From positions 2,464,001 through 2,528,000 of the forward strand of contig CM000207.1 of NCBI GenBank assembly GCA_000002445.1: a stretch of 64,000 nucleotides of DNA, given 5' to 3'. How positions within the stretch are numbered: position 1 is the stretch's first letter; the number at the start of each line of letters is the position of its first letter. The translations under genes were made by a program, and so were the position numbers. Source of the stretch: Trypanosoma brucei (Eukaryota). Of the stretch, positions 1 to 64,000 are shown in pieces. Under the pieces are notes generated by a model. It was not told the origin of the DNA and ran no database searches. It was given only the letters and a program-made list of their open reading frames with translations.

Positions 1-736
1 GCTGCTCAGTTATGTTTGGGTCCTTCATGTATATAATGGGGAAACCACGGAATATCTCTTCTGCCTTACTTTGTACGACAGGGTTGATAATACCCGGGAC
101 TATTCGCTGTAGTTCGTTTTTGATGCTGCCCTTGAAGATATCTATGATTCCGTTGATAAGGTTGTTGAGAAGCTGCATACCTCGAACAGCAACTGTTACA
201 TTTATTTCTCCAAGTTCAATCATCATATCCCTCACTGTTGCATTGAGCAGACCATCGTTTCTAGCGGATAAGTCCATAGCAAACGATGCATTCGCACCGC
301 GGATATCGGTAGCGGACGTGCCACTAGGGCACAGAAGCGGCCACCAACAAAGTGGACTGTAATAAAACTTAGTTTTTGGCACACTGGCTGCCATGTCCCA
401 CACCGAAACCAAAAGTTTATTCGGGCTCTTCAGTTTGAGGGACATGTTTCCAATCGTTATGTTTGATACCTGCATTTCTTCCAGCTTAATACCTTGCACA
501 CTTTGCTCAGGAACAGTAATGTTTCCGATAAGTTGTCTCAGCACGCGGTGAACCATGGGCACAGCAGAAGTCACGACGGATTCATCAACGGCAAATTTCA
601 CGCTACCGGGTGCGGAAGACACGGGCGCTTCTCCATACTGAATGCCGTGAACCTGACCGGATGCTGCAACAAAATACGGCGCCAGTACCACGGCGACAAA
701 AATTACCGTGTATATTAGAGTTGCAGCTCGTTGCAT
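1..736 (-). CDS. Partial CDS (N-terminal 245 codons; continues beyond window position 1): secreted/surface glycoprotein with cleavable signal peptide and BPI/LBP-like N-terminal barrel pattern (ESAG5-family-like)
   Basis: Manual reverse-complement translation from the ATG at 736-734 gives MQRAATLIYTVIFVAVVLAPYFVAASGQVHGIQYGEAPV... with no stop codon through position 1. It has a hydrophobic signal peptide and at least six N-x-S/T sequons. Its alternating hydrophobic beta-strand pattern (e.g. LLNNLINGIIDIFKGSIKNELQRIVPGIINPVVQ) resembles the N-terminal domain of BPI/LBP-fold proteins. It is absent from the ORF track only because it runs off the window edge. Confidence 0.55.
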   Translation of the reverse strand, partial: MQRAATLIYTVIFVAVVLAPYFVAASGQVHGIQYGEAPVSSAPGSVKFAVDESVVTSAVPMVHRVLRQLIGNITVPEQSVQGIKLEEMQVSNITIGNMSLKLKSPNKLLVSVWDMAASVPKTKFYYSPLCWWPLLCPSGTSATDIRGANASFAMDLSARNDGLLNATVRDMMIELGEINVTVAVRGMQLLNNLINGIIDIFKGSIKNELQRIVPGIINPVVQSKAEEIFRGFPIIYMKDPNITEQ

Positions 737-2364
737 TGATGAACTAATATATATTCGATCTACCCGACGAAAGCCACTACCTACAAAAGTAAGGTGAATT
801 TGTGTTAACCCAAACGGATGTCATACAAGAATCAGTTGCAACAAATAACTGTTGGTACAATCGATAAAAGATAGTGTAAAAATTTCCGAAAGATCATTAA
901 CGGTAAGTGTGTCCACTTCGGCAGGGTAAGTCGACACCGTTTAAAAAGTGAATAATATACAAAAAGAAATATATCACCTTCATCACATACTTACGACTAC
1001 TTGAAGTAACCTTCTAATGGTCATTGTTTGTCATCGATGCTTGACAGTTAAGCTCCGCAAAGTACATCTCGAACAAATATCTAACGAGACAAACAAAATT
1101 AAAAAGACTGGGTTACAACAAAGCGCCGCGTTGAAACAGTGTGGGCTGTCAATAGTTATTCTAACCGAAAAATGTCATGCTCCACCGTATCGAGTGGTGA
1201 CAGCATTGACGTACTGAACACATGTATGGAATAGTAACAACACCTTCCCATACTTCACTTTGTCCCTCACTTTAACGCACTGTATTGTTCATCACCTGAG
1301 CAAACACTCACTTCACTCAACCGACAGGTCTATGCAATATGAGTTAGAATCTAAGAAGCCAGTAGCTAAAATATATGAGAGGGCGTGAAGTCTTCAATGT
1401 CAACAGACGCGGCTCACTGTCATTACCCATTCCGAAACATGTTCATATCAATACCACCACTGTTTACATACCTTTGTCACGTCTTTCAGTGGTATCGCTT
1501 CAAATACAATATTCACTCCTGCTAACTGATGTCACGACAAAACATATTGATGGCGTTAGAGCCGTCGTCATTGCTGTCGCTGCGATTCTTCCCACAGATC
1601 ATAGCTATCCAACCACAAATTCTAGACGGTTTAAAAAAGAGGAAATGACCATGCGATCTTCTCAATAGCAACTGCTCCAGTCACATATTATCGAGAATAC
1701 AACACCCTAAAACATTCCCGTAAAGTAATGGTGTGTGCCCACCTATGACAAATATATTTGAACTCGTTAAAACCATAAGGTTTACATTTTTTAAAAAAAA
1801 AAAGTCATTCGTCCGTAAAGATAGCTTACCAAAGGTTAATGAATAATTGCCACTTTCACATCTCCTTGGCATCCATCATACCCGCTGTTCGTCACTTTCA
1901 GTCTTTTTTCCAGGTCCCCGCGTGGGCGATGGTATTCCTTATGAATCTTCCTCCACAATCCAAAAGTCCACAGGAAGCATGTTGATAATACATCAGCCGG
2001 TAATTCCCTTGATCCCCTCCTTTTTTCAGTAGTAGCCAACCCGCCTTCTGCAGGCAGAGTCGACAGTTGGTCGGTACACCTTTCCTCCTTAGTACTGACA
2101 TTAAATATCCGTAGACGCTTTTAGATGTGTCGAAATATATTGTGTATACGTATACATACGTATGCATATGCATATTACCACATAGTAGGATCGCGCAACG
2201 AGAATTCACCGCAGACATTTCTAAGCAACGCGTTTGTGGCACTTAGCTGCAAGCCTCGCCGGTTTAACCAAATCCACAATGAAATGCGCAAACGTGCCTA
2301 CAGGGAAGCACGTTACCAAAGCTCTCCACGCTCGTAGCACCTTCTGCAGCCCTTGTGTGTGTGT

Positions 2365-2378
2365 GGGGGGGGGGGGGG
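2365..2378 (+). repeat. G14 homopolymer tract (preceded by (TG)n) in divergent strand-switch region
   Basis: Direct count in sequence: gtgtgtgtgtg + 14 G. Confidence 0.9.
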
Positions 2379-5300
2379 CGATCCACCCAGTTGATCCGTT
2401 AGACGTCTCCCCCATTGTTTCTTTCTTTTTTTCCAGCATTGTAATGCCACCACACCCACACACCGGCGGCCACGGCCCCAACAAACTAAAGATCCCATTA
2501 AAATACGTGAGCGCGTGAGCGGCGGCGCACGTCAGCATAACAAGGCGGCGCAAAACTACTTTTATTGCATTACATCGGTTACCAGCGCGTATTTGGCGGC
2601 GTCCATATTTCTCTTTAGTTTCCCTTTCTCAGGGCACCTCGAATGCCCCACTGCGTTTCTTGAGGCGAGCAGGTTGCCTCAGTCCTGCCAATGAAAGTAG
2701 GGCGAAGGAAGGGCACTTCTTCCACCACCTCCAACAGTCAAGCCACTCCGATGTGGCTGAACTGTCGCCGCATTCGCCCCTGATACTTCCACAAAATTTA
2801 TAACAATCACTTCGCCAAACGGCAATAAGACCTGACTGCCCACCGCAGTTGAGGGGACGGGGCCACGCTGCAGCACCGAGGCACTCAAGTCCACCTCGGC
2901 GTTGCCGCGTTCCTCTACCATCTCCGTTACTGGATAGCGGCGGTGGGTCGGCGGAACTCGTTGTTGAAAAATATAAATAGACAGTTTCATGTAGTGGACC
3001 GCCGTAATTGAATCCGGGTGAGTTGTGTTGTGGCCGCAGTTGTTAGGAAAGCGGATTCGCTGCAGCCAACCTGCGGTTTATCCGAAATATCGCACTGTTG
3101 TTGGTCCTCAAACCGGGTCGGGGCGGTGAGGCGGTGGCGCGTGTGCTCAAAGGGGGAATGCCGGTTAATTGGACGCTTACGAGTTTGTGAATATTGACGT
3201 GAAGGCAACTGGTATTGCGATTTTTTGTTGGTAATGTTCTCCCCTCCCTTTCCTTCCTTCCTTCCCATTCCCTCAAGGAGACGGCAGGGGAAATGTCGAG
3301 GGTACGAGTTAGCTGTGGTGATGAACGCTTCAAAAATGTGTCCTAAACTTTTTAGATATCTTACTGCGGAAAGTGTGGTGCAACATAAATACAGTTGCGG
3401 TTAACCCCACACGACTTTGTGTTTTGGGAGGGTGCAAAACAAAAACCAGAGAAGTTTAAGCGCGCCACTACAAATTTAGATGGGACCCACATCCCTTCAC
3501 TTAGCAAATTGCAGCTTATCCCGCAGAACTTTCTGCAGCCTGAATGAAATGACCCTTACCTCGGTTGGATGATCACCGGTTGTGGTGAGTTGCTTCCAAG
3601 CAACTGGGAACCGGCTGATGATCTCGCTTAGGGATTCTTTGTGAAAAGGCGTGGGATCTATGTGACATTTCAGTGTAAAAAGGAAAAAAGAAAGTGGACG
3701 CCACGAAACTTGCCAAGAAAAATATTTGAATGTTAATGGGCAACGCACATTGCCCGCCACAAGATTCCAGTGGAAAAAACAACCAAGTGGTGAATATTTC
3801 GCTATTCTTACTGACAAATATGGGCAATATATTCGAGTGAAAAGTACTTAGCTTTTAAAGGATCTTCATAGTGTATCACTGATGGGCTCCGAGCAGTGAA
3901 TGCCCCCAGCTCCGGCGATAAACGCCGTCAGTGCAAATGGCAGCGCAGTGGATTTATTTTTTTCATGTTGCTGCTAATGTGGAAAGGTATGTAACATCAC
4001 ATGCAATAATGTGTTTTAATTTCGTCATGCAAGGGAGGGGTCATCCGCTTAGCGAAAACAAGCCATCAATGTGTTATCTATAACATATAACTTGTACATA
4101 GTGCGCTCAGGGAAATGGAGGTAAAAAGAAAACATGATATCGGAAGATACGACGCTGTTGTGCCTGGGTGCACAGATGAGTAACGAAACTGCGTTGAAAA
4201 CAGTCGTAACTGTTATTGGACACATAACTTTCAGTGTTTTTTTTTCAAAAATAAAAAACGAATAGTAATGCAGAAAAGTACTGAGTATGCACCACGGGAA
4301 TGGGGCACCAGCTCTGTTGGTTCCATTTTTCGGTTCTACTCAAATGTGTGTTATGTGTTACGAGCAAAAAAAACCGGGGCGAAGTATTGGACATTGTTGA
4401 TACTGTCATCGTGAGGTTCGGAGCGTGGTAATAAACTATTTACCCTCGTCCTAGTGACTGGATCGTTACGGGTGGAAGTAAGATGGTGTCGTTATACCTG
4501 TTTATGTTGGTTCGCTCTCGTGATATCATAATAAGGGATTCCACAATTATTATTATTATTTCGCTGCAGTTTCCCCCTCAGAAGTTGAAAACTCATGTGC
4601 TAAGTTTTCCTCCTCATTAGAGGCACTGTCTAGTGAATTCAAGCGTCGTGTGTGATCCGGTGTTGTGCAAATATGTCGTTGTGAACTTTGTTACCTGCCA
4701 CGAGCTTTCCTATGATATGGAGAACTTCGTAACCGTTGTGCGAATGAGATGAAGTCAATTTACTCTTCCGCTCGGGGTTGGTATTTTTTTTTTTTTTTTG
4801 CATCCCATGGCTTTGTGTCACCATAAATGATTGTGTCGTCCCATTATTTTACCTCTATAGTCGCTTCATTTCTAATGTGATCGTTGAGTTGATGGCCCCT
4901 TATCTTCTCTGTCAATCTTACAATAATCATCCTAGAAAAACTTTTATAGGTGATGATTCATTTCTGCTGTTGTGATAGCAACGACAATGCGAACTCTGCA
5001 ATACCAAAAAACGATTCGGGTGTGTGCTTCGGTAAGGTTATGAAGGAAGGAATGTAATTAACGTTTTGGTCCGTAAATGAACGTTCTCATCTTTGGCGTG
5101 TCCCAACACTCAGAGACTTCGATTCAGTTATGTATGCCATAAGTTCATTTGCATATGAAAAGATGTCGAATTAATGTCTAGTGGTTCTTGTGCTTTGTTC
5201 AACCATTCATTCGATCTTTCGGAGCACTCTGCACAATACTTCACTTTCGGTTTATGATATGTGCCCTTCTCCATCTGTCCTTGCTACTATGTTGCTCACT

Positions 5301-6643
5301 TGGAAATTTGGATCATAGTTGCAGTTCAATTCTTTCTCACATTTTTTTCCATGGCACGACGGCTGCCGTCCGTTGGCGTGATTTATCCTCTTGATGTCCA
5401 AATCCTAATCGTATTTCTAACCTTATAATGGTGGTTGTGGTGCTGTGTGGACATACTGACCGGCAGTGCATAATACCAATTGTGTACGATGTTTTGCATT
5501 GTTTATTTATTTTGAGCGTTAATTGGACCGAATACCTGTACCACCAGACCCATCCAAGGCTCACATGCTGTTCGGTCATGAGAAAAGTTTATGGTGCACT
5601 ACAGCGGAGGTGTTTGTGATATTTTCGGTGCAGATGTTTTACCGGTGACTTTCGGCAATTGTTGCTGTTGTCAAAAGCTTTTTGCACGCTCCGCGAGGGG
5701 ACTGATATGTGATATCTCTCACGTCGGTAGGTGTGCTGCTACCGGTTATGTGCAAAGTGATACCTGTATCAAATTTGACTGCTTGTTTGTAGTCTGTAGT
5801 ATTTGAGTTTGCTCATGGAGAGTTGTTGCTTGTTTGGTTTTAATTCGATCGTGTTTAACTTCTCCCTCAGCTAAGAGTGATGTATGAACTGGAGTATATG
5901 GGATTACCTGCGTGTGTGCGGCTCTCCTTTTTTATCCTTTACCTTTCCATCACGGCTATAACACCACTACTCAAATGCAGTTTTCTCCAGTGCGATGGGG
6001 ATATATGATTGCTCGCGTAGCCATCATTGGCATACTTTTTTTGCTGGGTAAACGCAGCGCGTTCCATTACCATAATCAGATGATGCGTATTTGATCAGCG
6101 CTGTTTATATCTATCCCCCGGTAGCTTCCTCCCTATAAATGAATCATGATGCAGCACAGTTTTTGTTCCTTAGGTTCACCTGCCATATTTGGTAGATTTT
6201 CATCACACATGTTCTAAAAGGGGGATTGTAGTGTTACGCATGCAAGTTCTTGTGTAGACGTTGGCATATGGAATATCAAGTGGCTGTTGCTGCTATTTTC
6301 AGGGGAAAAAAAAAAAAGAAACGTCATCACATGGTAGCGTTAACGTGACAGACGCCAGAGAAGGGAGGAAAAAAAATCAGTCCAAGTAAACAATAAGGAG
6401 CAGCGAGGTGGGAAGTTGTTAAAGGAAAAGGTGAAGCAGTGTTACGCGTGGTCTACTTTTGGTACATATGAGCGGCACTGCCGACGCATTATATACGCGC
6501 ATCAGATGGTATCCCCATGAAGAAACTCTGCGTTTGGGATTCAAAAAAGAACTTTTCACAACACATCTGGTGACAAATTGGTGCGTTGCGAAGAGTTATG
6601 CGCAGTAAAAGGAACATTTTGTGTCTTTAATAGTCCCGCTGTT

Positions 6644-6655
6644 GGGGGGGGGGGG
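6644..6655 (+). repeat. G12 homopolymer tract in divergent strand-switch region
   Basis: Direct count in sequence: gctgttGGGGGGGGGGGGattg. Confidence 0.9.
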
Positions 6656-8101
6656 ATTGTTAAATAAGTGTTTCTGGTGAGGTAAGATACATTACATAAT
6701 TGAACCACAGAAGGGAAATTGAGTAGCGTATTAAAAATTCTTCATGATATGTGTAAGTTCGGCTGGATTATCATCCTACTGAAATCATGTGACATGGATG
6801 ATGTTTGTGATTCGATGTGCTAAGTGTGAGGTGAGGTCATGCCTTGTTGTGTAATACCACATGGACATTCGGTCAATGTTTTTTTTTTTCGAACGGGTTG
6901 AAAAAAGAGCGCTCGCATGCACATCAGGTTTGTAATCACTGCAACGAATGCTTTATTGTGATTGAGAAGCGCGCATTGAGTGGGAGAGTACAACTCTCTA
7001 TCTCTCTCTGTGTGCGTGTGTTATGCGTGCTAAAGTGTATTATGTTCTATAACGGTGTCGATGGTGGCGCTCTGACAGCAGTGTCTATATATCACCGCAG
7101 TGGGTGTTGTGAACACGTGTGTATGTCCTTTGTGTTTTCAACTGAATTGTTGTGTTTGTTAGATAAAACTTTAAGAGTTCGTGTTCCATTAGTTGCACTG
7201 GAGAACTTCTCTAGCAATCGATGAAAGCGGTGATGTTGCTTGATTTCAAATGCTCATGCGACCAATGTGGAGCATTCGGTTGAGAAATGAAATACCCTTT
7301 TGTTTCTCTGTTTCTGGTGTGTAAAAACGCAGTGTGCTTACGGTGTCTCCTCGTGCCTCCTTTGTCTTTGCAAAAAAAAAAAAGACGTTGCACTTGACTT
7401 GTTTCCGGTTTTTGGCACATGTTGGGTTGAGAGTGAAAAGTAATGGGTAACTGGATATATCTTCCTTTTTTATCTAGGGGGGAAAAACAACTGTATGCGA
7501 GGGGGCTTAGTGTTATTATTTCATTGGAAAGTGGTTGACGGGTACTTGCCGGCGTGTGGTGCAAATTGTTTCCTTGCATAGTGCTGGGTGTAATCAGTGG
7601 TGGTATTTTTTTTTCCAAATGACGGGTGTGCACAAGGAACGAGTAGTAAGAGTGAAATACGGAGGCATGAGGTTCAGTGGAGCTAAAACTGTGCAGAAAT
7701 TGCTATTGGTCACTACGCCTATGAATTTTAAATGCTCAACTGGTGGGGGTACGGCGCAGGACTCGTGTATTCACTACCCCAAAAAGGTCCCACGAGGGGC
7801 CAACAACAGTGCTTGGAGGTCCGTTGGCGTCTTGTGGAACTCCGAATACACGGATTATGTGCCAAGTAATTTGTACAGTCGATATCTTTGTTTTTAGCCG
7901 CGAGTGCCGAGGCTTGGTCGTTGCGCATGTGCCAACAATCCGGTGGAGCAGCTATGAGCTGCGATACAGGCGCGTGCTTGCGTGCCACATCACTTCCCCC
8001 TTATTTGCCATTTTTTAATTACATAACTAATAGCGGTTCCTAAGGCGTTTTTAGCACCTATTTATTGGCGGCCGGGGCTTGTCCCCTTCTCACCATCACC
8101 A

Positions 8102-9121
8102 ATGCCAGCACCCGCCTCTGATGTTGTGGCTTGCGCCATCTGCTTGGAGCAATGGTCAGATCCTGTAGAACTATTGCCGTGTACGCATATATTTTGCCGA
8201 GGTTGTGTTTCAACTACAACTGTGTGTCCCATATGTCGCGCAGAGGTGACTGGGCGACGTACCGCTAACCGATACTTGGTAGATGCCTCTATGTCCCTAG
8301 TTAAAATGAAGGAACGGGATGAAAAGGCACGCGAGGAGGCGGAAAAATTGCTAAATGAAGTCATCGAGCAATCACAGGGGAAAATGTATAAGCCTACCGC
8401 GGCTGCCGGTGTGGGAGTTAACACACAGCCGCACAACCGGCGGATGAGGGTGGAAACGCTAAGAAGCACGCCTGATTATATTTTTAAGATTATACTCGTC
8501 GGTGATAGTTATGTTGGGAAGACCCGATTCTTGAAGAATCTCGTTGGTGCTATCGGCTTCGGGGATCAATGCGTCACCACCCTCAGCGTTGATGTCGTTA
8601 ATCATTACGTTATCGTTGATGGAAAGACAGTTCAGGTTTTAATGTATGATACTTGCGGCCAGGAACGTTTCCGAGCCATGACAGCACAGTTCTACCGTGA
8701 CGCCCACGGTGCCATAATGGTGTACGACACCACTCAAATTGGGAGTTTCGACAATATCGAAGTGTGGTTCTCGCAGCTCAACAGTTTTGGTTGTGAAAAT
8801 ACGAGCAAAATACTTGTCGGAAATAAATGTGATCTCCCCGAAAGAAGGGCCGTTGAAATTGGGCGGGCCAGAGCCCTGGCCGACAAACTGGGCGTTCCCT
8901 TTATAGAAACGAGCGCAATGACTGGTGCCGGAGTTGCCGTAGCAGTTGAGGCCTTAGTGAGAATGATTATGAGACAACAACCTGTTCCACTAGCCAGCCA
9001 ATGGGCAGGCAGTAAAAGCGGACATAGAAATGCAGTCAATTTGGAAAGACCCCGCCGGGAGAACGGCACCGGCAGACGGTCTGAGAGGAGCCAGAGAAAT
9101 GATAATTGTTGCTGCCAATAA
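8102..9121 (+). CDS. RING (C3HC4) zinc-finger / Rab-like small GTPase fusion protein, 339 aa, C-terminal CCCQ cysteine motif
   Basis: True ATG start preceded by a polypyrimidine tract (cttgtccccttctcaccatcacc). The N-terminus CAICLEQWSDPVELLPCTHIFCRGCVSTTTVCPICR is a C3HC4 RING. After a charged coiled-coil-like linker comes a complete Ras-superfamily G domain. Its motifs are G1 GDSYVGKT, switch I TLSVD, G3 DTCGQE, G4 GNKCD and G5 ETSAM. The overall similarity is to Rab1-type GTPases (KIILVGDS..VDGKTVQVLMYDTCGQERFRAMTAQFYRDAHGAIMVYD). The C-terminus ...NDNCCCQ is a candidate prenylation site. Confidence 0.85.
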   Translation: MPAPASDVVACAICLEQWSDPVELLPCTHIFCRGCVSTTTVCPICRAEVTGRRTANRYLVDASMSLVKMKERDEKAREEAEKLLNEVIEQSQGKMYKPTAAAGVGVNTQPHNRRMRVETLRSTPDYIFKIILVGDSYVGKTRFLKNLVGAIGFGDQCVTTLSVDVVNHYVIVDGKTVQVLMYDTCGQERFRAMTAQFYRDAHGAIMVYDTTQIGSFDNIEVWFSQLNSFGCENTSKILVGNKCDLPERRAVEIGRARALADKLGVPFIETSAMTGAGVAVAVEALVRMIMRQQPVPLASQWAGSKSGHRNAVNLERPRRENGTGRRSERSQRNDNCCCQ

Positions 9122-9532
9122 GATGAGCTTACCATAGCCTTGTGTGAATGGTGCGTTAACAAAGGGTCTCGCCCCAATATCCAGTCAGTGAGTTAACTTA
9201 GGTGTAATGTGCATGTGCAAACGCAGTCTTTGATTTCTTTTATTGATGTTCCTGTGCTTCTCCTCCCCTCAAAATAAAATAAAATAAAAGGAAAGCTGAC
9301 GATGCCCTTAGGGAGTCAAGAAGATGGTTCGATGTCCCTTCTGTGCGTCCAACGAGGTGCGTGCACTTTCCACCGCTAAGCTCTGCGCCTCGCTCACAAC
9401 CGTAAAACAAGAGTCTTTTTTTTTCTTTTTGAATAATGCACATGCAGACGATCTGCCCCCCTCATTCACACACATATACACATATACAAAGACACTGTGA
9501 AGCGATAAAAAGCAGCGTCGAGACCTGGCGAA

Positions 9533-10720
9533 ATGCAGTGTCTCCGCTTCGTCGATGGTAAAAAGTGTTCAGTCAACACAGTGGGTGCATCCCTTTCTGC
9601 AGTGGCATGCGTGGTGGCGTTTATAGCCTTCATTGCTGAAATTAATTCTGAGGGTTGGCAATATAGGGGGAAGGTATGGTTAGATGCACCAACTAGTCGG
9701 CGAGTCCCATTTAGGAATCCGAGAGTCATTTTTGTTGTTGTTCAGACCCGACCCTCTCCAGGTTGGTGCAGAATGTTGATGACTGCTGTTGTCACGAATG
9801 TTTCTGTAATTTCTATTGGTATGGGTGGGAATTACAGTCACACCATCCGGGCAAACTGGTTATTGAACTTCTTGGATGATGAGGGTCTCCATGATGATGA
9901 TGTGTTAGTTATGTTTGATGGTGCGGACACATTCTTCACTGATGAGATCAATCGAAAAGAGATGCTAGACCCGTTCATAAAAATGTCTCCCCCACTGCCC
10001 AAATTCTTTAACCAAACGGCTATATACAGAGGTGACGCTTGGCCGCCCATGCTTCACATGGCAGAACCAGATTGTTATGCTCCCCAGTTGAACATCACAT
10101 ACAACCCGCAAAATGAGTCGCATTGGGATCGATGCGCAAGGTTTTACGCCATGGGCCTGTCAGAAGCGAAAACATTCGGTGCTGAGCGGCTTCTGGGGTT
10201 GCCACCTCCCGTGCGTGGACACCTCAACAGTGGAGGAATTGTGGGCCGGGTATGGGCGTATAAAGAGGCCTTTAATGTCTATTTAAAGTTCAGGGAGACA
10301 TCCTCTAAATGGTGGTGCGATCAGACCATGTGGACAATACTTTTCATTTGGAGCGCAGGAAATGCAACGGGTGTGGATCCCAAATACATAATACGGCGTG
10401 GAATAATTAGTCTTGACTATGACAAGAGATACTTTTACTACCCAACAGCGGCGTACAACACGCGTGCGATGATCGGCCACTTCACAGGAAATCCCCACCA
10501 GTGGTTACGGTATCTCCCGAAGTACTTTACTCGCCTTCCTTGGTATAGGAACCTTGCGGGAAACAGTACCTACAGGCAGAGTGTCGTGGAAGCATTACGA
10601 AATACGACCGTCATAACTTACAAATACACCCGGGAGAAGGTTTTGAAAAGTTATGAGGATGTCTGCAACGTTGAAGAAATGACCGACCCCGACTTCGTGG
10701 TCGACCCACTGGATAAGTGA
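9533..10720 (+). CDS. Hypothetical type II membrane protein (N-terminal signal-anchor, luminal domain with DxD-like FDGAD motif; possible Golgi glycosyltransferase)
   Basis: True ATG start. Pyrimidine-rich tracts upstream (9235-9270, 9412-9430) are consistent with a trans-splice acceptor. A short basic N-terminal tail is followed by one hydrophobic span (LSAVACVVAFIAFIA). The 395 aa ORF has no internal stops, and the luminal part carries multiple N-x-S/T sites. The function assignment is inference only. Confidence 0.6.
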   Translation: MQCLRFVDGKKCSVNTVGASLSAVACVVAFIAFIAEINSEGWQYRGKVWLDAPTSRRVPFRNPRVIFVVVQTRPSPGWCRMLMTAVVTNVSVISIGMGGNYSHTIRANWLLNFLDDEGLHDDDVLVMFDGADTFFTDEINRKEMLDPFIKMSPPLPKFFNQTAIYRGDAWPPMLHMAEPDCYAPQLNITYNPQNESHWDRCARFYAMGLSEAKTFGAERLLGLPPPVRGHLNSGGIVGRVWAYKEAFNVYLKFRETSSKWWCDQTMWTILFIWSAGNATGVDPKYIIRRGIISLDYDKRYFYYPTAAYNTRAMIGHFTGNPHQWLRYLPKYFTRLPWYRNLAGNSTYRQSVVEALRNTTVITYKYTREKVLKSYEDVCNVEEMTDPDFVVDPLDK

Positions 10721-13700
10721 CGAGTGGTGGATTTTTACTACACGCAGCGAGTAGTGGTTGGTTGAGGGGCAAATATCCAGCTGCCCAGCTGACACGTCCT
10801 TATTTTAGGTGGTACTATGCGGATCATCATGAATTACGCCCTTTAATGGCGCCTTGGTGTTGTTGTTGTTCCTTATCCTTTAAATAACATGAAGATTAAC
10901 GGGCTCAAGAGGGGAATAGTAGGAAAAAAGCTGCGGTGAAGGGTGAAGGCCCCATCTGCAGTGAATAAAAGCGTATACGGCCCCATGTGGCACCGTACAT
11001 TTTCCAGGTAATGGAAACGTTCTGTATATATTACTCGAGGCGCTAATTGTGCACGGTACGTTTGCCCACGCGTAAAACCTTCATTTTTGCATTTGAAGAG
11101 GGGGGAATCGCATCTTTATCCCTTTCCTCCTATCTTCCTTCCTTCCTTCCTCCTCCGCACCGTAAAACGAAATATAGTTAATCAAACAAGTCACTGTTAA
11201 CCACTTTTAACTAGTGACACGAAAGAGAGCGCCACGAGGTGAGGAATGAAATGATATAAAGGTGGTGTAAGACCTCCTTGTTGGGGCCCACATGTAGGGA
11301 AAAGATAAATGAATGGTGGTGAAAAGCATTAACGGGCGAAGGTTGTTTGCATCATCTTTATTGCTACCAAAAGGAAACCGCTCCATGGGTGCATGCGCCA
11401 ATGGTGTGTATTCCGGTGATCTGCCGCCGCATCTCGCCCCTCACTGGAGCAAACTTCACCTTCCCTTTTGCGTCCCCTTCCCTTTTTTTTATTTTTTCTC
11501 TGTTTTCCTTTATTTTTTTTAATGCCCTGAAGCATCATAACAACTGCGGTGCCTTCAACATTCGTTTGTAGACGGCCAGGTGGACAGCCCACTTCGTGTG
11601 AGAGTGAAAGGGACGGAGAAGAAAGGCTTCACAAGCAACACATCCTAATCGTATATGTTTTCCTTCGATTTTGAGTTAAAAAAGGGCTGTGTTGTTGTAG
11701 CCGCAGTAGCGAATTCGTTAATGTCAGCCACCCGTTAGTGCGCCAAGCAACTCATCACCGGAAAATTGCTGCCCTGAGCGGGATAAACGATGCATAAAAT
11801 CAAGAGGAAGGTTTAGTGCCCAACGCATGGGACATTGTATGGGTATTTGCTACACATAGCTCTTCAAGGTTCGGCCAAGCGCCGTAATTATTTCCATGCA
11901 CTTACAGACTTTTTAAAAGGGTCGCACATGTCCATCATTACATCACACACACTGTGCTCAAACATCTTAGTTGGTGGGTTGTTCGGCTGACGACGATCGC
12001 TGTTATCGTTTGGGATACGTCCACACCGCTAGCGTATTTTGCATGCGCCAGAAGTGACACGTACACGATAATGTAAAAAAACGTGGCTCTTCGGCTTGAG
12101 TTATTCGCCTTCACTTTGAGGGTCACTTTCGCTTGCTTACTGCTGACCCCGTCTTGCTTTGGCGTGCTAAACTCAGCCCCTGGGCCCACCTTATAAGCAA
12201 AACAACTTTATATTTGCGCGGTCGACCCCTTTGTCACCACCACTTCCGCCGCGACGTTTCACCCTTCCGTTTCAATTGAATGTACGCAGTCACTTTGTTT
12301 CGTAACTCCGGAGAGTCATTTCATTTCATAGGCAGCCGCCTTGACGAAGTCGATTATATGTGTGTTGGTGTGTGTGTGTGTGGAAAGGCGATCCGTTGTG
12401 TTGGATACTTACTGGTTTGCGTTCTAGTACGCCGGCGGCAGAGTCTGCGGCTCCATTTAACCGCGACTTTCTCACGTCCTGAACAATGGTCCGTTTTTCC
12501 AGGTTCCGTCCATCAAGGTTTTGGGTGCTAAAAAATTTCGCTTCCTTGAGTGTCATTTTCCTTTGGGTAGTGTGTCCTGTGGTTTGTTTGTTTGCTCGCC
12601 TCCCTTTTCTTTCGCCTCGTGCTCCTCAACGGACATTTAACTCGTTCACACTTCAGTGATATCATTTTGGGGGGCTTTTGCTTGACTCAGTAGGCGCAAC
12701 TCCCTCCCCTCCCGCAAGATCCACCGCCCAATATTCCTCTAGGTTCCTCCTTTTTTTTTTGCTTAACTCCCTGTCATCCACCGCAGTTCCCTCTCTTTGT
12801 GCATTGTATCCACCACTTCATTAAATGTTTACCACTCCTGCGGGAATGGCATCGGTGCCGCCATCCGGTTTTCCTGCCATTTTCAATGACTCAGTTTCAG
12901 ATGCTAGTGGGCATCTTCCGCGTTGATTTAAACACCTTCCATGTTGAAGAACTTGTTCAGAAAGTGTATTCCACGTCCTTTTGAAATGGCGATGTTCCCG
13001 TGACCGCAGTATTACTCACCTTGTATTCTTCATATAACGCGATTCGTTTCAATAGACGAATCGATACATTTGGGGCCAAGGTGACGGCTACCACCGCACT
13101 CTGTGGTGATGTTCGGTAAAGCATCCGATGCGGTAGTTGCGCTGAAAATTGTGGAACGCGGGCTCGCCATGGTTCCGAATACGCTTAAGAGCCTTCACCG
13201 TGGCGGCACTGTGCGAGCTCTAACAAGAAAATTCCAAAAAAAAAGGAATTTTGCTCATTGAAGGAACCGTTGCGTTGCTGATTGATGGTTGACGGAAGCG
13301 GGTTCTGTTGTGAGGGAAAGCAAGGGCATGAATGAGGAAACCGTGAGGCAGACATTTGGAAAGGAATGGGTGTGGGTCGTTGGCGGTGCCACGGAGTAAA
13401 GGGTTTGAGCCTGCGAGGAAATAAGACGAGCGGAAGAAGGAAGGCGTAACGAATGTTGTGGCTGGCGGTTTGAGGGGTGAGCAGACGCCTTCCACACGTA
13501 CATGCATGAACACCGGTGTTGGCAAAAGAGGGAGGTGTTTTCAGCGGTGCAGCTGCACGGCCCGGAACATTGTCGTCAGGGAAAGAAGCAGCCTTCTTTA
13601 TTTCGTCTTCCGTTGACAAGAGCGGCTTAATGTTTAGAAACATGCGGTTCACGACAATGTCAAGTAGTATCGAGGCGGAAGCCTGACTCGACAGGGGCAA

Positions 13701-13945
13701 AAAAAAGCAGTTAGGAAGATGAAGAAGGTGCCGTTGACGACGCGTGAAGCGAAAGATGGAATCGAGTGAAGTTTGATGGTGAACTGAAAAGAACTTGCCC
13801 CACTTTAGTAAAAGGTTGAAGGGGACACCAACCAATAAGGTGCGTGCAGGTTAGAGGCAGAACAGAAGAAGGAACGCCAATAATCGCGCCGCGTGAGGGC
13901 TGGAAAGCAGGATGATTTTACACGGATGAAGCGTGTATGTGGTGT

Positions 13946-13957
13946 GGGGGGGGGGGG
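13946..13957 (+). repeat. G12 homopolymer tract inside an ~800 bp purine-rich (+ strand) block
   Basis: Direct count: ggtgtGGGGGGGGGGGGagagg. It sits within the 13250-14060 block, which is strongly A/G-rich on the + strand. Confidence 0.9.
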
Positions 13958-16583
13958 AGAGGTTATGTTGGAGCATCTCTTCACCGGAATGGAACCACAA
14001 AAGGAGCGGCGGCCGCCAAATAAATAGCCACAACATGAACGCAAGAACAAAAACAGAAGGGAGCATATTAGCGCATTGGTGCCCATTGTCGTGTTATGTC
14101 TTGAGAAACGAGCTATCCCCTGAGGGAAAAAATGGACGGCATCGATGTGGGTGTGAACTTCACTCGCGGACCAATGCAAAACACCATGCGGAAGTTTCCA
14201 CGAGCTGACGATCTTGCTCTCGAGAAATCCCCCCTCGCGCGTAGGGAAGCGGCGCTTATCAAGGGGATGTTAAAGCACAAACATATTTGTGTATATTTTT
14301 ATTTATTTAGACTCACCTATTTATATAATACCTCTACATCGTATGAAATTGCCCCGAAATTGTGGACCGCATATTCGAATAGTTTCTCCACGGCTCAGCT
14401 TCTGTGGCCTCATTGCTTGAAAAAATGCGAGGTTTCAGCGCTTATATTTGAGAGGGTGGTTCCGCGCCCCTTCTAGCAGAAGTATGTTGGCCGGTGCAAA
14501 TGCTGATAAGTTGCCAAATCCGCCTCGTCACAAAAGAAGAATGGAAAAAGCAACGGGCAACACAACAACAGGGTTGAGAAATGCTAGGATATTAAAAAAA
14601 GGGAGTTTATACCGGACGTTTACGTGCCGATTGGAGCGCTGCAGGCGCCAATAAAGGTTAGCTTCCTGGCTGCCAACAGCTTTATTATTATTTTACCCCA
14701 TAGTTGGTTGCCTTCGAGGCTACTAAAGCGGTTCACTTCTACTGGAACAGCGAAGTAACGAAGAAGTGGACTTGAAGTAATTCTTTAACTAGGGGAGATT
14801 CTTCAGGAAATATTTAACAGGAAATTATATGCATGCGCCACACTGACCGAAGAAAACTTTAATGACGCACAAGAGAGCAAGGACTCAGGTGAAGCAAAAA
14901 AAAAAAAAAAGAGATCTTCAGGGGGCGCAGAGGCGAAAGCCGGCAAAAAGAATGGAAGAAGGAAGAACACAATGAAACCGATCGCCTTTGGAAGAAATTT
15001 CAGCAATGATTCATCAAGATCGAGACGAGTAGCGTTTCCCTCCCAGAGAGTCCCTACTCGGAATTATCCCCATGTAACTACCCTTTGGGGGTGTTAAAGA
15101 TAAAATGGGAAGAAGAGGAAGGTTTATTTGTTTGTTTGTTTTTTTCAGGCACCATGGGCTCTTTCCCTATTTCCACCATCGCGAACTTCAACGAGAGCAT
15201 TCAACACGCATGCTCGCCCACTAATCATATATTTATCTGCTTTAAACAACCTGGGGGATGGTATCCTTCCAACAGCCAATCTGAGCGCAAACAAGGACGG
15301 AGGGAGCAGATTCACTAACACTACAGAAGTGATAAGCAAGGCAAAGGAAACGCGCGCTAGAACACTGTAGCCAAAGTTGGGATTCAAACACATTTCATTT
15401 TTCCACACGAGAAAATGTAGCACATAGTGGAGATTGCGCAACACCAAATACACTCCGCAGACGAGGGTCACAAAGCCTCACCCATATCCCAACCCTAAGG
15501 TTCAGCGTGCGGTTTTGGACCTCAGGAACTCTTTGGCTCCCCTTTATGAGAACAAATTATAAAAATTTGAGGGACCTGTGTGCAGTCAGCTGGCAGCATC
15601 CTCTGCAGATGTTGTGCTCCTCTGTTCCGTATTATGTGCACACTTGTTCGATACCAGCAAACTGCAAAAAGTTCTTTCTTTAGAGAGAAAGTGACGCCCC
15701 GTGGTGGAAAAATTCTGTTCAATGGGTTTCCACTGCAGGAAGGGAACTCGCAGTAGGCCGAACTCCAACTACGATACTGTGGTTGAAAGAGGGCGAAAGA
15801 GTGCCGCACACGTTCACATCATTTCAACTGGCACTGGCCGTGCGTGTGGTTACCTCAGCCTTCCTTTGTGCGGATAAACAGGCGGGGAAAAGAGAGAGAC
15901 GCATGCCTACATTTGTCAGACCGCAAGGAAGTTGTCATGCAATTTGTGCAGTTTTGGAACCCGGGTGAAACAGAAGAAGAGAATTCAGCATACAAACATG
16001 TTACCATGATGCTCCTTTTCATACAACTCAAACAAAGCAGGCAACAGAAAATTAATCAGCATGTTTAGGTGATCGCGGTGCCGGACCAATGTCCCTCCGC
16101 GCAATTCATCGCGGCTTGTGAACGATGGGAACCATTGCGCCCTGCTTGTCCGCGTGAATGCAAAAAAAAAAGTTCACATGCCATTACAGAAAGCAGGCAG
16201 TTTTCGGGTTATGTACATATTTTTCTTAGGATAGAATGTTCAAAAATGTAATGAGCAATATTGTCAATGCCCCTTTATTTTTTCACGCGTTCACACGAAA
16301 TTCCCACACCTGTTTAGTAAGGCTATTGATGCGCGTGGATAAAATGAAAGAAGGTGGAAACAGAAAAATATTGAGCATAATGTTCTTACTGCAAAAAAAA
16401 AATGTAGCTTGGCGGGCTGAAATCATCCTTACTGCACTTTACCCTTTCTTAACGTCTCCAATGAAATTATTACCTAATGTCTCTTACCTTCAAGTTTCCT
16501 ATTGCTTAAGCTGATGTTAGTTATATTGTGCCTTTAGAATTTGTCCTAAAGTGTTAGGCGGCGGTGTCAAAATCCAAGTAACA

Positions 16584-18032
16584 TTACTGTGACTCATCTT
16601 TCGGGAGAGCCGAATTGACACCCAGGGCACACATACATCCAGCAAAGATACCAAACAGCAGTGAACTAACGGCCCAGTTGGCTGCTAGAGAACGTTCGCC
16701 AGCGGTCGTCAGCGAACCAGTACGCGGCGCGTAGACTCCCGCTAGACCCCCCACGTAGCCATACGTGAGCGACCAGAGGAAGCAAAGAATATAAGGGAAT
16801 GTCGTGCCCTTAATCACACTGTATGCGCAAAGCACAATTGGAATGACGAGCAACAAACGCGCAAACGTCCCAATCACCACAAAGAGCGGTGATGCGTGCA
16901 GAGTCTTGAACTGAACGAAAAGGCGCGCCACAAAATCTCCCAAGTTAAACATCATCGGAATGATCACCATATACCAGCCGTTGTCATCCGGCCCCAGTTT
17001 GACAGCAAAGAATACACCAGGGTAGATGAGGAAGGCGGTAAAGAACGCAATAAAGCACACGGCTAACATGGGCCAAACACGCCTGAACACAGACAACGCA
17101 CTCGCCTTCAACATCTGTTGCGAGTTCGTGATATTCTCAACCTGGTCCGTGTCCCTCATCGTGTCAGGGTCTACAGTGGAAGTCATCACGTTGCTCTTGC
17201 CCGCGTTGCAATCCGCTTTCAAATCGTCATCCTGGTCGGCCGGACCCTTTCCTAAGCTACTCGGTTCATTATCATCTCCAGCGTCATCACCTTCAACAGC
17301 ATTCCCTTTCCTCGCCGCGTAACGAAAGTCTGCTGTATACTTCATGGCGTAAGGGTTCTTCCTCAGCAGCAGCAGAAGACCACAAGAAATCGACTGCATA
17401 ATCATGACCAACCCAAAGTATATGCGTGACTGAGTGAGCCTACTCGCGACGCGGTCTTCTGTACGCTTGAAGTTACTCTCCGTGGAAGCTTTAATAACAA
17501 TCGCAAACGTCGACGTGATAACACCACACACTGAAACACCCCACACGTACGCACTCAAAAACTTCGTTGGAAAGGGACCGGCAAGTGCAACGGCACCGGA
17601 GCTGCAAAGTGCAGTGGAAGCTCCGTTTATCAAACCAATCAGTATAATGGTTACCCTGGCACCGGTTTCCGTTGTTTTTCCGATGGTAACCATCATCACA
17701 GAAAATACTAAGATAATCGGAAAGACAAGACCAATATAGAGGCGAAGGGTTATGGGAATCCGCTTTCCAAAGTTTGTGAGCATCAGTGACACTACCAAAC
17801 ACTCCACAATAAACGTCGTCGCAAGATAGTACGTGAAGACATTTTTCCAGAAAAATTTCTGCTCTTCCGTCTCCAGCTTGATGTTCTCGCCATCCTTGGC
17901 CGCGAAAAGGTAGAACTGGAGGAAGAACTCCAGGAACGACAAGACCGTGTTCGACACCACCATCACCGACATCCCAAAACACATGAAGGTGATATAGGCA
18001 AGGAGTTCATGCACAGAACCGAAGCCAAGCAT
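16584..18032 (-). CDS. Equilibrative nucleoside transporter (ENT/SLC29 family) of the kinetoplastid nucleoside/nucleobase transporter type
   Basis: The track ORF (16584..18068) starts at TTG; the first in-frame ATG is at 18032 (MLGFGSVHELLAYITFMCFGMSVMVV...). There are about 11 predicted TM helices, with a large hydrophilic acidic loop between the TM6 and TM7 equivalents (EGDDAGDDNEPSSLGKGPADQDDD...). This is the standard ENT topology. The N-terminus resembles the conserved MLGF... start of trypanosomatid NT/AT transporters (from memory, not verified). Confidence 0.85.
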   Translation of the reverse strand: MLGFGSVHELLAYITFMCFGMSVMVVSNTVLSFLEFFLQFYLFAAKDGENIKLETEEQKFFWKNVFTYYLATTFIVECLVVSLMLTNFGKRIPITLRLYIGLVFPIILVFSVMMVTIGKTTETGARVTIILIGLINGASTALCSSGAVALAGPFPTKFLSAYVWGVSVCGVITSTFAIVIKASTESNFKRTEDRVASRLTQSRIYFGLVMIMQSISCGLLLLLRKNPYAMKYTADFRYAARKGNAVEGDDAGDDNEPSSLGKGPADQDDDLKADCNAGKSNVMTSTVDPDTMRDTDQVENITNSQQMLKASALSVFRRVWPMLAVCFIAFFTAFLIYPGVFFAVKLGPDDNGWYMVIIPMMFNLGDFVARLFVQFKTLHASPLFVVIGTFARLLLVIPIVLCAYSVIKGTTFPYILCFLWSLTYGYVGGLAGVYAPRTGSLTTAGERSLAANWAVSSLLFGIFAGCMCALGVNSALPKDESQ

Positions 18033-18740
18033 CCTTCCAATTTCAGCCAGCACACCTTTGAGTAACAACTAACCTTCTACGAAGCAAGGTGAAAGGGCAA
18101 GAAAAATGGTCATACATGTCGATATTACCATTTATCACATTAGCATGCCTCTCCTAAAGAAAAAAAACGTTTCAAGCATTAGACACAAAGCGTTCCCCCC
18201 GTGTATACGCTTAACGACCGTTAACTTTGAAGTTTTACCCACGATCGCACGTGTAATCCTCGGGAATTTTAGTCAACCTTTCTAACAAATATCGGTACTC
18301 ACAATTCATATTGCTTAAGTCCTCTAAACGCTCTCTTCGACTACAACTCATTTTACATTTGGTAAAACTGTAGGGAAAATTACACATGATACTAAAATAT
18401 TTGTTAAATCATCGGTATTAATGAAAAAAAAAATTAAGACAAGTATATTGAAAGACACATATATGTATAGAGTAGGGGTAGGCGTATACTGTGAATATAC
18501 CCTGGACAACAAGTCTTTACTTTCTTAAAGTTTTGTGTCCCTTTCCCCCACCCCAGCACACACCACCCTTGTGCGCAGCCATTTCAGCCATTTGACGTTT
18601 CTCTTGTGTTCTGTCCCTTCAGTAGGTCCCCCTTCCACATCCACATACACCTGCAGTCCCCTCTGCTAATGTTTGCCCACACGCAACCGTTGTAAAAGTG
18701 GGAGGTTTAATTGCACCAACACTCTCGCTTGAAAGATTCA

Positions 18741-19134
18741 CTAGCAGGAAGAAATATCGAGCCCCAGACCGTTACCATTTCCACTCATGTCCTGTAACTC
18801 TTTCTCAGAAATACAAGTGCCTCGAACGTACGTGCCTTCAGTGCTTCTAACTCCACATACCGCCATCACAACCACCACCCCCAACTCCTCTGTAACCTTT
18901 TCGCAGATACTCAGAAATAAATCTTCAGGTGCTGACGCTCTATCCACATGTGTTATCTTCACCAGCTTGGGGCATTCTCTGCGACACAGCACTTCCAGCT
19001 TCTTGTGATTTCCCCCAAAATATTTGATACTCAGCAGTTATTTCCGTTAGGTTCAGCCAGAGTTTCCTTAAATTTGGCAGATTGCACATCATTTTCAACC
19101 CCTTGGTAACCTTGGTGGAGCCCCTCAACGACAA
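18741..19134 (-). pseudogene. Possible degenerate leucine-rich-repeat (ESAG8/LRRP-like) gene fragment
   Basis: Two adjacent minus-strand ORFs contain LRR-like strings (NLPNLRKLWLNLTEITAEY; ECPKLVKITHVDRASAPEDL). They are weak and short. Confidence 0.2.
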
Positions 19135-19574
19135 TTTTTTTGAGGGTGGCCATTTTTTTTTTTTTGAGATAGTTACTTGTGCTTCTTATACGCACTTATA
19201 AAACACACCGGTGTTAGGTCTCGATCTTCTCGCGTTTTCGTTGACTGACCGAGTGACTGTATTCCTTTCCATGCATTGCTCTGTGAGGTGAAGTCCCCTT
19301 GTTGTTGTAGCGCGAGGGTAACGCATGAAGCGGTGAGTTTTTTTTAATCGTTTTTATACCAACGAGGAATGCAACTTTACGTTTGTATTCATCAGCACAT
19401 GGGCGGATTATACCAACTTCATTCGAGTTACCCCATCTTTATATATATATATATATTTCGCTACGTGTGAGCAACCTCCGAAATTTGAGGGTTCTTTGGA
19501 TATGTGATAGCTTCAAATGCGCTATTACTAACGTGGACTAATTTTACCTAGGATCGTAGTTTTTTTTTTGATTT

Positions 19575-19585
19575 CCCCCCCCCCC
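19575..19585 (+). repeat. C11 homopolymer (G11 on minus strand), preceded by T9
   Basis: Direct count: tttttttttgatttCCCCCCCCCCCtgcg. Confidence 0.9.
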
Positions 19586-20734
19586 TGCGTTTCTAGCCCC
19601 ACTTACCCTCACAACTCCTTCAGTCCATCACACTCAAGTAAATGAGCAGATGACTCGTCCCGGCGCCCAGTTGTCAATTTGCTTCAAACGTTCTTCCAAC
19701 CCCGGCAGTGCACCATCCTTATTTTGCATACACAAGTTATCAGGCATTTCCTCACCCACCCCCTTATCAAATGTGCGGTTACACCTGAAACGGCTTCTTT
19801 CTGTCTTGTTATTGTTGTTTTAAGCAAAATGTACGCCTATGTTTTCTGTTGTATTGCTTTCCCAGTGCTTGATGGAATCCAATGCTCCAAAACAACGTAC
19901 GGAAACACCCTACACCGCTTTACAGTGTTTTGGGACGGTGGACAGATTCTTTCTTGCAAAAATATTCGTATAAAGAGTATTATTACTATTTCCCCCCGAG
20001 TGCCCCTGTGGAACTGTGTGTGATTACTGCATGGTAGTCGCCTGCTAATTAATGACAGGATTACCAATTTCCCAGAGGGGGCGCGGAGTCGTAACTACAT
20101 TGTGGAAAAAGTACTAACCCGTAAAAATACGGTAGGAGAGATGATCAGCACCGCAGTGTTTTGTACGGGTATCCAAACTTCCGAAGACCTTTGCATTCCC
20201 TGGGAATTTTGTTAACTACCCAAAACCACAGGTGGGTGAAGGGAAAAAAAAAACAGACTCACATACCCAAGCCGTTTTATACCTTTGTTATATTACTTTG
20301 TGCCACAGGCAAAACGTTAGTTACAAGCCATTGTTACCTTTTCCATCAATTACATCATTGTGGTATCAGCAGTCTGCAATTAATTTTCCTGAAGCGCACT
20401 GTCTGAATTTTCGTTTGCCAGCGCCTATTAAAGCGGTGCTATAACACCGGCACCGCGTACGGCTATACGTAGCGGCATTCGAGAGCCTTGTTTTTTGTTC
20501 ACGGGTTTGACAGGGCTGGACACTCACATAAATTCTTTAATTAAAGCATAAGGTGCTTTGCGTCCTCGTTGATTTCGTTAGACAGTGGACGCGACATATT
20601 CCCCATGTACTTCACAGCAAAAAACATCATTTCGCCAGGCGCCTCCGTGAATATCAGCGATGGCACCACAAACACACACGCACACACAGAGACAGAACAC
20701 TCCACAGTCGCTTGTATAACTTGGGGTCAAGTGG

Positions 20735-21501
20735 TCAAGTGGGTGGAATGCACTCGCTGTCTTCCTCCACATATTGTTCCTTAAATCGCTGACAGAAATT
20801 ATTAAGCGCAATTTTGTCCACCTCGTGATGCAGGAAGTGCTGCTGGAGCTCGCAAGCAATCTGTATGGTGGCAAACTGGCTCTTATCCGTTGTCATGAGC
20901 GAATTCTCAACAGCTTTAACTTCGGTGCATTCGGACTTGACGATCAGTGAGCGGATCACTTCGGTGATGTGTCGCAACGGCATCGGGCATCAGCTCAGGG
21001 TGTCCAGCTCCCAATGTCAGTGAGCATAATTGTCACGGGTTTTATTGGCCCCTTCGACTCACAGTCGTTACCACGACTGTAGCGCAACAACCGAATCTGC
21101 ACCACCAACAGCACTTCCACAAGCATCAGCGTAATGACAGACACAATAATAAAACCTGTGAGCTGCGCAACAGTGAGTTTGTCTCCGTCAGAATCGAAAT
21201 CCTTTATAGTCGGTGTAACTGGGGACGTAAGCGGCGGCAGTGAAGGGTTCAAAACGCGTGCTACGAACCAAAGGGAAATGCGCATCGCGCCACAATTTAA
21301 CAAAAAAAACTCTCTCTTCAGTACCTTCACGACTGCACTTGAACAAGACACAGATGCGTCACGTGCGAAAAACAAGGAGAGATGCCGCATCCTCAAGCGT
21401 ATACCGTACGCTGCAGAGCAGAAGACGTTTATACGTTCCATACTTCTGTTCGCTGTGGGGTGAACACAGTCCATATTGTACATGAAAAACGTCCGTGTCA
21501 A
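20735..21501 (-). pseudogene. Possible frameshifted gene for a small single-pass membrane protein (two adjacent minus-strand ORFs of 168 and 82 aa in different frames)
   Basis: The ORFs 20995..21501 and 20735..20983 abut, separated by a frame change. One hydrophobic span (LTGFIIVSVITLMLVEVLLVV) is present. No recognisable family. Confidence 0.25.
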
Positions 21502-22004
21502 CTGAATCTCTGTGATAATGCGATTATTTAACGCGTAAACCGCGCTGAAACATAGAGAGGATTTTCATAGTGACGACGCCTCTTCCCTGGAAAAGTCTTA
21601 GGTCAGCAACACTCAAAGGGATATCCGACATGACATTCGCCTGCACGCCACTGCTAAATTGAGATAAACCTAAAACCGAAGGGGCCGTGATTTTGAGCGC
21701 ATCCAATGGCACCAGTCTTGTGTTGCTTAGTCATTTCCACAAATGGAAGCGTTACGCATGGCATCACACGACGCTCGAGTTACAAAAGTTGTGCAATGTC
21801 AACCCATTGCTCACAGCGCAATAATTCAATAAAACCACTTCAACTATTAATTATCGCTTTTCCAAGCCATAGCACAAACGAGCAAGTCACATAATTTTTT
21901 TTGAGCACCTCACCCAACACAGCCATCGGTGGACTTCTTGATATCTGTTTGTGCACTGTGCTCACTCTCACACGAGTGGTGTGTCCAGAGCGACTGATGC
22001 ACCT

Positions 22005-22015
22005 CCCCCCCCCCC
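22005..22015 (+). repeat. C11 homopolymer (G11 on minus strand)
   Basis: Direct count: gcacctCCCCCCCCCCCtcctcc. Confidence 0.9.
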
Positions 22016-22519
22016 TCCTCCGTCATGACAGGGGTGGAAAATATCAACCTCTTGGAGCCCCCTCTCTGTATTTCAAATTAACGCTAGATAGCATCCTTGT
22101 CCACCTTCCCAATAACAAAGAAAAACAATAACGACCCGACCAAGCACTCTTGACGCGTGCACCATACCACAATAAAATGGTTTCCTGAGGAAGCCTGTTT
22201 GGTCACACGGTCGTGTGGTTCTTAGGCAAAATATTCACCTCTGAAGAAAGACTGTGGAAGCCTTCTTTCCATTGGACAGGAAACACAAGTGAGTAATAAT
22301 TATTGCACTATTGCTCGCCAGCAGCAGTGCGTACGTTTCGTTATATTTCCGAATGAATCAAAATACTTCTCAAAGTCATTCGTACACAGAGAACAAGCAG
22401 ACCATCGAGCTCATGGCAACAAGTATTTCCATGAGAGCAGAAAAATCCTGACAAAGAACAAGCACCAGTCCCCAACCCAAAACTGAGCGACAAAATAGTG
22501 TACAACAGTCAGCCAGAAA

Positions 22520-22528
22520 GGGGGGGGG
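22520..22528 (+). repeat. G9 homopolymer
   Basis: Direct count: agaaaGGGGGGGGGcagttg. Confidence 0.9.
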
Positions 22529-25500
22529 CAGTTGCAGCCGGATTACCAGCGCGGCGTTGACTATTAGATACTCCTTGTGCAGAGAAAAGGCAAAAAAGCT
22601 GTGATTGGCACTCCGCAGGTGACATTAAGCGAATACCGTATTTGAGTTCCATCACATAAGCTACATCAGACCACGAAAATATGAAATACGCAGCTCCCAG
22701 TTGCATCAAGGAACCGCTAACATCACTCCAATCACGCCCCATCCTCAAATGTGTTTGTGTGAATGGCGTCAAATCGATGGCATCCATGGTATATGTGCAA
22801 TCCCATCCGAAGTAAAAATAATAATTCGGAACATCTACATTTATTTGTTTAAAATTTAGAAGGACATTCCGTTCTACTGCTACGACAGTAGCTATCGATA
22901 CTACACGCTGCGCTAAACTATTAAACAGTGTAACACACGTCAAAGTAATAGAAAGTGTTCTCTCACGCACCTACCTTTCACCAGAGAAATGTGACGTCCC
23001 GCAGCTGCTCGTGTGAAGACAACATATCGCATTCAGCTTCTAAAGCTGAAGGGATGGAGCGAAAACGACCTGACCGCTTGCCTTCTCACCTACTCCACCG
23101 TGATATTTTAGAAAATAAAAATGTTCATAAGTATTGTTAGCGCACACAAAAACTGCGTGCGACAACGAGCATCGGGAGAATAATATTAAAAATACTGCAT
23201 CGAATCCATGAGACTTTGAACAGAAACATCACACTACTTTGTTGTCGTTCAACCGGACTCGAAGTCAGTTTCGTTTCACAACGCATCCATGACCCAATAG
23301 ATGAGTATCATACCTGGCATTCACGATGATGTTTCCACACTCCTAATACTGCCGCAGTATTTTGGTCTTTGTATCCACCTGCGAATCAATTGAAAATAGC
23401 ATACATCCAGAATTATGAAGATGATAAGGTACAGTTGATATACACTATTCCTTCTTAACGTGAGGGTGACTGTGTTCACACTAGGCGTCACATGACTACC
23501 CTGCAACTCTCAGGTGCGAAGTGGCGCTGTTACCAACACGCAAAAAAAAAAACTCTCAACAGACGGTCTCATTCCTTCCTTTCAGAGAGAAGATGTGTCG
23601 GCTGTTGTTGAACTGTTTCAAGTATATGACACCTAAGAGCACATTGAATTGGCACCTAATTTTTTCCTCGTAATATCCGATGGAGGCAGTCACCGTAGAC
23701 ATGATATGAAAAACGCAGACACGTAACACCAAGAATGCCGTTGCACCGGTGAGCGAACTTTTACGATCACCAAACTGCACCTGTGGCTTAGACCATAAAA
23801 TTCAAAGGTGCTACATATTTTTAGAAGCTTTAAATACGATGCAAAGTGGAAGAATCGTTGCTTCCTACCGCTGGTTGGTAAAGCCGCATTACTGAATTTA
23901 TCACGAGTAACGCACAGTAACTGCTACCTCATACACTTAAGGGGAGCAGTACATATGATCCTCCCTCCTGAGTATTCGCTATGAATAACCACAGTAACGC
24001 CTGCTTCATTAGGTGATTGTCTCTGGTACCAACGGCCAGTGCACTATGATAAGCCAAATGATTCGTCAAATGGTTGGTAACATTTCATCTGCGTTCCTTT
24101 ACATCGTCAGCACAATGCATACATGCTGTTGCAAAACACTGTATGCGTAAGAGCAGTCACCGAATACATCACAACTTGAAGGTATAATAATAAGCATATG
24201 CATTTACCGAGGTACTACATCTGTCATCCCTTTGTTTGACATAGCACAGTAAATACTGCTGAACAATCCAGGAGCACAAAGAAAAATTTTTTAAAAATAG
24301 TATTTTTTTTTCCAGGCTCAGCAGACATTAATATCATTTGCATGCCACACACATTTGTAAGAATGTCACACCCACATGTATATGTTTATCAAAAACACAA
24401 AGATGAAAGAGGATAGCAGAGCCACATCCATCAGTCGCTATTCCAGTGGTCATAAAATAACTACATACGATAAGAGTCTATCTCCAATGCATCTTATCGA
24501 AAGTTCAACTGTACCCACTAGGCAACTGCAAGCACAGAAAAGAGGGAAGTGGCACAAAGCCGAAGATGCGCCCGTGCAGCAGCCTCAGACAACCGTTACT
24601 TATGCAATGCAACACAAAAAAGCTTCTCCTAGCTTGATGGAGCAGAGAACACTTTTAGTCCAAACTAATATAGGCAGAAAAAAAAAAAAGCAATGTACGA
24701 ACTCAATAATACACACCAAACAGCGACCCAACACAAAATGCAAGACATACATAAAGCCACCGAAGCTGATGGCAGGTTGAAACGTCATATGCTTCGTTTT
24801 GTTTTTCTTTTATCACCTCTTAGAGGCCCGTAAAATATCCATCCACTTGAATAGAACCACATGATAACATGAACTCACGCAGGAGAAGTTTCAGACACTT
24901 TTGCATATTTGAATATCCACATGAGATTATTCGCACCAACAGGAGTCAACAAGTTTCCCACTAAACGCCATGCCGCAAGTGCGAGCAGACGCTACGAGTG
25001 CCCCGTAGAGAAGTGCCTTTGCACGTTGCAACGTGCAACACTTTGTATTCCTACAAATGGGAATAGAGAAGGTTATAGTATTTAAAAAGTAGGTCTCGGA
25101 TAATGCTACTTCCACCTCGGGTTGTATTCAGTGAATTGCTCCTAAGATATTTGCAACGACATGAACAAACAAGTGGTTCGGACCCTACCCACACCGTTCT
25201 ACAATATGCCTAAATTAGTTTGTCCATCAATTTCCTCTCGCGGACTGCATATTCACCCTCATCTTGCATGTTTCAACACTCGTACCTTCACTTTCAGTAC
25301 GCTACTGTGTCTCTTGTATCTTTTATGCATTTTTTATCATTTATGGGTAGACTTCGTGTGAGTTTAAGGTTTAAAAAATTGCTTCTTTTTCCATTTTTTC
25401 CTTATGCTAAATTCAGCGCATCGCCCATATCATGAAGAACTCGCAGGAATGTCACGCATCTAAAATGTGTACCACACGCAAAACATGGAGCAATACATGC

Positions 25501-27503
25501 CTGCCGAACCACAATCGTAACGTTGTTGTAATCCGTTTGTAAAGGACAATGTTGTTGTGAGTGTAGAGGTGTGGCATGACGTTGATAAGGAGACTTTAGA
25601 ATCTAATGACCCCTTATTTATTTGTCCGTTTTTTAGATGATCCTCCAGTTTCCGCACTATTGATCCAGGTGATTTAGTGGTAACATATTAGCCGCGCTAG
25701 CCTTCACACGCACAGGCTTCCCCTGCATCTGTCAGTCTCTTCTATTGCTACTGTGTATGTGCGTCGTGGGGTCCCTCATTGTGATATTCAAGCCAAAAAA
25801 AAAAAAAAAAGCGCCGAACACCTGAATACTAACTGTCAGCATTAATGCAATCACCATCCATCACTTTGTCTACATTAACAAAGTTGCTCCGATTATGAAC
25901 CAGCACCGAAAGCACGAGCAGTGTCAGCCACTGTCACAACAGTTAGATCACATGAGCATAACCCGTTGAACTCAGCAAAAGCCAAAAAAAAAGGGTCAGA
26001 CCGCCGCCTGGACAAAGGAGACGACGCCAGAAACTGAGAGACGGTGATGGAGCGCCTGCGTTTTTTTTTTTTAAATCCTCGGCAGAGGCGCCCATTAACC
26101 GTGTCTTCATGTTCTTCGAGGCCCTTCTCACAGATCATGAAGCTCAAAATATGGCAAAATCCCTTCACGACCTCCTCCTAAGGAATCCCAACTCGGCGCA
26201 ACAAGCAACCGGCTACTCGCGCGCTCACCATGCAGAGCGAAGGCCCTTTTAGCGCTTCCTGCGAGTCGTGGCAATGGCAATTCCAATTTGTTACAGCGAA
26301 CGTCGTAACCTTTGTGAAAGCAACACTCCATTCGGCCGCTTGAACGTTAAACTACGTGAGTTGCAGCGCTTCGTGATATCGCAGTGACGGGAACTGAAGG
26401 CGGTGTGAGGGAAGCTACCGAAGAAAAAGCTCTCAAATGACGTCACGGGCCGCCGGGAACGGTGGACGTTTGAGACCGAAGTGAGCCTTGTGCCATCGTT
26501 GGTTGACGTGGGGCCGTTTGCGGTTCGTCCTTATGGCAAACCGGTCATGAGCCTTCTGTTCAAATAGTTTTCAACGCAGCCCGGTGGTTGTGGGGTCACG
26601 CTGTGCGGAGGTGTAACTTGTCTTCACCCTCGGCTGGCTGGGGAAAAGCGGGGGCGGAAAGCCGTGTGTTGAGAGTGTTCTCGTCTTTGTGGTTCTTTTG
26701 CCCTCTCCGCGATGGTGCTGCAGTCCGTCGTTTTCCGGAGACTGTTTGCTTGGGGACGTGCGCTTGTCGATGCCTTTTTACTGTTTGTAGGATCCGGAGT
26801 GCTAAAAGTACTGTTTGTGCCTGCGTGTTAGGGGTGGAGAGTCGCCTGAGCTTTGCGCAGTGCGCGGCGCGGCAGCATGCGGAGAGTATGTAGGCAGCGG
26901 GGTAACGAGCAGTGTTGAGTGTGTTGGTGGCAAAATGCCGGCAGGTAAAAAGTGTCAAAAACGTGTGTTGGTGTGCCGGGTGTGTTCAAATATATTTGGT
27001 GTTGACGTTAATCTTTTTCCTTACTAACCACCATTTTCATATTGTTGTTTTTTTACTTGCTCCCCTCAGTCGGCATGGATCCACGTTCGGGAGTGTACGG
27101 CTTAATTTCGAGCGGTTTCGACATCTGCATTTGTAAGCTCATTTGGCGATGGTAAACAGGGCGCGCAGCAGTAGCAAAAGGGCCAAGTGATGAGTAATGA
27201 GTCTGAAGAATAATGAGCGGATGACTGCGCAAAGAAGTGAGGAAGCGAATATCCTCTTTTGCGATGCGGAGGTGAAAGTGGAAGGAAGCGATGATAAGAT
27301 AGTGACGAATAGCATAGAGGTGGCGGGGAACTAGAGAATCAGATCATCAGGCGGTCTTGCGAAAGAAAAAGGACAAAAGTAGGACGCCAGAAGGTCTACA
27401 CAATTATAGTGGTAAACACTCGGGAGGAGGTGCAGGAAAGAAGAGGGGTTTGCGGGAGGGAGCGGAGGTTAGGAACCCGCGTTGCAGCTGCTGATGAGAT
27501 TCG

Positions 27504-29017
27504 TTGCCGGGTGCTACTTCATTTTTGTGCGACTATTACCGACGGTTTTACGCTGCTGTGAACAACACTGAGAAAATTGGTGGCGTGTGGTCCCGTGGAA
27601 AAGAAACTCGTGGAATATATTATTTACCTCCACTCTTCCACCAACCACGGCCTCAGGTACTGAATTTGGAGGGCGGAGATGTCTCTGACTCAGTACTTGA
27701 GAGGATCTCCAAAACAAAGTCGCTGCAGTCACTTAACTTGTCAAAATGTTGTCGTATAACCGACATATCAGCATTATCATCCCTCCCGACACTGGAAGAA
27801 CTGAATATTAGCCGTTCTATAATAATTAAAAGTGGTTGGGAGGCACTCGGCAAGTTGACTCGGCTACGCGTGGCAATTATTTCCTTAAGTGATGTTGCTA
27901 ACGAAGGAATATGTCTCCTCAGCGGGTGCAAATATCTCAGAAATTTGCAACCGATCCGGTGTTACGTTTTGTCCAACATTGAGGCGGTAAACAACATCAA
28001 TTCACTGGAGGAGCTCACCGTTGAGAATTGTGTGGACATTAAGGAAGGTCTGCTCAAGGTTGGAATGCTACCAAGGCTACGGGTACTGGCGTTGAGGCAC
28101 GTAAAACTCAGTTTTTTTCTCTCAGTTAACTAGGAGAGAGAAAATCACTGGTGAAACTCACTATCAAAGGATCTAAGGAACTCTGCGACATCAAACTTAT
28201 TTCCAACATTGCAACACTTAGGGAATTGAAAGTCGCCTATTGTGACAGATTATTAAACGACGTAGGGGATCTTAGGAAACTGCTATGGCTTAATGTACTG
28301 AGACTCCGCTATTTCAAGGTGGGAAATAGCTGTTTTGAGAGTGTCTGCACCATGCGCTCGTTGAAATCACTTGACGTCGCCTACTCAAAGAAATTAACAG
28401 ATATATCTCATATATCAAACCTTACGGCACTGGAGGAATTGAATCTGAGCGGATGTTACCTCATAATTTCAGGCTGGGAAGCACTAAGCGAATCACCACG
28501 ACTTCGTGTGCTCAACTTGGAATCCGCCAGAGTTACGACGCGTTACGATGGACATTATATCAGCAGATGCAAATCCCTCGTCACACTCAACCTTGAATCG
28601 TGTTATATGACCGATGCTTCATGTCTTGCTATTATCAAGACACTGGAGGAGTTGCATATAGGGAAATCCAAAGAGCTAACGCAGGGGTTTAGTGCACTTT
28701 TCACTCTTCTGAGGTTGCGCATTCTTAACCTGATTTGTTCTCTCATTACAGATGAAGATCTCAGGGAAATTCAACCACCCCATACCATTGAGGAACTCAA
28801 TCTTTCTTATTGTGAAGAGCTCAATGATATTACACCACTTGGGAGAATAAAATCAATTAAAAAATTGCATCTCCGTCAGAGACATGATGTCAGAAGGCCC
28901 ACAGAAGGATTCAGAAGTCTTTTGGAATTGCCATGTCTTTCTTGGGTTGACCTAGACAACGTGTGTGGTTGGTCTGATGTTTCTTGTGAACTGAGAAAAA
29001 GGAGGGTACATACCTAA
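27504..29017 (+). pseudogene. ESAG8-like leucine-rich repeat protein (LRRP) pseudogene: lacks ATG and N-terminal RING, one frameshift near 28131-28151
   Basis: Two ORFs in different frames (27504..28133 begins at TTG directly after a TGA; 28151..29017). Both consist of tandem ~24-residue LRRs of the ESAG8 type (LNLSKCCRITDISALSSLPTLEELNISRS; LDVAYSKKLTDISHISNLTALEELNLSGCYLI; LNLSYCEELNDITPLGRIKSIKKLHL). No in-frame ATG near the 5' end. Confidence 0.8.
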
Positions 29018-32000
29018 TAATATTTGATCCATTGTTTCACTTTGTATAATTGGAACCACTTATTTCTGAGAATACGCTACTAAATTTAACAGCCAGTTCG
29101 AGTAGCTATTTACTGTAGGCACTATTACTCAAACAGATACCAGTAACAATTCATACGGATGATATTGTATGTTACACTATCTTAAATACGAGAAATACGA
29201 GGATCTCATTACAGTTATTTAAGCGCTTCGTATTTTACTAGGTCATACCAATCATATATTGTGAAGAATAAAGAACAGTTAGGAAAGTGTGTGTAAGTAT
29301 GCACAAGGCTTTTTTCTCAATGGAAATTTGTATTTTAGTTGTAAGCGTAGTAATTATTGTATTACGCTCATTTATACTACAACCATGTCAAATGAATATC
29401 TCATTTCTTGTATGTTTTTCTGTTTTTACAGCCACATACTCTCACCCAAATGTCGAATGAAATATTACCGTTATTATTATTATTATTTCTATCGTTCTTA
29501 TTGTTATTACATGAAACACAACATTCACATTTAATTTTTAATCATAGCCACACCTGAAAAGTAAAAGCACTCAACATTCTACAGTACTGTATACCTGTCA
29601 ATGATATGAGGAGGTGAAGTTTATATACCATTAAAGTATAGTGAATATATTTCATTATTCTTATTATTATTATTTGTTTTACTGAAAGAAATGACGGAAT
29701 GACTTTACAATAAATTATATCAGAGCAGCATGTTGTGCACCAAGTTGTTACATGGGAGAGTGTTTTGAAACACATTACGTGTCTTGCAATCCTTTTTCAC
29801 ATTTGCTGCTGGCAGATATATATTCTCAAACAGTGCGATTGAATATTCTCGTTTCATTAAAATATTTTAACTTGTTGTATTTGTTTGGTTTTGTAATAAC
29901 ATAATTTGTTTTATTACATTTCCTTTCAGAATTATTTGTGCCAAACTTTCGTGAAGATGTCATACATTCTGAATACCCTTGCGCAGCAAAGGGTAGCGTA
30001 CCACATTAATTCATTAACATTTGTGCTACATGTGCATGGGAAAGTGTATTAAGCATTTCACTGGTTTTGGGAAATATTATTTTCTTTCTTACAACATGAT
30101 GCCTCAGAAGAACTGAAGGCGAGAGCAAATCCTTTCATTGATTTTATTTTCCTTTTCTTACCGTATCCGTATATGTTTATGACTTTCCAAAAAACACTGC
30201 TGAGGTAAATTATGTATTTCTTCATATTTAATTTTTATTTGACAATAACGAGCAAAGGGATTTCCTCCTCACACACTTAAATTAATTAGACACTGCTGTT
30301 AGCTGATAAGTTACAGACAGCCGCACATTTAAGTTACACAAATCCACACCGATTCGAAATAGTAAAATATCAAATGTTATGTATTTATTTATTTGAGAAA
30401 AAAAAAAAGAGACGAAAAGCAGCGCTGCATCTGAAAGGAGATGCATGTGAAATCGAAGAACAACTGTCATTTGAATATCATATCCGCAAATTGTTTCGCT
30501 TACATTATTAGCAGTAAATGCTTACGGAACTTGGGAGGTGAATGACTACTGAAATTAAAAGGTTGAGGACGCACTGCGATGACACATGAGAAAAACATTG
30601 GTGGGATTTTTATATATTGGAAAGTGGAGTGGCTTTAAGGTGTTTTGCATGATGCTTAGTTGGAGATTGAAATACTTCATGAGATAGTGAAAGACTGTTA
30701 TGATACAGGAATCTTTTCGTTTACTAATTTCAAGAGCACTCCCGCGACGCACTTTTTTTCGGTTTACATTGCAAGAGGTGGCATGATATTTGCAACCGCT
30801 TATTTCTTATTTATTTTTTCGAGTTTATATAAGTGTGGTTTGGTGACGTGGACAATTTCAGTCTGCAACTGATGTGGCAATTCAATAATTATCAATGAAG
30901 TTTGGGGAGTGTGTTCCAAATAATGATATTATGTGTATGAGCGAAGCGTTTATCTCCTATTACTAAAACACGCAGTGCTAAGCATAATTTGATTAGGTTG
31001 TCATACAACTTTGAAGAATTGCACAGAGTTTACAGGAGGGTGCGGAAACGTTTAAGGTATTACGTCTCATATCAGATATGAATTGGCCTTTCGCCAAAAA
31101 TAAAAAGAAAGATGCCGTAGGGAAATATTCATTCAGGCGATTTGCACGTGTGGAACCTTGTAAAGAGTGAAGGAAAATTACAGCCTGTCATATGTGAAGG
31201 TATTTATCACACGCGTTTATCTAACTGCAATCGGTAACCCTGGAACTTGCAACTCTCGGAATTTGGGTTCTTTTTATCCTCTACAAGTTACTGCATTGTG
31301 ATGCAGAATAGTTGCTTGTTTTTTGCGCATCTATATGGTATTCCCATTTATATTATTATTATTTTTTTTTTTGATAAATCAATTGACGCACGCGTAGGCA
31401 CAATTAAACAGTAGAGATAGAGGGAATAGTTTCAAAGGCTATGAAGGGAATTGCCATCTCACATGCGAGGTTATATTATTTTTTAATCTCATTATAAAGG
31501 CCTGGAACCCATCAGTGACTTCAGCTGGAAACTGGCAAAACATTCTCACCATCACTTCTGAGGAGCAAATCTCCTTTGCATAAGTATGGCAAATGACTCA
31601 TCGTGGCGCTGGTTTCCAATATTTCGTGTTTTCTGCTGGGAAATAAACACCTTGGAGAAACTAAAATTACAAGAGCCTTCCTGTTATCGACCTGTATTTT
31701 CAAGGAAAAACCGCTACATGACGGAGGGTCGCCCCCCTGAATCATACGGCAGTAATGGGCGGAAACTCCTGCAGTCAAGTCACCACTACGAGCATTACTG
31801 TCCAGTGGCTGATGTTGTTGACACGGTTGTGCTCAGGAAAAAAAGGTGTAACTTCACATTAAGACAACAATTTCAAAGGTACCGTATGGAAATCTCTTGC
31901 TCTCTTCCCGAATATTAGGTGGCTTAGCCTGGGTTTAAAATGTGTCGTGATGTATCGTTGTGCAATGTTACAGAAATTAAGTAAGTAATAGAGGGAAAGC

Positions 32001-35000
32001 TGTCGCTTCACTTGTTCAAATGCATGTAAGAGAGCGTAATGGACATTAACTTCCCAGTCTAACCGGATGCGGTGCTAAAATGAAAAAATATGCATGAAGA
32101 AACGAAAATATAAAGGCATTGGAATGCGGCCAGATGACTATATTGCTATTATCCTTATGCTTTCTCACATGGCTACCGGATATATCGCTTCTTTATCACT
32201 TATAATATGAGAAATTGTCCACGGAGTTTGTGAGGGTACTGAAGTGTAGAAAAAGAAACTCATTGAATGATATCAGGAGAATACGAGTTGAAGTCTTCGG
32301 GATGTGATAAAAAGTAAAGTGGTGGTAAATGCATGAAACGGAAAGTAGAGAAATAATGTGTAAGACACTTTCAAAAAAAGTGTAAAATACTTCTGATAGA
32401 GTAAGAAATCGTACAGCGTATTTTTTACAAGCTCCACGCAGACATAATCCTGAGAGAATAACAACAGCAAATACGAAGAGAAAGAATTTATTTACTTATG
32501 AATATGAAATAAGAAATATGAATATTCCATTTATTATTCCTTGAATGTGCAGTCGCCTGACTGAGTGTTGGAAACATGGATTCTAAAGAATACATATAGT
32601 ATTTAAATGAAATGTAAGTGCAGTATCCTTCCCAAATGATCCTTAATAATTACACTTACATTATTATCGTTTTTCATTGTCCTCTACTTTACTTATTACT
32701 GTCATTATCCCACATTCCATAGGTGTATATATATACACAACATCCCCTTTTATTTGCTTCCCCCATGCCTCACTCTGTTTCTGTTTTCTTTATGCAACTA
32801 TTTTGGAGCTGCTTCCGATGTGCCACTGCAGAATGAAAAAATGCTCATTGGAACAAATGCATGAGTTTGCATATAAATATCACACATAATTTATTTTATA
32901 TTCCGAGTGTTTGCAATATAATGGAAAACATGGAAAGGAAATGAATCAATGAATATGCGCCGCAGTTGTAAAAGGTTTGTGCTACTATTGTGCTTGCTTG
33001 TCTCAAAAACTCCTTCCCAATTGTTTGGTATGAAGCAAATTGTTGTAGCAGCTTAAATGAGAAAAAAGATACATAGTCCACTCTGTTTGTTCCAACAGCA
33101 ATTTATCCTTTTTCAAAATGCTTCACACCCAATACCAGAGAAAATTTACCTCTTTTTTTCTTGTCAGTACTGACATTCCTTCTTCGCAACGTACTCTGTA
33201 GAATTGGAAGTTTGAAACAATTGAAGGGACCTCCGCACACTCACGGAATGGCATCTGTTTTGCCTTCATAATGATAGTTTCATTCCTCCGCGGGTTGTGG
33301 CGTGATATCCTCCGCTTCTCCTCTTTGTTCCAGTTTTCGCGGTATTGGAGTCCATTCCCCCTCCCTTCATTCTTCCAATTAAATTATAAAGGTATCAAAT
33401 GAAAGGGCTTTGAGGGCACTCGGCATTGACGAAAACACTACGAAGTTATTATTCCCGATAGAATTTATTCGTGAAGTGTAAGATACAAAGGAGGCCAAGT
33501 AGAGAAAATAATACAACCCAAAATGTCAGGGAACACGGGTATTTATTAGGAATAAACGTAGAACCAACATGCGCAGGCATGATACAGCAAAGACAACAAT
33601 TTCGGCTAACATTTGTGTGCATGTTCAACTTTTACAACTGGAGAAATATTCACTACTAAAGTTTTCTCACAGTTGTAATGATAACAATGCGTGAAAACAC
33701 AGATACACGCTTCTCAAATGCATGATACAACCAGAGGTGTAAATAGCTCAAATGGTAGGATTCTCGACACATGTGGAAACGAATTAACTCAACTAGCAAT
33801 ATTTTAGTTATATCGAAGCCTTACCACAATCGGTTCAGCTAAAATACTTCAAACGAGTCCTTCAAAAACCCTGTTTGTTGATGCTTTTATTTATTTTATT
33901 CTGATGCCTGGTGAGCATATTTGGCTGCGATTGATTACTGCTGCACATGTTGGATGTGCGAAATCTTTCTCTAAATTCACAGAAATATATATCGTACCGT
34001 CTTTCATTTTGCTACTCCCTTACATTCTCACCAAACATACATAGATGATACCATAGTCATCATAGCTATTGAGGAAACTGATACCTTGGTCTTACATTGC
34101 CCTGATCGTGGCCGAAACTTGCAACTTGATTTATCGTGCCTTCCGCTATCCATGCTGGAAGTTGTGTTGTGTAATATTTTCCCTCCGAGTTATGAGGTGT
34201 GATAACTGTCAGTCCTTCAGTTGTGCCCTACCAATCGAATCCATCAGCACTATTTTATTGCATCTCCTCATTCACTTCCCCCTTTACACAGACATATTTC
34301 TACCATTAAAAGTTAAAATGTGACTCATAAGCGATGATGAGACCACACCGGGTTGTTTTGCAATTACCTCAGTAGCACCACATGAAAGCGAAGTGTTGGC
34401 TTTGCATTGCCCTTCTGTGCCAATAGTCGAAAACAGAAATATAGCGAGGAATGTTTGTTATTATTTGGAATCCTTTTATTGAGTGTGACTTTGGAATCGT
34501 AACATAATTGAAATAAACAGAGAATGTGCCATCCCTCCCTTCCCATTAATTTTCTAAATGTGCTGAGAGGAGATGAAAAGTGTTTTCAGTGTTTGAAGTT
34601 TTGACATTTCAGTGGCATAATACTTCAAGTTAGTGGAAATAAAATTGCATACCCAATGCCATTATGATGCAAATACATTCAACTGACAGCATTCAATCAT
34701 CTCATTGCCAAACTTTGTTTCAACTCTCAGAAATAATATTTTTAGTAGAAAACGGCTACCAAACATAAGTAATGGGAACTACTACATCAGGAAACCAGGA
34801 ATGAAAGCGACAACGCATCTCAACTCCTGAGCAGTCAGAAGCTTTAAGGGAACCATCAACTACTGAACAAAATAAACTCACCACCGTTACAATCACCGAA
34901 GAGACGCGCGACGCCAGAAATGATGAAACTGTGGTATCATTACTGAATGAGCATGAGAAATTGATTAAACAAACGAAACGGCTGGAAAGCAGTGTGAAGG

Positions 35001-38000
35001 CACTTAAATGTTTCATGAGTAATCTCACAGCTATGAGTGGCGAAAGGCAAGGTGGTGTGTGTGATGGCACCGAATGCATACGTGCGGTAACGTTGTATAA
35101 TGCTGCTGATAATGCCTTCAGTGACGAAGGACTACATGAAGGTGCTCTTTCCTCACTCTGTGGTCGCATTCTAGCTGAGAAATTAACCATCACAATGTCA
35201 GAAGGTGAGAAATTTGACTTACAAGGAGTCAGTGAGCTAAAGCAGTTGGAAGAGTTACGCATTGAATATCCACGTGGGCAAAGGTTCTCTACTAAAACTG
35301 TTTGCATCGTCCAAGCTGATAAAGGAGGTGAAGGTGTTATCAACTGGAGAAACGGTAGTTCGCGAAGAGATTAACTGCGAGAACTTAAAGGTCATATTTA
35401 CTCTAACTCAATAGCTGCTTCCAATGATAAGGCAAATTTTCAACATGGTGAAAGGGGTTCACAATTTCACTACTCTTTGGACCTGAGAAACCAGCTAAAG
35501 ATGTTGAATCATCTGGACTGCCGATGCCAATCAGTACCGTATGCGAACTCTTCGGAAAAACGGCACTTAGGGGAGTCAAAAAACTGTGTGCGAGAGCTGC
35601 GGCAGCTACAATAGTCAGGTTTCCAACCATGAAGACGCAGCTCTAATTCTGTTTTAGAATTTCTGAGTGCTATCGGATCGAAGGAAAACAGTTCCTGAAT
35701 TGCAGCAGTGCTTATAAACTCTTTGATGAGGCTTAATTGGGTTGGTCGCAGCTGCGTTGCTCGAGGGTTGGGGTGGTTCAAAGTAGATATCACATCCAAC
35801 ATGGTGGATAAGCAACTTCCCGCCTCACTGAACAAAAAAGATCATGACAACGACTATAGAGTTCGACGAACGTGGGATTGACGCGTGGGTTTCTTCGGGT
35901 GTCGGCGTTAGGCCGCATCCTATTTAGAGCGATGTAACGTTGAGCACGGAACTAAGTAAGAACAGAGGATCCAACGATAGTTTATTTCCCAGGAATCCGA
36001 TTCTCAAAGCGAAGGATTCGGACGTAAACAAACTGGGAGGTGCGCCGCAGCGGAGAAATAATGCTTGCGCGACAGCCGCTAAGATGCTATACGTAAGCGC
36101 TGGAGAAGACGGGGCACACGGCACTTGGATTGGGCATCTGGAAACCACAAGGCCTTATGTTGACGAGGAAAAATGGCCAACGATGCCAAGACCCAAAAGC
36201 CCCCGGGCCACACTGCACCCATTAAAAGAAGTATTGAAGCATGCTCACCAAACGACAAAATCAGAAAGAACAAGAATAGAGAGGCTTAAAGCAGCAGTTT
36301 TAGCTGAACGGTGCTCCGCGGAAGAAAGCGCCTACAGTCTTCCACCCCGGAATCGTCCACGAAAAGATAAACTACGGTGTCGCTCCTAGGAGATTCTCAT
36401 GTCTCTACCTGAAAGGGGGGAAGACGGAAAGCGCGAAAGCTGAAGCAGTGCAAATCATTGCTGGGGTTTCCTCAGACTCGAACAAACAAGACATGCTCAA
36501 AAAAGCACGACTGATATTTGTTTGAAAAGCGGCAAGCAAGAGGGCGACGGAATATTACATGCAATGAAGCGCCAAAAGGGGGCGCTTTTCAAGCATAATA
36601 AGCCGGCGATAGTCGCGAAACAACCCAATACTTGAATGGCTGAATTCAGTGGAGGGATGGTGCTCCGACACCAAAAATCAAGGTGTACTCCACACTTAAA
36701 GCTCCTTGGACATTGGCTCCAGAGTGTACACAAATTTGCCATACGTGGGTGGGTATAAAAGCAAACGCAAAAGACAAATGGAGGAGGGCTCATACGCCGA
36801 AAAAAATAGGGATATTCAGCAAGAAGGACTGAAACGTTTCAACAAATGAACTGGTGAGTTTAGGCAGTTAGTCCACTGCAGAAACGATAATCATCGGCAA
36901 CATGGAAGAATACAGGATTAAAGGGACACCTGAATATTGGGATGCAGTCATCGTGCAGAAGCAATGCTAATGGAAAAGGTGCTGAATACGCTACTGGAAA
37001 CAATGAAAGACAGAGTTTAGCGGAGGATTGAATCGCGGGCTGTGTATGGAAGGGTGGTTTTCACAGTCAGTAAAAAGAATGCGGTGATTTCTATGCAGCT
37101 TATTTTCTTCCACCACGTTGTTTGGAAAGACAGCGCAATAGCAGATGAGATTGCAGTGGAAGAATCAACTGCAGAAAGACACACCTAATATATAAAGTTG
37201 ATATTTTGGTGGGAGACATAAAGCAGAAGCGCAACAAAAGAACATGCTGTGCTCGAAGCTGGATTGGGGCGAAATACGCACAGGAGAAACTTTCTAGGCC
37301 CCATCGAGTCTCTACTAAAGAAGCGATCGCATGCCGGAATAAAAGAAATCTCGCCCTTTAACAATTTCATATTCACACCCCAGAAACAATTTGGCTAGAC
37401 CGGTGGAACAGCCTCGTTCCCTGATAAGTGTTTCAGCAAATATCGGTTGTACGACAGCCAAATTGATATTGTTGAAAAAAAGAAACAATATCCCGGAGAG
37501 CTTACCAATGAATTAAAAACGCTATTGATAGCCCCCAAGGCTAAGGCAGAGAGAGGTTTGCGATCCAGTGATAGGCACAGAATGTAACTTCATCGTCCAC
37601 TGATAAGGATAGACCATGAGTGACGTAGTTAAGGTACACGAGTGGGCAGAAGTGGCAGACGCATGGGAAGGCTTTAAAAGATGCTGTGAAATCCCTCGTG
37701 TGCGCCACGGATGCTATCAATGTGTTTTGTGTGAGTGTGGCACTCCCCGGAAATGTGAGAAACTTTAAAAAACATATAGACAGACGTGAGAAAGAAAGCA
37801 TAGTATGAAGAAAGAACAGAAAATAGGCCAAGAAAAACAGGTGTCATCGAGGAGAGTGTAACAAAATGCTCACTAAACCAGGAAAAGCGCCAACAACATG
37901 ACTAAACTTCTCTATTTCATTCAGCTACAAACATGAAGAAAGAACTCCGCATGGAAAAAATGTGAGGACGAAATACCAAAGTCATTAGAACGTTCGCAGC

Positions 38001-39699
38001 CAAGTGAAAAAATGAGAGATTCAGCTCAGTGCCATGTTCGTCCGTCATTTCAAAGAAGTATCTTCGGAGGTTTTGGTTTATAAGGAGCATGACGTCGGCG
38101 GGCGTTCTGGAAGGAAGGAAAAAGGGGAAGGAAGTTCCCAACTAAATAAGAAAAGAGACCTAGAAACCGTACATTCGTTTACCTCGGCGTCCTACACCGC
38201 AAACGCTGGGAAGGGAAAGGACACCAACGGGAGCTGCGGAGCAGCGTACAGGCCAATACAAGAAATCACAGCGGCTAGTCCCCAATTTCTAAAACTTCTA
38301 AACCAAATAAAACAGTTCCCATCACCGAAGGCGCCCGCGCATAAGGAAAGAACGAGGCTGCAACAACAAATGACAACCATTCATCACACTATTCTCCATT
38401 TTACCATCCGGAAGAAGTGCAGCACCGCATTCACCATGCTTCAGTATTACCAAACAAAGAATGACATTGCCAATATGCTCACATGATGGCCAAACACAAA
38501 CATTTCCAAAACAGGAAAGCCCAGTAAAAAAAAACCATTTAAAATAAAAAACAAACTGTAACGCAACAACGTCATACTAAAAGGGAAACAATATATTCGA
38601 ATCAATAATTATAATAGTCGAAATAAATAGTTAACACAAACATAAATACAAAAAAATCATTTAAAATAATAGAGCAAACAAACATAATTACGCACCACTA
38701 TGTTATTTTCTTTTTCCAACAGCATTGCAATCAAACTATTTACGGCAACATTCCGCCAATTTTAGATGCTGGTACACAATGTTCCTCACGGCGTATTGTT
38801 GTGCAAAACAGTGTTACCATGCAATTCGCAACCTTTTTGTACTCAAAAAACACGCCTTTCTGTACAACATGCTCCATGCGGGATAATTGATGCACAAAAT
38901 GTGCATTTTGTGCCATAATAGAAAATGCAATAGTAGGCAATAAGGCGTATTTGATGTATGGGCTTCGATTTCGTATCTATTTTTGCTTAAACCACTTTGC
39001 TGTTGTTCGGTGAAAGGTGTCGAGGACAACTGGGGTTACAATTGGTGCCGCTTTTGAGTGGTATAGAGGAGAAAAGCCACCGCTGAATACGCTTGTCTCA
39101 AGTTCTGCTTACCGCAGGTGTTACCGGCCGTGCCCGATTGTTTCCGTTGGCCATCTTCGTGTGCTTTGTTACTAGAAACTTCATATCTGCATCTGTTCAC
39201 AGTTTCTGGCCAAACTTCGTTTTCCATCTACAAAGTTATCCCTATCTTGCCCATGGAGCTTTCTGATAAACTGAAAGCACATATCTTTTCTATGAATTAG
39301 CATCCCTTCGCGAACTTACTACTAAACATTTGGTTTCCGCCATCACATTAAAAACCGCAGTGTCAACCATTTTCGGTGTTACATTTATACATTCTTGAGT
39401 TATTTACGGCAAATAATCTCCTCTCGTGTCATTTTTCTCTTTCTGCTATAATTTCACGCACTCTCTTGTTCTATTCTATATTTCTATTTCTTTAGTTTTA
39501 ATCTTCTGTTTTTATCACTGCAAATATCATCTCGACTTCTTTGGCTTCTGCACTGGATTCTCTCTTTCCCTCATATCATTGCATATAATAATACCAATCA
39601 TCATGTTTGTGCTTGAAGTTGCGCGCATTCCATCTCCCTTTACCTCGATCCTCCTCACTCACTTACTGTCCCACTTACCCACTTTCACTCATTGAACTC

Positions 39700-40130
39700 T
39701 TTTAACTCTTGTAACTCTTATAACTCTCCTAAGTGTTTTATTTTCCCTATTACTTAGGTCTTTAAAACCTCAATTCTTATAATATTGCTTCTATTGTTAT
39801 AATGCCCTCAACCACTGTTACCATTACTATAGCCATAACCCTTAAATACTCTCAATACTCATAATATCAACAAATAATAAAAATAGACCATATTAGAATA
39901 GCACTCATTTTTCATTCCATATTATTACAGTGCCTTGCTCCTATAGGCCACGATCATAACAAAACTACGTATTTTTCATATTCTCAAAAATTTATAAATC
40001 TTCACATTTTCATGAAAAAGTGTTAAAATATAGTAAAATCTCATAAAATAGGAATTTTCATAAATTTTCATGAAATTGCGTAAAAATCCTTAAAATGCTT
40101 ATATTGCTACGAAAAGCACAATGGAAGCAA
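39700..40130 (-). other. Inverted copy of a VSG downstream flank (reverse-complemented 16-mer-like element, CCCTAA telomere-like motif, 70-bp-repeat-like TAAGAGTT motifs)
   Basis: gtgttaaaatatag at 40020-40033 is the reverse complement of the VSG 3'UTR 16-mer. gccataaccctt (about 39826-39838) is the reverse complement of the gggttatggc motif seen at 47225. actcttataactcttgtaactctt is the reverse complement of ataagagtt motifs that flank 70-bp repeats. Confidence 0.6.
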
Positions 40131-40584
40131 CAGTCAGAGAAAACTTCTTATTGACAAGAAAACTGGAATCTTTGCAAGTGTTTTCAATCCATCCACAAAC
40201 AGCTTTGTCACCTGAATTTACATTCTTGTTTTCCGCTTCGCATTCCTCCTTCTTATTATGCTTGGAGCACCTTGACTCAGTTTTCTCGCCTTTCCCATCT
40301 TATTTCAGTGTCTGGTGTGCCGCTTTTGTTGACTCCCCCTTATCCAATTTGCACTTCTTTTTGCCACCTTCTTCTTCAACTTTGCATGGGGGTTTGCATT
40401 CATCTCCTGTTCCTTTTGCTTCGCAAGTTGCGTCTGTTTCGGTGACTTTTGTTCTCGCTATCTGGGACTTGGTTTGAGCGCCGGCTACATTCTTTTGTAG
40501 GTTGGTTTTTTTTTCCCTCGCGCAACCGTCAGGACCATGCAGTTGGTACACACCTGATGGTAAGGAGGAAATGCATTTATGCAC
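40130..40584 (-). pseudogene. VSG 3' fragment (C-terminal domain + GPI signal) in inverted orientation
   Basis: The minus-strand ORF 40300..40584 encodes a cysteine-rich VSG C-terminal domain (...CEAKGTGDECKPPCKVEEEGGKKKCKLDKGESTKAAHQ). Downstream on the minus strand, in a shifted frame, lies the GPI-signal-type sequence (reverse complement of gaaaacttcttattgacaagaaaactggaatc, i.e. DSSFLVNKKFS). Confidence 0.7.
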
Positions 40585-40589
40585 ACCAC

Positions 40590-41160
40590 ACCACGAGGAC
40601 GCGGTGATAGCGTGGAATTCAACGCTGGAGACCGGCGTTCCTACTCACTAAAAGACCCTGTTTTTTTTTTTTGAAGAATTGATACCCACAAGTTGGCGAC
40701 CGCATGTGCGCGTTTCTAGGGAAGCGGTCTCCATTTGACGCCCGTTCGATCCCTCCCACGTTGCGTGAACCATGTTTACCATATCTTTCCGCCTCCCCGG
40801 ATGGAGATTTTATCAGGGATTTTGGTTCCCCACCTGAGCATGGCACTGAACCGTGGTGGAAAACTAAGTAATGGTTCTCTCCCCACGGAGCGGTCGCACC
40901 ATATCCGGTGTTGCGGCCGCTGTTTGGATGGAACATTTGACTTCCCAGTTTATTTCTCTTCTGGTACTGGATCCTGGCGCCATATTGAAGCAGATCTATC
41001 CTTAGTGTAAGCTAAATACTCGCAGCCAGATGGGATAGATCTCGGTATTATCTGCGACGAGCACTCTACTTAACCACTAAACCAAGGTAGACAAGGCTCT
41101 TACCCATCCGAAAACGACCCCCGTGCCTGTGAAGGAGCAGAAATAAAAATATTGTGGGCT
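40590..41160. other. Unassigned non-coding element between the inverted VSG fragment and the first VSG: T13 run (40660-40672), tRNA B-box-like GTTCGATCC (40744-40752), short inverted repeats; possibly retroposon or tRNA-derived remnant
   Basis: There is no coherent ORF. A poly(T) (poly(A) on the minus strand) and an isolated T-loop-like motif are present. A 6-bp perfect hairpin (GACCGC/GCGGTC, 40698-40729) lies just upstream of the B-box-like motif. No cloverleaf could be folded by eye. Confidence 0.2.
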
Positions 41161-41181
41161 CGTAGAATAGGAAAAAAGGAG

Positions 41182-42625
41182 ATGATGATGCGCGCTACAA
41201 CGGTGGCTTCCTTACTAGTTTTAACTTTGCATGCAACAAGGCAAACTGCTGCAAACAAAAAAGCAATCAAAGTACAAGGATTTGTGAAGATGTGCACGCT
41301 TTCCAAAAATCTCAGACCGTGCAGGCGTACGCAACCAATAGACTAAAAAAATGGAAGATGATGATTGCAGATCTCAATGATCTCTGCGAGGACCTAACAA
41401 TTCTAAACAAAAAGTAGCGAAAAGTGCCTGAAGTCGCGACACCAGCTTTAATAAGGCTCTTAAGGCATGAGGCAAAAGCGTTAGAACACAAGTATCAGAC
41501 CCTGGAAGAAACAGCACCACTGGCGGGCTCACTTTCGGCACAGGCAGCAGGGGCAATGGACGAAGCAGCAGCTACTTTCTACGCAGCAACCAAAAACGGC
41601 GGCAGCGGCAAATACTACCTTGACCAGGACGGAACGGCCAACAAACTGGCCACAGCAACAGATCTAGCAGGATTCATGACCGAAGAAAGCGCCCCAGTAG
41701 CAGCAGCAGCAGACACAGCGGCAGTCGAAGTCAAGCCGTCCGATATAACAACCGCAGCGGGCACGGGAAGTGACTGCTTACTCACGCAAACGGACAGCAA
41801 TGGCGGTTATATCAACAGTGACGGCATGACCACGGGCATCAAATGGGCCGGCGGCCTTCTAACGTTCAGCACGAACCAATTAACAAACAATCCCTGGACT
41901 GATACGTCAGCGGCGTTAGCGACAGCACCGGTGCTAGAGCAGGCGGCACGACAGCTGGCAACCATATCAACAAAGTGGAGCCACACGAGCGCCGCAATAG
42001 ATAACCTCCTAAAACTCAAAAAGCCCACCGAACAAACTTTCACTGACATCGAGACCAACGAAAATGTCCTGAACCCTGGAGGCAACGACAAGGCACTAAA
42101 GGTAACAAAGGAACAACTAGAGCAGATCAGGCAAAAAGTAAATAATTACAGAGAACCACTCGCCCGTGACGGGAAACTAGACTCAAGCAGAAATAGTTTT
42201 CACCTCCAAGAACTGACGACAAACACTACAGTTACAATTGAAAAAGTCACCGCAGAATGCAACAAACACACTCAGGGAAAGCAAAGCTACGAGACAAAGG
42301 AAGAAGAATGTAATAAGGCAAAAGACAAAAAAAGTGAATGTGGAAAAAAAACTGGGTGCACTTACGACGGCAGTAAGCCAGCTGGCAAAAAATGAACATT
42401 GAGTGAAGAAACCAAACCAAGCATCGGCAAGAGAAACAGCAAACCAAGAAATAGAAGGAAATGATGAGAAAAAAGGGGAGAAATTTGCAGGGAAAGAACA
42501 AAAATACTGAAAAGATAGCTTCAAATGTAAAGGAAAAAGTGCAGGGATCTCGGTTTTCTCATCAATAAGAATTCTGCTCTGAGTATGGCTGCTGTTTTTG
42601 TGAGCTTTGTAGCATTTTAAGAATT
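41182..42625 (+). pseudogene. VSG: VSG pseudogene (full length about 1.44 kb, frameshifted)
   Basis: An N-terminal signal peptide and a VSG-type mature N-terminus sit in one frame (MMMRATTVASLLVLTLHATRQTAANKKAIKVQGFVKMCTLSKNL; ORF 41152..41346). The main body is in a second frame (41418..42395; the track start 41424 is GTG) and ends in the Cys-rich CTD ...CNKAKDKKSECGKKTGCTYDGSKPAGKK. A GPI-signal-like tail follows in a third frame (...GISVFSSIRILL / DSSFLINKNSALSMAAVFVSFVAF-type at about 42540-42625). No 70-bp repeat upstream. Confidence 0.85.
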
Positions 42626-42702
42626 TTAAGGATTACTGCTCAATTTATTGAAATTTATGAAATTTTGCTATATTTCTTTATTTATCTTTAAGGGATATAT
42701 TT

Positions 42703-42800
42703 AATGATTATAATAGTAATAGTAATCATAATAATAACTATAATAAATATATAGAAGAGCGTTGTGAGTGTGTATATACGAATATTATAATGAAAATTGT
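42703..42800 (+). repeat. VSG-associated 70-bp repeat (about 1.3 copies)
   Basis: taatagtaatagtaatcataataataactataataaatatatagaagagcgttgtgagtgtgtatatacgaatattataatg matches the 70-bp repeat structure: a TAA/TGA-rich part followed by the conserved GTTGTGAGTGTGTATATACGAATATTATAAT core. Confidence 0.85.
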
Positions 42801-45038
42801 GGTAAAAAGTAAATGAGTGGTGAATATAAAAGATTTTAAACAATATAATGGTCGAAATGGACGTAAGTGAGTAAAAGAGATAACACGATTAATGTTATTA
42901 GAGAAAACACGGAAATACAGAAAGAGAGATGGTATATTGAACAGAAGCAGTTTCAAATATGAATATGGATAGGGGCATCATTATACACAACGAGATGACG
43001 AATGGAAAAATAAGGGAGAGACAAAGTTCAGTGACCAGGTTAACTTCTGGCGCTATGTTATGTGCAAAGTATCGGAAGTTAGCGGAAAGATAGAAACAAA
43101 AATAGAAACCGAAACACATGTATCTGTGACCGCCACTGTTTCAGAGAATTTACAACCTAAAGAATGTATTATTTTCTTCAATATGAGACCGTCACTAGAA
43201 GTAAATTGCATAGAATGTTTTTTACCCAATGAATCAGCTACTGGTTGCAGTTAAATTCTCTTAAACTAGCAAAAACAGCACCAAAGTTTGAAAGACTGGC
43301 AGTAAACGGAAATACGCAATGAAGTATAAACGTTGAGAACAAAAAAAGGTTGCATTGCTTCAAAAGTAGCTAAGACACACTGACACTTAGTATCCCTTTA
43401 CACTCGAGGTAATTGTCAAGATTATTGAATAGAATCAAGTATTTTGTTGTTTTTCTAGAACGAAGACAGGTAGAGACGTGGAAAGTGCATCCCAAATGAC
43501 GGAAGCAGTAAACTGAAAACAAGATGACTTAGTAGAGGTTGATTGAATCTACCTTAGTTTATAGAAACCACAGTAGTCTAGCTGTTTCATACAAGGTTCT
43601 TGTTTCCCTAAAGCTTTCGGTCTCGCTATGTTTAAAAGGAGTCAAAATATAGCACACAAATATAAAAATAAATATCTCAAATGGAAGAAACAGGAGCACT
43701 TAAGTTACGAAGGGAAGTAGTCTCAAGGAAACTAGTAGCACCGACTCTTCTTCAATGTTCATAACGTCCATACGAAAAAAAAGATGAAACACATATAGTA
43801 TGGACCTGAATTGGCTGTACAGTTAGAAGGTGTGACTACAAAGGAAATTAAAAATGATCGGTGCGATCAACCGGCAAGCCTCAAAAAAAACATATTTCAC
43901 TCAAAGCTGGATAGATACAGAAACGGAGATAATGGTGACGATCATGTTTTTAATCCGTTTGGAGTTTCTAATATAAAGTTATAGATACCCAGAAATGTAT
44001 TGGATAATTGTGAGGTGCTATAAAAATTTCTTATGGTATTTAGTAATAATGGAAAACATTGTTGGAAACAATATAATATTATCGGAAGGAGAACTTTACA
44101 TATAGAATTGCTAATGGATGACAGTGGAAAGGAAAAATAAAGCAAAGAAAGTGATTAACACAGGATGTTTATGGAGGAATTATTTATGAATTAGAGGGAA
44201 TTAACAGCAACATTCCTGTAATTTCGTATTGATATACTGGACACGCATTAGGATATTTCAAGGAACAAGTAATCTATATAAAAGCAGTCAATGGTGAACA
44301 AATGACGGTTGCCATTAACAAGTTAATCCAATAAACAAAAGCTCCCAAAGCACAAATGTCCAGTTATTAATAGAAAGAGGAACATCCACGCCTAGGATTT
44401 CGAACAAAAGAAAAAAGCTAACCTTTTTTTTGTAAAAATAAGCAATGTTACATTGTTATTCGACCTGCGGCACCTGGAGCCAATATTGCAGTAAGTAAAA
44501 CAAGCGAACGCCATTGAGGTTAAAAATTTAAGATATAGAGGCTTTTTAGATTATTTGCAAAAACATAAGGGTTTAGTGGTAGAGGAATAAATGAAAAATT
44601 TGATACGCCTGCAGCGGCAGTGGACAAGATTAGTGTAAGTGACTCTAAGTGAGATACAAAGAAACATGACAGAAACTGCCGGCACCAACGTTTAACAGAA
44701 CGCATTTTCCGACCGATTCGGAGGTTCATATCCGCGTTTGAACTTCAACGTCAGAAATCCTACAACAGCAACAGAAACCCATAATTAAACAGCAGAGAAG
44801 CAACAGCCTGTAGTACCTGCGCAGTTTCGAACAAATGTTGCGGCGTGCGCGAACCAGAGTGACATCGAAAACATAAGTTTTCAAAGCGCTATCATCGATC
44901 CACACAAAAGAACAACCAAAATGGAAATTCACAACGGCTTATTCAGAGGCGCTATCCAAAGCCCTGACCACTGCCCGTCGCTGGCAAATGCAGCAATAAC
45001 TGGCTGAGAACCAGCGGTCAAAGGGAAGGAAATGCAAT

Positions 45039-46699
45039 ATGAAAAGGGAGCTGTCCACGATCCACGTCATCGCCAACAAACACTTTTCTTTGAACCACAA
45101 AACCGCACAAGACAACGGTAATGCCCTCAGGAAGAGACAGGATAGACCTACAGATCGAATAGCTGTCTCCCTAACCACACAAAAAACCAAGGTGGATACT
45201 CTTAACTTACAAAAATTCACTTTAGGAAAGCGAAACACAGCAAGGTCTAGAGATTCTAAGGGAAAAAGCCCAGAAGTCCGCAGTTTTGCTGGCGGAATTT
45301 GTGGCCGCGGTATTCGCACAGGATGAAGACTCCTCAGTCGAAGCAATAAAGAGCACGTGTGATGAAGCGGTGTGGCTTCACACCGTCCAAGATAATTATA
45401 TCAAAAATGTACAAACAGCTGCAGCTCGAAATTCTGACCTACTCACAGAAGCCAGAATCCTAACCCTAGCCGCGGCACAGTTCTCCGACCAAACACAACA
45501 GGTGGTACTAACCTCGTTAGCTGCCATTGCAGACCAGCGAGCAACTGCAGCGGCAGCGATCCTAAATCGAGAAACACCAAGCTTACTAGCAGCGGTAGCC
45601 TTGCTGAACGAACGACGCGGCAACGTCCGAGCACTGGCGCGCATTCTAAGCACGCAAGAATCCGCAACTTTCTCAGGGTCGACGGCAGCCGGTGGCGGCA
45701 ACGTCCTCTTTGCCGCGACAACAGTCAAGTGCTTTCTAATAGCAACACTGGACAAGAAACCCACAGCGGAGTGTACAGTAACGGAACAGAGCGCGACGAA
45801 GCTAGCAGATGCAGGCCACCACCTGGCCAAAATAACGAAAATGAAAGCGATACCGCTAACAAAATTTGGCATTCCTCAACTTGGTGTGGACATAGAAACG
45901 AAAGGTACATTCGCCGCAGGCAGTAACCAAGCAAACGAAAATAACAAATGCGCAGACAAACCCATAAAAAGCAGCGAAACCAACGGTTCCTGTTTAACGA
46001 AACTAGCACTAAATCAACCTACAGCGGCACCAACGGACGTGAAACTGAAAGATAAAGACGCCTTCGTAAACGTATCCAAAGAAAAAGACCACTACATCAC
46101 CACTGGTACCCAGGTAGCAAGCGCCACCTATAACCCAAGAGCCCTAACATCCAAACTTCTAGGAAAGATTGCGGATGAAACGGCCGATTTCCCGAGCGGC
46201 GACCCCGCCATTAAGAACGTAATCTATCTCGCACTTAGCCAAGAGAAAAACATCAAGGACAGCACCGACCAAAAAGCAGAAAATGTAAAACCCTGCTTGG
46301 CGGCGCCGGGAACAAACTACAAGACAAAATTTTTTGACTTTCAACGAAGACAACATAAAGTATACTGTTAGGGAACAAACCGTAACCACGAGTGTAAGGG
46401 AGGCTGCAAGCGATTTAAACTACGGAATAACACTAGCATTTTCGCATAAAAGACAACACGGCAATAGCCAGAGCAAGGAATTCCAGAGAGCAGGTGAAAG
46501 CACCGACAAAATCAAAGAAACTGAATGCAGAAATAGAAAAGACAGAGGCAAATACAAGGAAAAGAATGGGTGTGAATTCAAAGATGAGGATTGCAAAGTT
46601 AAAGTGACCACAGCAACAGAAACAACAGAAAACACCACAGAAAGCAATTCTTATGTCATTAACAAGGCTCCTCTTTTGCTTTTATTTTTGATTTTATAA
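45039..46699 (+). pseudogene. VSG: VSG pseudogene (at least 2 frameshifts; degenerate N-terminus)
   Basis: The first ORF 45039..45326 carries the mature N-terminus-like AQDNGNALRK. The main ORF 45286..46371 (its track start is TTG) is a VSG N-domain with an Ala/Thr-rich helical region. A third frame, 46334..46699, ends in a classic CTD plus GPI signal (...GCEFKDEDCKVKVTTATETTENTTESNSYVINKAPLLLLFLIL*). Confidence 0.9.
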
Positions 46700-46732
46700 A
46701 ACTTTTTAGATTTCCCCCTCTGTTTTGCTATT

Positions 46733-46748
46733 CGGATATATTTTAACA
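46733..46748 (+). promoter_or_regulatory. VSG 3'UTR conserved 16-mer (GGATATATTTTAACAC)
   Basis: Near-exact match to the conserved VSG 3'UTR 16-mer TGATATATTTTAACAC. Other copies are at 48031-48046, 52168-52183, 58475-58490 and 61527-61542. Degenerate versions are at about 42692, 51115 and 55612. Confidence 0.85.
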
Positions 46749-46904
46749 CTTGAAAATTCCGCGAAAATAATGTGTGTTTGTGTAAAATTGTGACTTTGTA
46801 AAAAAAAAATTGATCTGATAAAAATTTCTCTTTTTTGTCGCTGATTTTTTTCCAGAAAAACAAGAAGGTAAAAAAATGGCGAGGTTATGGAGGATTGAAA
46901 TTTC

Positions 46905-47270
46905 TAGCGACCATTGTTAGGGTTAAATTTTGGTTTTTTGACAATTTTTGGTTTTCGATTTTTCTAGTGACTTTTGAATTTTTAAGGTTGAGGTTTTTAG
47001 GATTATTAGAGTTAAGGTTTTTTTGTTAGACATTTTTGAGATTTATAAATTTTTTTGGCATTTTTCACATTTTTTAAAGTTTTTGGAGTTGGATTAATTT
47101 TATAAAAAAATTGGGGTTTTAAACTCTTTTATGCGTTTTATATTAATTTTCGTAACTTCAGATTTACACTGAACCCGGCATCAGTTGTGCTAAAACCAAA
47201 AACAAAAGAAAGGAAGGATAGATAGGGTTATGGCTAGAGTTAGGGTAAGAGTTAGGGTTATTCGGGTAGA
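46905..47270 (+). repeat. Degenerate telomere-like (TTAGGG-related) repeat block downstream of a VSG
   Basis: Direct sequence reads: tgttagggttaaatttt, ttaaggttgaggtttttaggattattagagttaaggttttt and gatagggttatggctagagttagggtaagagttagggttattcgggtag (47215-47268). The block is homologous to 51295-51340. Confidence 0.8.
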
Positions 47271-47589
47271 TGTTTTAATTCTCCTTTTTTGGTTTTTTTT
47301 AAATTTGTCATTTTTTCTTAGTGATGCAGCAGCTCTTTCTGTATGTCACCTCTAGGCCTTTTTCACTCAACACGCATCTTCTTCTTCATATTTTTACATA
47401 TTTATTTCATATCCACATCGTTACGATTTATTTCTAACACTTTTTTGAATTTGAGCTCTGCATTTTTCTCTGCGCGCGGCCTCAAAATTTTTTTTATGCT
47501 GGCGCGTGGCAGTTTTGCCTCACAAAACGATTTGCTTTCAAAGAAGAAATAATATAAAAAGAGACCTATTTGGAAGTAGGAGATTATCA

Positions 47590-48000
47590 TGATCAGTGGT
47601 GAAGCATCATCGGCCCGATCTACCGCTGGCAGGCGACGTCTAATGCCGCTCAACTGTCAGTGGCGCGTTTTTAACCCCAAAGGAAAAGACGACAAAGAGT
47701 GCAGATTGATTGAGGAAACCAAACAAAAAGCAGCAGAGCAAGAAAATTGAGAAATACGAGGGAAATATGGCAAACATGACCAGAAAACTCACCACATAAC
47801 CGGAATATGAGGCAGTAAACAAGGATAACAAAAATTATTGTGTATAGAGAAGTGGGAAAGATAACAAGGATGAAAAAGACACAAAAATTCCGTGATTCCA
47901 GTTTTCTCGTCAATAAGAAAATTTCTCTGATGGCTGCTTCTGTTTTAAGTTTGGTAGTATTAAAAGATTTTTCGCTTAGTTTTATTAAATACTTCATTTT
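47590..48000 (+). pseudogene. Orphan VSG 3' fragment (C-terminal domain remnant + GPI signal + 16-mer) immediately upstream of a 70-bp repeat
   Basis: ...KGKDDKECRLIEETKQKAAEQEN... is followed by KKTQKFRDSSFLVNKKISLMAASVLSLVVLKDF, a VSG GPI-signal type. Then comes ctgatatattttaatta at 48029-48045. Confidence 0.7.
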
Positions 48001-48055
48001 TGAGAGAATCTACAAAAATTTGAAACAATCTGATATATTTTAATTATTTTTTAAT

Positions 48056-48195
48056 AGTTAGAGTTATATAATAATTATGATATTAATAGAAGAGCACTGT
48101 AAGTGTATATATACTAATACTATAATAATAATAATAGGATAGTCTTGTGAGTGTGTTTATAATAATGTTATGATAAGAGTTGTGGTGAAGAATGA
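48056..48195 (+). repeat. 70-bp repeats (about 2 copies)
   Basis: ...aatagaagagcactgtaagtgtatatatactaatactataataataataataggatagtcttgtgagtgtgtttataataatgttatgataagagttgtggtgaag. Confidence 0.85.
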
Positions 48196-49589
48196 ATTTA
48201 ATGACAAAAATGGAAGCACCGAAAACAATGTTATGTGTGCAATTGCAGTAATTGAGTAAGTGTGATAGAACGAGATTTTATATGTGTAGATTTAAGCACA
48301 TATGTAAATATGGGTATCATTATACAAAAAGGTGATGGTTATTGATAGGAAGTGGGGGCAGAATGCGGTGTATAGGTCACATGGAATCGATACATTGTCT
48401 GTCGAAGATAAATTACACAAAAAAGAATAAACGAAAGTATGGAATAAAATAACCTAAGAGAAAATAGCACAGTATGAAAGGAAATTACACCGAAAATAAA
48501 TATGCTCCGTATTTCATGTGGAAATAGATATAATCCACTGCGAAGATAGTGCTTTGGAATGTGGTTGTTAATGTGATGGCGAATCCTATTTTTTAGAATG
48601 TGAAGAAATACAAAAAAGAGAAACTGATAGGAGGAGCGGATTGAGAAACTGTGAAGCAATTTAGAAGTATTCTCATCAAATGTAGTAATAATGACCGATG
48701 TGTGCTGGATATGACATAACATTGTCTTGAAAAGGATTTTAGAACTGGAACTACAAATGAGTTATCGCGGATAACAAAACAGACAAAACGCCGAAGTTTC
48801 TTAGAGTAGAACGTGTGTCAAGCTATGAATTATCTCTATGAAGCGAAGGGAAATAATGACGATATTCTTCCAATCTTGTATTGGTATATTTACCAGTCAT
48901 TAATAATTTTCAAGGATCAAGTAAACCATATAAAAGTGGTTGCCGACACAAAGTGAACGCCGCGTGTTTACAAATCAAAAAAGTGGAAGAAGGCGGTTTT
49001 GTGTCCACTGTTTTCAAGTCTTCAGCGACAGTGTCCGATAAAAAACAAGGATGTAAGGCAGAAAGACACTGCAAACCTTTTCGTGATAAACAACAATGCT
49101 TTCTAGTTATTACGCAGATATTCAATGTAGAATTGAAAGAAAATAGAACCAATAAAAAACATGAGATTTGAATTCCCATGCATAGAAATATTTCTTACTT
49201 TCATCCATCAACCTCAAAGATGAGACTGAACAAATACCATTGGTGAAAACCAAAAATAAACACACAAAGTGTGAGCAGGAAGAGCATTCGTAGTGGGTAT
49301 GCAATTAAACTGCCACCTTCAAGGTTACAACAACACAGAACGTAAATAGGCGATGTGTGATGCATCAAAAACAGCCACAACAGTTTAATGCAATTACTGA
49401 AACAAACACAAATGAAGCATAACCCAACTCACCATTGCAACACCCACCAGCAGCGTGACGAACGACTGCCACACAGCTCTAAACAGCACTTGCACGTCCT
49501 ACATACTTTTCAGCACGCCTTAATGAGGTTCTGCTCTGTGATACCCATAAATTCCTTAACTTTTGTCAATGTAGCTAGAGAAACGGACG

Positions 49590-51058
49590 ATGTTTAAGCC
49601 GACAGCAGTGGTGACGCTAACTCTTGTTTTTATCTGCATCGAACAGCATGCAGATGCCCAAGCACAGGAATCTTTGATTAGCGCTGTCACCACACCGTGT
49701 CATGAACTGCAGTATCTAAAAAAGTTAATAGGCCACTTCGAAGGACAATTACAAGCACCGAGCAACAACCTCAAAGATCTGGCGGCGGACTTCACCCAAC
49801 TGACAATCAGCCATGCGTGCTCAACGTCAACTTCAACGAAACAAGCGGTGGGAGCTTTTCTCGCGAAAAGATCTGAAGCAATGCACTAACAAGAAGCGAT
49901 TATTCAAGCTGGTAGAGGCACAGTAACGAAATTGTTAAGAGCACTTAAAGACAAGAGGATGCAAACACGAACACTAATAAGGTCTGCACTAGACAAACTA
50001 ACTCTAAGCGGCGGATCAAACCCGCAAACGGGACAGGCCGGCCTAAGCAGGGCCACCGACGAGCAGCGCGACGTGCAAGACACAGGCGATGGAAAAGACA
50101 GTAACACTTGCGACACCGAAGTCACAGCCGGAGCGCATAAAGAGGAAACAGTGATCACAGAGATACCCGCATCGAAAATATACAGCTTATCCCCGATGCC
50201 AAATTCAACCCACCGAGCTACAAGCTCAAAATAGCTTCGGCAGTGAGGGCTCAATGAGCACAATGAAACCAGGAGCCTACGCGATGACCCCGACATATGA
50301 CAGCACACCGCTCGGACAACTAACAAAAGCGTTCGGAGTAGTGTCAGCAACGCGTGACACGAGAAATGACCGGCCGACCAAAACAACCTTATTTAAGCCA
50401 GCTGGCAAAAATGCTGGCTGCGAAGATGACAACACAGACGAAAAAAAAAACCTAACAACGACTAAAAGATTAGCAGCCCTGCTTTTCCGGCACCGACACA
50501 TCAACATAAAGACAGTCGCCCGACCTCTTCAAAAGAGAAAAAATGACCTATAAAGTGACTCAACATTACGCAAAATAGCCCAGCTATTCAAACACCGAGA
50601 AACCAATAGTGCCGAAGAGGACAACAAGCAAACTTCAGCTGTCAAGGCGTTGCTCCCCAACGGCGAAGCAACCTTAACTTCAGATCTAAAACCGTTGGAA
50701 AACGAGCACATCAGTTACAAAGCAGACAACGGTATAGCAAAGATAAACTTAAAGGAAGCCAACAGCGCCGGCGAAATTGCGAAAACTCTTGATTTTTGTT
50801 TCGCAAAAGAACACGCCGCCAAAGTAGCGGAAAGAGCACAAAAGACAAACCCAGATACTAAAACAGAAGAAAAATACAAGGAAAACACAGAAGAAAAAAT
50901 GCAAAGAAGACAAAGATTGTGAGCTCAAAGATAGTAAATGCAAACTTAAAGAGGGTGTAAAAGCTGAAAATGATGTGAAAACTACAAACACCACAGGAAG
51001 TAATTCTTTTATCATTAAAAAGGTCCCTCTTTTGCTTGTATTTTTGATTATAGTATAA
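49590..51058 (+). pseudogene. VSG: VSG pseudogene (intact signal peptide, then multiple frameshifts)
   Basis: ATG at 49590. The signal peptide is MFKPTAVVTLTLVFICIEQHADA. The body is split over at least four frames (49590..49889, 49932..50234, 50254..50553, 50650..50922). It ends in a CTD plus GPI signal ...CELKDSKCKLKEGVKAENDVKTTNTTGSNSFIIKKVPLLLVFLIIV*. The CTD and 3' flank are paralogous to the 45039-46699 VSG. Confidence 0.9.
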
Positions 51059-51294
51059 CACATTTAAGAAATTTGCTCAATTTTTATGAAATATTCTAAC
51101 GTTTACCAATATCTGACATATTTTAGCACCTTTAAATTCCCCGTAAATTGTGTGCTTTTGTTAAATTTTGAGTGTGTACAATTTTTTGTTGCTTAAAATT
51201 TTCTCTTTTTTCTTTTGTTTTCTGTTGATTTTTTTTTGAATTTTTTGGGTTAGTTTTTTTGGTATGTTCGATGTAGTAAAACAGACAAAAAACC

Positions 51295-51340
51295 TAAAGG
51301 CAAGCTAGAAAATGTTAGGGGTAGGGTCATTCGGGTTGTG
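51295..51340 (+). repeat. Degenerate telomere-like repeat (gttaggggtagggtcattcgggttgtggttacg)
   Basis: Direct read. Homologous to 47250-47275. Confidence 0.75.
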
Positions 51341-51689
51341 GTTACGATTTGTAATTTTTGTTTTAATTTTTTAATGATGCAGCGGCTCTTTCTCGATGAA
51401 ACCCTAACACTTCTTACTCCAGCAGACATCTTTGCTTAAATTCTCTTGATATTCATTTTTACCACGCCGCCGTTACGCTTTTGTTCATTTTGATTTTGTG
51501 AATTTCAGCTCCTCATTTTTGGCTGCGCGCGGCGTTAAACATTTTTTTTCGTTAAAACAAAAGCTGGCGCATGGTCTAAGCTGCTGCACACAGCTTTTAT
51601 TTTTATTTTTTTACAGTGGCGTGTGGCAGTTTCGCTGCGGCCCTCCCTCTGCTTTTAAGGTGAGGTAGAAGCAAGCAAAAGATATTCAG

Positions 51690-52090
51690 CAGCAACACAT
51701 GAGGCCAATTTGGCAGCAAACTTTAGCGACGTGTGCAGACAGCAAGCGTTACACAACAAACGTGACCTGCAAAGCTAACGACTGCAAATGGGAAGGGGAC
51801 AGCGAAACCACTGCAAACCGAAAGATGGAGAAGCGCAGACAAACACAGCAGCAACAGAGGGAACTGTATCAACACAAGGCCCTAATTGTGACAAGTATAC
51901 TGATCCATAGAAATGTGCCAAGGTGCCACGCAAAGCTAAGGAGGGAAAGAAATCTGTTTGTGATTGGATTGATTTCATGGACGGACAGGAAAATTTTTGA
52001 ACCAAAATTCCGTGATTCAAGTTTCCTTGTAAGTAGAAAATTGGCTCTGATGTCTGCTGCTTTTCTGCGTGTGGTATCATTTTAAAGATT
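51690..52090 (+). pseudogene. Orphan VSG 3' fragment (CTD + GPI signal), paralogous to 47590-48000
   Basis: ORF 51699..52085 reads ...TCKANDCKWEGDSETT...EPKFRDSSFLVSRKLALMSAAFLRVVSF. It is followed by ttgatatattttaatac (52167-52183) and a 70-bp repeat. Confidence 0.7.
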
Positions 52091-52295
52091 TTTACTCAAT
52101 TAAATCAAATTTATTAAGTTTATGAAATTTTCTATTTTGAGAAAATTTGCTAGGATTAGCTAACAATTGATATATTTTAATACTTTTCGATAAAATATGA
52201 AAATTTAGAAAAATGTGAATGATAATAGCCTATGATTGCGATGTAAAATTGTAATATGATATGAAATGTGAGTTCTTTTCTGATTTTGGTGAAAT

Positions 52296-52345
52296 AGTAA
52301 TAGACTGTTGTGAGTGTGTATATACTAATATTATAATAAATGTCT
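52296..52345 (+). repeat. 70-bp repeat (partial copy)
   Basis: aatagtaatagactgttgtgagtgtgtatatactaatattataataaatg. Confidence 0.8.
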
Positions 52346-54077
52346 TGACGAACACATGGACTACAAAAATAGAAGAATTTAAAATCAGAGAGGGTACAAT
52401 GGAAGTGAATGAGTGAAGGAAAGTTCAAGGAATATATTTTATACGGAGAAACAGAAAGACAGAGAGAGTGTGGGGAAGAAATTAACGCAATAACAGACGC
52501 CGAAATAAAGAAGGGACTCTCATATGCCAACGAATGTGGAGGCAGTAATTATGAATAAACAGAGCACAGCGACCGAGAAAATGCAACTCCTACGTTTTAT
52601 ACAGTGATATCAAAGGAGAAACTGCTGGCGAAAGTGAGAGGGTTGGAAACGCCGTGAAAAAAGTCCATATATGAGCCAGTTGTGGCTATTTACGAATTGG
52701 AGGGAATAAACAGCGATACCTTTCTAATCCCGTACCTGTATTACAGGAAAACAGTAATACATTTCAATGAGTGGTTAATTGACACAAGGATTGTGACTGA
52801 GAAAACAAAAGATGACAATTAACAAAGCAAAATTGAAGAAGAAAAAGAAACTTTCAGGACTTTAATTGACAAATCTTAGACGGCGTCGTCAACAGCTGAA
52901 AGCAGGCATAAACAAAAGTTTATGCATGCTCTGGAAGAATAAAAGCCTCATCTTCTTATGACAGCGGAATGTGACAACAGCTATATAGCAGTAAATAGAA
53001 CAAATTAGAAACCACAAGATAAGAATCTTAACTCGTAGAAAGTAGTCTGGTGTTTTATATAGCTATAAGAATGAATTTGGGAACAAATAAAAAATATTCA
53101 AAGGGTAATGGACAGGAAGAAAAGTCTGTTAAACAACAGTTATGTCAAGTTCAATAGAAATAGAGAACGAAAATAACAGATGAGAATTCTTACTTTTTTG
53201 CTTTGTCCTGATTAGTTTGCTCGAAGTATCCAATTCTATCTTTTATTTACACAGGAAATACACGCAATAAAACAAGGCAAATGATTTTAAATGTCCAGAT
53301 CAGAGACGGTTGCCCTCAGTATTTTACAAGTAGAGTCTACGTTACTGTTTTTAAAAAGCAATTGAAGCTGGTGGAGCACAGTCAGGCGGTTTAAGCGGCT
53401 GTAAATGGATAGGGTCTGCTCAGTAGAAACAAAATTTAGGAATGTGAAAAAACGCCCGTCCTCAGAGCTGTCACCCCGGATAAAACAGAAAATCATTACT
53501 TACAGCAGTTTTTATGGGCACTAAATAAAATTGCAAGAACAAAAGTGGTGAATAAAAAGGCAATTCCAATGCAAAAATTAACTGCTATACGGGTTTGGCA
53601 AAACGGTTTCTCAAAAGGGTTCAAAGTCATGCGTACGAGTGAAGAGTCAGTGTTATGTAGTCGCTGATAAATTCATCCACAAAACAGGAATTGGACTACA
53701 ATAGAAGAACACAGCAAACATTAATGAAAGATGCTTTAGATATAGAATGGTATTTATCAAATTTGAAAATCGAGGCTATTTGCCTTAAGTGGGTGCCGTT
53801 TTCCGTTACTAAAGGAAGATGCTGGCCTCTTGAGTTCTTCTTTTTTGTTCCATACGTGTTTCTTAAAAGTAACAGACATCATGAAGCTATAACCACACGT
53901 GCTAGCACGTGACTTACAGAACAAGCAGAAAAATCGGCTCCATCGAGGCAACCCTAATATCGAGAAGGGGCGGAAAACAACATACCTACGTCTCCACCGG
54001 CAACCAATTGGCACAAACTCAACTTCTCTTGATATCCTTCACTCTAGGGACACGAGCTAGCACGAAGACACGAATTC

Positions 54078-55520
54078 ATGTCACTGCCCTTTATATGGAC
54101 GATAGCCGTACTAGCCACCGCAACCGGAACATTAGCGACCATTCATGAACACACAAAACAGGTTGCTACAGCTTGCGCCGCTGCCAGACAGTTTGGAGAA
54201 GCTTTAACGGTCATCAAATCAAAGGCAACGGACCCAATCACAAGCCAGGAAAAGTTACAAAAGGACTACACAAGACTTGTCCTCGCCGCTACGGCCACAC
54301 GCGGAGACCTGCGGATTGCGGCAGCAGCACTACTGCCGGTTGCGGGGAAACTGCTAGACGAAACCGCCGCAGATGTTTCCAGGCTAACAACCCTAGCCCT
54401 ACAGGTCACAGCCAAGATTGGCCGGCACCAAGGCGTAAAGGCTGTCCTAGCCGATATTGAATCACTGTCCGTTCCGACCATGGCAGACAGAACACTCAGT
54501 GAAAACGACTGACCAGGAGCCGACGGAGAGCAAATAAGATATACGCCGTTTTCTCACGCCAAAGGCACGCTTAAACAAGAACCAATAGACCAAACAAAGA
54601 CCATAAACGCCCCAGACATTTCACAAACCGGCACAACCCTGGTGTTTATCCATGCACAGGTGGAAACTCAAAAAAGCGGCTTGTCAAACAGCGTGACGAT
54701 CTGCGGAGAAACGGCCAGCAACCCAGGAGCAGACTACGAATCAGCAGCCCCCAACCAAAACCACCACCTACGCATGTCCGGAAGTGAGCTGTTAGACTTT
54801 AACAAACAAATCTACAAGAAGGGGACAACAACCGACGGAGAATACACAGCAGTAACGCCGACGTCCACCAACATCATACCAACGCAGGACTTTGTAACCG
54901 AAAACCTGGATGGCGTAAAAGCAATTGAAAAGGAGTTAAGCGGGATAGCAACCACCGGCAACGAGCTCGTGCAAGCGGCGATAAAAACCGACGAACACAC
55001 TCAACAAGCAATAAGGAAATTGATCCTCAAACACACAACTGAACAAGCCACTTCCGCGGAGGCAAACAAAATCAAAGACACGGTAAACCTCTTATACGGG
55101 GACGACCAGGAAGCTTTCACAGACATAGTCTGGAACCAAGTGGAGGCAGTAACAATTCCGAAATAGGTGATCGCTAATAGAAAAAAGACAGATGTCAAAT
55201 CTACAGAGAAAATTAGCGACCTTAGCGCAAGTGCAACTTCTTGCTTAATTCAAACTGAAAGCAGCGCAAATTCAGGAAAGGCCAAAGACAGCACACCACA
55301 GGAAGTAAGTAAGAAAACAGAAAACAGCGAGAAAACAGAAATAGACAAAAAACAAGAGTAAATTGCTCTAGCCATTCAACCAAGGAGACATGCGAAGCAG
55401 TGACAGGTACTCCTCCTACAGGCAAGGCCAAAGTTTGTGGATGGATTGAAGGCAAGTTTCAGGATTCCTCTATTCTCTTCAATAAAAATTGGCTCTTATT
55501 GCTGCTGCGTTTGTTATTTT
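54078..55520 (+). pseudogene. VSG: VSG pseudogene (intact signal peptide; at least 3 frameshifts/stops)
   Basis: ATG at 54078. The signal peptide is MSLPFIWTIAVLATATG. N-domain pieces lie in 54078..54512 and 54642..55166. The CTD is in 55167..55361. A GPI-signal region in yet another frame (...CEAVTGTPPTGKAKVCGWIEGKFQDSSILFNKNWLLLLLRLLFW) ends at about 55520. Confidence 0.9.
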
Positions 55521-55759
55521 GGTGTAATTTTAGGATTTTTTCAATTATTTGAGAGTTATGAAATATGTTATTTTTACCTAATTCGGTTAATTCGCTAAAC
55601 TTTGATATGTTTGATATAATCTGACACTTTTGATGAAATTGTGCAAAGCTGTAAAATTTTGAAAGTTTAGAAATTAGTGAACAATATGGACTTTGAAGAC
55701 ACAAAACTTTGGTATGCTATTGGCATATGGGCGCAAAGTTGTAAGATGATATCGTATGT

Positions 55760-55895
55760 AAATAATTAATATTCTAATTTGGTTTAGGTTTGTTTATTTT
55801 ATGTATATAAGTGAAGTTTATAATGGTAATAGCAATGATAATGATAGGAGTTTGTTTTGAATGCGTATATTGTAACATTGTTAATATAATAAGAG
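55760..55895 (+). repeat. 70-bp repeats (degenerate, about 1.5 copies)
   Basis: ...taatggtaatagcaatgataatgataggagtttgttttgaatgcgtatattgtaacattgttaatataataagagcag. Confidence 0.75.
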
Positions 55896-56927
55896 CAGTT
55901 TCGACTACCAAGCGGACTACCAAAATTGGAGCACTTAAACAATGTGAAAATGGAGCGGAAGTGAGAGGGAGTTATAGAGAACGAGAACTATTATTTTTAA
56001 ACTAAATACAGAAATTTAAAGAAGAAAGAAGTGATATACATGGACTTTTTTATCACTGTGCGGATTCACGGCTATCGTGGCTACCTTACACTAGTAATGA
56101 GGAAGAAATGTGTCTATGCACATCATATAACATGGCGTGATAGTGTGAGATTCAGCCTTGGAGAACAAGCCACTATCCACCAAAGCCTCCTCATGTGGAG
56201 ATTATTACCAACCAACTTCGCAAACAGATGGTAAACACAACACGGCCACCGTTCTATATACATGGTCTCCATTGCAGGACGCGGCACCACATATAGCTGG
56301 TGCGGCATCTCACCCTGTAAATTTACCACTTGCTCTACAGCTAATGACACGTATACAACTTCGATGGGTTTCCCTTGGACAGGGTACTTAACCCCAAAGC
56401 ATGAAGTATTCACTTTTTCTCAGATTGAGTTGCGCTTCACACAAATAAATATCTTCAACGTCCAAAAGTGCACTCACTATGGCACCACAGCAATCACTTA
56501 CCCCGGTAGATATACCAGTTTTCACGTCGTAACAGTTAGCCTCCGCAAAAAATTTTTATTCTTCCTCGGTACAAGACCCTGACACCACAATGAGGTTGCT
56601 ACCACTAACGCCAGGGGGTTGACGGTGCTTGGAATAGAAAGGATAAAAGTGATAGACCAGTAATTTGATACTTGGAAGAAGCTAAAAGTATTTAGATTTT
56701 TGCAACACACTCTTAAGGAGGGGTCTAAAGATGAATAAAAACTGACACAGTCCAGAAGCCATGGTGCAGAAACTTTCTCGACCAAAATGCATATCTCGTC
56801 AACGGCAAACCAAGAAATCTTAATACACCAACACCTCTCTAGTACCTAGTCAAGGAAAAGTGGAGCAGACCAACGAGGTGCAAAACTTCGAAACGAAAAC
56901 ACAACCTTCTCTTGGTGCACAGCGGTG

Positions 56928-58394
56928 ATGCAAAATCATGCCGTGTATTCTGCGGCTATGGCATTGTTCCTGGAATTTCAATCTCAGCTCAGCTCAGCAG
57001 GGCAAGTATCAGAGCCAGTCAGAAAAAAAACAGTATCAGTGTGCTCGGAACTGAAGTATCTAAAAATTGCAGCATGGAAGATAGAAGAAACAGCAAAGAG
57101 CGGCGAACCAGAGGCCAGAAAACTTGAAGAGTACGCTGATGCGTGGCTTTTACTGGTAATGCACGAAAGACAGGAGCAGAAAAGGCTAGCGACCGCCGCA
57201 CTCGCAGCATACAAGGTACAAAATGCGAAAGAAGCAGACCGATTAGTGTCCCGGCACAGAGCACTAGCGGAAGCCGCCGCACAAAGATTCTTACAAAGAG
57301 CGGCGTACTCTGAGGCTTTGATGTACTCCGAGCATGCCGTACCGAGCCAAACGCCCGCAGCCGACAACGCCGGGCCTCCAAAAACCTGCACATTCACAGC
57401 CTCATTCGCGCATAAAGTGCCAACCAGCTGCGACACAGACCAACAAGAGTCTGCTTTCCTTGGCGACGCAAGCTTCCACAACAAGGGAATCACGCACTTG
57501 CATATACTCAAAGAAGACAGATTAATCCCCCGTATAGGCAAATTTGTAGCAAAACTGAGAGGAACAGTCGACAGCCTGCAAACAGCCGCAACAGATTACG
57601 GCGGCGACAGCGATACCGACGTAACAGCAAATAACATAAAAGCGACACTGACGCTAAGCCCACTTACGGAAACACCAGACGGCGACGGCTACGCCTTAAC
57701 AGTAGACGGCCAAATCAAAGGGACCTGCAAGAAACCAACAGAAAAGGCAGAACAATCGCTGCGGTCGCGTGAATACGTAGCGGAGCCTTTCTTCGAGTGC
57801 ACGAAACAACCACTGCCTTCTGTCCCAGACCCAGAAAACTTCAGCGGAAGCGAACTCAAAAATAACGCTTTAATCAAAAAGTTATACAGAGAGAGCTGGC
57901 AAGTATACAGCGGCAAAAAAATAGAAGACTCTGACGCCGAAAAACAGCTCGAAAAGATATTTGGCGACAACAGTCAAAAAGTTTAAACCAATTTCGTTAC
58001 GCTACTAACAAGCACCAGGCTGCGAGTGGTGGCCGCAGCAGCTGAAAATGCAGCGGACTTGCTTACAATAGCCAAAAACACTCAGTCGGCACAAGCGATT
58101 ATTTTTATGACATCAGCCAACAAGGCGCCAGGAAAAGAGCAGAAACAAGAAACGTCGCAAGGAGGTGGCAAAAAAGATGCAGCAGAAGACAAAGCAGGAG
58201 AAAATAAAGACGGGGACAATAAAACAAACGCAGATGCATGCAAAGGAACTGAAGAGGGTAAATGTGACACAAAAAAATGCGCTTGGGATAAGGACAATAA
58301 AGAGTGCAAAGCTAAAGAGGGGGCAGCAGTTATTTCTTATCTGATGAAGGTCCCTCTACTGCTTGCATTTTTGCTTCTGCAATTAAGTGTTTAA
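56928..58394 (+). pseudogene. VSG: Near-intact VSG: single in-frame TAA (57984-57986) splits an otherwise continuous ~489-codon VSG reading frame; complete CTD and GPI signal
   Basis: ORFs 56925..57986 and 58026..58394 are in the same frame, separated by one stop. The C-terminus is ...CKGTEEGKCDTKKCAWDKDNKECKAKEGAAVISYLMKVPLLLAFLLLQLSV*. The N-terminus (MQNHAVYSAAMALFLEF...) lacks a strongly hydrophobic signal peptide. Confidence 0.9.
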
Positions 58395-58564
58395 AGATTT
58401 TGATTAATTTCATGAAATTCAAGAAATTTAGTATTTTGATATGTTTTCTAATATTGTCTAAATTTGCTAATATTTCATATATTTTAACACTTTTCCACGA
58501 AATGTAAAATTTTTGAAATTTAAAAAATAGAAAAATGAGTATGATAGTGACCTATGAATGTAAA

Positions 58565-58590
58565 GTAGTAGGGTTATAGGGTTTAAGAAA
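58565..58590 (+). repeat. Telomere-like repeat remnant (agtagggttatagggtttaag)
   Basis: Direct read. Confidence 0.7.
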
Positions 58591-58654
58591 CGGATTCTGT
58601 CCTTAGAACTTTTATTTTTGTTAATTTTTTATTTATTTTACGTATATCTTTAGG

Positions 58655-58735
58655 AATATAGTAATGATAATCACAGAGGGTTGTGTTGTGAATGTGTGTA
58701 TATACGAATATTATTATAAGAGTTGTTGTGAAAAC
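58655..58735 (+). repeat. 70-bp repeat
   Basis: atagtaatgataatcacagagggttgtgttgtgaatgtgtgtatatacgaatattattataagagttgttgtg. Confidence 0.85.
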
Positions 58736-59983
58736 TGGATTTGTGGTCAAAATAGTAGCGCTTCAAACAATTAAAAGGCTGCAATAGGGGTAAAGAAGTG
58801 TGAGCAAAGTATGAAGAATATTGTTCAATAAAACAAAGAGAGATATGAAAGAAGATGTAATTTTAACTGTTTCAAACATAAACATGACCATCGGCATCAT
58901 GTAAAAAAGAAATGAAGGAATATAACGTGCAAGCTAAATTGAATGGATTTAACTAACATAACGAAGCGGTAATAGTTGAGAATGACCAAATAAATCATTT
59001 CTAATATGCTTCTAAGAACTCTTCGATAGATGCATTTTTCCTAAAGAAACTTTCATGGATAAACAGCAACATAACAAAGGGAAAGAAGCTTATAAAGTGC
59101 ATATAATTAGTCTATAATTTTTTCTCTAATCAGAACTAACCACGCTTACCAAACAATACCTGAGAAAACAGCTGTTAACTTCATGAAATAATCTGCAAAG
59201 AGCGAAAAACACCACCAAATATAGAAAACCTAACGCAAAGTAGAATAATTAAGCAAAAAGGAAAGGAATTGACGTAATAAAGATATTATTGTATCATAAG
59301 ATAGTGTGGAAGTTCTGACATTTAGTGACCTCTATATTCAGGCTAATTTGAAAGGGTATTAGATAGAACCGAGCTTTTTGTTGTCTTCTAGATTCAAGTA
59401 TGTAAATGTGTCATCAATGAGCTGAAAAGACAGCTGTAGTAGTAGTAGTAGTGTAAAAGTGATGTGAGTTATAAGAGAGAAAAAAATACCGTCACAGAAG
59501 CCAGAAAAATACCACCATCTTGCAAAGAAAATTAACCGACATGGTGAAGCTTCGGTAGTATAGCAGTTACGATAGCTGCACAAGCAAAGGTGTAGCATGT
59601 ACCTTAAAAACATAATAAATGCAATGAAGAAGAAAAGTTCAATACCAAAATGTTACCTGGAAAGACACCTCTGTAATACATAATAAAGCCAGTTATGATT
59701 TTACACAACAGACAAACAGACACAACTGCCAGCAGCTAGATGCAGACGACAAGCGGCAGTGCACAGAAAGCGATCCTCAACTCGGTGCTGAGCACATAAA
59801 AGCCTGGCTAACAGCGGACGTACACGAAAAAGCTGACCAATCAGGCGCAATACAGTGTAAAAGACAGGCTTTCATCTGCTAATGCTACACTGCCTCCTGT
59901 TTCACAAGGTAACAAAACGATAGCACCCTCCAGAAAAACGAAACATCTCTTATAACACGCTAAAGAAAGTGCAATAACTACAC

Positions 59984-61339
59984 ATGCGGAAAGCCCGACG
60001 GCATTTTCTGGCTAAACTAGCGCTGGCGCTCGCATTCACAGCGACCACGGTCGGAGTGGACGGCGCCGCCAATGACAACGCCAAAGCATTCAACGCTCTC
60101 TGCACCATAATCCAGATAATGGGCGGGACACCCATGTTACCCCCAGCGCCGACTACTAGCGAAATAGATACCCTAATGACGGACGTAAGGCAACTAAATC
60201 TATCAGCATCAGAAGACACCCTATATGACTCCAACTTTGAACCACACACAGACGACGACAAAAAGCCTGAAGAGTATAAAACAAACAGGGAAGCATGGAA
60301 AACAGCAAAAAACTTAATCGAAAAGGGAGAAACGGAAATTGAAGGAGTGAAGCTAGCGCGGCCTGGCGCATCGCACGCACGCAAAGTCGCCAGCAATATC
60401 CTAAATCGGACGCTAAAGACAATCGCCGCCCTAAAAAACAAACTTAAAACAACAGTCACGGCAGCAGACATACGCAGCGACTTGGATAAAGCTTTGTTCG
60501 GAAAGACCGGGCAGCACAGCGCCAAGGCAGGTGACACCTACGCGGACTCGGGCGCCAACGGCTGCGGCGACACCAACCCAGCCGGAAAATCCCCAGGAAT
60601 GTCGCTTTATTCAGACTTGTTGTGTCTCTGCTCGGTATCAGGCGGCGCATCGGCCAGCTGCACAGGGAGCGCTCTGTCGGCAGTCACGTACGGCGACGGC
60701 ACACAAACCACACAAGCCGCAGGAACGACGATCGCAGCAAAATGCCCAAAAGCAGGGAAGGTTCAAGTAACGGCCGGGGAACTACGGCATGCCAAAAGCA
60801 TTTTCACAGTAGCTCTCAAGGCGGACAAAGTAGCCGCAGTGCAGGCCGCAAATATTCTGGGTAATCCCTCAGGAAAGCAATGTGATGGCGGAGCAAACGG
60901 CAATTGCGTTTACTACAAAGACACCAGGGCCGACGCCACCCTCGACATACAGTGGCTCACACACATAGACGATGCCATAGCGAAATTTGAAACGGCAGAT
61001 GCGGAGGCGGCAGTCAACAACAGAATCGCAGCGCAAGCAGCGGCGTTAAAAGGGACCGCTCTGGCAGCCTATCTACAAGCTTTAAAAGGCGATGCCAAAA
61101 AGCTGACAACGGCAACAGCGATACCAGTATTAAGCAGCACGACACCGAGCACAAGCGACTGCAACAAACACCGATCAAAAGACGACTGCAAAGACCCCTG
61201 CAAATGGAACGAGAATGCCACTGAAAAAACTAAAAATTTCTCATTAGATCCCGTAAAATCGGCAGAACAACAAGCAAACCAAGCAGTGACAGGAGAGGGA
61301 AAGAAAGAAGAGGTGCAGGGGAAGCACGAAGGAAAGTGA
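59984..61339 (+). CDS. VSG: VSG with intact 451-codon ORF (signal peptide + A-type N-terminal domain + Cys-rich CTD) but no in-frame hydrophobic GPI-addition signal; probably a C-terminally defective pseudogene
   Basis: True ATG. The signal peptide is MRKARRHFLAKLALALAFTATTVGVDG. The mature N-terminus AANDNAKAFNALCTIIQ has the VSG pattern. The CTD ...SDCNKHRSKDDCKDPCKWNEN... is followed by a stop. The GPI-signal-like remnant (CNWDDNACKHFSFLFNN*) is in another frame and truncated. Confidence 0.8.
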   Translation: MRKARRHFLAKLALALAFTATTVGVDGAANDNAKAFNALCTIIQIMGGTPMLPPAPTTSEIDTLMTDVRQLNLSASEDTLYDSNFEPHTDDDKKPEEYKTNREAWKTAKNLIEKGETEIEGVKLARPGASHARKVASNILNRTLKTIAALKNKLKTTVTAADIRSDLDKALFGKTGQHSAKAGDTYADSGANGCGDTNPAGKSPGMSLYSDLLCLCSVSGGASASCTGSALSAVTYGDGTQTTQAAGTTIAAKCPKAGKVQVTAGELRHAKSIFTVALKADKVAAVQAANILGNPSGKQCDGGANGNCVYYKDTRADATLDIQWLTHIDDAIAKFETADAEAAVNNRIAAQAAALKGTALAAYLQALKGDAKKLTTATAIPVLSSTTPSTSDCNKHRSKDDCKDPCKWNENATEKTKNFSLDPVKSAEQQANQAVTGEGKKEEVQGKHEGK

Positions 61340-61526
61340 AAATATGTTTGCAACTGGGATGATAACGCTTGCAAACATTTTAGTTTCCTCTTCAATAATT
61401 AAATGACTATGATGATTATTGATTTTATGAGTTTTGTAGAATTTTAGTGTACCAAAAAACTTTGCTCCATTTTGTAAACATTATGAAATTTTCTATTTTG
61501 AGAGGGTTTTTAAAATTTAAATAATT

Positions 61527-61542
61527 TGATATATTTTAACAC
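61527..61542 (+). promoter_or_regulatory. VSG 3'UTR 16-mer (TGATATATTTTAACAC, exact)
   Basis: Direct read, 188 bp after the stop codon. Confidence 0.9.
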
Positions 61543-61704
61543 TTTTTGATTTAAAAATTGAAAATTATTAACTTTTTGAGATTTAAAAGATATGATAAAA
61601 ATACAATTTTGGTGTAATATCACCCCATGGGTATAAAGTTGTAAGGCGATATGGCGCCAAAACTGATTGTTATGCTGACTTTGTTTATTTTGCTTATTTT
61701 CTGA

Positions 61705-61810
61705 GTAATAGTTAGAGTTATAATAGTATTAGGAAGATAATAATAATAATTATATAAGTGTAAGTGAGTGTATCTATAATAATATAGTAGGTGTGGTTGT
61801 GAAAATAAAA
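61705..61810 (+). repeat. 70-bp repeat (degenerate)
   Basis: aatagttagagttataatagtattaggaagataataataataattatataagtgtaagtgagtgtatctataataatatagtaggtgtggttgtgaaaa. Confidence 0.75.
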
Positions 61811-63589
61811 TGGATCACCTAAGTAAAATCAATTAAAACAATGGCAAGGTGCGATAGAAATAAGTAAGTGAAAGAGGAAGAGAAATATTATCAAGTTAAA
61901 TGCATAAAGTTAGATGGAAAAGGACAAAAAAAAGAAAAAGAGAAGTATTATGCCTAGTTTCTGAAGCAGCTATGAGGGTGGTAATTGCTAATAAGAAGAA
62001 GATGGATAGATCAATCAGTGAGAAAGCAGAGTCTAATGTACAGGCAAATCAATCCGCTATAACATATGAAGAAATAGTAATTGAAGATGAAACATAAGTC
62101 CCAAAAATACAAAAAAGAATGGAGGAGTGCGAAAAAAATACGGCAGAGCGAAGAGCTATAAAAGGACTATAGATCTCTACATTGTACTCACAAATCGATA
62201 GATTCTACTTCAGAGATGGTGGCCCTGTAGTTTTTTATTTAATAGCAAATGCTAATTTATGGCTCTGACAGAGAAGATAAGGAAGGGGGTATTGAATAGG
62301 TGTAAGGAAAATATCTTAGTTTTCTCGTCAAATGTAATACTAATAGCAAACATTTGTGTTTAGTAATATAATATTACGGGGGAAAAATTAAAACTATGAC
62401 TACCAATGCATTACCATGAATAGAATAATGAAAACACTTGAACTGCTAAAAATAGCGCATGTATAAACTGTTATGGAGCCTTTATGAAGTAGAGAAAAAC
62501 AATGCCACTATTTTTCAAGTTATGTATTTGCATACTGGAGAGATATTAAGAGTTTGAAAGAAACTAGGGCACACCTCCAAAAGTTCTCTGATATTCAGGT
62601 AAAAAAGTGGATTGATAAGACTAAAGTTGTCAAAAAACACTTTACGAACTCAAACTGAAGGGTCTTATGTGGTTCTGACTATATTAAACAACGAGATCTA
62701 AAATAAACAGAAACCAAACCGTGTTCGTCAAAAAATGCCGTTACTTTTATATTCCAGCAGCTGTAAAAGCAAATGAAACTGTAGAAAGCAGAATCCGTTA
62801 AAAACCGTAGAGGAAGATATTAAAGACAAAGAGTATTAAATTATTTTAACCGACAAACGACTTGTATTCCGGAGAATAGATGACAATTTATATATGAGAG
62901 ATGAGAAAAGTTTAGAATCTTTTTAATTATGGTTACATGGAGTTTGGATTACAAGTCATGACACAACTTGAAAAAAATTGATCATACACTAAAAAGGTGT
63001 GATACGTTAAAAGGAGTCGAGCAACGTTCTCACCAACAAAAGCAAGACCATATATACCCAATAATGATAAGAAACAAAAAAATCTATGAACAGCAGCTAG
63101 CTTCGAGATTAGCTCAAACCATAGGGCTTGTACTCCACAAACAAAAGAAAATAAGAACACCAATGCAGCTGACAGGAAAGCAAGGCCGCTTTCGTCAGCG
63201 ATGGGTGAAGTATGCAGCTGAATTAGTTGCCAAACCAGTACTGATACAGTGGTAACTATAAAAAAATTCCAGTTGTGATGTGAGCTGAAGCTGTGTGAAA
63301 TTAAGTGGAATTGTCATAAAGGAAATAGTGAGGATAGAAAGGGTTGATAAATAGAGAGTCAAATGGTTGAATATTGCAACGTAGGTAAGTTTAGAGAGCT
63401 ACTAGAAGTTTCTCGAAAAGTGGTGAATGGTGCTAACGAATATTTAACCTAAACTTACCAGAAAATAATTTAACTTCAAACACTACTGCAGACAATACGA
63501 CTCCAAGGCAACAACTCTCACCTAAAACAGACTCAAGCAGCGACAGGAAACGCAACCAAATTCATCATTAAACACACTCTTAAAATGAG

Positions 63590-64000
63590 AGGAAGAATGC
63601 TGTATCGATTGGAGGGATACAGCTCAGACACTAAAAACAGACACTCGTTTAACTTCTTCTCTAAACTTTATCACAGCTATACAAACAAAGTACGACGAGC
63701 ACGGCAATACAGGCACAAAGACTTCTGTTAGCTTTAGATTTGATAGCTTTTCAGATTGAAGCAGCGAACAAAGACGCAGTAGACGCAACGAAGCTGGCAC
63801 AACTTTGCAAAAAAACTCTAGGGATGAGGAAAACTGCGGCGGAAGTCAAGTCTGACCTAGCAGCAGGAGATGCAAAGCTAGCTCAAACGGAACAGCTCAG
63901 GGACCAAATGACTATATATGGCTTGCTCGGGGAATCGAAAAAATCAAAGGAAATCGCGATGATAGCTGCACAAGCCACGAAAACCATCATTCATTCGTTT
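63590..64000 (+). pseudogene. VSG: 5' part of a further VSG (N-terminal domain; continues past window end; upstream region has stops)
   Basis: Frame reading IEAANKDAVDATKLAQLCKKTLGMRKTAAEVKSDLAAGDAKLAQTEQLRDQMTIYGLLGESKKSKEIAMIAAQATKTIIHSF is open to the last base. Upstream candidate start regions contain stops in every frame. Confidence 0.7.

What the first reader, a model, noticed from the sequence alone, without database searches (positions are those of the whole stretch)
737..8101. Gene-free 7.4 kb divergent strand-switch region carrying G14 and G12 runs
The leftmost gene is on the - strand (1-736) and the next gene is on the + strand (8102), so this interval is a divergent strand-switch region. 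It has no credible ORF but carries two long guanine homopolymers (G14 at 2365-2378, adjacent to (TG)n; G12 at 6644-6655) and a T16 run at 4784-4799. In T. brucei, RNA pol II transcription start regions at divergent strand-switch regions have been reported to contain G-runs as essentially the only recurrent sequence feature. The orientation here (G on the + strand, upstream of + strand genes) fits that description.
Basis: partly seen in the sequence, partly recalled or inferred. Interest (0 to 1): 0.5.

Follow-up and report, generated by a model that had tools for sequence, protein, structure and literature searches.

The report
Known trypanosome transcription start region
This 7.4 kb gap between two diverging genes on Trypanosoma brucei chromosome 9 is an ordinary RNA polymerase II start region, and its long G runs are the G/T-rich tracts already published as typical of such regions.

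Summary
The window is T. brucei TREU927 chromosome 9 (Tb927_09_v5.1:2516867-2580866). The interval lies between ESAG5 (Tb927.9.15890, minus strand) and RAB1B (Tb927.9.15930, plus strand). G14, G12 and T16 are at the stated coordinates, and five runs of 11 or more G are present where shuffles predict about 0.01 matches.

In Wedel et al. 2017, G10 is the top coding-strand 10-mer at the 5' end of 199 start regions. (TG)nG-type words also rank high there. The (TG)5-6 G14 C element contains eleven such words.

Strand composition switches at about 2.9 kb. A Bdf3 (start-site chromatin reader) CUT&RUN peak lies at 4483-4883, inside the interval.

Caveats:
- A 34-codon annotated sORF sits at 4953-5057.
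- T16 is better read as a trans-splicing polypyrimidine tract.
- Run lengths differ between subspecies (G14 versus G6), so exact length is not conserved.
- A third G12, at 13946, lies at a convergent switch with no Bdf3 peak.
- Kolev et al. 2010 list no transcription unit starting here.

Interest is low.

The parts
1..736 (-). 5' part of ESAG5-like gene Tb927.9.15890 (BPI/LBP-like), the first gene of the leftward unit
   Evidence: Translation. Weak PF01273 match. Coordinates from Table S4 of PMC9241505. The 485-aa orthologues are called in L001 and L002.
737..8101 (.). Divergent strand-switch region, read as an RNA polymerase II transcription start region
   Evidence: Flanking genes diverge. 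The skew switch is inside it. Bdf3 peaks lie inside it. No Pfam, tRNA or Rfam content.
2354..2379 (+). (TG)5-6 followed by G14 then C: the 5'-most GT-rich plus-strand patch and proposed 5' edge of the rightward start region
   Evidence: Sequence. Eleven exact matches to Wedel Dataset EV1 10-mers start between 2353 and 2370, which gives bin 2001-3000 the highest plus-strand count in the window. It is the first plus-strand patch with at least 90% G+T over 30 nt.
2449..2466 (-). Weak GT-rich patch on the minus strand (GGTGTGTGGGTGTGGTGG), about 70-100 bp right of G14
   Evidence: Read. It has no exact Dataset EV1 10-mer and does not reach 90% over 30 nt. Any function is inferred only.
2895..2925 (.). 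Compositional strand-switch point (minimum of cumulative G+T and G-C skew)
4483..4883 (.). Bdf3 CUT&RUN consensus peak, reported as 400 bp around the summit; a 'high-confidence' dynamically occupied site
   Evidence: Tb927_09_v5.1:2521349-2521749 in Tables S1, S3 and S4 of PMC9241505, converted using the offset 2516866.
4784..4799 (+). T16 run, read as the polypyrimidine tract of a trans-splice acceptor (first AG at 4859-4860)
   Evidence: The role is inferred from its position 93 nt (AG to ATG) upstream of the annotated sORF.
4953..5057 (+). Annotated 34-codon sORF Tb927.9.15905
   Evidence: Coordinates and translation. It is intact in three other subspecies assemblies, but all four observed differences change an amino acid.
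6644..6655 (+). G12 run on the coding strand, inside the rightward start region
   Evidence: It is G9 in T. equiperdum and GGGGGAGGGGGG in T. b. gambiense.
8094..8494 (.). Second, weaker Bdf3 consensus peak at the start of RAB1B
   Evidence: Tb927_09_v5.1:2524960-2525360 in Table S1 of PMC9241505.
8102..9121 (+). RAB1B (Tb927.9.15930), a RING finger + Rab GTPase; first full gene of the rightward unit
9533..10720 (+). ESAG3-like gene Tb927.9.15940
   Evidence: Exact match to EAN77399.1 of TREU927. Coordinates.
13946..13957 (+). Third G12 run, at the end of the rightward compositional unit and not near any Bdf3 peak
   Evidence: The cumulative skew maximum is at 13971. The nearest Bdf3 summit is 5.7 kb away.
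19575..19585 (-). G11 on the minus strand, about 1.5 kb upstream of the nucleoside transporter gene and 314 bp from a Bdf3 summit
22005..22015 (-). G11 on the minus strand, 327 bp from a Bdf3 summit, in the second start-like region

Best explanation
The interval is a divergent RNA polymerase II transcription start region at the core/subtelomere boundary of T. brucei chromosome 9.

Rightward transcription feeds a short unit (sORF Tb927.9.15905, RAB1B, ESAG3) that ends compositionally at about 14 kb. Leftward transcription feeds ESAG5 and the genes beyond it.

The G14 (with its TG repeat) and G12 runs are local instances of the coding-strand G/T-rich tracts that characterise these dispersed promoters. 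(TG)nG14 marks the 5' edge of the rightward start region.

Proposed action (inferred): rigid homopolymer and GT tracts disfavour nucleosomes, favour an open H2A.Z/acetyl-histone/Bdf3 chromatin domain, and bias initiation towards the strand on which they read G/T. The effect depends on composition, not on an exact motif or run length.

T16 acts later, as a polypyrimidine tract for trans-splicing.

Shown here: locus identity, divergent orientation, skew switch, exact matches to published start-region 10-mers, a published Bdf3 peak, and run-length polymorphism.

Inferred: that initiation actually occurs here, where it begins, and that the runs contribute causally.
For: - Locus identity and gene orientation.
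- Cumulative G+T skew has its minimum at 2895 and rises to 13971.
- All five plus-strand patches with at least 90% G+T lie between 2349 and 13964. All six minus-strand patches lie between 17954 and 25822, matching gene orientation.
- Wedel Dataset EV1 gives G10 as 132 versus 17 (coding versus non-coding strand) in the 5'-most fifth of 199 start regions, and also lists (TG)nG words. Eleven of these words start between 2353 and 2370.
- Synthetic GT-rich promoters drive orientation-dependent transcription and H2A.Z deposition, and are nucleosome-depleted. Wedel et al. attribute the depletion to long G and T homopolymer stretches.
- Bdf3 consensus peaks map to 4483-4883 and 8094-8494. In that study 76% of divergent strand-switch regions lie within 5 kb of a Bdf3 peak.
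- The two minus-strand G11 runs lie about 0.3 kb from Bdf3 summits, upstream of a minus-strand gene.
Against: - Table S14 of Kolev et al. 2010 (units inferred from 5'-triphosphate RNA in procyclic cells) lists no unit starting at this region. Its last chromosome 9 entry ends at Tb09.244.2380.
- G14 lies about 500 bp on the 'leftward' side of the skew minimum.
- It lies 2.3 kb from the nearest Bdf3 summit. Within the first 30 kb the five long runs are no closer to Bdf3 summits than random positions (P = 0.64).
- Run lengths are not conserved: G14 is G6 in T. b. gambiense and T. equiperdum, and G12 is G9 or interrupted.
- One G12 (13946) sits at a convergent switch with no Bdf3 peak.
- Divergence between TREU927 and gambiense across the interval (about 2.25 per 100 bp) shows no strongly conserved island.
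- No H2A.Z, H4K10ac, Pol II or nascent-RNA data for this locus could be read.
Confidence: 0.7

Rival explanations
1. The G, T and TG runs are neutral by-products with no role in initiation. On this view they are mononucleotide and dinucleotide microsatellites that grow by replication slippage in unconstrained DNA. Their strand bias would come from transcription- or replication-associated mutational asymmetry (G over C and T over A on the coding strand).
For: - Lengths vary freely between close relatives: G14/G6/G6, G12/G9/G5AG6, G12/G6/G6, and T16/T12/(TA)5T6/T10. Gambiense has G11 where TREU927 has G6A5.
- A G12 lies at the convergent end of the unit with no Bdf3 peak.
- The runs show no fine-scale co-localisation with Bdf3 summits.
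- Divergence across the interval is close to that of other non-coding flanks.
Against: - Synthetic promoters built from exactly these G/T-rich 10-mers drive orientation-dependent transcription and H2A.Z deposition.
- G10 is concentrated in the 5'-most fifth of start regions (132, against 7-27 in the other fifths), which a uniform transcription-linked mutation bias does not predict.
- Short G seeds of six or more are retained at the same positions in all assemblies compared.
Confidence: 0.22
2. The interval is not a productive Pol II start site, or only a stage-restricted one. On this view it is boundary chromatin between the chromosome core and the ESAG/VSG-rich subtelomere, and the Bdf3 signal reflects a broad acetylated domain, not initiation for these genes.
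For: - No unit from this region appears in the Kolev procyclic-form list.
- Bdf3 peaks are dense across about 43 kb here: twelve consensus peaks from 2503881 to 2546596.
- The flanking genes are ESAG-like, and RAB1B is listed as down-regulated in procyclic forms.
Against: - Diverging genes must each be transcribed from within or across the interval.
- The annotated plus-strand sORF at 4953 implies plus-strand expression by 4.9 kb, if that annotation rests on expression data; its basis could not be checked.
- The Bdf3 site is a replicated consensus peak.
- Composition switches strand inside the interval.
Confidence: 0.1
3. The G runs act mainly through non-B DNA on the non-template strand. This would be G-quadruplex or R-loop formation, or marking of an ORC-bound replication origin at the strand-switch region, and not nucleosome exclusion.
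For: - The G tracts are on the non-template strand of the rightward unit.
- The literature links G4 motifs and R-loops to T. brucei start regions and some origins (abstracts: 10.1101/357020 listed, PMC13179062, PMC3607257).
Against: - A single G14 or G12 cannot supply four three-G tracts with loops, which needs 15 nt, so at best a two-tetrad structure forms.
- No origin or R-loop data for this locus were read.
- The runs shrink to G6 in sister subspecies.
Confidence: 0.08
4. The interval hides an unannotated gene, pseudogene, retroelement relic or structured RNA, and that is the real reason for its size.
For: - 7.4 kb is large.
- Other annotations call small ORFs here: 103 aa in gambiense, and 122 and 92 aa in T. 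equiperdum.
- The kilobase at 3501-4500 has only 10 substitutions where about 22 are expected.
Against: - No Pfam match for any of the 44 ORFs.
- No tRNA or Rfam match.
- No internal or window-wide repeats.
- All four sORF differences between subspecies are non-synonymous.
Confidence: 0.05

Closest known systems
GT-rich dispersed Pol II promoters / transcription start regions of T. brucei (Wedel et al. 2017, PMC5579346; G-run observation of Siegel et al. 2009, recalled from memory because the paper is not held)
   Same: - It lies between diverging genes.
[quoted passage not shown]
- The G10 and (TG)nG words are exactly those ranked highest at the 5' end of 199 start regions.
- A start-site chromatin reader peak is present.
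   Different: - H2A.Z boundaries and primary-transcript 5' ends were not seen for this locus, and it is absent from the Kolev 2010 unit list.
- No comparable G run is present on the leftward (ESAG5) side within the window.
- The rightward unit is very short, about 2-3 genes.
75 bp sequence-specific Pol II core promoters of T. brucei (Cordon-Obras et al. 2022, Cell Rep 38:110221)
   Same: Same genomic context: strand-switch regions that drive polycistronic units in an orientation-dependent way (as described).
   Different: The paper and its motif are not in the held library, so the presence of such an element here could not be tested.
Poly(dA:dT)/poly(dG:dC) nucleosome-excluding tracts at eukaryotic promoters
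   Same: Long rigid homopolymers lie in a promoter region. Oligo-dG and oligo-dA stiffness is invoked for T. brucei nucleosome-depleted regions.
   Different: Nucleosome occupancy at this locus was not examined. Here the tracts are strand-biased relative to transcription, which simple exclusion does not require.
Mononucleotide microsatellites
   Same: Homopolymers of 12-16 nt whose length differs between close relatives.
   Different: Their strand and position follow the transcription-unit layout. Genome-wide they are concentrated at the 5' ends of start regions.

Membership tests
T. brucei divergent Pol II transcription start region (dTSR) | Lies between two protein-coding genes or units that point away from each other | tested here: met
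   ESAG5 lies on the minus strand at 1-736 and RAB1B on the plus strand at 8102-9121.
T. brucei divergent Pol II transcription start region (dTSR) | Enrichment of start-site chromatin (H2A.Z, H2B.V, H4K10ac, bromodomain factor Bdf3) | tested here: met
   Met for Bdf3 only, from published tables. Consensus CUT&RUN peaks map to window 4483-4883 (high-confidence set) and 8094-8494. H2A.Z, H2B.V and H4K10ac data for this locus were not available.
T. brucei divergent Pol II transcription start region (dTSR) | G-over-C and T-over-A skew on the coding strand, with GT-rich or G-run 10-mers concentrated at the 5' end | tested here: met
   The skew minimum is at 2895. Twelve plus-strand Dataset EV1 10-mers fall in 2001-3000, eleven of them in the G14 element. 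GT-rich patches segregate by unit.
T. brucei divergent Pol II transcription start region (dTSR) | Primary (5'-triphosphate) transcript ends mapping to the region | tested here: inconclusive
   Kolev 2010 Table S14 lists no unit starting here. That study used procyclic cells and genome version 4, and RAB1B is listed as down-regulated in procyclic forms. Raw data were not available.
T. brucei divergent Pol II transcription start region (dTSR) | The fragment drives orientation-dependent reporter transcription | not testable with these tools
   Needs a luciferase or nascent-RNA assay with, for example, 2300-2500 in both orientations.
75 bp sequence-specific Pol II core promoter (Cordon-Obras 2022) | Match to the published promoter sequence elements | not tested
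   The paper is not held, so no motif was available to scan with.
Intramolecular G-quadruplex motif | Four G tracts of at least three G, separated by short loops (15 nt or more in total) | tested here: not met
   G14 and G12 are single tracts shorter than 15 nt with no neighbouring G3 tracts in register. Only two-tetrad or intermolecular forms are conceivable.
Mononucleotide microsatellite | Long homopolymer with length polymorphism among related genomes | tested here: met
   G14 versus G6 and G6; G12 versus G9 and G5AG6; G12 at 13946 versus G6; T16 versus T12, T10 and (TA)5T6. Caveat: the T. equiperdum assembly (L001) contains several N gaps and may not report homopolymer lengths accurately.
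Protein-coding gene, pseudogene or structured RNA inside the interval | Detectable homology to a protein or RNA family | tested here: not met
   None of 44 ORFs matches Pfam. No tRNA. No Rfam family at threshold. The only annotated feature is a 34-codon sORF.

The most novel reading that the evidence does not exclude
G-run length at start regions may be a fast-mutating tuner of initiation.

In TREU927, three separate runs in this 14 kb stretch are expanded relative to sister subspecies: G14 versus G6, G12 versus G9 or an interrupted tract, and G12 versus G6. Gambiense has expanded a different one (G11 versus G6A5).

If tract length sets nucleosome exclusion or H2A.Z loading, such slippage would give heritable, strain-specific differences in the output of small boundary units such as RAB1B-ESAG3. 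That would be transcriptional variation in an organism thought to lack it.
Probability: 0.08. Interest if true: 0.45.

Novelty: already known. Interest (0 to 1): 0.14.

Why it matters
It matters little beyond annotation. The locus is a clear worked example of the published G/T-rich, strand-biased signature of trypanosome Pol II start regions, with supporting chromatin data in the literature.

Two small points add something:
- Run lengths are highly polymorphic between subspecies. This argues that composition, not an exact motif, is what is maintained.
- One equally long G run sits at a convergent switch without start-site chromatin. A long G run alone is therefore not diagnostic of a start site.

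Tried and rejected
- An exact look-up of the 339-aa RAB1B product found nothing. The GenBank TREU927 model is a 276-aa version. Identity came from the ESAG3 protein instead.
- tRNA scan, Rfam at gathering and E-value thresholds, a Pfam scan of all 44 six-frame ORFs, and searches for long direct or inverted repeats were all negative for the interval.
- The sigma-70 promoter and intrinsic-terminator scan is a bacterial model. It gave counts equal to shuffles and is irrelevant here.
- Siegel et al. 2009 (PMC2682952) and Cordon-Obras et al. 2022 are not held. The original G-run statement therefore rests on memory plus Wedel's citation of it, and the 75 bp promoter could not be tested.
- The origin of the sORF annotation could not be traced. 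The ribosome-profiling annotation paper that I suspected as its source is not held.
- Converting genome version 4 coordinates from the Kolev 2010 tables to version 5.1 was not resolved. Only the gene-ID-based unit list was used.
- I expected a minus-strand GT-rich mirror element at 2449-2466. It has no exact Dataset EV1 10-mer and falls below the 90% threshold, so it is listed only as a weak patch.
- A genome-wide count of G runs in start regions versus other DNA was not possible. No tool gives access to the rest of the T. brucei genome.
- The two remaining large protein-database searches were not spent on the small ORFs of the interval, because the answer would not change the verdict.

Full report
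**Identity of the locus.**
- The plus-strand ORF at 9533-10720 is identical to EAN77399.1, an ESAG protein of T. brucei brucei TREU927.
- The RING + Rab protein at 8102-9121 is 98% identical to its T. equiperdum orthologue.
- Table S4 of PMC9241505 gives Tb927_09_v5.1 coordinates for the neighbouring genes. These coordinates fix the window as Tb927_09_v5.1:2516867-2580866, so window position = chromosome position - 2516866.
- ESAG5 (Tb927.9.15890) ends its minus-strand ATG at window 736.
- RAB1B (Tb927.9.15930, named) is at 8102-9121 and ESAG3 (Tb927.9.15940) at 9533-10720.
- A nucleoside transporter (Tb927.9.15980) lies at 16584-18032 on the minus strand, and an ESAG4 pseudogene fragment at 20995-21483 on the minus strand.
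- From about 41 kb onward the window is a VSG (pseudo)gene array.
- The finding therefore sits at the boundary between the chromosome core and the subtelomere.

**The observation.**
- G14 (2365-2378, preceded by TG repeats from 2354), G12 (6644-6655) and T16 (4784-4799) are exactly where stated.
- Across the window there are five runs of 11 or more G, counting both strands. Dinucleotide-preserving shuffles give 0.01 matches to G11 against 10 observed.
- The interval has no recognisable gene content. No Pfam match was found for any of 44 six-frame ORFs of 60 aa or more. There are no tRNAs, no Rfam family at threshold, and no long repeats.
- The one exception is an annotated 34-codon sORF, Tb927.9.15905, at 4953-5057 on the plus strand.
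- This sORF is intact in T. b. gambiense and in two T. equiperdum assemblies. All four differences seen are amino-acid changing, so there is no sign of purifying selection.

**Is it a strand-switch and start region?**
- Cumulative G+T skew falls from position 1 to a minimum at 2895 (G-C minimum at 2925). It then rises to a maximum at 13971 and falls again to about 26.5 kb.
- Composition alone therefore defines a leftward unit up to about 2.9 kb, a rightward unit from about 2.9 to 14 kb, and a second leftward unit from about 14 to 26.5 kb. This agrees with gene orientation.
- Patches with at least 90% G+T over 30 nt segregate perfectly. All five plus-strand patches lie between 2349 and 13964, and the G14 element is the first of them. 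All six minus-strand patches lie between 17954 and 25822.
- Published Bdf3 CUT&RUN data were aligned to this same genome version.
- Within the interval they place a consensus peak at window 4483-4883 and a weaker one at 8094-8494. The first belongs to the 268 'high-confidence' dynamically occupied sites.
- Further peaks lie at window 19694-20094, 21483-21883, 22605-23005, 25077-25477 and 29330-29730.
- Bdf3 is a bromodomain factor that localises to start sites. In that study 76% of divergent strand-switch regions lie within 5 kb of a peak.

**Are the G runs the published signature?**
- Dataset EV1 of Wedel et al. 2017 lists 10-mers at least six-fold enriched on the coding strand of 199 start regions.
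- GGGGGGGGGG is first, with 132 coding-strand against 17 non-coding-strand occurrences in the 5'-most fifth and 7-27 in the other fifths.
- GTGTGTGTGG (18:1), TGTGTGTGGG (12:1), GTGTGTGGGG (11:1), GGGGGGGGGC (10:1) and TGTGTGGGGG (6:1) are also listed.
- Scanning the window with all 157 words gives twelve plus-strand hits in the 2001-3000 bin, the highest plus-strand count of any 1 kb bin. Eleven of them come from the (TG)nG14C element, and three more come from G12.
- Wedel et al. showed that synthetic promoters assembled from such words drive orientation-dependent transcription and H2A.Z deposition. These promoters are nucleosome-depleted, which the authors ascribe to long G and T homopolymer stretches.
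- The finding is thus a clean instance of a described feature, not a new one.

**T16.** The T16 run is followed by its first AG at 4859-4860, 93 nt before the sORF ATG. It is best read as a polypyrimidine tract for trans-splicing. That is an inference from position.

**What weakens a strong functional reading.**
- Run lengths are labile:

| Run in TREU927 | T. b. gambiense DAL972 | T. equiperdum |
|---|---|---|
| G14 (2365) | G6 | G6, with two extra TG units |
| G12 (6644) | GGGGGAGGGGGG | G9 |
| G12 (13946) | G6 | G6 |
| T16 (4784) | (TA)5T6 | T12 or T10 |
| G6A5 (about 7477) | G11 | not examined |

- The T. equiperdum assembly contains several N gaps and may not report homopolymer lengths accurately.
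- The G12 at 13946 lies at the convergent skew maximum. It is 5.7 kb from any Bdf3 summit.
- The five long runs are confined to the Bdf3-rich first 23 kb (P about 0.03 against random placement in the whole window). Within the first 30 kb they are no closer to Bdf3 summits than random positions (P = 0.64). The association is regional, not point-like.
- G14 lies about 500 bp left of the skew minimum, and no comparable G run exists on the leftward side.
- Kolev et al. 2010 inferred Pol II units from 5'-triphosphate RNA in procyclic cells and list none starting here. RAB1B is listed as down-regulated in procyclic forms, which may explain this, but the point stays open.
- Divergence between TREU927 and gambiense across the interval is about 2.25 substitutions per 100 bp, against 1.4-1.5 in the RAB1B and ESAG3 coding regions. 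There is no strongly conserved island.

**Conclusion.**
- The most likely reading (about 0.7) is a divergent Pol II start region in which G, T and TG tracts on the coding strand are part of a composition-based, dispersed promoter. (TG)nG14 marks the 5' edge of the rightward start region.
- The main rival (about 0.2) is that the runs are neutral microsatellites shaped by strand-biased mutation.
- The phenomenon is already in the literature, so novelty is nil and interest is low.
- The only mildly new angle is strain-specific expansion of these tracts, which could be tested as a possible tuner of initiation.

Noticed in passing
window 1-736 (and L002 1898-2633): The 5' part of the ESAG5 coding region differs from T. 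b. gambiense at 10.6 substitutions per 100 bp, with 68 in the first 500 bp. The adjacent non-coding DNA shows about 2-3 per 100 bp. T. equiperdum is 99.8% identical here. This suggests gene conversion from another ESAG5 copy, or diversifying selection.
   Followed up: no
window 8102-9121: RAB1B is a RING-finger + Rab GTPase fusion. In a search of 5.8 billion proteins, the only full-length hit among the 120 best listed was the T. brucei-group cluster; the others covered only about 45-64% of the query, consistent with the Rab part alone. The older GenBank TREU927 model (276 aa) lacks the RING part.
   Followed up: partly
window 13946-13957: A third G12 run, also preceded by GTG repeats, coincides with the cumulative G+T skew maximum at 13971. 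This is the convergent end of the rightward unit, and no Bdf3 peak lies within 5.6 kb. It is a counter-example to 'long G run = start site'. The run is G6 in the other assemblies.
   Followed up: partly
window 19500-25500: A second start-like region carries four Bdf3 consensus peaks (summits about 19894, 21683, 22805, 25277). It has two minus-strand G11 runs (19575, 22005), each about 0.3 kb from a summit. It lies upstream of the minus-strand nucleoside transporter gene and contains an ESAG4 pseudogene fragment.
   Followed up: partly
window 27504-29730: The Bdf3 peak with the highest tag counts among those listed for the window (29330-29730) lies just after a degenerate leucine-rich-repeat protein pseudogene, which is split over two ORFs at 27504-28133 and 28151-29017. 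This is where GC content drops to 31-35% ahead of the VSG array.
   Followed up: no
L001 11748-13908 (versus window 9677-10718): The T. equiperdum scaffold carries an extra ESAG3-like segment, 86% identical, between RAB1B and the orthologous ESAG3. It is flanked by N gaps, so it may be a real duplication or a scaffolding artefact.
   Followed up: no
window 3501-4500: This kilobase, just upstream of the Bdf3 summit, has only 10 substitutions against T. b. gambiense, where about 22 are expected from the interval average. It has no ORF or RNA-family match. It could be chance or an unrecognised constrained element.
   Followed up: no
window 41000-64000: This is a plus-strand array of VSG genes and pseudogenes. 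Pfam VSG A-type and B-type domains match at 41424-42395, 54642-55166 and 59984-61339. GC content peaks recur at intervals of roughly 3-5 kb. The array contains no runs of 9 or more G or C and no Bdf3 peaks.
   Followed up: no

What the first reader, a model, noticed from the sequence alone, without database searches (positions are those of the whole stretch)
8102..9121. Single gene fusing a C3HC4 RING finger to a complete Rab-type GTPase
The ORF begins with an unambiguous RING (CAICLEQWSDPVELLPCTHIFCRGCVSTTTVCPICR). After a charged linker it continues into a full Rab1-like G domain (GDSYVGKT, DTCGQE, GNKCD, ETSAM) with a Cys-rich C-terminus (CCCQ). RING E3 domains and Rab GTPases are normally separate proteins (e.g. 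Rab-interacting RING proteins). A covalent fusion would couple membrane-targeted GTPase switching directly to ubiquitin-ligase activity. The G3 motif has Cys in place of the canonical Ala (DTCGQE), which could alter nucleotide handling. The next gene in the array is an ESAG8-like LRR protein that has lost its RING, which makes RING-domain shuffling in this lineage worth a look.
Basis: seen in the sequence. Interest (0 to 1): 0.6.

Follow-up and report, generated by a model that had tools for sequence, protein, structure and literature searches.

The report
Trypanosome Rab1B carries a hidden RING
The gene is real and is the Trypanosoma brucei gene already known as Rab1B, whose reference annotation starts at an internal methionine and so hides an N-terminal RING ubiquitin-ligase domain that would make it a membrane-anchored, GTP-switched ligase; whether that RING is translated and active is still untested.

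Summary
Window 8102-9121 (+) is one 339-aa ORF with a canonical C3HC4 RING (aa 11-45), a charged linker, a complete but divergent Rab1-like G domain (aa 129-290) and a CCCQ tail.

The gene is not new. It is T. brucei TREU927 Tb09.244.2070 / Tb927.9.15930, "TbRab1B"; the published array probe matches 67/67. The deposited TREU927 model has 276 aa and starts at Met64, which removes the RING. The T. b. gambiense and T. equiperdum models have 339 aa.

Met1 is most likely the true start:
- A T. brucei RING paralog aligns from its own Met1 through residue 87, crossing Met64 (E = 4e-22).
- A conserved polypyrimidine tract and AG sites lie 50-70 nt upstream of ATG 8102.
- Four out-of-frame ATGs precede Met64.

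The RING is TRIM-like and belongs to an N-terminal cassette shared with an ESAG8-type protein. Full-length relatives were found only in the T. brucei group.

Most likely function (inferred): a prenyl-anchored RING E3 controlled by the GTPase cycle, analogous to TRIM23 and Rab40.

Caveats: no RNA or protein evidence was available, and recent selective constraint on the RING is not shown.

The parts
7993..8016 (+). Polypyrimidine tract (CTTCCCCCTTATTTGCCATTTTTT), the putative trans-splicing signal for this gene
   Evidence: Pyrimidine scan. The tract is invariant in all four T. brucei-group genomes aligned. Its function is inferred from the general rule of kinetoplastid trans-splicing and was not measured.
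8032..8054 (+). First three AG dinucleotides after the tract (8032, 8043, 8053), the candidate spliced-leader acceptor sites. They would give a 5' UTR of about 50-70 nt with ATG 8102 as the first AUG.
   Evidence: All three are conserved in four genomes. Inferred, not measured.
8102..9121 (+). Complete 339-aa coding sequence of TbRab1B (Tb09.244.2070 / Tb927.9.15930), including the stop codon
   Evidence: ORF list. The same 339-aa ORF is called in T. b. gambiense and two T. equiperdum assemblies. The array probe matches 67/67 at 8577-8643.
8132..8236 (+). C3HC4 RING finger, Cys11 to Cys45 (ligands C11, C14, C27, H29, C32, C35, C42, C45)
   Evidence: Pfam RING models above cut-off. Only C3HC4 pattern in six frames of the window. 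PDB matches to active E3 RINGs RNF4, TRIM21, TRIM25, TRIM56 and BIRC7. Ligands are at the same residue numbers as in paralog P0274.
8237..8362 (+). Post-RING segment, aa 46-87: Arg46 (linchpin position), a TRIM-like helix motif RTANRYLVDAS, and the start of the charged linker (EKAREEAEKLLNEV). Homologous to the paralog and spanning Met64.
   Evidence: BLASTP against P0274 covers aa 1-87. The TRIM21 RING plus flanking helix aligns to aa 8-79. The ESAG8-type P0213 aligns to aa 11-77.
8291..8293 (+). Met64 codon, the start used by the deposited TREU927 gene model (276 aa). Most likely an internal codon.
   Evidence: P0122 and P0124 (276 aa) begin here. Four out-of-frame ATGs (8121, 8152, 8233, 8283) lie between 8102 and 8291. 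Homology to three other RING proteins runs across it.
8363..8443 (+). Junction segment, aa 88-114, with no detectable homolog outside the T. brucei group; the presumed fusion seam
   Evidence: In the exhaustive search only the T. brucei cluster covers aa 1-126. Rab homology starts at about aa 120.
8444..8446 (+). Met115 codon, a possible relic of the ancestral Rab start codon
   Evidence: It lies 14 residues before Lys129. In 36 of 42 ordinary Rab homologs, 7-16 residues precede the aligned Lys. Inference only.
8486..8971 (+). Rab-type G domain, aa 129-290: G1 GDSYVGKT (8501-8524), switch I Thr160, G3 DTCGQE (8648-8665), G4 NKCD, G5 TSAM
   Evidence: Pfam Ras E = 6.5e-42. Rab1A is the best PDB match. 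Column composition of the G boxes. It deviates at 20 of 68 conserved Rab1 columns.
8972..9106 (+). Hypervariable C-terminal tail, aa 291-335, the most variable coding segment among strains
   Evidence: 8 of 141 sites are variable in aa 293-339, against 6 of 498 in the G domain (p = 0.004).
9107..9118 (+). CCCQ terminus, a double-cysteine (CCXX-type) prenylation motif
   Evidence: Sequence. Homologs end in CC, CCS, CCSS, CCGR, CCHR and similar. Prenylation itself is inferred from the established behaviour of Rab C-termini.
9533..10720 (+). Immediate downstream gene (context only): ESAG3-family protein, 395 aa
   Evidence: Exact sequence match to EAN77399.1, 'ESAG protein, putative'; the gambiense ortholog is named ESAG3. 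Tb927.9.15940 is listed as ESAG3.

Best explanation
This is the T. brucei gene known as Rab1B (Tb927.9.15930).

What it is. Its real product is most likely the full 339-aa protein that starts at ATG 8102. The parts, in order, are: a TRIM-like C3HC4 RING (aa 11-45) with a flanking helix; a charged helical linker; a short lineage-specific seam; a divergent Rab1-like GTPase domain; and a CCCQ prenylation motif. The reference TREU927 model, which starts at Met64, cuts the RING off.

How it arose. A gene fusion put an N-terminal RING cassette in front of a Rab1-derived gene. The same cassette is found on a T. brucei RING/coiled-coil protein and on an ESAG8-type protein. Met115 may be the former Rab start codon.

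How it probably works (inferred). The C-terminus is prenylated, so the Rab domain inserts into an endomembrane in its GTP state and can be extracted in its GDP state. That places a RING E3, and the E2~ubiquitin it recruits, on the membrane only while the switch is on. The result would be spatially and temporally gated ubiquitylation of nearby membrane or coat proteins, mainly in bloodstream forms, where the mRNA is up-regulated.

Shown: ORF, domains, gene identity, homologies and conservation of the ORF. Inferred: the trans-splice site, translation from Met1, E3 activity, prenylation and the coupling of the two activities.

Rough confidence by step: gene identity 0.97; translation from Met1 as a fusion 0.75; GTP-gated membrane E3 mechanism 0.35.
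For: Identity:
- The 67-mer array probe for Tb09.244.2070 'Rab1b' matches window 8577-8643 at 67/67.
- 'Rab1B (Tb927.9.15930)' is listed.
- The neighbours match exactly: EAN77399.1 (ESAG) and EAN77403.1 (nucleoside transporter 1).
- Window aa 64-339 are 100% identical to the TREU927 protein.

Fusion and start codon:
- The 339-aa ORF is intact in four genomes, with all eight zinc ligands kept.
- BLASTP against paralog P0274 aligns Met1 with Met1 and continues to aa 87, across Met64 (40% identity, E = 4e-22).
- TRIM21 aligns to aa 8-79 and the ESAG8-type P0213 to aa 11-77. Both also cross Met64.
- A conserved polypyrimidine tract (7993-8016) is followed by AGs at 8032, 8043 and 8053. There is an in-frame stop at 8024, and ATG 8102 is the first ATG downstream. 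Four out-of-frame ATGs precede Met64.

RING competence:
- Five Pfam RING models pass their cut-offs.
- The closest solved structures are active E3 RINGs.
- Ile13, Pro43 and Arg46 occupy the E2-contact and linchpin positions; the concept of the linchpin is in PMC12326332.
- All eight ligands are retained at only 38-47% identity to its relatives.

GTPase competence:
- G134, G139, K140, T141, T160, D183, G186, Q187, N241, K242, D244, S271 and A272 are all retained.
- The G domain is the least variable segment among strains.

Expression: the Rab1b probes are 3.5-7 times higher in bloodstream forms, and the mRNA is among the most abundant small-GTPase mRNAs.

Precedents for the logic: TRIM23 and Rab40-Cullin5.
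Against: - No RNA-seq, spliced-leader or peptide evidence could be obtained. The supplements of two transcriptome papers hold no entry for the gene, and a third has no supplement held.
- The reference TREU927 annotation starts at Met64.
- A second, short pyrimidine run (8082-8091) is followed by AG 8107. If that AG were used, ATG 8102 would be removed.
- Among four strains the RING segment is as variable as the proximal upstream DNA (4.2% vs 3.0%) and more variable than the G domain (1.2%; p = 0.03). Variable sites show no third-position bias, and gene-wide dN/dS is about 0.5-1 on very few changes.
- The chromosome 5 copies are annotated as pseudogenes.
- The G domain deviates at 20 of 68 conserved Rab1 positions. 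These include a bulky Tyr in the P-loop and most RabF motifs, so normal Rab cycling with GEF, GAP and GDI is not assured.
- The structure prediction was uninformative (pLDDT 36).
- An RNAi screen of all Rabs in procyclic forms reported autophagy effects only for Rab1A, Rab2B and Rab11.
Confidence: 0.6

Rival explanations
1. The reference annotation is right. The mRNA is trans-spliced inside or just after the RING-coding stretch, or translation starts at Met64 or Met115. The cell then makes only an N-terminally extended Rab, and the RING-coding stretch is an untranslated relic.
For: The TREU927 models EAN77398.1 and CAJ16188.1 start at Met64. The short pyrimidine run 8082-8091 followed by AG 8107 could remove ATG 8102. 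The RING segment is no more conserved among strains than the proximal upstream DNA. Met115 sits where ordinary Rabs start.
Against: Homology to three independent RING proteins runs through Met64, and with P0274 it starts at Met1 of both proteins. All eight ligands and the reading frame are intact in four genomes. Four out-of-frame AUGs lie before Met64. No polypyrimidine tract lies between 8110 and 8290. Annotators of three other genomes call the 339-aa ORF.
Confidence: 0.17
2. The fusion protein is made, but it is a young, lineage-restricted, subtelomere-proximal gene under relaxed constraint and on its way to becoming a pseudogene. The RING-Rab combination then has no selected coupled function.
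For: Full-length relatives occur only in the T. brucei group. dN/dS is about 0.5-1 with no third-position bias. Two chromosome 5 copies are called pseudogenes. The gene sits at a core/subtelomere boundary among ESAG-family genes, pseudogenes and VSGs. The RabF motifs are strongly degenerate.
Against: All nucleotide-contact residues and all zinc ligands are retained despite divergence to about 40-47% identity from the nearest relatives. The coding sequence is far less variable than the distal flanks (26/1017 vs 89/1100 sites; p = 1e-8). The G domain is the most conserved segment. The mRNA is abundant and stage-regulated. At least two intact copies are kept in TREU927.
Confidence: 0.13
3. The protein is translated as a fusion and then cleaved quickly, as reported for the trypanosome FYVE-GTPase TbFRP. 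The RING fragment and the Rab fragment would then act separately.
For: [quoted passage not shown] The aa 88-120 seam has no detectable homolog outside the T. brucei group, as expected of a non-conserved linker.
Against: There is no direct evidence for cleavage of Rab1B. TRIM23 and Rab40 work as intact proteins.
Confidence: 0.06
4. The RING is translated but is not catalytic. It would serve as a dimerisation or partner-binding module, like BARD1- or BMI1-type RINGs or possibly ESAG8's, and so tether or oligomerise the Rab instead of ligating ubiquitin.
For: The TRIM-like flanking helix is the element that mediates RING dimerisation in TRIM proteins (general knowledge). BMI1 and BARD1 RINGs are among the PDB hits.
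Against: The best hits are catalytic RINGs (RNF4, TRIM21, TRIM25, TRIM56, BIRC7). The Ile13, Pro43 and Arg46 positions fit E2~Ub engagement.
Confidence: 0.04

Closest known systems
TRIM23 / ARD1 (metazoan RING - B-box - coiled-coil - ARF GTPase)
   Same: An N-terminal TRIM-type RING E3, then a helical region, then a C-terminal small GTPase domain of the Ras superfamily, all in one polypeptide. It is described as a protein with both E3 and GTPase activity. The Rab1B RING with its flanking helix aligns best, as a single stretch, with a TRIM RING, TRIM21.
   Different: Rab1B has no B-boxes; Pfam finds none. Its GTPase is Rab-type, not ARF (Ras 143 bits vs Arf 28.8 bits). Membrane attachment would be by C-terminal prenylation, not by an N-terminal myristoylated helix. 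The origin is independent: TRIM23 is metazoan-specific, and this gene was found only in the T. brucei group.
Rab40 subfamily (Rab + SOCS box recruiting Cullin5)
   Same: A Rab GTPase physically coupled to ubiquitin-ligase machinery, giving localised ubiquitylation of targets.
   Different: Rab40 has a C-terminal SOCS box that recruits a separate cullin-RING ligase. Here the RING itself is part of the polypeptide and is N-terminal. No SOCS box was detected.
TbFRP (Euglenozoan FYVE - Rab18-like GTPase)
   Same: A trypanosome-lineage fusion of an N-terminal zinc-binding domain with a C-terminal Rab-like GTPase. [quoted passage not shown]
   Different: FYVE binds PI3P and is not an E3 domain. FRP is conserved throughout Euglenozoa, whereas RING-Rab1B was found only in the T. 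brucei group. FRP is cleaved after synthesis, which is unknown for Rab1B.
T. brucei RING/coiled-coil protein XP_846369.1 (P0274/P0275) and the ESAG8-type RING+LRR protein (P0213)
   Same: They carry the same N-terminal RING cassette, with identical ligand spacing, a [A/P]N-x-x-L motif after the RING, and the RING within about 10 residues of Met1. Identity is 40% over 93 aa (E = 4e-22) with P0274 and 38% over 68 aa (E = 7e-15) with P0213.
   Different: The C-terminal bodies differ: coiled-coil plus a Gly/Ala-rich hydrophobic segment in P0274, leucine-rich repeats in P0213, and a Rab GTPase here. No DNA-level similarity is left.
Canonical Rab1 (human Rab1A/B, yeast Ypt1, T. brucei Rab1A Tb927.8.890)
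   Same: Best-scoring subfamily (Rab1A 146.9 bits, Ypt1 134.5, other Rabs 131 or less). All G boxes and the double-Cys terminus are present.
   Different: Identity is only about 34-48%. It deviates at 20 of 68 positions that are at least 90% conserved in Rab1 homologs, concentrated in RabF1-F4. It has Tyr137 in the P-loop, Cys185 in G3 and Met273 in G5, and a 125-residue N-terminal extension that contains a RING.

Membership tests
RING-type (C3HC4) zinc finger / RING E3 ligase domain | Eight zinc ligands in the order C3HC4 with canonical spacing (C-x2-C-x9-39-C-x1-3-H-x2-3-C-x2-C-x4-48-C-x2-C) | tested here: met
   C11-x2-C14-x12-C27-x-H29-x2-C32-x2-C35-x6-C42-x2-C45. It is the only such pattern in six frames of the window.
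RING-type (C3HC4) zinc finger / RING E3 ligase domain | Profile match above curated family thresholds | tested here: met
   PF13445 34.7 bits (cut-off 25.2), PF13920 33.5 (27), PF00097 32.1 (21), PF14634 30.2 (27.9), PF13639 29.9 (27.3).
RING-type (C3HC4) zinc finger / RING E3 ligase domain | E2-contact hydrophobic residue after the first Cys, Pro in the last CPxC pair, and a cationic linchpin residue after the last Cys | tested here: met
   Ile13, Pro43 and Arg46 align with the corresponding residues of RNF4 and TRIM21 in the PDB alignments. The functional meaning rests on established RING biochemistry.
RING-type (C3HC4) zinc finger / RING E3 ligase domain | E2-dependent ubiquitin transfer | not testable with these tools
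   Needs an in vitro ubiquitylation assay.
Rab family of small GTPases | Five G boxes: GxxxxGK[ST], switch I Thr, DxxGQ, NKxD, SA[K/x] | tested here: met
   GDSYVGKT, T160, DTCGQE, NKCD and TSAM. Every column that is invariant in the 42 homologs is retained.
Rab family of small GTPases | Closest to Rabs rather than Ras, Rho, Arf or Ran | tested here: met
   The 60 PDB hits shown are all Rab or Ypt proteins. Pfam Ras scores 143 bits against 28.8 for Arf.
Rab family of small GTPases | Rab-family motifs RabF1-F5 (IGVDF, KLQIW, RFrsiT, YYRGA, LVYDIT) | tested here: inconclusive
   The query reads LSVDV, QVLMY, RFRAMT, FYRDA and MVYDTT. They are recognisable but degenerate. Eleven of the 20 deviations from conserved Rab1 columns fall in RabF1-F4 and G3.
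Rab family of small GTPases | C-terminal double-cysteine prenylation motif | tested here: met
   The protein ends in CCCQ (CCXX type). Homologs end in CC, CCS, CCSS or CCGR. Actual geranylgeranylation was not testable.
Rab1 subfamily (functional ortholog of Rab1/Ypt1) | Orthology to Rab1 and conservation of Rab1-specific positions | tested here: inconclusive
   Rab1A is the top PDB hit, 12 bits above Ypt1 and 15 or more above other subfamilies. However, 20 of 68 conserved positions differ (ordinary homologs: mean 3.5, maximum 16). T. brucei has a separate canonical Rab1A. No phylogeny was made.
TRIM family, specifically TRIM23-like | RING + B-box(es) + coiled-coil (the tripartite motif) | tested here: not met
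   The RING is present and TRIM-like, but no B-box model matches. A coiled-coil is only suggested by a low-confidence predicted helix at aa 53-93.
TRIM family, specifically TRIM23-like | C-terminal ARF-family GTPase domain | tested here: not met
   The GTPase is Rab-type.
Rab40 subfamily | SOCS box C-terminal to the Rab domain | tested here: not met
   No SOCS-box match in Pfam. The tail aa 291-335 is low-complexity and variable.
ESAG8 | N-terminal RING followed by leucine-rich repeats | tested here: not met
   The RING is related (38% over 68 aa to the ESAG8-type P0213), but no LRR is present.

The most novel reading that the evidence does not exclude
African trypanosomes of the T. brucei group have evolved a self-contained, GTP-switchable ubiquitin ligase. 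It would be a prenylated Rab1-derived switch that carries its own TRIM-like RING, is up-regulated in the bloodstream stage, and is genomically linked to ESAG-family genes. It would ubiquitylate surface or secretory-pathway cargo, for example invariant surface glycoproteins, whose E3 ligase has to my knowledge not been identified. This would be the first RING-Rab ligase shown to work as a unit and a lineage-specific regulator of the parasite surface.
Probability: 0.18. Interest if true: 0.8.

Novelty: new variant of a known kind. Interest (0 to 1): 0.5.

Why it matters
TbRab1B has been treated as an ordinary early-secretory Rab, and the reference strain's deposited model omits 63 residues that encode a RING.

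If the long form is made, three things follow:
1. The reference annotation and any reagents built on it (RNAi is unaffected, but tagging, antibodies and recombinant protein are) describe a truncated protein.
2. Trypanosomes have independently reached the TRIM23/Rab40 solution of wiring a small-GTPase switch to ubiquitylation, here in the most compact form: RING and Rab in one 38-kDa chain.
3. A stage-regulated, membrane-targeted E3 becomes a concrete candidate for the poorly known ubiquitylation step that controls turnover of bloodstream-form surface proteins.

The finding also shows one N-terminal RING cassette sitting on three different protein bodies in T. brucei (Rab, LRR/ESAG8-type, and coiled-coil). 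That is a clear case of domain shuffling in a genome without introns.

Tried and rejected
1. Hypothesis that the RING was recently copied from ESAG8, prompted by the ESAG8-ESAG3 order in expression sites and the ESAG3 gene downstream. Rejected as stated. The closest relative is the paralog P0274 (70.5 bits vs 44.6 for the ESAG8-type P0213), the three RINGs are about equally distant (38-41%), and no DNA similarity remains. I first assumed ESAG8 was absent from the RING relatives. Checking showed that this was wrong, and the conclusion was revised to a shared cassette.

2. Identification as RabX3. Rejected: RabX3 is Tb11.01.6670.

3. The search for homologous proteins with the N-terminal 126 aa failed once (time-out). 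The second run returned nothing, not even the 98% ortholog, so that result is uninformative. The same tool with P0274 found only P0274's own cluster.

4. Structure prediction. The permitted 3-sequence alignment gave mean pLDDT 36, so the model was unusable and no fold search was run.

5. Spliced-leader evidence. Supplements of Kolev 2010 and Nilsson 2010 have no entry for the gene. Siegel 2010 has no supplement held. Parsons 2015 and Ackers 2005 are not held.

6. Selection test within the T. brucei group. There are too few substitutions (6-17 per pair) to be decisive.

7. Bacterial promoter/terminator scan and NCBIfam scan. These are irrelevant for a eukaryotic locus and added nothing.

8. DNA of the second TREU927 copy (P0124), of the TREU927 model itself (P0122) and of P0213 could not be retrieved.

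9. P0251 looked like an independent eukaryotic RING-Rab. Its contig is bacterial in gene content, so it is not evidence for the architecture in other eukaryotes.
Full report
Window 8102-9121 (+) is a single 339-aa ORF that starts with ATG and is preceded by an in-frame stop at 8024. Pfam places a Ras-family domain at aa 129-290 (E = 6.5e-42), and five RING models pass their curated thresholds over aa 10-51. The 60 PDB hits shown (of 860 at E <= 0.001) are all Rab or Ypt proteins, with Rab1A first. The zinc ligands follow C-x2-C-x12-C-x-H-x2-C-x2-C-x6-C-x2-C. No other C3HC4 pattern exists in any of the six frames of the 64-kb window.

**2. What the gene is.** The best database hit is a 90%-identity cluster of T. 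brucei-group proteins. In that cluster T. b. gambiense and two T. equiperdum assemblies carry 339-aa proteins. T. b. brucei TREU927 carries two 276-aa entries, EAN77398.1 and CAJ16188.1, that begin at Met64. The window is 100% identical to EAN77398.1 over aa 64-339.

The 67-nt microarray probe published for Tb09.244.2070 ('Rab1b') matches window 8577-8643 at 67/67. A 2024 preprint lists 'Rab1B (Tb927.9.15930)'.

The neighbours agree with this placement. ORF 9533-10720 is exactly EAN77399.1, an ESAG-family protein that is named ESAG3 in gambiense, and Tb927.9.15940 is listed as ESAG3. The nucleoside-transporter ORF at 16584-18068 (-) is EAN77403.1, 'nucleoside transporter 1', Tb927.9.15980. Further on lie a frame-shifted LRR pseudogene and VSG genes.

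The window is therefore the core-to-subtelomere boundary near the right end of T. brucei chromosome 9, and the finding concerns the gene known as TbRab1B. In the papers I could search, Rab1B is treated as an ordinary early-secretory Rab. No paper links it to a RING or zinc finger. The original Rab-family paper was not available.

**3. Is the RING part of the protein?** This is the key question, because the reference model excludes it. No transcript or peptide data could be obtained, so the case is indirect, but several lines agree:
- (a) The 339-aa frame and all eight ligands are intact in four genomes.
- (b) An exhaustive HMMER search with aa 1-126 found a T. brucei paralog as the closest non-self relative. 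It is a 278-286-aa RING/coiled-coil 'conserved hypothetical' protein, XP_846369.1 / XP_011775317.1. BLASTP aligns Met1 of Rab1B with Met1 of this protein and continues to residue 87 (40% identity, E = 4e-22). The zinc ligands sit at identical residue numbers.
- (c) Two further homologies also run across Met64: the TRIM21 RING with its flanking helix (aa 8-79) and an ESAG8-type RING+LRR protein (aa 11-77, E = 7e-15). Met64 is therefore an internal residue of a conserved module.
- (d) A 24-nt polypyrimidine tract (7993-8016) is followed by AGs at 8032, 8043 and 8053, all invariant in four genomes. This is the arrangement expected for a trans-splice acceptor, and ATG 8102 is the first ATG downstream.
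- (e) To reach Met64, a ribosome would have to pass four out-of-frame ATGs, and no pyrimidine tract lies between 8110 and 8290.

Against this: a short pyrimidine run (8082-8091) precedes AG 8107, and splicing there would remove ATG 8102. I put translation from Met1 at about 0.75.

**4. Anatomy and origin of the N-terminal module.** Residues 1-87 comprise the RING, Arg46 directly after the last Cys (the linchpin position of active RING E3s, with the concept in PMC12326332), a TRIM-like post-RING helix (RTANRYLVDAS, against LRPNRQLANMV in TRIM21), and the start of a charged stretch (EKAREEAEKLLNEV).

The same RING subfamily (C..CL..W..P.EL.PC.HIFC..C...CP.CR...[PA]NR.L) heads many unnamed protist proteins whose C-terminal parts differ: EF-hands, ubiquitin, WW plus CCCH, NAP. 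In T. brucei it heads three different bodies:
- coiled-coil plus a Gly/Ala-rich hydrophobic segment (P0274)
- leucine-rich repeats (P0213, the ESAG8 architecture)
- the Rab domain

The three RINGs are about equally distant from one another (38-41%), and no DNA similarity remains. The cassette is therefore old and is not a recent copy of ESAG8.

Residues 88-114 have no detectable homolog outside the T. brucei group and look like the fusion seam. Met115 lies 14 residues before Lys129, within the range at which ordinary Rabs start, so it may be the former Rab start codon. That is an inference.

**5. The G domain.** All nucleotide-contact residues that are invariant in 42 Rab1-type homologs are kept. 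The domain nevertheless differs at 20 of 68 positions that are at least 90% conserved (ordinary homologs: mean 3.5, maximum 16). These differences concentrate in switch I, the interswitch region and switch II, which hold the RabF1-F4 motifs.

Three changes sit in G boxes:
- Tyr137 in the P-loop, where homologs have only G, S, A or N. By my own alignment this is the position equivalent to Ras Gly13.
- Met273 in place of Lys in G5.

The protein probably still binds nucleotide, but with altered kinetics and altered partner specificity. That is an inference. The CCCQ end fits the CCXX class of Rab prenylation motifs.

**6. Distribution and selection.** Full-length relatives were found only in the T. 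brucei group, both in the word-indexed search and in the exhaustive search of 1.84 billion representatives. The array annotation lists a second copy (Tb09.v4.0017) and two chromosome 5 'Rab pseudogenes'. One of these, Tb927.5.4590, has a locus number directly before the ESAG3 gene Tb927.5.4600. This suggests that a Rab1B-ESAG3 unit was duplicated.

Among four strains, the fraction of variable sites is as follows:

| Segment | Variable sites |
|---|---|
| Coding sequence, whole | 26/1017 |
| Distal flanks | 89/1100 (p = 1e-8 vs coding sequence) |
| G domain | 1.2% |
| RING segment | 4.2% (p = 0.03 vs G domain) |
| Proximal upstream | 3.0% (not different from RING) |

Pairwise dN/dS is about 0.5-1, based on only 6-17 changes per pair. 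Recent constraint on the RING is therefore not demonstrated. The argument for constraint is the retention of all eight ligands and the E2-contact positions at only 38-47% identity to relatives.

The mRNA is reported to be abundant. The cross-hybridising probes are 3.5-7 times higher in bloodstream forms.

**7. Mechanism and rivals.** Best explanation: a prenyl-anchored, nucleotide-gated RING E3. The Rab module decides when and on which membrane the RING, with the E2~ubiquitin it recruits, is present. The flanking helix and linker may dimerise the RING as in TRIM proteins. The domains and homologies are shown; the activity and the coupling of the two domains are inferred.

Rivals:
- The RING is not translated because the protein starts at Met64 or Met115 (0.17).
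- The fusion is made but is functionally decaying (0.13).
- The protein is cleaved after translation, as TbFRP is (0.06).
- The RING is a non-catalytic dimerisation or binding module (0.04).

**8. Comparison with known systems.** The protein works most like TRIM23 (a RING E3 with an ARF GTPase) and Rab40 (a Rab with a SOCS box that recruits Cullin5). It is a member of neither: it has no B-box, no ARF domain and no SOCS box. It passes the tests for a RING domain and for a Rab-family GTPase, with degenerate RabF motifs. Membership of the Rab1 subfamily proper is inconclusive.

Within trypanosomes the nearest precedent for the architecture is TbFRP, a FYVE domain joined to a Rab18-like GTPase. 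[quoted passage not shown] This gene extends that theme to a Rab with an integral RING.

One apparent second example, P0251 (RING + F-box + Ras-like), is encoded among bacterial genes and is probably a bacterial effector.

**9. Verdict.** However, the gene is already catalogued as TbRab1B, and the 339-aa form is already annotated in sister subspecies. What appears to be unrecognised, within the literature I could search, is that 'Rab1B' carries a TRIM-like RING that the reference model truncates. I class it as a new variant of a known kind (small GTPases coupled to E3 ligases), of moderate interest (0.5), with clear and inexpensive experiments that would settle it.

Noticed in passing
L004 5001-6152 (JGI metagenome contig Ga0598259_0000734); also L005 643-1794: P0251 is a 383-aa protein with RING + F-box + a Ras-like domain that has a degenerate P-loop, no NKxD motif and a CLMS terminus. 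Its flanking genes are typically bacterial (MacB/FtsX ABC transporter, CDP-alcohol phosphatidyltransferase, resolvase, a nucleotidyltransferase toxin-antitoxin pair). It looks like a eukaryote-mimicking effector of a bacterium.
   Followed up: partly
window 8291 (Met64), compared with GenBank EAN77398.1 / CAJ16188.1: The deposited TREU927 gene models for Rab1B start at Met64 and omit the RING, while the gambiense and equiperdum models include it. In the other direction, the T. equiperdum model of the RING paralog (354 aa) is extended by 68 residues at the N-terminus relative to the 278-286-aa brucei and gambiense models.
   Followed up: yes
window 9533-10720 (+): The gene directly downstream is an ESAG3-family gene (EAN77399.1) with no Pfam match. 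In the literature, the chromosome 5 'Rab pseudogene' Tb927.5.4590 has a locus number directly before the ESAG3 gene Tb927.5.4600. This suggests that a Rab1B-ESAG3 pair was duplicated as a unit.
   Followed up: partly
window 27504-29017 (+): Leucine-rich-repeat sequence split over two reading frames (27537-28106 in frame 3, 28130-28906 in frame 2), so it is a pseudogene. It is only about 24-32% identical to the LRRs of the ESAG8-type protein P0213 and has no RING remnant upstream. The only ESAG8-like RING match in the window is the Rab1B RING itself.
   Followed up: yes
P0126-P0150 (unnamed Logan, JGI and ENA proteins): These belong to a RING subfamily marked by C..CLE.W.DP.EL.PC.H.FC, then PNR.L.N, then usually V.C..C.W.G (a second zinc-finger-like motif). 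This module is fused to very different C-terminal domains: EF-hands, ubiquitin, WW+CCCH, NAP. It behaves as a promiscuous N-terminal cassette in uncharacterised protists.
   Followed up: partly
window 41424-42395 and 59984-61339 (+): VSG-type ORFs: an A-type fragment (PF00913) and a 451-aa B-type VSG (PF13206, E = 4e-59). The exact sequence of the latter is not in the protein collection. The window therefore runs into a subtelomeric VSG array.
   Followed up: no
window 1-8000: The 8 kb upstream of Rab1B has no ORF longer than 140 aa on either strand, which is unusual for the gene-dense trypanosome core. Strain variability there is high (7% variable sites at -1000 to -301). It is probably degenerate or pseudogenic sequence.
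   Followed up: no
P0274 vs P0275 (T. brucei RING paralog): The gambiense and brucei versions differ by an 8-residue indel inside a Gly/Ala-rich hydrophobic segment (...GPLGAVAGTALGAVAAAAFAG...). That segment could be a membrane-associating region. If so, the paralog and Rab1B would both be membrane-tethered RING proteins that use different anchors.
   Followed up: no

What the first reader, a model, noticed from the sequence alone, without database searches (positions are those of the whole stretch)
18069..27503. Second divergent strand-switch region with oppositely oriented homopolymer runs (C11, C11, G9)
The ENT gene (- strand, ends 18068) and the LRRP pseudogene/VSG array (+ strand, from 27504) face away from each other. 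Inside the interval sit two C11 runs (19575-19585 and 22005-22015, i.e. G11 on the - strand). A G9 run (22520-22528) follows, on the + strand. The G-strand of each run points toward the flanking gene block it would feed. That is the arrangement expected if G-runs mark bidirectional transcription start regions. Together with the G14 and G12 in the first region, five of the six long G/C homopolymers in 64 kb sit in the two divergent regions. The sixth (G12 at 13946) lies in the convergent region.
Basis: partly seen in the sequence, partly recalled or inferred. Interest (0 to 1): 0.5.

Follow-up and report, generated by a model that had tools for sequence, protein, structure and literature searches.

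The report
Known G-runs in trypanosome start region

Summary
The coordinates are exact: C11 at 19575-85, C11 at 22005-15, G9 at 22520-28. These are three of only six G/C runs of 7 or more in 64 kb, where about 0.09 runs of 9 or more are expected by chance. The interval is a true divergent strand-switch region, but three parts of the reading fail.

1. The interval is not gene-free. A frameshifted GRESAG4 adenylate-cyclase relic lies on the - strand at 20660-21381.
2. Base-composition polarity stays '- strand' from the ENT gene up to about 26.0-26.4 kb and flips only there. The innermost opposed homopolymers are T-runs (T16 on -, T12 on +), not G-runs.
3. The locus is probably Tb927.3.580/.590 on chromosome 3. 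If so, published RNA-seq shows - strand spliced transcripts starting at about 24.85 kb. That puts C11@22005 and G9 inside a transcript, and C11@19575 at a processing junction.

The two C11 runs are G11 on the transcribed strand. That matches Wedel et al. 2017, where G10 is the top coding-strand 10-mer of start regions. G9 is on the non-coding strand. Run lengths differ in T. b. equiperdum (C11 becomes C6).

The parts
16584..18032 (-). ENT (nucleoside/adenosine transporter) coding sequence. It is the only intact gene of the - strand unit.
   Evidence: Pfam PF01733, E=6.6e-18. ORF listed. The ATG at 18032 was read from the sequence.
18077..18109 (-). Polypyrimidine tract plus AG: the likely trans-splice acceptor of ENT.
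   Evidence: Sequence. Scored (71% pyrimidine, AG at 18078/18077).
19575..19585 (-). C11 on + (G11 on the transcribed - strand). An AG directly abuts it at 19586/19585. Kept as C11 in T. b. equiperdum.
   Evidence: It maps within 3 nt of the start of Kolev transcript Tb3.NT.6.
20660..21381 (-). Relic of a receptor-type adenylate cyclase (GRESAG4) pseudogene. It holds the end of the periplasmic-binding-like domain, the transmembrane segment and the first half of the catalytic domain, spread over three reading frames.
   Evidence: Pfam PF25493. PDB 1fx2 GRESAG4.1, E=1.2e-32. tblastn with full-length cyclases covers only their residues ~776-1035.
22005..22015 (-). C11 on + (G11 on the transcribed - strand). 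It is only C6 in T. b. equiperdum.
   Evidence: It lies inside mapped transcript Tb3.NT.5 (with the mapping).
22520..22528 (+). G9 on +, which is the non-coding strand of the local - strand unit. It is G8 in T. b. equiperdum.
   Evidence: flanking segments have GC skew -0.15 and -0.11.
23501..23552 (-). T11 polypyrimidine tract (23552-23542) followed by a cluster of AGs (23510-23501): the likely splice acceptor of an upstream - strand transcript.
   Evidence: Sequence. It coincides with the Tb3.NT.5 start, mapped to 23504.
24939..26029 (.). Block of 1090 bp with no substitution against T. b. equiperdum. Only 6 substitutions occur up to 26536. It lies in the transcript-free core of the strand-switch region.
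   Evidence: The mean rate is 323 substitutions per 17.1 kb, and the flanks diverge 3.6% and 5-10%.
25795..26072 (.). Innermost opposed homopolymer pair: A16 at 25795-25810 (T16 on the - strand) and T12 at 26061-26072 (+ strand), 250 bp apart. The strand polarity flips here.
   Evidence: inverted repeat I2/I4. One search puts both cumulative-skew minima at 26355.
27504..29017 (+). LRR protein ORFs, split by a stop codon in this sequence. This is the first + strand gene, followed by the VSG array.
   Evidence: Pfam LRR families. T. b. equiperdum has a 465-aa LRR gene at the same place.

Best explanation
The interval is the divergent strand-switch region at the boundary between chromosome core and VSG subtelomere. 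It launches a one-gene RNA polymerase II unit for the adenosine transporter, probably Tb927.3.590 on T. brucei chromosome 3, which appears here reverse-complemented. The two units part at about 25-26.5 kb, not at 19-23 kb. Leftward transcription starts there and runs through about 7 kb of non-coding sequence that is spliced and polyadenylated. That sequence includes a decayed GRESAG4 relic. Transcription then reaches ENT. The two C11 runs are G11 on this transcribed strand, 4.3 and 6.8 kb downstream of the turn. Coding-strand G-runs are the published hallmark of T. brucei transcription start regions. By inference from Wedel 2017 and Maree 2017, such runs exclude nucleosomes and favour H2A.Z-rich open chromatin in a broad, dispersed start region. 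They do not mark a start point. The G9 lies on the non-coding strand inside the same unit and is most likely incidental. Shown here: coordinates, strand polarity, the pseudogene relic and the length polymorphism. Taken from published data, conditional on the locus identity: the transcript map. Inferred: any effect of the runs on chromatin.
For: Polarity: GC and keto cumulative skews fall steadily from 18 kb and both turn at 26355 (coarse profile). GT-only runs of 10 or more switch strand between 25992 and 26060. An opposed T16/T12 pair sits at 25795/26061. The GRESAG4 relic is on the - strand. Locus identity: an ENT adjacent to an ESAG8-like LRRP matches Tb927.3.590 next to Tb927.3.580. ENT is the only gene between a convergent and a divergent point, which matches Kolev Table S14, 'Tb927.3.590 to Tb927.3.590, Divergent'. 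With window = 165150 - chr3 coordinate, fixed by the ENT splice site, the starts of Tb3.NT.6, NT.5 and NT.4 fall on AGs at 19586/5, 23510-01 (35-45 nt below a T11 tract) and 24767/6. This offset ranks 96th of 17000 tried. Known biology: G10 is the top coding-strand 10-mer of start regions. H2A.Z regions span about 10 kb including the first genes, and GT-rich elements drive directional transcription. Oligo-d(G.C) runs longer than 7 bp are absent from nucleosomes.
Against: No chromatin or nascent-RNA data could be read at these coordinates. The locus identity is probable, not proven: AG coincidence alone is unspecific. Window sequence left of about 8 kb does not fit the v4 gene order Tb927.3.620-.660. 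The transporter here appears about 23 codons longer than the length implied by Kolev's UTR figures. In Wedel's data G10 peaks in the 5'-most fifth of start regions, whereas these runs lie 4-7 kb from the turn. A small cluster of + strand GT 10-mers (G9C at 22520, TGTGTTTGTGTG at 22750) leaves room for some rightward or antisense initiation near 22.5 kb.
Confidence: 0.6

Rival explanations
1. The G11 (- strand) at 22005 and the G9 (+ strand) at 22520 are the two arms of a bidirectional start site. ENT transcription begins there, and at 19575, and LRRP/VSG transcription begins at 22.5 kb.
For: The two runs are 500 bp apart and point away from each other. GGGGGGGGGC and TGTGTTTGTG-type 10-mers on the + strand at 22520-22761 are in Wedel's coding-strand list. 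Kolev 2010 reports that putative Pol II start sites are intrinsically bidirectional.
Against: Segments 22016-22519 and 22529-24850 keep - strand polarity (GC skew -0.15 and -0.11; keto -0.18 and -0.12). The cumulative minimum is at 26355. Mapped - strand transcripts NT.4 and NT.5 start at about 24.85 and 23.5 kb, upstream of both runs. G9 is shorter than the G10 class. The runs are C6 and G8 in T. b. equiperdum. The C,C,G order has about 0.25 chance probability.
Confidence: 0.08
2. The runs are neutral, slippage-prone mononucleotide microsatellites. Their strand simply follows the general G-over-C excess of the transcribed strand. They have no role in initiation at this locus.
For: Nearly every homopolymer of 9 or more in the interval differs in length between the window and T. 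b. equiperdum. C11 becomes C6, G9 becomes G8, A16 loses 7, A12 loses 4, and G12 at 13946 becomes GTG6. Run lengths are bimodal (6, then 9 or more), as expected once slippage sets in. A G12 lies in the convergent region. A/T runs show the same concentration in non-coding core DNA. 13 of 16 G/C runs of 6 or more follow local polarity.
Against: Genome-wide, G10 is 8-fold biased to the coding strand and concentrated at the 5' end of start regions, far beyond the general skew. Synthetic G/T-run elements drive directional transcription and H2A.Z deposition. C11 at 19575 keeps its length. Some length differences may be assembly errors.
Confidence: 0.27
3. The whole 19-24 kb stretch is one decayed GRESAG4 pseudogene, and the runs are decay products inside it.
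For: A clear cyclase relic lies on the - strand. A full-length gene would span about 3.7 kb around it.
Against: 34 full-length cyclases match only 20660-21381, their residues ~776-1035. There are no collinear weak hits upstream or downstream, even at E<=50. Pfam finds nothing else in the three - frames. All three runs lie outside the relic.
Confidence: 0.05

Closest known systems
T. brucei RNA polymerase II transcription start regions at divergent strand-switch regions (Siegel 2009; Kolev 2010; Wedel 2017)
   Same: Genes face away from each other. Strand composition flips inside the interval. G- and T-runs lie on the coding strand. The size (several kb) is in the published 5-10 kb range. The ENT unit is listed as a one-gene 'Divergent' unit.
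   Different: One arm leads into a largely silent LRRP/VSG subtelomeric array rather than a housekeeping unit. The long G-runs lie 4-7 kb from the turn, not in the 5'-most fifth where G10 peaks.
GT-rich promoter elements (Wedel et al. 2017, EMBO J 36:2581)
   Same: G10 or longer on the transcribed strand. The flanking GT-only runs on the same strand include (GT)n at 20664-20679 and T-runs.
   Different: These are single isolated runs, not the 210-416 bp composite elements that were tested. There is no activity test here. Length is not conserved in T. b. equiperdum.
Receptor-type adenylate cyclase GRESAG4 / ESAG4 family
   Same: The relic aligns to GRESAG4.1 (PDB 1fx2) at E=1e-32. It holds the membrane-proximal binding-domain end, the transmembrane segment and the start of the catalytic domain in the right order.
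   Different: Only about 260 of about 1245 residues are detectable. They are split over three frames with stops, so the gene is not functional.

Membership tests
Divergent strand-switch region / Pol II transcription start region of T. brucei | Flanking genes lie on opposite strands and point away from each other. | tested here: met
   ENT is on the - strand. The LRR ORFs and VSG genes are on the + strand.
Divergent strand-switch region / Pol II transcription start region of T. brucei | Strand-composition polarity (G>C and T>A on the coding strand) flips inside the interval. | tested here: met
   Both cumulative skew minima are at 26355. GT-run strand changes at 25992/26060. The flip is at about 26 kb, not at 19-23 kb.
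Divergent strand-switch region / Pol II transcription start region of T. brucei | Enrichment of H2A.Z, H2B.V, H4K10ac and H3K4me3. | not testable with these tools
   No ChIP-seq tracks are available. Only literature statements could be read.
Divergent strand-switch region / Pol II transcription start region of T. brucei | Primary or first spliced transcripts of both units start here. | tested here: inconclusive
   Kolev 2010 Tables S7 and S14 list a divergent start for Tb927.3.590, with upstream transcripts NT.4-6. The transfer to the window rests on a probable, unproven locus identity.
GT-rich promoter element (Wedel 2017) | The G/T-rich 10-mers lie on the coding strand of the unit they serve. 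| tested here: inconclusive
   Met for both C11 runs (G11 on the - strand). Not met for G9, which is on the non-coding strand of the local unit.
GT-rich promoter element (Wedel 2017) | Located at the 5' end (first fifth) of the start region. | tested here: not met
   The runs lie 4.3 and 6.8 kb from the polarity turn, and 2.8 and 5.3 kb downstream of the first mapped - strand transcript boundary. The true H2A.Z limits are unknown.
GT-rich promoter element (Wedel 2017) | Drives directional transcription and H2A.Z deposition. | not testable with these tools
   This needs a reporter or deletion experiment.
GRESAG4 receptor adenylate cyclase | Extracellular binding domains, one transmembrane helix and a class III cyclase catalytic domain in one open frame of about 1240 aa. 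| tested here: not met
   Only residues ~776-1035 are detectable, in three frames. It is a relic, not a gene.

The most novel reading that the evidence does not exclude
The real functional element of this region may be not the G-runs but the 1.1-1.6 kb core at 24939-26536. This core is almost invariant between the window and T. b. equiperdum: 0 substitutions in 1090 bp and 6 in 1.6 kb. The flanks differ by 3.6% on the left and 5-10% on the right. The core holds the opposed T16/T12 pair and the polarity flip. It could be a sequence-specific bidirectional core promoter, or a boundary element at the junction between chromosome core and silent VSG subtelomere.
Probability: 0.2. Interest if true: 0.45.

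Novelty: already known. Interest (0 to 1): 0.15.

Why it matters
Not much is new. Coding-strand G-runs in trypanosome start regions have been published and tested functionally. This locus adds one ordinary example and a caution: G-run position is a poor pointer to where two units actually part. It also shows that an apparently empty interval held a pseudogene relic and, probably, spliced non-coding transcripts. The unusually conserved core at 24.9-26.5 kb is the only item that might repay follow-up. Sequence-specific Pol II promoters in trypanosomes were defined only recently, and core-subtelomere boundaries are poorly understood.

Tried and rejected
- tRNA scan and Rfam scans at gathering and E-value thresholds found nothing credible in the interval.
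- Self-BLAST and tandem-repeat searches found no repeats or mobile-element copies.
- Word-indexed protein searches were nearly blind to trypanosome cyclases. Searches returned one and zero hits; one search returned only short fragments. Full-length cyclases came from the exhaustive search.
- Exact-protein look-ups for ENT and the two + strand genes found no record, so the source genome could not be named directly.
- The idea that the G/C runs lie inside a full-length decayed GRESAG4 gene was rejected.
- An AG-only coincidence test for the chromosome 3 mapping proved unspecific. A test weighted by polypyrimidine content gave rank 96 of 17000.
- Predicted start codons of Tb927.3.600 and .620-.660 do not match ORFs in the window left of about 8 kb. 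That part of the identification failed and is left open.
- Siegel 2009 and Cordon-Obras 2022 are not held in the library. What I say about G-runs in Siegel 2009 rests on my own recollection and on Wedel's citation of it.
- Pure polypyrimidine tracts of 15 or more nt were too few to define polarity.
- Pfam found nothing in ORFs 22509-22970, 25220-25435, 25893-26168 or 26596-26958.
Full report
**Observation.** The other three (G14 at 2365, G12 at 6644, G12 at 13946) are also confirmed. No other G or C run of 7 or more exists in the 64 kb. The next class is length 6, so the long runs form a separate population. About 0.09 (iid) or 0.08 (Markov-1) G/C runs of 9 or more are expected, against 6 seen. 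The flanking genes are as described. ORF 16584-18068(-) is a nucleoside transporter. ORFs 27504-28133 and 28151-29017(+) are LRR proteins. A VSG domain follows at 41424(+). All homopolymers of 9 or more, A/T included, crowd into the first 28 kb (29 against 8). Part of the 'five of six' statement therefore only separates core-type non-coding DNA from the VSG array.

**What lies in the interval.** It is not empty.
- ORF 20995-21501(-) matches the end of the trypanosome adenylate-cyclase binding domain (PF25493).
- Reassembling three - strand frames gives a match to the GRESAG4.1 catalytic domain (PDB 1fx2, E=1.2e-32).
- With 34 full-length cyclases recovered by an exhaustive search, tblastn covers only window 20660-21381, which is cyclase residues ~776-1035.
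- No collinear remnants appear on either side, even at E<=50. This is a short relic, not a full decayed gene, and none of the three runs lies inside it.
- No tRNA, Rfam family, tandem repeat or dispersed repeat was found.

**Where the strands actually part.** Three measures agree.
- Cumulative GC skew and cumulative keto skew both fall steadily from 18 kb and both reach their minimum at 26355 (coarse profile).
- Runs of 10 or more made only of G/T lie on the - strand from about 16 kb to 25992 and on the + strand from 26060 to 27054.
- The innermost opposed pair is A16 at 25795-25810 (T16 on the - strand) and T12 at 26061-26072, 250 bp apart.

The segment between C11@22005 and G9 has GC skew -0.15. 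The segment from G9 to 24850 has -0.11. The G9 is therefore embedded in - strand-polarity DNA, 3.8 kb left of the turn. The same analysis puts the first divergent turn at about 2.9 kb and the convergent point at 14-15 kb.

**Locus identity and published transcripts.** In the window, ENT is the only intact gene between the convergent point and the divergent point, and it lies next to an LRR protein gene.
- In T. brucei TREU927 the adenosine transporter Tb927.3.590 lies next to the ESAG8-like LRRP Tb927.3.580.
- Kolev et al. 2010 list Tb927.3.590 as a one-gene unit of type 'Divergent' (Table S14).
- Their Table S7 gives three novel same-strand transcripts upstream of it: NT.4 140298-141600, NT.5 141646-145448 and NT.6 145569-146964. 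The first opposite-strand transcript, NT.3, starts at 136660.
- I fixed the offset with the ENT acceptor (AG at 18078/7; window = 165150 - chromosome coordinate). The NT.6 start then falls at 19581, where an AG at 19586/5 abuts the G11.
- The NT.5 start falls at 23504, at an AG cluster (23510-23501) 35-45 nt below a T11 tract.
- The NT.4 acceptor falls at 24763, at an AG at 24767/6.
- AG coincidence alone is unspecific. Scoring AG plus upstream pyrimidine content ranks this offset 96th of 17000.

I take the identity as probable, about 0.8. One part does not fit: predicted starts for Tb927.3.600 and .620-.660 do not match ORFs left of about 8 kb. If the identity holds, - strand RNA is already present from window ~24.85 kb. 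C11@22005 and G9 then lie inside NT.5. C11@19575 lies in the 120-nt gap between the NT.5 end and the NT.6 start. The transcript-free core is about 24.85-28.5 kb.

**What is already known about such runs.**
- Wedel et al. 2017 divided 199 start regions into fifths and listed 10-mers that are at least 6-fold enriched on the coding strand. GGGGGGGGGG is first: 132 coding against 17 non-coding in the 5' fifth, and 7, 27, 19, 18 against 12, 3, 8, 1 in the other fifths.
- They also showed that synthetic G/T-run elements drive directional transcription and H2A.Z deposition, and that H2A.Z regions span about 10 kb including the first genes.
- Maree et al. 2017 found oligo-d(G.C) runs longer than 7 bp absent from nucleosomes.
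- Divergent regions of 5-10 kb are described as holding two oppositely oriented core promoters.

The two C11 runs fit it in strand, though not in position, because they are 4-7 kb from the turn. Scanning the window with Wedel's 157 10-mers gives about 18 hits on the - strand and about 10 on the + strand in 18-26 kb. A small + strand cluster sits at 22520-22761. That cluster is the only point in favour of a local bidirectional site.

**Conservation.** A syntenic T. b. equiperdum contig is 97-98% identical across 10.9-28 kb. There, C11@19575 stays C11, C11@22005 is C6, G9 is G8 and G12@13946 is GTG6. Almost every homopolymer of 9 or more in the interval differs in length between the two genomes. 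This fits slippage-prone tracts. Some differences could be assembly error.

**Interpretation.** This is a genuine divergent start region whose turn is at about 26 kb. The G11 runs are ordinary coding-strand G-runs within the broad start region of the ENT unit. By inference they may help keep chromatin open, but they do not mark where transcription of the two units begins. The G9 is incidental. A purely neutral microsatellite reading cannot be excluded for this locus (0.27).

**Seen in passing.** The window and T. b. equiperdum show no substitution in 24939-26029, and only 6 up to 26536. The left flank shows 3.6% divergence, and the sequence from about 26.5 kb rightward shows 5-10%. The conserved block coincides with the transcript-free core and the polarity flip. 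It may be a functional core element, or just a shared haplotype segment.

**Limits.** No chromatin or nascent-RNA tracks could be consulted. Only one related genome was available. The key papers Siegel 2009 and Cordon-Obras 2022 were not readable.

Noticed in passing
window 24939-26536: There are no substitutions against T. b. equiperdum over 1090 bp (24939-26029) and only 6 up to 26536. Five of those 6 cluster at 26029-26044. The mean rate predicts about 20-30 substitutions, and both flanks are more diverged than average. The block coincides with the strand-polarity flip and the T16/T12 pair.
   Followed up: partly
window ~26500 onward, compared with 10900-26500: Divergence from T. b. equiperdum jumps from about 1-3% to 5-10% at about 26.5 kb. 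This looks like the boundary between conserved chromosome core and fast-evolving subtelomere.
   Followed up: partly
window 20660-21381 (-): A GRESAG4 adenylate-cyclase pseudogene relic spread over three reading frames. Part of it is called as a 98-aa 'hypothetical protein' (DPX39_000063300) in the T. b. equiperdum annotation.
   Followed up: yes
window 19571-19587 (- strand): On the transcribed strand the G11 is directly preceded by AG and followed by AAATC plus A10. The mapped start of Kolev transcript Tb3.NT.6 falls within 3 nt of this AG. A trans-splice acceptor abutting a G-run with only a weak upstream pyrimidine tract would be unusual.
   Followed up: partly
window 13946-13957: G12 lies exactly at the maximum of the cumulative keto skew (13971), which is at the convergent (termination) point. 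In T. b. equiperdum it is interrupted (GTG6). Long G-runs are therefore not restricted to start regions.
   Followed up: partly
window 1-8100: A - strand ORF with a signal peptide and weak LBP/BPI/CETP similarity (E=0.0025, below the Pfam cut-off) runs off the left end; its ATG is near 737. The gene order here does not fit the published order Tb927.3.620-.660 on TREU927 v4. Possible causes are a strain difference, an assembly difference or a wrong assumption on my part.
   Followed up: partly
window 16584-18032 (-): The transporter ORF is 482 aa from the first ATG. The length implied by Kolev's UTR figures for Tb927.3.590 is about 459 aa. The difference could be an indel in the acidic loop or a different annotated start.
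   Followed up: no
L001 1-182 (T. b. equiperdum; beyond window ~31.1 kb): The T. b. equiperdum contig carries an ingi-type retrotransposon gene (endonuclease, reverse transcriptase and RNase H domains; 1481 aa) just where its alignment to the window ends. This is a structural difference between the two genomes in the subtelomeric part.
   Followed up: no

What the first reader, a model, noticed from the sequence alone, without database searches (positions are those of the whole stretch)
39700..41181. Array boundary: inverted VSG 3' end plus a tRNA-like/poly(T) element in place of the usual 70-bp repeat upstream of the first VSG
The first VSG of the array (41182-42625) has no 70-bp repeat upstream. 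Instead there is a minus-strand VSG C-terminal domain and GPI-signal fragment (40130-40584). Its own inverted downstream flank lies at 39700-40130 (reverse-complemented 16-mer at 40020-40033, CCCTAA motif near 39830). Between this and the first VSG is a 570-bp element with a T13 run, a GTTCGATCC B-box-like motif, a 6-bp perfect hairpin and several short inverted repeats. A head-to-head VSG remnant marks an inversion or breakpoint at the edge of the array. The intervening element could be a retroposon (RIME/SIDER-like) or tRNA-derived remnant that mediated it.
Basis: seen in the sequence. Interest (0 to 1): 0.5.

Follow-up and report, generated by a model that had tools for sequence, protein, structure and literature searches.

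The report
Old SIDER2 retroposon beside VSG remnant
The unexplained 570-bp stretch at the edge of this trypanosome surface-antigen gene array is an ordinary, long-dead copy of a known short retroposon (TbSIDER2) lying next to a broken-off antigen gene tail, not a tRNA-like or new element.

Summary
The sequence features are mostly real, but the boundaries and some details are wrong.

- **What the element is.** The minus strand of window 40506-41087 is a full-length TbSIDER2. This is a short, non-coding, extinct retroposon of the ingi/L1Tc clade of Trypanosoma brucei.
  - It matches seven published TbSIDER2 copies end to end (80-84% identity by BLASTN, E from 1e-140 down to 0).
  - It is 582 nt long and 10.2% diverged from the family consensus, both within published family ranges.
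- **What was excluded.** No tRNA, no Rfam family, no RIME match and no coding capacity were found.
- **The inverted VSG remnant.** It is real but shorter than stated, about 39971-40505. It holds a hinge, a complete C-terminal domain, a GPI signal and a 3'UTR with a 14/16 match to the 16-mer.
- **Wrong details.** Positions 40506-40584 belong to the retroposon. The T-run is 12 bases, not 13. There is no CCCTAA.
- **Location.** A second element (TbSIDER1, 56024-56638) is 100% identical to a published locus. This places the window on T. brucei TREU927 chromosome 9, so the SIDER2 is at about 2,504,506-2,505,087.
- **Open question.** Whether the retroposon caused the head-to-head junction cannot be decided here. 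A simple inversion is not supported.
- **Verdict.** Ordinary and essentially already known.

The parts
40506..41087 (-). Full-length TbSIDER2 retroposon (short interspersed degenerate retroposon, ingi/L1Tc clade), 582 nt. The 5' end CCTTGGTTTAGTGG... is at 41087 and the terminal poly(A) is at 40506-40514.
   Evidence: BLASTN against seven published TbSIDER2 copies from the supplement of PMC4035085 gives 80-84% identity over 580-589 aligned columns, E from 1e-140 to 0. A MAFFT alignment is end to end (A1). The copy is 10.2% diverged from a leave-one-out consensus, like the published copies. It is the only copy in the window.
40927..41087 (-). 5' signature region of the TbSIDER2: the first 161 nt, described in the literature as two tandem '79-bp signatures' or Pr77 hallmarks. 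It contains the 10-bp perfect stem 40992-41001 / 41033-41042 and an A-box-like string TGGTTTAGTGG.
   Evidence: This stretch aligns with the signature region of the published copies at 80-86% identity. The inverted repeat is I2. The 161-bp extent is taken from PMC2323293, Figure 4 legend.
40661..40672 (-). Other family members have A6-A8 at the same alignment position.
   Evidence: Run length. Alignment columns about 450-465 of A1.
40744..40752 (+). It is the reverse complement of the conserved TbSIDER2 block GGATCGAAC and is not a Pol III promoter element.
   Evidence: Position. TCGAAC is conserved in five of the six aligned copies, with one T substitution in the sixth. No tRNA found by ARAGORN or Rfam.
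40506..40514 (-). Terminal poly(A) tail (A9) of the TbSIDER2, abutting VSG-derived sequence.
40099..40505 (-). VSG C-terminal gene remnant. It has about 25 hinge codons, a complete C-terminal domain (40117-40425), a GPI-anchor signal from 40170, a premature in-frame stop at 40300-40302 and a terminal stop at 40099-40101. No N-terminal domain is present.
   Evidence: Pfam PF10659 Trypan_glycop_C, E=8e-23 and 1.8e-21, profile positions 1-101 of 104. Translation.
39971..40098 (-). 3' UTR of the VSG remnant, including the 16-mer TACTATATTTTAACAC at 40020-40035 (14/16 match to the canonical sequence).
   Evidence: Reverse-complement homology to the 3' ends of + strand VSGs at 42540, 47894, 52014, 55433, 58478 and 61530, 67-83% identity. 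16-mer.
41088..41181 (.). 94-bp spacer between the 5' end of the TbSIDER2 and the ATG of the first + strand VSG. At least one rearrangement breakpoint must lie here or at one end of the retroposon.
   Evidence: The spacer has no similarity to other VSG upstream regions in the window. No target-site duplication is present, and the ingi4 upstream signature is ambiguous.
41182..42620 (+). First VSG of the + strand array. It is an A-type VSG pseudogene: signal peptide, then a frameshift near 41345, an in-frame stop at 41415-41417 and stops in the C-terminal domain.
   Evidence: Pfam PF00913, E=2e-10. Translations. The closest database VSGs are 65-73% identical T. brucei VSGs.

Best explanation
**Shown.** The 570-bp element is a complete but decayed copy of TbSIDER2 on the minus strand (40506-41087). 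TbSIDER2 is a roughly 573-bp non-coding, non-autonomous retroposon of the ingi/L1Tc clade. Only about a dozen copies exist in the T. brucei genome, and the family is regarded as extinct. The copy carries the family's 5' double signature region (Pr77 hallmark), its internal A-run and its terminal poly(A).

**Inferred from family knowledge.** Elements of this family were inserted by target-primed reverse transcription, borrowing the enzymes of an ingi4-type autonomous element.

**Shown.** The poly(A) end of the retroposon directly abuts the hinge of a minus-strand VSG remnant. That remnant keeps only a C-terminal domain, a GPI signal and a 3'UTR. The retroposon's 5' end lies 94 bp from the ATG of the first + strand VSG pseudogene of a subtelomeric array. 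The locus is on T. brucei TREU927 chromosome 9, at about 2.5045 Mb.

**Inferred.** The retroposon is a passive relic. It either inserted into a VSG that later lost its N-terminal half, or inserted upstream of the first VSG and later had the inverted VSG tail joined to its poly(A) end. In either case one end of the retroposon coincides with an old rearrangement breakpoint that also removed the 70-bp repeat region. It is not a tRNA or Pol III gene, and nothing indicates present-day activity.
For: **Family identity**
- The paper supplement prints seven TbSIDER2 copies.
- BLASTN of these copies against the window hits only 40506-41087, on the minus strand, over their full length. Identity is 80-84% and E runs from 1e-140 to 0.
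- The MAFFT alignment shows matching 5' and 3' ends.
- Length 582 nt falls in the published range of 558-587. Divergence of 10.2% from consensus falls in the published range of 8-13.7%.

**Non-coding**
- There are no Pfam hits in six frames and no protein homologues.

**Not an RNA gene**
- ARAGORN and Rfam find no RNA gene.

**VSG remnant**
- The remnant is defined by Pfam and by homology to other VSG 3' ends.

**Genomic placement**
- Window 56024-56638 is 615/615 identical to the published TbSIDER1 locus Tb927_09_v4:2,520,024-2,520,638, flanks included.

**Fit with the known distribution**
- 95.5% of TbSIDERs lie outside directional gene clusters. T. brucei retroposons lie mostly in subtelomeres, and strand-switch regions carry the highest retroposon density.
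- The TbSIDER2 ribozyme construct was inactive in vitro.
Against: - No target-site duplication is recognisable; the best ungapped match is 50%.
- The ingi4 insertion-site signature upstream scores only 4/10 in register, or 6/10 with a 2-nt shift. That is within what chance gives once seven shifts are tried. Insertion at this exact spot is therefore not demonstrated. Vestigial duplications are rare in this family anyway.
- The order of events (insertion versus rearrangement) cannot be resolved from one genome.
- I could not confirm that this copy is one of the 12 counted in 2007, because their coordinates are only in figures.
Confidence: 0.93

Rival explanations
1. The TbSIDER2 actively created the boundary. 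Ectopic or inverted-repeat recombination between this copy and another SIDER2 (or another ingi-clade element) inverted or translocated a VSG segment. This produced the head-to-head junction and deleted the 70-bp repeat.
For: - One end of the retroposon must coincide with a breakpoint. Its 3' flank is an inverted VSG tail and its 5' flank is 94 bp from a + strand VSG ATG.
- No target-site duplication is present.
- The literature reports the highest retroposon density at strand-switch regions.
- Published chromosome 6 SIDER2 copies share identical internal blocks, which suggests exchange between copies.
Against: - The N-terminal domain that a simple inversion would leave nearby is absent on both strands within 10 kb.
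- Identity to the seven references varies smoothly along the element, with no sharp switch of closest relative.
- Loss of the duplication is expected from age alone at about 10% divergence.
Confidence: 0.2
2. The element is a tRNA-derived or other Pol III-type small RNA gene or remnant. In this reading the B-box GTTCGATCC is its promoter and the T-run its terminator.
For: - GTTCGATCC at 40744 resembles a B box, and a T12 run is present.
- The minus-strand 5' end TGGTTTAGTGG resembles an A box.
Against: - ARAGORN finds no tRNA in 64 kb.
- Rfam finds nothing at gathering thresholds, and only chance-level unrelated hits at E<=10.
- The A-box-like and B-box-like strings are on opposite strands and about 330 nt apart.
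- The T-run lies upstream of the B-box on the + strand.
- All three features are conserved columns of the TbSIDER2 alignment.
- The fold energy is not unusual, z=-0.9.
Confidence: 0.01
3. The element is a RIME or a truncated ingi/DIRE fragment.
For: - It has the same clade hallmarks: a 5' signature related to the 79-bp motif and a poly(A) tail.
- Its length of about 500-600 bp is in the same range.
Against: - None of eight RIME LAMP primer sites (PMC6324077) matches the element better than random background.
- No reverse-transcriptase or endonuclease signal appears in any frame.
- The match to TbSIDER2 is full length.
- According to the literature, TbSIDER families share only the signature with ingi/RIME.
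Confidence: 0.01
4. The TbSIDER2 is a functional boundary or regulatory element, acting as a Pr77-type promoter, a ribozyme or a chromatin mark. It would separate the core-side sequence from the silent VSG array, or substitute for the 70-bp repeat as upstream homology for recombination of the first VSG.
For: - Pr77 hallmarks of related elements have promoter and HDV-like ribozyme activity (abstracts).
- Both SIDERs in this window lie antisense and within about 100-310 bp upstream of a VSG start.
Against: - The TbSIDER2 ribozyme construct showed no cleavage in vitro.
- The family is considered extinct and, unlike in Leishmania, not domesticated in trypanosomes.
- The element points away from the first VSG.
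- The first VSG is itself a pseudogene.
- The SIDER1 example has a 70-bp repeat as well.
Confidence: 0.05

Closest known systems
TbSIDER2 (T. brucei short interspersed degenerate retroposon 2; Bringaud et al. 2007, PMC2323293; Sanchez-Luque et al. 2014, PMC4035085)
   Same: - The nucleotide alignment is full length.
- The 5' end (CC[C/T]TGGTTTAGTGGTTAAGTAGAG...) and the 3' end (...GCGCGAGGGA(n)) are the same.
- The 161-nt signature region and the internal A-run are present.
- Length, divergence from consensus and lack of coding capacity all match.
- The subtelomeric location outside directional gene clusters matches.
   Different: - This copy is not one of the seven printed in the 2014 supplement; the closest of those is 86.6% identical.
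- Its first bases read CCTTGG rather than CCCTGG.
- The internal A-run is longer (12 against 6-8).
- No vestigial target-site duplication is present.
- Its 3' flank is a VSG hinge.
TbSIDER1 / TSIDER1 (Bringaud et al. 2011, PMC3820030)
   Same: - It belongs to the same clade and is about the same size.
- It has the same orientation and position relative to a VSG in this very window (56046-56617, minus strand, about 310 bp upstream of a VSG start).
- It shares a 3' block, GTGCATAAA(T/C)GCATTTCCTCCT.
   Different: Outside the signature and the 3' block there is no similarity; SIDER2 against SIDER1 in this window gives only one 69-nt hit at 70% identity. SIDER1 has a single signature and used ingi6-type machinery, not ingi4.
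RIME / ingi of T. brucei
   Same: It is in the same retroposon clade, with a related 5' signature, a poly(A) tail, and the same preference for subtelomeres and strand-switch regions.
   Different: RIME is 500 bp, about 4% diverged and still active. Its diagnostic LAMP primer sites are absent here. Ingi is 5.2 kb and coding.
LmSIDER2 of Leishmania
   Same: It has two tandem signatures at the 5' end, is about 0.55 kb long, and is extinct and non-coding.
   Different: The Leishmania family has about 1000-2000 copies and sits in 3'UTRs, where it regulates mRNA stability. The trypanosome family has about 12 copies, lies outside gene clusters and has no shown function.
C-terminal VSG gene fragments of the silent VSG archive (described in the T. 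brucei genome papers; cited from my own knowledge, not checked here)
   Same: The remnant is a VSG C-terminal domain plus GPI signal and a 3'UTR with the 16-mer. It lacks an N-terminal domain and carries a premature stop.
   Different: Here the fragment is inverted relative to the adjacent array and is capped by a retroposon rather than by a 70-bp repeat or another VSG.

Membership tests
TbSIDER2 | Nucleotide similarity to family members over the whole element, with divergence from consensus in the family range (8-13.7%) | tested here: met
   Identity to seven published copies is 80-84% by BLASTN over their full length. Divergence from a leave-one-out consensus is 10.2%.
TbSIDER2 | 5' '79-bp signature' / Pr77 hallmark (about 161 nt, described as tandemly duplicated in TbSIDER2) | tested here: met
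   The first 160 or so nt (41087 down to 40927) align with the signature region of the published copies at 80-86% identity. I did not test the tandem duplication independently; that description comes.
TbSIDER2 | Adenosine-rich 3' end | tested here: met
   An A9 run at 40506-40514 lies at the aligned 3' end.
TbSIDER2 | Size of 558-587 bp and no coding capacity | tested here: met
   The copy is 582 nt. There are no Pfam hits in six frames and no homologues for the longest frame. The five-frame search found nothing but may have been compromised by X-runs in the query.
TbSIDER2 | Flanking target-site duplication of about 12 bp | tested here: not met
   The best ungapped match between the flanks is 4/8 or 5/11. 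This is not a strict family requirement: only one TbSIDER2 was reported with a degenerate duplication.
TbSIDER2 | Upstream ingi4 insertion-site signature AxxxxxxxTxxxGTxGGxTxxx|xTxTxxTxxxxx | tested here: inconclusive
   The score is 4/10 specified positions in register (background probability 0.27) and 6/10 with a +2 shift (0.03 per position, seven shifts tried).
RIME | Sequence identity to the ~500-bp RIME, tested through eight published LAMP primer target sites | tested here: not met
   Primer sequences come from PMC6324077. No site in the element matches better than background at up to 5 edits.
tRNA gene or tRNA-derived SINE | Cloverleaf structure, or A and B boxes in order on one strand followed by a T-run terminator | tested here: not met
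   ARAGORN finds 0 genes. Rfam gives no tRNA hit even at E<=10. The A-like and B-like strings are on opposite strands.
HDV-like ribozyme (L1Tc/ingi Pr77 ribozyme) | Nested double-pseudoknot fold and self-cleavage | not testable with these tools
   Rfam gives no HDV-type hit. The published TbSIDER2 ribozyme construct was inactive in vitro. Cleavage by this copy was not assayed.
VSG (C-terminal fragment) | VSG C-terminal domain, GPI-anchor signal and 3'UTR 16-mer | tested here: met
   PF10659, E=8e-23. The GPI signal reads DSSFLVNKKFSLTVASIVLFVAI followed by a stop, and the 16-mer matches 14/16. 3' homology to six other VSGs is.
70-bp repeat | Similarity to the array's own 70-bp repeat units upstream of the VSG | tested here: not met
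   BLASTN with the unit at 42690-42835 finds copies upstream of six other VSGs but none between 32330 and 42690.

The most novel reading that the evidence does not exclude
SIDER retroposons may be more than debris in VSG arrays. Both copies in this window lie antisense just upstream of a VSG start. At the array edge, the TbSIDER2 may mark, or have provided the homology for, the recombination event that set the core-proximal limit of the chromosome 9 array. It could still act as a dispersed recombination or chromatin-boundary site in place of a 70-bp repeat.
Probability: 0.06. Interest if true: 0.45.

Novelty: already known. Interest (0 to 1): 0.13.

Why it matters
It matters little beyond annotation.
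- The result replaces a speculative "tRNA-like/poly(T) element" with a precise call: TbSIDER2, minus strand, 40506-41087. It also corrects the limits of the adjacent VSG remnant and anchors the window to TREU927 chromosome 9.
- For people studying VSG archive structure, it adds one documented case where an extinct retroposon sits exactly on a rearrangement junction at an array edge. That fits the known enrichment of trypanosome retroposons in subtelomeres and strand-switch regions.
- It would become interesting only if SIDER-VSG junctions turned out to recur at array boundaries genome-wide.

Tried and rejected
**Searches that found nothing**
- tRNA and small-RNA searches were negative: ARAGORN, Rfam at gathering thresholds and Rfam at E<=10 on 39600-41300.
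- No second copy of the element exists in the window.
- Before the element was identified, I guessed it was a 450-500-nt minus-strand RIME ending at the internal A-run, with a duplication GGGTC(G)TTTT (note 1). This was rejected. RIME primers do not match, and the family alignment shows the element continues 155 nt past that A-run.
- Protein-level searches of the element gave nothing: the 113-aa minus frame, Pfam on six frames and five concatenated frames.
- Vector or plasmid contamination was suggested by the EcoRI, NotI, BamHI and BglII sites. There is no plasmid match.
- The RNA fold of the minus strand has z=-0.9, which is not notable.

**Attempts to reach other strains**
- Exact-protein look-ups for four window ORFs were not on record.
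- The homologue search with the first VSG returned only a contig-less identical sequence and 65-73% identical VSGs.

**Literature checks that fell short**
- Three papers do not print signature or target sequences in their text.
- Coordinates of the 12 original TbSIDER2 copies are only in images.

**Tests on the copy itself**
- The target-site duplication was not found and the ingi4 signature test was inconclusive.
- The chimerism scan gave no clear switch of closest relative.

**Search for the missing half**
- Pfam on three minus frames (30600-40520) and three plus frames (29050-39040) found no N-terminal VSG domain.
Full report
**Context**

The window is a core-to-subtelomere transition of an African trypanosome chromosome.
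- On the left are ordinary genes: a RING + Ras-family GTPase (8102-9121), a nucleoside transporter (16584-18068, minus strand) and a split leucine-rich-repeat gene (27504-29017).
- From 41182 onward there is a + strand array of VSG genes and pseudogenes.
  - An A-type VSG starts at 41182 and a B-type at 59984.
  - Six + strand VSG 3' ends resemble one another.
  - 70-bp-repeat-like units lie at 42690, 48032-48197, 52307, 55805, 58685 and 61718.
- Between 29 kb and 39.97 kb, neither strand contains any Pfam-recognisable domain. The feature under study is therefore the first VSG-related sequence met when coming from the core side.

**Checking the observation**

- The first + strand VSG begins with ATG at 41182 and encodes a signal peptide. 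It is then broken by a frameshift and stops, and ends at 42618-42620.
- No 70-bp repeat lies upstream of it. BLASTN with the array's own repeat unit finds none between 32330 and 42690.
- A minus-strand VSG C-terminal domain is real. PF10659 scores E=8e-23 and 1.8e-21 and maps to 40117-40425.
  - Its GPI signal is DSSFLVNKKFSLTVASIVLFVAI, followed by a stop at 40099-40101.
  - It has a premature stop at 40300-40302.
  - The 16-mer TACTATATTTTAACAC at 40020-40035 matches the canonical sequence at 14 of 16 positions.
- The remnant's 3' part is reverse-complementary to the 3' ends of the + strand VSGs over 39971-40211.
- GTTCGATCC is at 40744.
- A perfect 10-bp stem (40992-41001 / 41033-41042) and three weaker inverted repeats are present.

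Some details are wrong.
- The T-run is 12 bases long (40661-40672), not 13, and a second T9 run at 40506-40514 was overlooked.
- No CCCTAA occurs in 39600-41300; the sequence near 39830 reads CCCTTAA.
- The boundaries of both the "element" and the "VSG fragment" are misplaced, as shown below.

**Identifying the element**

Generic searches gave nothing.
- ARAGORN found no tRNA in the whole window.
- Rfam found nothing at gathering thresholds, and only chance-level unrelated hits at E<=10.
- There is no second copy in the window.
- There are no Pfam domains in six frames and no protein homologues. One search was probably weakened by the X-runs in my concatenated query.
- There is no plasmid or vector match.
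- The fold energy is unremarkable.

Read on the minus strand, the T-run looks like a poly(A) tail, so I first suspected RIME. The eight target sites of the published RIME LAMP primer set (PMC6324077) do not match the element above background, which rejects RIME.

The decisive reference came from the literature.
- The supplement of Sanchez-Luque et al. 2014 (PMC4035085) prints seven complete T. brucei SIDER2 (TbSIDER2) copies with their flanks.
- BLASTN of these copies against the window hits one place only, 40506-41087 on the minus strand.
- The hits cover essentially the full length of each reference, at 80-84% identity, with E from 1e-140 to 0.
- A MAFFT alignment (A1) shows that both ends coincide.
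  - The 5' end reads CCTTGGTTTAGTGGTTAAGTAGAG..., where the family has CCCTGG....
  - The 3' end reads ...GGTTGCGCGAGGGAAAAAAAAA.
- The copy is 582 nt long; the published family range is 558-587 nt with a 573-nt consensus.
- It differs from a leave-one-out consensus by 10.2%, against a published range of 8-13.7% with a median of 11%.
- In pairwise identity, the copy is as close to the published copies (80-87%) as they are to each other (78-94%).

It is therefore an entirely typical family member.

- The T12 run is the reverse complement of the family's internal A-rich run. The other copies have A6-A8 at that position.
- The true 3' poly(A) is the T9 run at 40506-40514.
- GTTCGATCC is the reverse complement of a conserved GGATCGAAC block of the family.
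- The minus-strand 5' end TGGTTTAGTGG happens to resemble a tRNA A box, but it lies on the opposite strand from the B-box-like string. Together, this rejects a tRNA-derived or Pol III reading.
- The perfect stem at 40992-41042 lies inside the 161-nt signature region. The 2014 paper mentions a large hairpin there.
- Because the retroposon extends down to 40506, the stretch 40506-40584 is not VSG. VSG-derived codons begin at about 40505.

**Genomic placement**

While listing + strand reading frames, I noticed a translated motif at about 56.1 kb that resembled the SIDER2 tail.
- The minus strand there carries a Pr77-type start, CCCTGGCGTTAGTGG.
- The same supplement prints TbSIDER1 copies.
- The copy labelled Tb927_09_v4:2,520,024..2,520,638 is 615/615 identical to window 56024-56638, flanks included. 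The next best published copy, Tb427_11_01_v4 on chromosome 11, has three mismatches.
- Both ends give the same offset of exactly 2,464,000.
- The window is therefore T. b. brucei TREU927 chromosome 9, 2,464,001-2,528,000, and the TbSIDER2 lies at about 2,504,506-2,505,087.

**How it most likely came about**

The following is established family knowledge.
- TbSIDERs are non-coding, non-autonomous retroposons of the ingi clade and are considered extinct.
- TbSIDER2 copies are preceded by the ingi4-type insertion signature, so they are thought to have used Tbingi/TbDIRE machinery.
- 95.5% of TbSIDERs lie outside directional gene clusters. T. brucei retroposons sit mainly in subtelomeres, and strand-switch regions carry the highest retroposon density.

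This copy fits that picture. For the local history, only limited statements are possible.
- No target-site duplication is recognisable, and the upstream signature test is ambiguous. Both are common for this old family.
- On the 3' side, the poly(A) abuts the hinge of a same-strand VSG remnant.
- On the 5' side, only 94 bp separate the retroposon from the ATG of an opposite-strand VSG.

Two histories are possible.
- The retroposon inserted into a minus-strand VSG, and everything upstream of it was later replaced.
- It inserted antisense upstream of the first VSG, as the TbSIDER1 does about 310 bp upstream of the VSG starting near 56925. The region beyond its poly(A), including the 70-bp repeat, was then replaced by an inverted VSG tail.

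In both cases one end of the retroposon coincides with a breakpoint.
- A simple local inversion of a retroposon-interrupted VSG is not supported. No VSG N-terminal domain is detectable on either strand within 10 kb.
- A scan of identity along the element shows no sharp change of nearest relative that would indicate a recombinant SIDER2. Only seven of about twelve references were available, however.

**Function**

Nothing points to current activity.
- The published TbSIDER2 ribozyme construct did not cleave in vitro.
- The element points away from the first VSG, and that VSG is itself a pseudogene.
- The family has not been domesticated in trypanosomes, unlike in Leishmania.

**Comparison with what is known, and novelty**

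- The family was described in 2007 from this same reference genome, as 12 TbSIDER2 and 10 TbSIDER1 copies.
- This copy is not one of the seven printed in 2014. It is very probably among the original twelve, but I could not verify that because their positions are given only in figures.
- C-terminal VSG fragments and retroposons in subtelomeres are both familiar features.

The finding is therefore ordinary and essentially already known.
- The tRNA and RIME alternatives were wrong.
- The causal claim remains open.
- Strain comparison, which would settle the order of events, was not possible. The window's proteins are not on record in the contig index, and the homologue search returned no contigs.

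Noticed in passing
window 56024-56638 (element about 56046-56617, minus strand): A second retroposon, TbSIDER1, is 615/615 identical to the published locus Tb927_09_v4:2,520,024-2,520,638, flanks included. It lies antisense between a 70-bp-repeat-like unit (55805-55846) and the next VSG, whose ORF starts at about 56925. Published copies on chr9 at 3.01 Mb and on chr11 at 4.59 Mb share its flanks, so these copies spread by segmental duplication of array DNA rather than by retroposition.
   Followed up: partly
whole window: The exact match above gives an offset of 2,464,000 at both ends. The window is therefore T. b. brucei TREU927 chromosome 9 (v4), 2,464,001-2,528,000, in + orientation.
   Followed up: yes
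window 29050-39970: About 11 kb of low-GC sequence (31-45%) lies between the leucine-rich-repeat gene and the VSG remnant. No Pfam domain is detectable in any of the frames scanned (plus frames 29050-39040, minus frames 30600-40520). What it is remains unknown.
   Followed up: partly
window 27504-28133 and 28151-29017 (+): Two adjacent ORFs both carry leucine-rich repeats. They look like one LRR gene (ESAG8/LRRP-like) split by a stop or frameshift, as is typical near subtelomere boundaries.
   Followed up: no
window 39683-39727: There is a 9-bp tandem repeat, TTTAACTCT x5, just below the VSG remnant's flank. A nearby 29-nt stretch (39814-39842) is reverse-complementary (86%) to 47224-47252, which lies downstream of a + strand VSG. 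The inverted flank may therefore extend further than the solid homology does.
   Followed up: partly
window 40563-40634 versus 56046-56120: TbSIDER2 and TbSIDER1 share a conserved 3' block, GTGCATAAA(T/C)GCATTTCCTCCT (23 nt at 96% identity to a published SIDER1). The literature describes the two families as sharing only the 5' signature.
   Followed up: no
window 41060-41087 (minus) and TbSIDER2 consensus: The 5' end of every TbSIDER2 copy (TGGTTTAGTGGTTAAG) resembles a tRNA A box / D-arm. ARAGORN finds no tRNA, so this may be coincidence or a very old trace.
   Followed up: partly
window 45226-46371 (+): A 361-381-codon open frame sits in the position of the second array VSG but gives no Pfam VSG hit at E<=0.01. 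It may be a divergent or degraded N-terminal domain.
   Followed up: no
That negative result should not be relied on.
   Followed up: no

What the first reader, a model, noticed from the sequence alone, without database searches (positions are those of the whole stretch)
44900..52400. Two paralogous VSG cassettes, each followed by a telomere-like repeat block and an orphan VSG 3' fragment
The units around VSG 45039-46699 and VSG 49590-51058 are paralogous. Their C-terminal domains and 3' flanks are related (aaattccgcgaaaataatgtgtgtttgtgtaaaattgtgac vs aaattccccgtaaattgtgtgcttttgttaaattttgag). The downstream modules 46800-47560 and 51060-51690 are also related, sharing degenerate TTAGGG repeats and gatgcagcagctctttc / gcgcgcgg...ggcgcgtggcagttt motifs. 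In both units the module is followed by a second, orphan VSG 3' end (CTD remnant + GPI signal + 16-mer; 47590-48045 and 51690-52183). Each orphan abuts the next 70-bp repeat. A silent VSG carrying degenerate telomere repeats downstream, plus a spare VSG 3' end, looks like a fossilised telomeric VSG copy. That spare 3' end is the homology block that terminates gene conversion. The arrangement suggests these array cassettes arose by capture and duplication of telomere-proximal VSGs. They would also supply alternative 3' recombination end-points for mosaic VSG formation.
Basis: seen in the sequence. Interest (0 to 1): 0.55.

Follow-up and report, generated by a model that had tools for sequence, protein, structure and literature searches.

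The report
Composite silent VSG cassettes with telomere-type flank
Two neighbouring silent coat-protein (VSG) pseudogenes in a Trypanosoma brucei-group subtelomere each carry a related non-coding tail with a short telomere-like tract, followed by the leftover 3' end of a different VSG; this looks like a scar of past gene-copying and is a modest curiosity, not a new kind of system.

Summary
The structure is real, but "two paralogous cassettes" overstates it. The window is a T. brucei-group VSG array next to core genes.

**What is shared between units A and B**
- One contiguous 3' block is homologous: the end of a VSGsur/MITat1.2-class C-terminal domain, the 3'UTR with its 16-mer, about 90 nt of flank (shuffle z=38), and a ~300-bp pyrimidine-rich core (z=26).
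- N-terminal domains, upstream regions and orphan C-terminal-domain coding parts are unrelated.
- The orphans share only what all VSG 3' ends of that class share.

**Orphans**
- Both are true extra VSG 3' ends (Pfam PF10659).
- They belong to a different GPI-signal class from the VSG upstream, and sit at the usual distance from the next 70-bp repeat.

**Telomere-like tract**
- In unit A it is the window-wide maximum (31/36 in-phase matches; simulated maximum 23).
- It has G-strand orientation and lies 0.2-0.5 kb after the stop codon.
- In unit B only two hexamers remain, at the homologous position.

**Best reading (confidence about 0.45)**
An incoming VSG was copied together with its own telomere-type 3' flank into resident cassettes. 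The resident 3' ends were left stranded.

**Limits**
- A T. equiperdum orthologue confirms unit B and hints that the core is multicopy.
- No genome-wide test was possible.
- Interest is modest.

The parts
45286..46699 (+). VSG-A pseudogene. A-type N-terminal domain ORF 45286-46371, frameshift, then C-terminal domain + 17-residue-type GPI signal ORF 46334-46699. No start codon or signal peptide in frame.
   Evidence: ORFs. NTD matches VSGsur at E 7.5e-4. The C-terminal 121 aa match the VSGsur C-terminus at E 4.4e-14 and MITat1.2 at E 0.076.
46700..46836 (+). VSG-A 3'UTR (16-mer GGATATATTTTAACAC at 46734-46749) plus about 90 nt of immediate flank, homologous to 51059-51211.
   Evidence: z=38 for 46536-36836-equivalent block 46536-46836 vs 50881-51211; the VSG-A and VSG-B 3' ends form their own class, scoring 67 against 34 or less to all others.
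46837..47221 (+). G/T-rich, C-poor stretch with scattered hexamer-like units (46911-47020) and a 28-bp tandem (47031-47086). About 285 nt longer than in unit B.
   Evidence: Composition (GC skew +0.4 to +0.64, AT skew -0.36 to -0.44). TRF. Not alignable to B above chance (z=1.5).
47222..47263 (+). TTAGGG-like tract, G-strand orientation: ATAGGG TTATGG CTAGAG TTAGGG TAAGAG TTAGGG TTATTC.
   Evidence: 31/36 in-phase matches, the window-wide maximum on both strands; maximum of 30 simulated windows was 23.. Part of the signal is a 12-bp tandem.
47264..47545 (+). Conserved pyrimidine-rich non-coding core A (ATTCGGGT ... TGATGCAGCAGCTCTTTC ... CGTTACG ... TGAATTTGAGCTC ... GCGCGCGG ... GGCGCGTGGCAGTTT).
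   Evidence: z=26. No Rfam match (34), no Pfam match (70), no stable fold (72).
47655..48046 (+). Orphan A: decayed C-terminal domain, 23-residue-type GPI signal (DSSFLVNKKISLMAASVLSLVVL, stop codon lost), 3'UTR with 16-mer at 48031-48046.
   Evidence: Pfam PF10659 at 23.9 bits. tblastn with VSG C-termini from 47655..
48060..48200 (+). 70-bp-repeat remnant(s) that open the next cassette.
   Evidence: Motif at 48143-48162. Similar to 42728-42814 and 58657-58803.
49590..51058 (+). VSG-B pseudogene: signal peptide present, several frameshifts and stops, 17-residue-type GPI signal (SNSFIIKKVPLLLVFLIIV).
   Evidence: ORFs. Orthologue in T. equiperdum at 96% identity.
51059..51211 (+). VSG-B 3'UTR (16-mer TGACATATTTTAGCAC at 51114-51129) plus immediate flank.
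51212..51340 (+). Short G/T-rich stretch ending in TTAGGGGTAGGG (51315-51326) and ATTCGGGT (51329-51336).
   Evidence: The tract is not above chance on its own, but it is positionally homologous to the tract in unit A.
51341..51662 (+). Conserved core B, with a 64-nt internal insertion or duplication relative to A.
   Evidence: In T. equiperdum a scaffold gap falls inside it, followed by a diverged second copy of its 5' half.
51698..52190 (+). Orphan B: near-complete C-terminal domain, 23-residue-type GPI signal (DSSFLVSRKLALMSAAFLRVVSF, stop codon at 52083-52085), 3'UTR with 16-mer at 52168-52183.
   Evidence: Pfam PF10659 at 31.8 bits over profile 5-102/104. tblastn from 51698..
52290..52345 (+). 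70-bp repeat that opens the next cassette.
   Evidence: Exact motif TGTTGTGAGTGTGTATATAC at 52306-52325.

Best explanation
Both units are composite, non-functional array cassettes left behind by duplicative DNA transfer (gene conversion).

**Proposed sequence of events**
1. An incoming VSG of the VSGsur/MITat1.2 3'-end class was copied into a resident cassette.
2. It brought its own 3'UTR and a 0.6-0.85 kb flank of the kind found between telomere-proximal VSGs and the telomere: a G/T-rich stretch, a few TTAGGG-like hexamers in G-strand orientation, then a conserved non-coding core.
3. The resident gene had a 3' end of the other, common class. The usual homologous end-point in the C-terminal domain or 3'UTR was therefore not available.
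4. Copying ran on through the donor flank and was resolved upstream of the resident's C-terminal domain.
5. The resident's C-terminal domain, GPI signal and 3'UTR remain as an orphan at the normal distance from the next 70-bp repeat.

**Shown:** the anatomy; the limits of homology; the class difference between each VSG and its orphan; the significance and orientation of the tract in A; conservation of unit B in T. equiperdum.

**Inferred:** conversion as the mechanism; the telomeric source of the flank; whether there were one or two founding events.

The elements themselves need have no function beyond serving as possible recombination substrates.
For: - Homology runs unbroken from the CTD tail through the 3'UTR and flank into the core. 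It stops at about the same point in both units (47545 / 51662).
- Everything else is unrelated: NTD, upstream region and orphan CTD.
- Each upstream VSG has a complete C-terminus of its own. VSG-A matches the VSGsur C-terminus at E 4e-14. Both orphans are Pfam-recognised C-terminal domains of the other GPI-signal class.
- The orphan 16-mers lie 60-140 nt before a 70-bp repeat, as in ordinary cassettes of the window. The 16-mers of VSG-A and VSG-B lie 1.2-1.4 kb before one.
- The tract at 47223 is the window maximum for telomere-likeness, on the strand expected for a telomere downstream of the VSG.
- Composition switches from G/T-rich to C/T-rich at the same place in both units.
[quoted passage not shown] VSG-to-telomere distance in expression sites is 200-1590 nt (PMC2567434). 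Conserved non-coding elements lie between VSG and telomere in T. congolense (PMC6152948).
- Segmental conversion is active in this very array. Against T. equiperdum, 56600-57800 is 60-87% identical and 51400-52000 is 83-93%, on a 96-99% background.
Against: - No bona fide telomeric VSG flank could be compared, so the telomeric source rests on a 6-unit tract in A and 2 units in B.
- In T. equiperdum even those two units are mutated (TTAGCGGTAGTG).
- The tract is followed by a shared non-telomeric core, so it was interstitial in the common ancestor of the modules.
- Two independent illegitimate joins would not be expected to end at the same point of the donor flank.
- Part of A's score comes from a 12-bp tandem duplication.
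- Only two units were seen, and they are adjacent, which also fits local duplication.
Confidence: 0.45

Rival explanations
1. A single ancestral composite cassette (VSG + module + orphan) was duplicated in tandem. Later segmental conversions overwrote the upstream region, the N-terminal domain and the orphan C-terminal domain in one or both copies. Only the 3' block remains recognisably shared.
For: - The two units are adjacent.
- The modules end at the same point.
- Divergence is equal in the CTD tail/3'UTR (70%) and the core (72%).
- Both orphans are about one C-terminal domain long.
- Conversion tracts that replace an NTD, or a core + orphan-CTD block, are seen between the window and T. equiperdum.
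Against: - Overwriting the orphan CTD needs 5' homology inside the module, so the donors would themselves have to be composite units.
- Three separate regions per unit would have to be overwritten while the block between them is spared.
Confidence: 0.25
2. The module has nothing to do with telomeres. It is a decayed intergenic spacer, possibly the stacked remains of older VSG 3' ends. The hexamers are a chance or slippage product in G/T-rich low-complexity DNA.
For: - The tract in B is at chance level.
- The G/T-rich part is not alignable (z=1.5).
- A 12-bp tandem inflates the tract in A.
- Core A carries a 16-mer-like motif about 100 nt after a GPI-signal-like motif, and gives a weak shuffle signal against VSG 3' ends (summed z=2.6, 2/200).
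Against: - 31/36 in-phase matches is far above the simulated maximum of 23 and is the window-wide maximum.
- Orientation and distance fit a telomeric flank.
- Core B and the T. equiperdum copy show no VSG-3'-end signal (z=0.6, -0.1).
- An nhmmer profile of eight VSG 3' ends finds nothing in the modules (best E 0.67).
Confidence: 0.2
3. Each module marks a former chromosome end. The array grew outward when an eroded telomeric VSG end captured distal array sequence, leaving a relic telomere tract at each old end.
For: - The units are the second and third cassettes after the boundary with core genes.
- The tract orientation matches the present direction towards the telomere.
- Both modules stop at one point, as if a true repeat tract began there.
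Against: - There is no telomere repeat at the module-orphan junction.
- Capture by homology would be expected to fuse 3' ends, not leave a spacer plus a whole extra C-terminal domain.
- The divergent block seen against T. equiperdum suggests B-like core + orphan copies exist elsewhere.
Confidence: 0.07
4. The orphans are simply the C-termini of the upstream VSGs, displaced by insertion of the module.
For: Each orphan is on the same strand as the VSG upstream and follows it directly downstream.
Against: - VSG-A and VSG-B have their own C-terminal domain, GPI signal, stop codon and 16-mer.
- The orphans belong to a different GPI-signal and 3'UTR class.
Confidence: 0.01

Closest known systems
3' flanks of telomere-proximal VSG genes with 'TTAGGG-like' repeats (Aline & Stuart 1989, as cited and used by Hall et al. 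2013, PMC3708902; expression-site ends in Hertz-Fowler et al. 2008, PMC2567434)
   Same: Degenerate hexamers lie a few hundred nt after the VSG stop codon, on the G-strand as read in the VSG sense. The distance falls within the published 200-1590 nt.
   Different: Here the tract is 2-6 units long, lies inside an array, and is followed by a conserved non-telomeric core and another VSG 3' end instead of kilobases of (TTAGGG)n. Sequence homology to real telomeric flanks could not be tested.
C-terminal VSG gene fragments in the silent archive (own knowledge of Berriman et al. 2005 and Marcello & Barry 2007; 'VSG genes and gene-fragments' in Horn 2014, PMC4155160)
   Same: The orphans are C-terminal domain + GPI signal + 3'UTR fragments in an array, next to 70-bp repeats.
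   Different: Here each fragment is preceded by a homologous non-coding module that is physically continuous with the 3' end of a complete VSG pseudogene of another 3' class.
3' donation / altered 3' end in duplicative VSG transposition (Michels et al. 1983 and Hall et al. 2013, PMC3708902)
   Same: The downstream limit of VSG conversion normally lies in the C-terminal-domain coding region or the 3'UTR and depends on local homology. That is the rule whose failure I invoke here.
   Different: Those events take place in the expression site and produce a hybrid gene with one 3' end. Here two complete 3' ends lie in series in a silent array.
Conserved non-coding elements CNE3/CNE4 between VSG and telomere in T. 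congolense (PMC6152948)
   Same: Non-repetitive 150-200 bp conserved non-coding sequence downstream of VSGs, in one orientation.
   Different: Different species and no sequence comparison made. Those elements are at true telomeres.
Short interstitial telomeric sequences of other eukaryotes (review PMC6410037)
   Same: A few degenerate telomere units inside a chromosome, usually read as scars of repair or of former ends.
   Different: The link to a specific gene 3' flank, and the pairing with an orphan gene end, are particular to VSG arrays.

Membership tests
VSG gene (silent array copy) | N-terminal domain homologous to known VSGs | tested here: met
   VSG-A ORF 45286-46368 matches VSGsur residues 20-180 at E 7.5e-4. 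Pfam models miss it. For VSG-B only the signal peptide and general layout are visible; Pfam finds nothing.
VSG gene (silent array copy) | C-terminal domain, GPI signal, and 3'UTR with the conserved 16-mer | tested here: met
   The VSG-A C-terminus matches VSGsur 378-490 at E 4.4e-14. Both genes end in a 17-residue-type signal. 16-mers at 46734 (1 mismatch) and 51114 (2 mismatches).
VSG gene (silent array copy) | Intact reading frame | tested here: not met
   VSG-A lacks a start and has a frameshift near 46340-46370. VSG-B is broken into at least five ORFs. Both are pseudogenes.
VSG C-terminal domain fragment (Pfam PF10659) | Score above the Pfam gathering threshold (21.4 bits) | tested here: met
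   Orphan B 31.8 bits over profile 5-102/104; orphan A 23.9 bits over profile 78-104.
VSG C-terminal domain fragment (Pfam PF10659) | No N-terminal domain upstream in any frame | tested here: met
   tblastn with the last 200 residues of eight VSGs starts at 51698 (B) and 47655 (A). Nothing VSG-like is found in the modules.
Telomere-proximal VSG 3' flank | TTAGGG-like repeats 3' of the VSG, G-strand in the sense of the gene | tested here: met
   Met for unit A: 31/36 at 47223 on the + strand against a simulated maximum of 23. For unit B the result is inconclusive: 16/24, at chance level, but positionally homologous.
Telomere-proximal VSG 3' flank | Distance from VSG to repeats within the range seen at expression sites (200-1590 nt, PMC2567434) | tested here: met
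   Stop at 46699 to 46917/47222 is 218/523 nt. Stop at 51058 to 51315 is 257 nt.
Telomere-proximal VSG 3' flank | Flank runs into a long (TTAGGG)n tract at a chromosome end | tested here: not met
   The tract is 2-6 units long and is followed by a core, an orphan and further cassettes. If the module belongs to this family, it does so only as a relic.
Telomere-proximal VSG 3' flank | Sequence homology to flanks of bona fide telomeric VSGs | not testable with these tools
   No T. brucei telomeric sequence could be fetched. The only external locus is L001, an internal array.
70-bp repeat (cassette 5' boundary) | Conserved GTTGTGAGTGTGT-type motif directly after the orphan 3'UTR | tested here: met
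   Motifs at 48143 (3 mismatches) and 52306 (exact), with 0.01 expected by chance. The modules themselves contain no such motif.

The most novel reading that the evidence does not exclude
The composites are footprints of traffic from telomeres back into the silent archive. VSGs that once sat next to a telomere (expression site or minichromosome) were written into internal arrays together with their telomere-proximal flank.

The stranded orphan 3' end of the common class would then work as an adaptor. It would let a gene with a rare 3' class be copied out again into expression sites occupied by common-class VSGs.

A genome-wide census of such modules would then date and count archiving events. 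That bears on the open question of whether novel VSGs are preserved after use (Horn 2014, PMC4155160).
Probability: 0.15. Interest if true: 0.65.

Novelty: new variant of a known kind. Interest (0 to 1): 0.35.

Why it matters
If the module really is a telomere-proximal flank, internal array cassettes that carry it record transfers from chromosome ends into the archive. That direction of flow is assumed but poorly documented. It bears on whether new (including mosaic) VSGs are stored after use.

The class mismatch between each VSG and its orphan also suggests a simple rule for when conversions overrun the normal 3' end-point.

If the module is only decayed spacer, the finding is routine array debris.

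Tried and rejected
1. **Fetching more T. brucei loci.**
   - Three protein searches returned only 1-7 VSGs.
   - Look-ups for P0001, P0003, P0009 and two window ORFs found nothing.
   - Only the T. equiperdum contig L001 was retrievable.
None of three L001 gene products tested is identical to a window-encoded protein, so none could be looked up.
   - Ten ORFs from the finding region and the neighbouring cassette are not in the protein collection.
2. **Module ORF as bait.** Searching 1.84 billion representative proteins gave one low-complexity hit.
3. **Metagenome scan** for TGATGCAGCRGCTCTTTCT gave 35 chance matches; none resembles the core.
4. **Functional readings of the module.** Rfam gave nothing relevant in 44000-53000. 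Pfam gave nothing on module ORFs in either strand. DNA folding z-scores ranged from -0.7 to +0.6.
5. **Core as a third, older VSG 3' end.** nhmmer profile best E was 0.67. Shuffle tests were weak for A (z=2.6) and absent for B and T. equiperdum. I kept this only as a lead.
6. **Module as a degenerate 70-bp repeat + upstream region of an internally deleted cassette.** There is no 70-bp motif, no similarity to any upstream region in the window, and the composition is T-rich rather than TRR-type.
7. **Whole-cassette duplication and displaced C-termini.** See the rival explanations.
8. **Literature.** Ten full-text searches found no description of telomere-like tracts or this module inside arrays. 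The key papers were not held: Marcello & Barry 2007; Cross et al. 2014; the chromosome I paper (Hall N. et al. 2003, cited from memory); Callejas et al. 2006. Absence of a report is therefore not evidence of novelty.

Full report
**What the window is.**
- The 451-aa ORF at 59984-61339 is a B-type VSG (Pfam VSG_B, E 4e-59). It is 91% identical to a T. equiperdum VSG and 86% identical to T. brucei VSG 1206.
- The T. equiperdum OVI contig carrying that gene (L001) is collinear with window 50099-64000 at 96-99% identity outside a few blocks.
- The left 30 kb of the window holds ordinary genes: a RING + Ras-type GTPase, a nucleoside transporter, and leucine-rich-repeat pseudogene pieces.
- A plus-strand VSG array starts at about 41.2 kb. 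The finding therefore concerns the second and third cassettes of a T. brucei-group subtelomeric array, next to the chromosome core.

**Checking the observation.**
- BLASTN of 44900-48100 against 48101-52400 gives four collinear matches:
  - the end of the VSG C-terminal domain plus 3'UTR and about 90 nt beyond it (46630-46836 ~ 50986-51211, 70%, E 4e-21);
  - a core of the downstream module (47314-47495 ~ 51367-51549, 72%, E 1e-14, continuing at 47489-47518 ~ 51606-51635);
  - the 3' end of the orphans (47881-48050 ~ 52001-52187, 70%).
- Shuffle controls give z=38 for the CTD tail/3'UTR/flank and z=26 for the core. They give z=1.5 for the G/T-rich stretch with the hexamers and z=-0.1 for the orphan CTD-coding parts.
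- The orphan GPI-signal/3'UTR similarity (z=22) is generic. In an all-against-all comparison of eleven VSG 3' ends, orphan A vs orphan B scores 60, while each scores 59 and 66 against an unrelated T. equiperdum gene. The VSG-A and VSG-B 3' ends score 67 with each other and 34 or less with everything else.
- N-terminal domains give no tblastx hit. The regions between the 70-bp repeats and the genes give no BLASTN hit.
- What is paralogous is therefore one contiguous 3' block, not two cassettes.

**The orphans.**
- Both reach the Pfam gathering score for the VSG C-terminal domain: B covers almost the whole profile, A the last 27 positions. VSG homology starts abruptly at 51698 and about 47655.
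- They are not the displaced ends of the genes upstream.
  - VSG-A's last 121 codons match the C-terminus of VSGsur at E 4e-14 and weakly match MITat1.2.
  - Both VSG-A and VSG-B end in a 17-residue-type GPI signal, a stop codon and their own 16-mer.
  - The orphans carry the 23-residue-type signal (DSSFLV...).
- The orphan 16-mers lie 60-140 nt before a 70-bp-repeat motif, as in the ordinary cassettes at 42.7 and 58.7 kb. The 16-mers of VSG-A and VSG-B lie 1.2-1.4 kb before one.
- The orphans therefore occupy the canonical 3' position of the cassette. The VSG plus module looks like the inserted part.

**The telomere-like tract.**
- I scored every position of both strands for in-phase matches to (TTAGGG)n. 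The block at 47223 gives 31 of 36. This is the window-wide maximum and is far above the maximum of 23 in 30 simulated windows.
- A 12-bp tandem (AGAGTTAGGGTA x1.9) contributes to that score. Even so, the best 24-nt window reaches 21 matches, against a simulated maximum of 18.
- The tract is on the plus strand. This is the G-strand in the sense of the VSG and points towards the present chromosome end.
- Unit B keeps only TTAGGGGTAGGG, which is at chance level on its own (16/24 against a simulated mean of 16.6). It does lie at the homologous position, immediately before the shared ATTCGGGT that opens the core. In T. equiperdum even this is mutated.
- Composition changes at the same place in both units: G/T-rich and C-poor before the tract, pyrimidine-rich after it.
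[quoted passage not shown] 2013, PMC3708902, citing Aline & Stuart 1989). The VSG-to-telomere distance in 17 expression-site clones is 200-1590 nt (PMC2567434). The distances here (about 220-520 nt) fit.

**The core.**
- The ~300 bp after the tract is the best-conserved non-coding part, and I could not identify it.
- There is no relevant Rfam match, no Pfam match to ORFs on either strand, and no unusual folding.
- A profile of A+B finds no other copy in the window or in L001 except the orthologue.
- By eye, core A shows a GPI-signal-like motif followed about 100 nt later by a 16-mer-like motif, as in a real VSG 3' end. A profile of eight VSG 3' ends finds nothing there. Shuffle tests are weak for A and null for B and T. 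equiperdum. I keep this only as a lead.

**Evidence from T. equiperdum.**
- Unit B is present in the orthologous position, so it is not an assembly artefact of the window.
- The scaffold has a run of N inside the core. The sequence after the gap starts with a second version of the core's 5' half that is 75% identical to B. The copy before the gap is 94% identical.
- The block 51400-52000 (3' half of the core, spacer, orphan CTD) is 83-93% identical, on a 96-99% background. This resembles two obvious conversion blocks in neighbouring VSG N-terminal domains (56600-57800 and 59600-60800).
- Whether this is a conversion from a paralogue or a collapse of paralogous reads, it implies further B-like copies of core plus orphan in that genome. 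This is indirect evidence and rests on one draft assembly.

**Mechanism.**
- I think the most likely history is a duplicative transfer in which a VSG of the VSGsur/MITat1.2 3' class entered a cassette whose resident gene had the common 3' class.
- VSG conversions normally end in homology within the C-terminal-domain coding region or 3'UTR (PMC4155160; PMC3708902).
- With mismatched classes that end-point is missing. Copying would then continue into the donor's flank and be resolved upstream of the resident C-terminal domain, stranding it.
- The G-strand hexamers and their distance suggest a donor flank of the telomere-proximal type.
- Two observations do not fit two independent events. The modules end at the same point, and the units are neighbours. 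One ancestral composite, duplicated and later overwritten by segmental conversion, is therefore a serious rival. The two readings share the founding event.
- A non-telomeric origin of the module, and the 'former chromosome end' reading, remain possible at lower probability.
- A functional role has no support from the tests I ran.

**Novelty and value.**
- The ingredients are all known: VSG pseudogenes, C-terminal fragments, TTAGGG-like tracts next to telomeric VSGs, and 3' end exchange.
- The combination inside an array, with a conserved core, is at most a new variant. I could not check the papers most likely to have described it (Marcello & Barry 2007; Cross et al. 2014), because they were not held.
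- Its value would lie in a census. If modules of this kind prove to be telomere-proximal flanks, they mark telomere-to-archive transfers. That bears on whether novel VSGs are preserved after use (PMC4155160).
- The genome-wide search that would decide this could not be run here.

Noticed in passing
window 56600-57800 and 59600-60800 (vs L001): Against the T. equiperdum orthologous array, the N-terminal-domain region of the VSG at 56925-58490 is only 60-87% identical, and that of the VSG at 59984-61339 is 87-94%. Flanks are 96-99%. These look like lineage-specific segmental gene conversions limited to N-terminal domains.
   Followed up: partly
L001 1393-1402 (N run) and 1403-1520; window 51400-52000: The T. 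equiperdum scaffold has a gap inside the module-B core. After the gap comes a diverged second copy of the core's 5' half (75% identical to B). The core-3'-half-to-orphan-CTD block is unusually diverged. This suggests the core (with orphan) is a multicopy repeat that breaks short-read assemblies.
   Followed up: partly
window 40520-40030 (- strand) and 39842-39814: A third orphan-like VSG C-terminal fragment (…DSSFLVNKKFSLTVASIVLFVAI*, 16-mer at 40035-40020) lies on the minus strand at the very start of the array. About 180-200 nt after its 16-mer lies AGGGTTATGGCTATAGTAATGGTAACAGT, 86% identical to the telomere-like tract of module A (E 1.5e-4 in a small search). A 9-bp tandem (AGAGTTAAA-like x5) lies at 39727-39683.
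   Followed up: partly
window ~40500-41000 (- strand): A ~0.5-kb element ending in A12 sits between the minus-strand C-terminal fragment and the first plus-strand VSG (start 41183). From memory only, I recognise it as resembling a RIME/ingi-type retroelement. It marks a divergent strand switch at the core/array boundary.
   Followed up: no
window 47424-47447: Core A contains CGATTTATTTCTAACACTTTTTTGA, a 16-mer-like motif with one inserted base. It lies about 100 nt after TGATGCAGCAGCTCTTTCT, which resembles GPI-signal coding sequence. It may be a relic of an even older VSG 3' end. Statistics are weak, and the motif is absent in core B.
   Followed up: yes
window 8102-9121, 16584-18068 (-), 27504-29017: Non-VSG genes lie in the left part of the window: a RING-finger + Ras-family GTPase, a nucleoside transporter, and two adjacent leucine-rich-repeat ORFs that look like one broken gene. 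The window therefore spans the transition from chromosome core to subtelomeric array.
   Followed up: partly
window 58300-58505: The VSG ending at about 58400 has a 17-residue-type GPI signal (…VPLLLAFLLL). Its 3'UTR is of the class seen in the orphans, and no module follows it. The module therefore goes with the VSGsur/MITat1.2-type 3'UTR and not simply with the GPI-signal class.
   Followed up: partly
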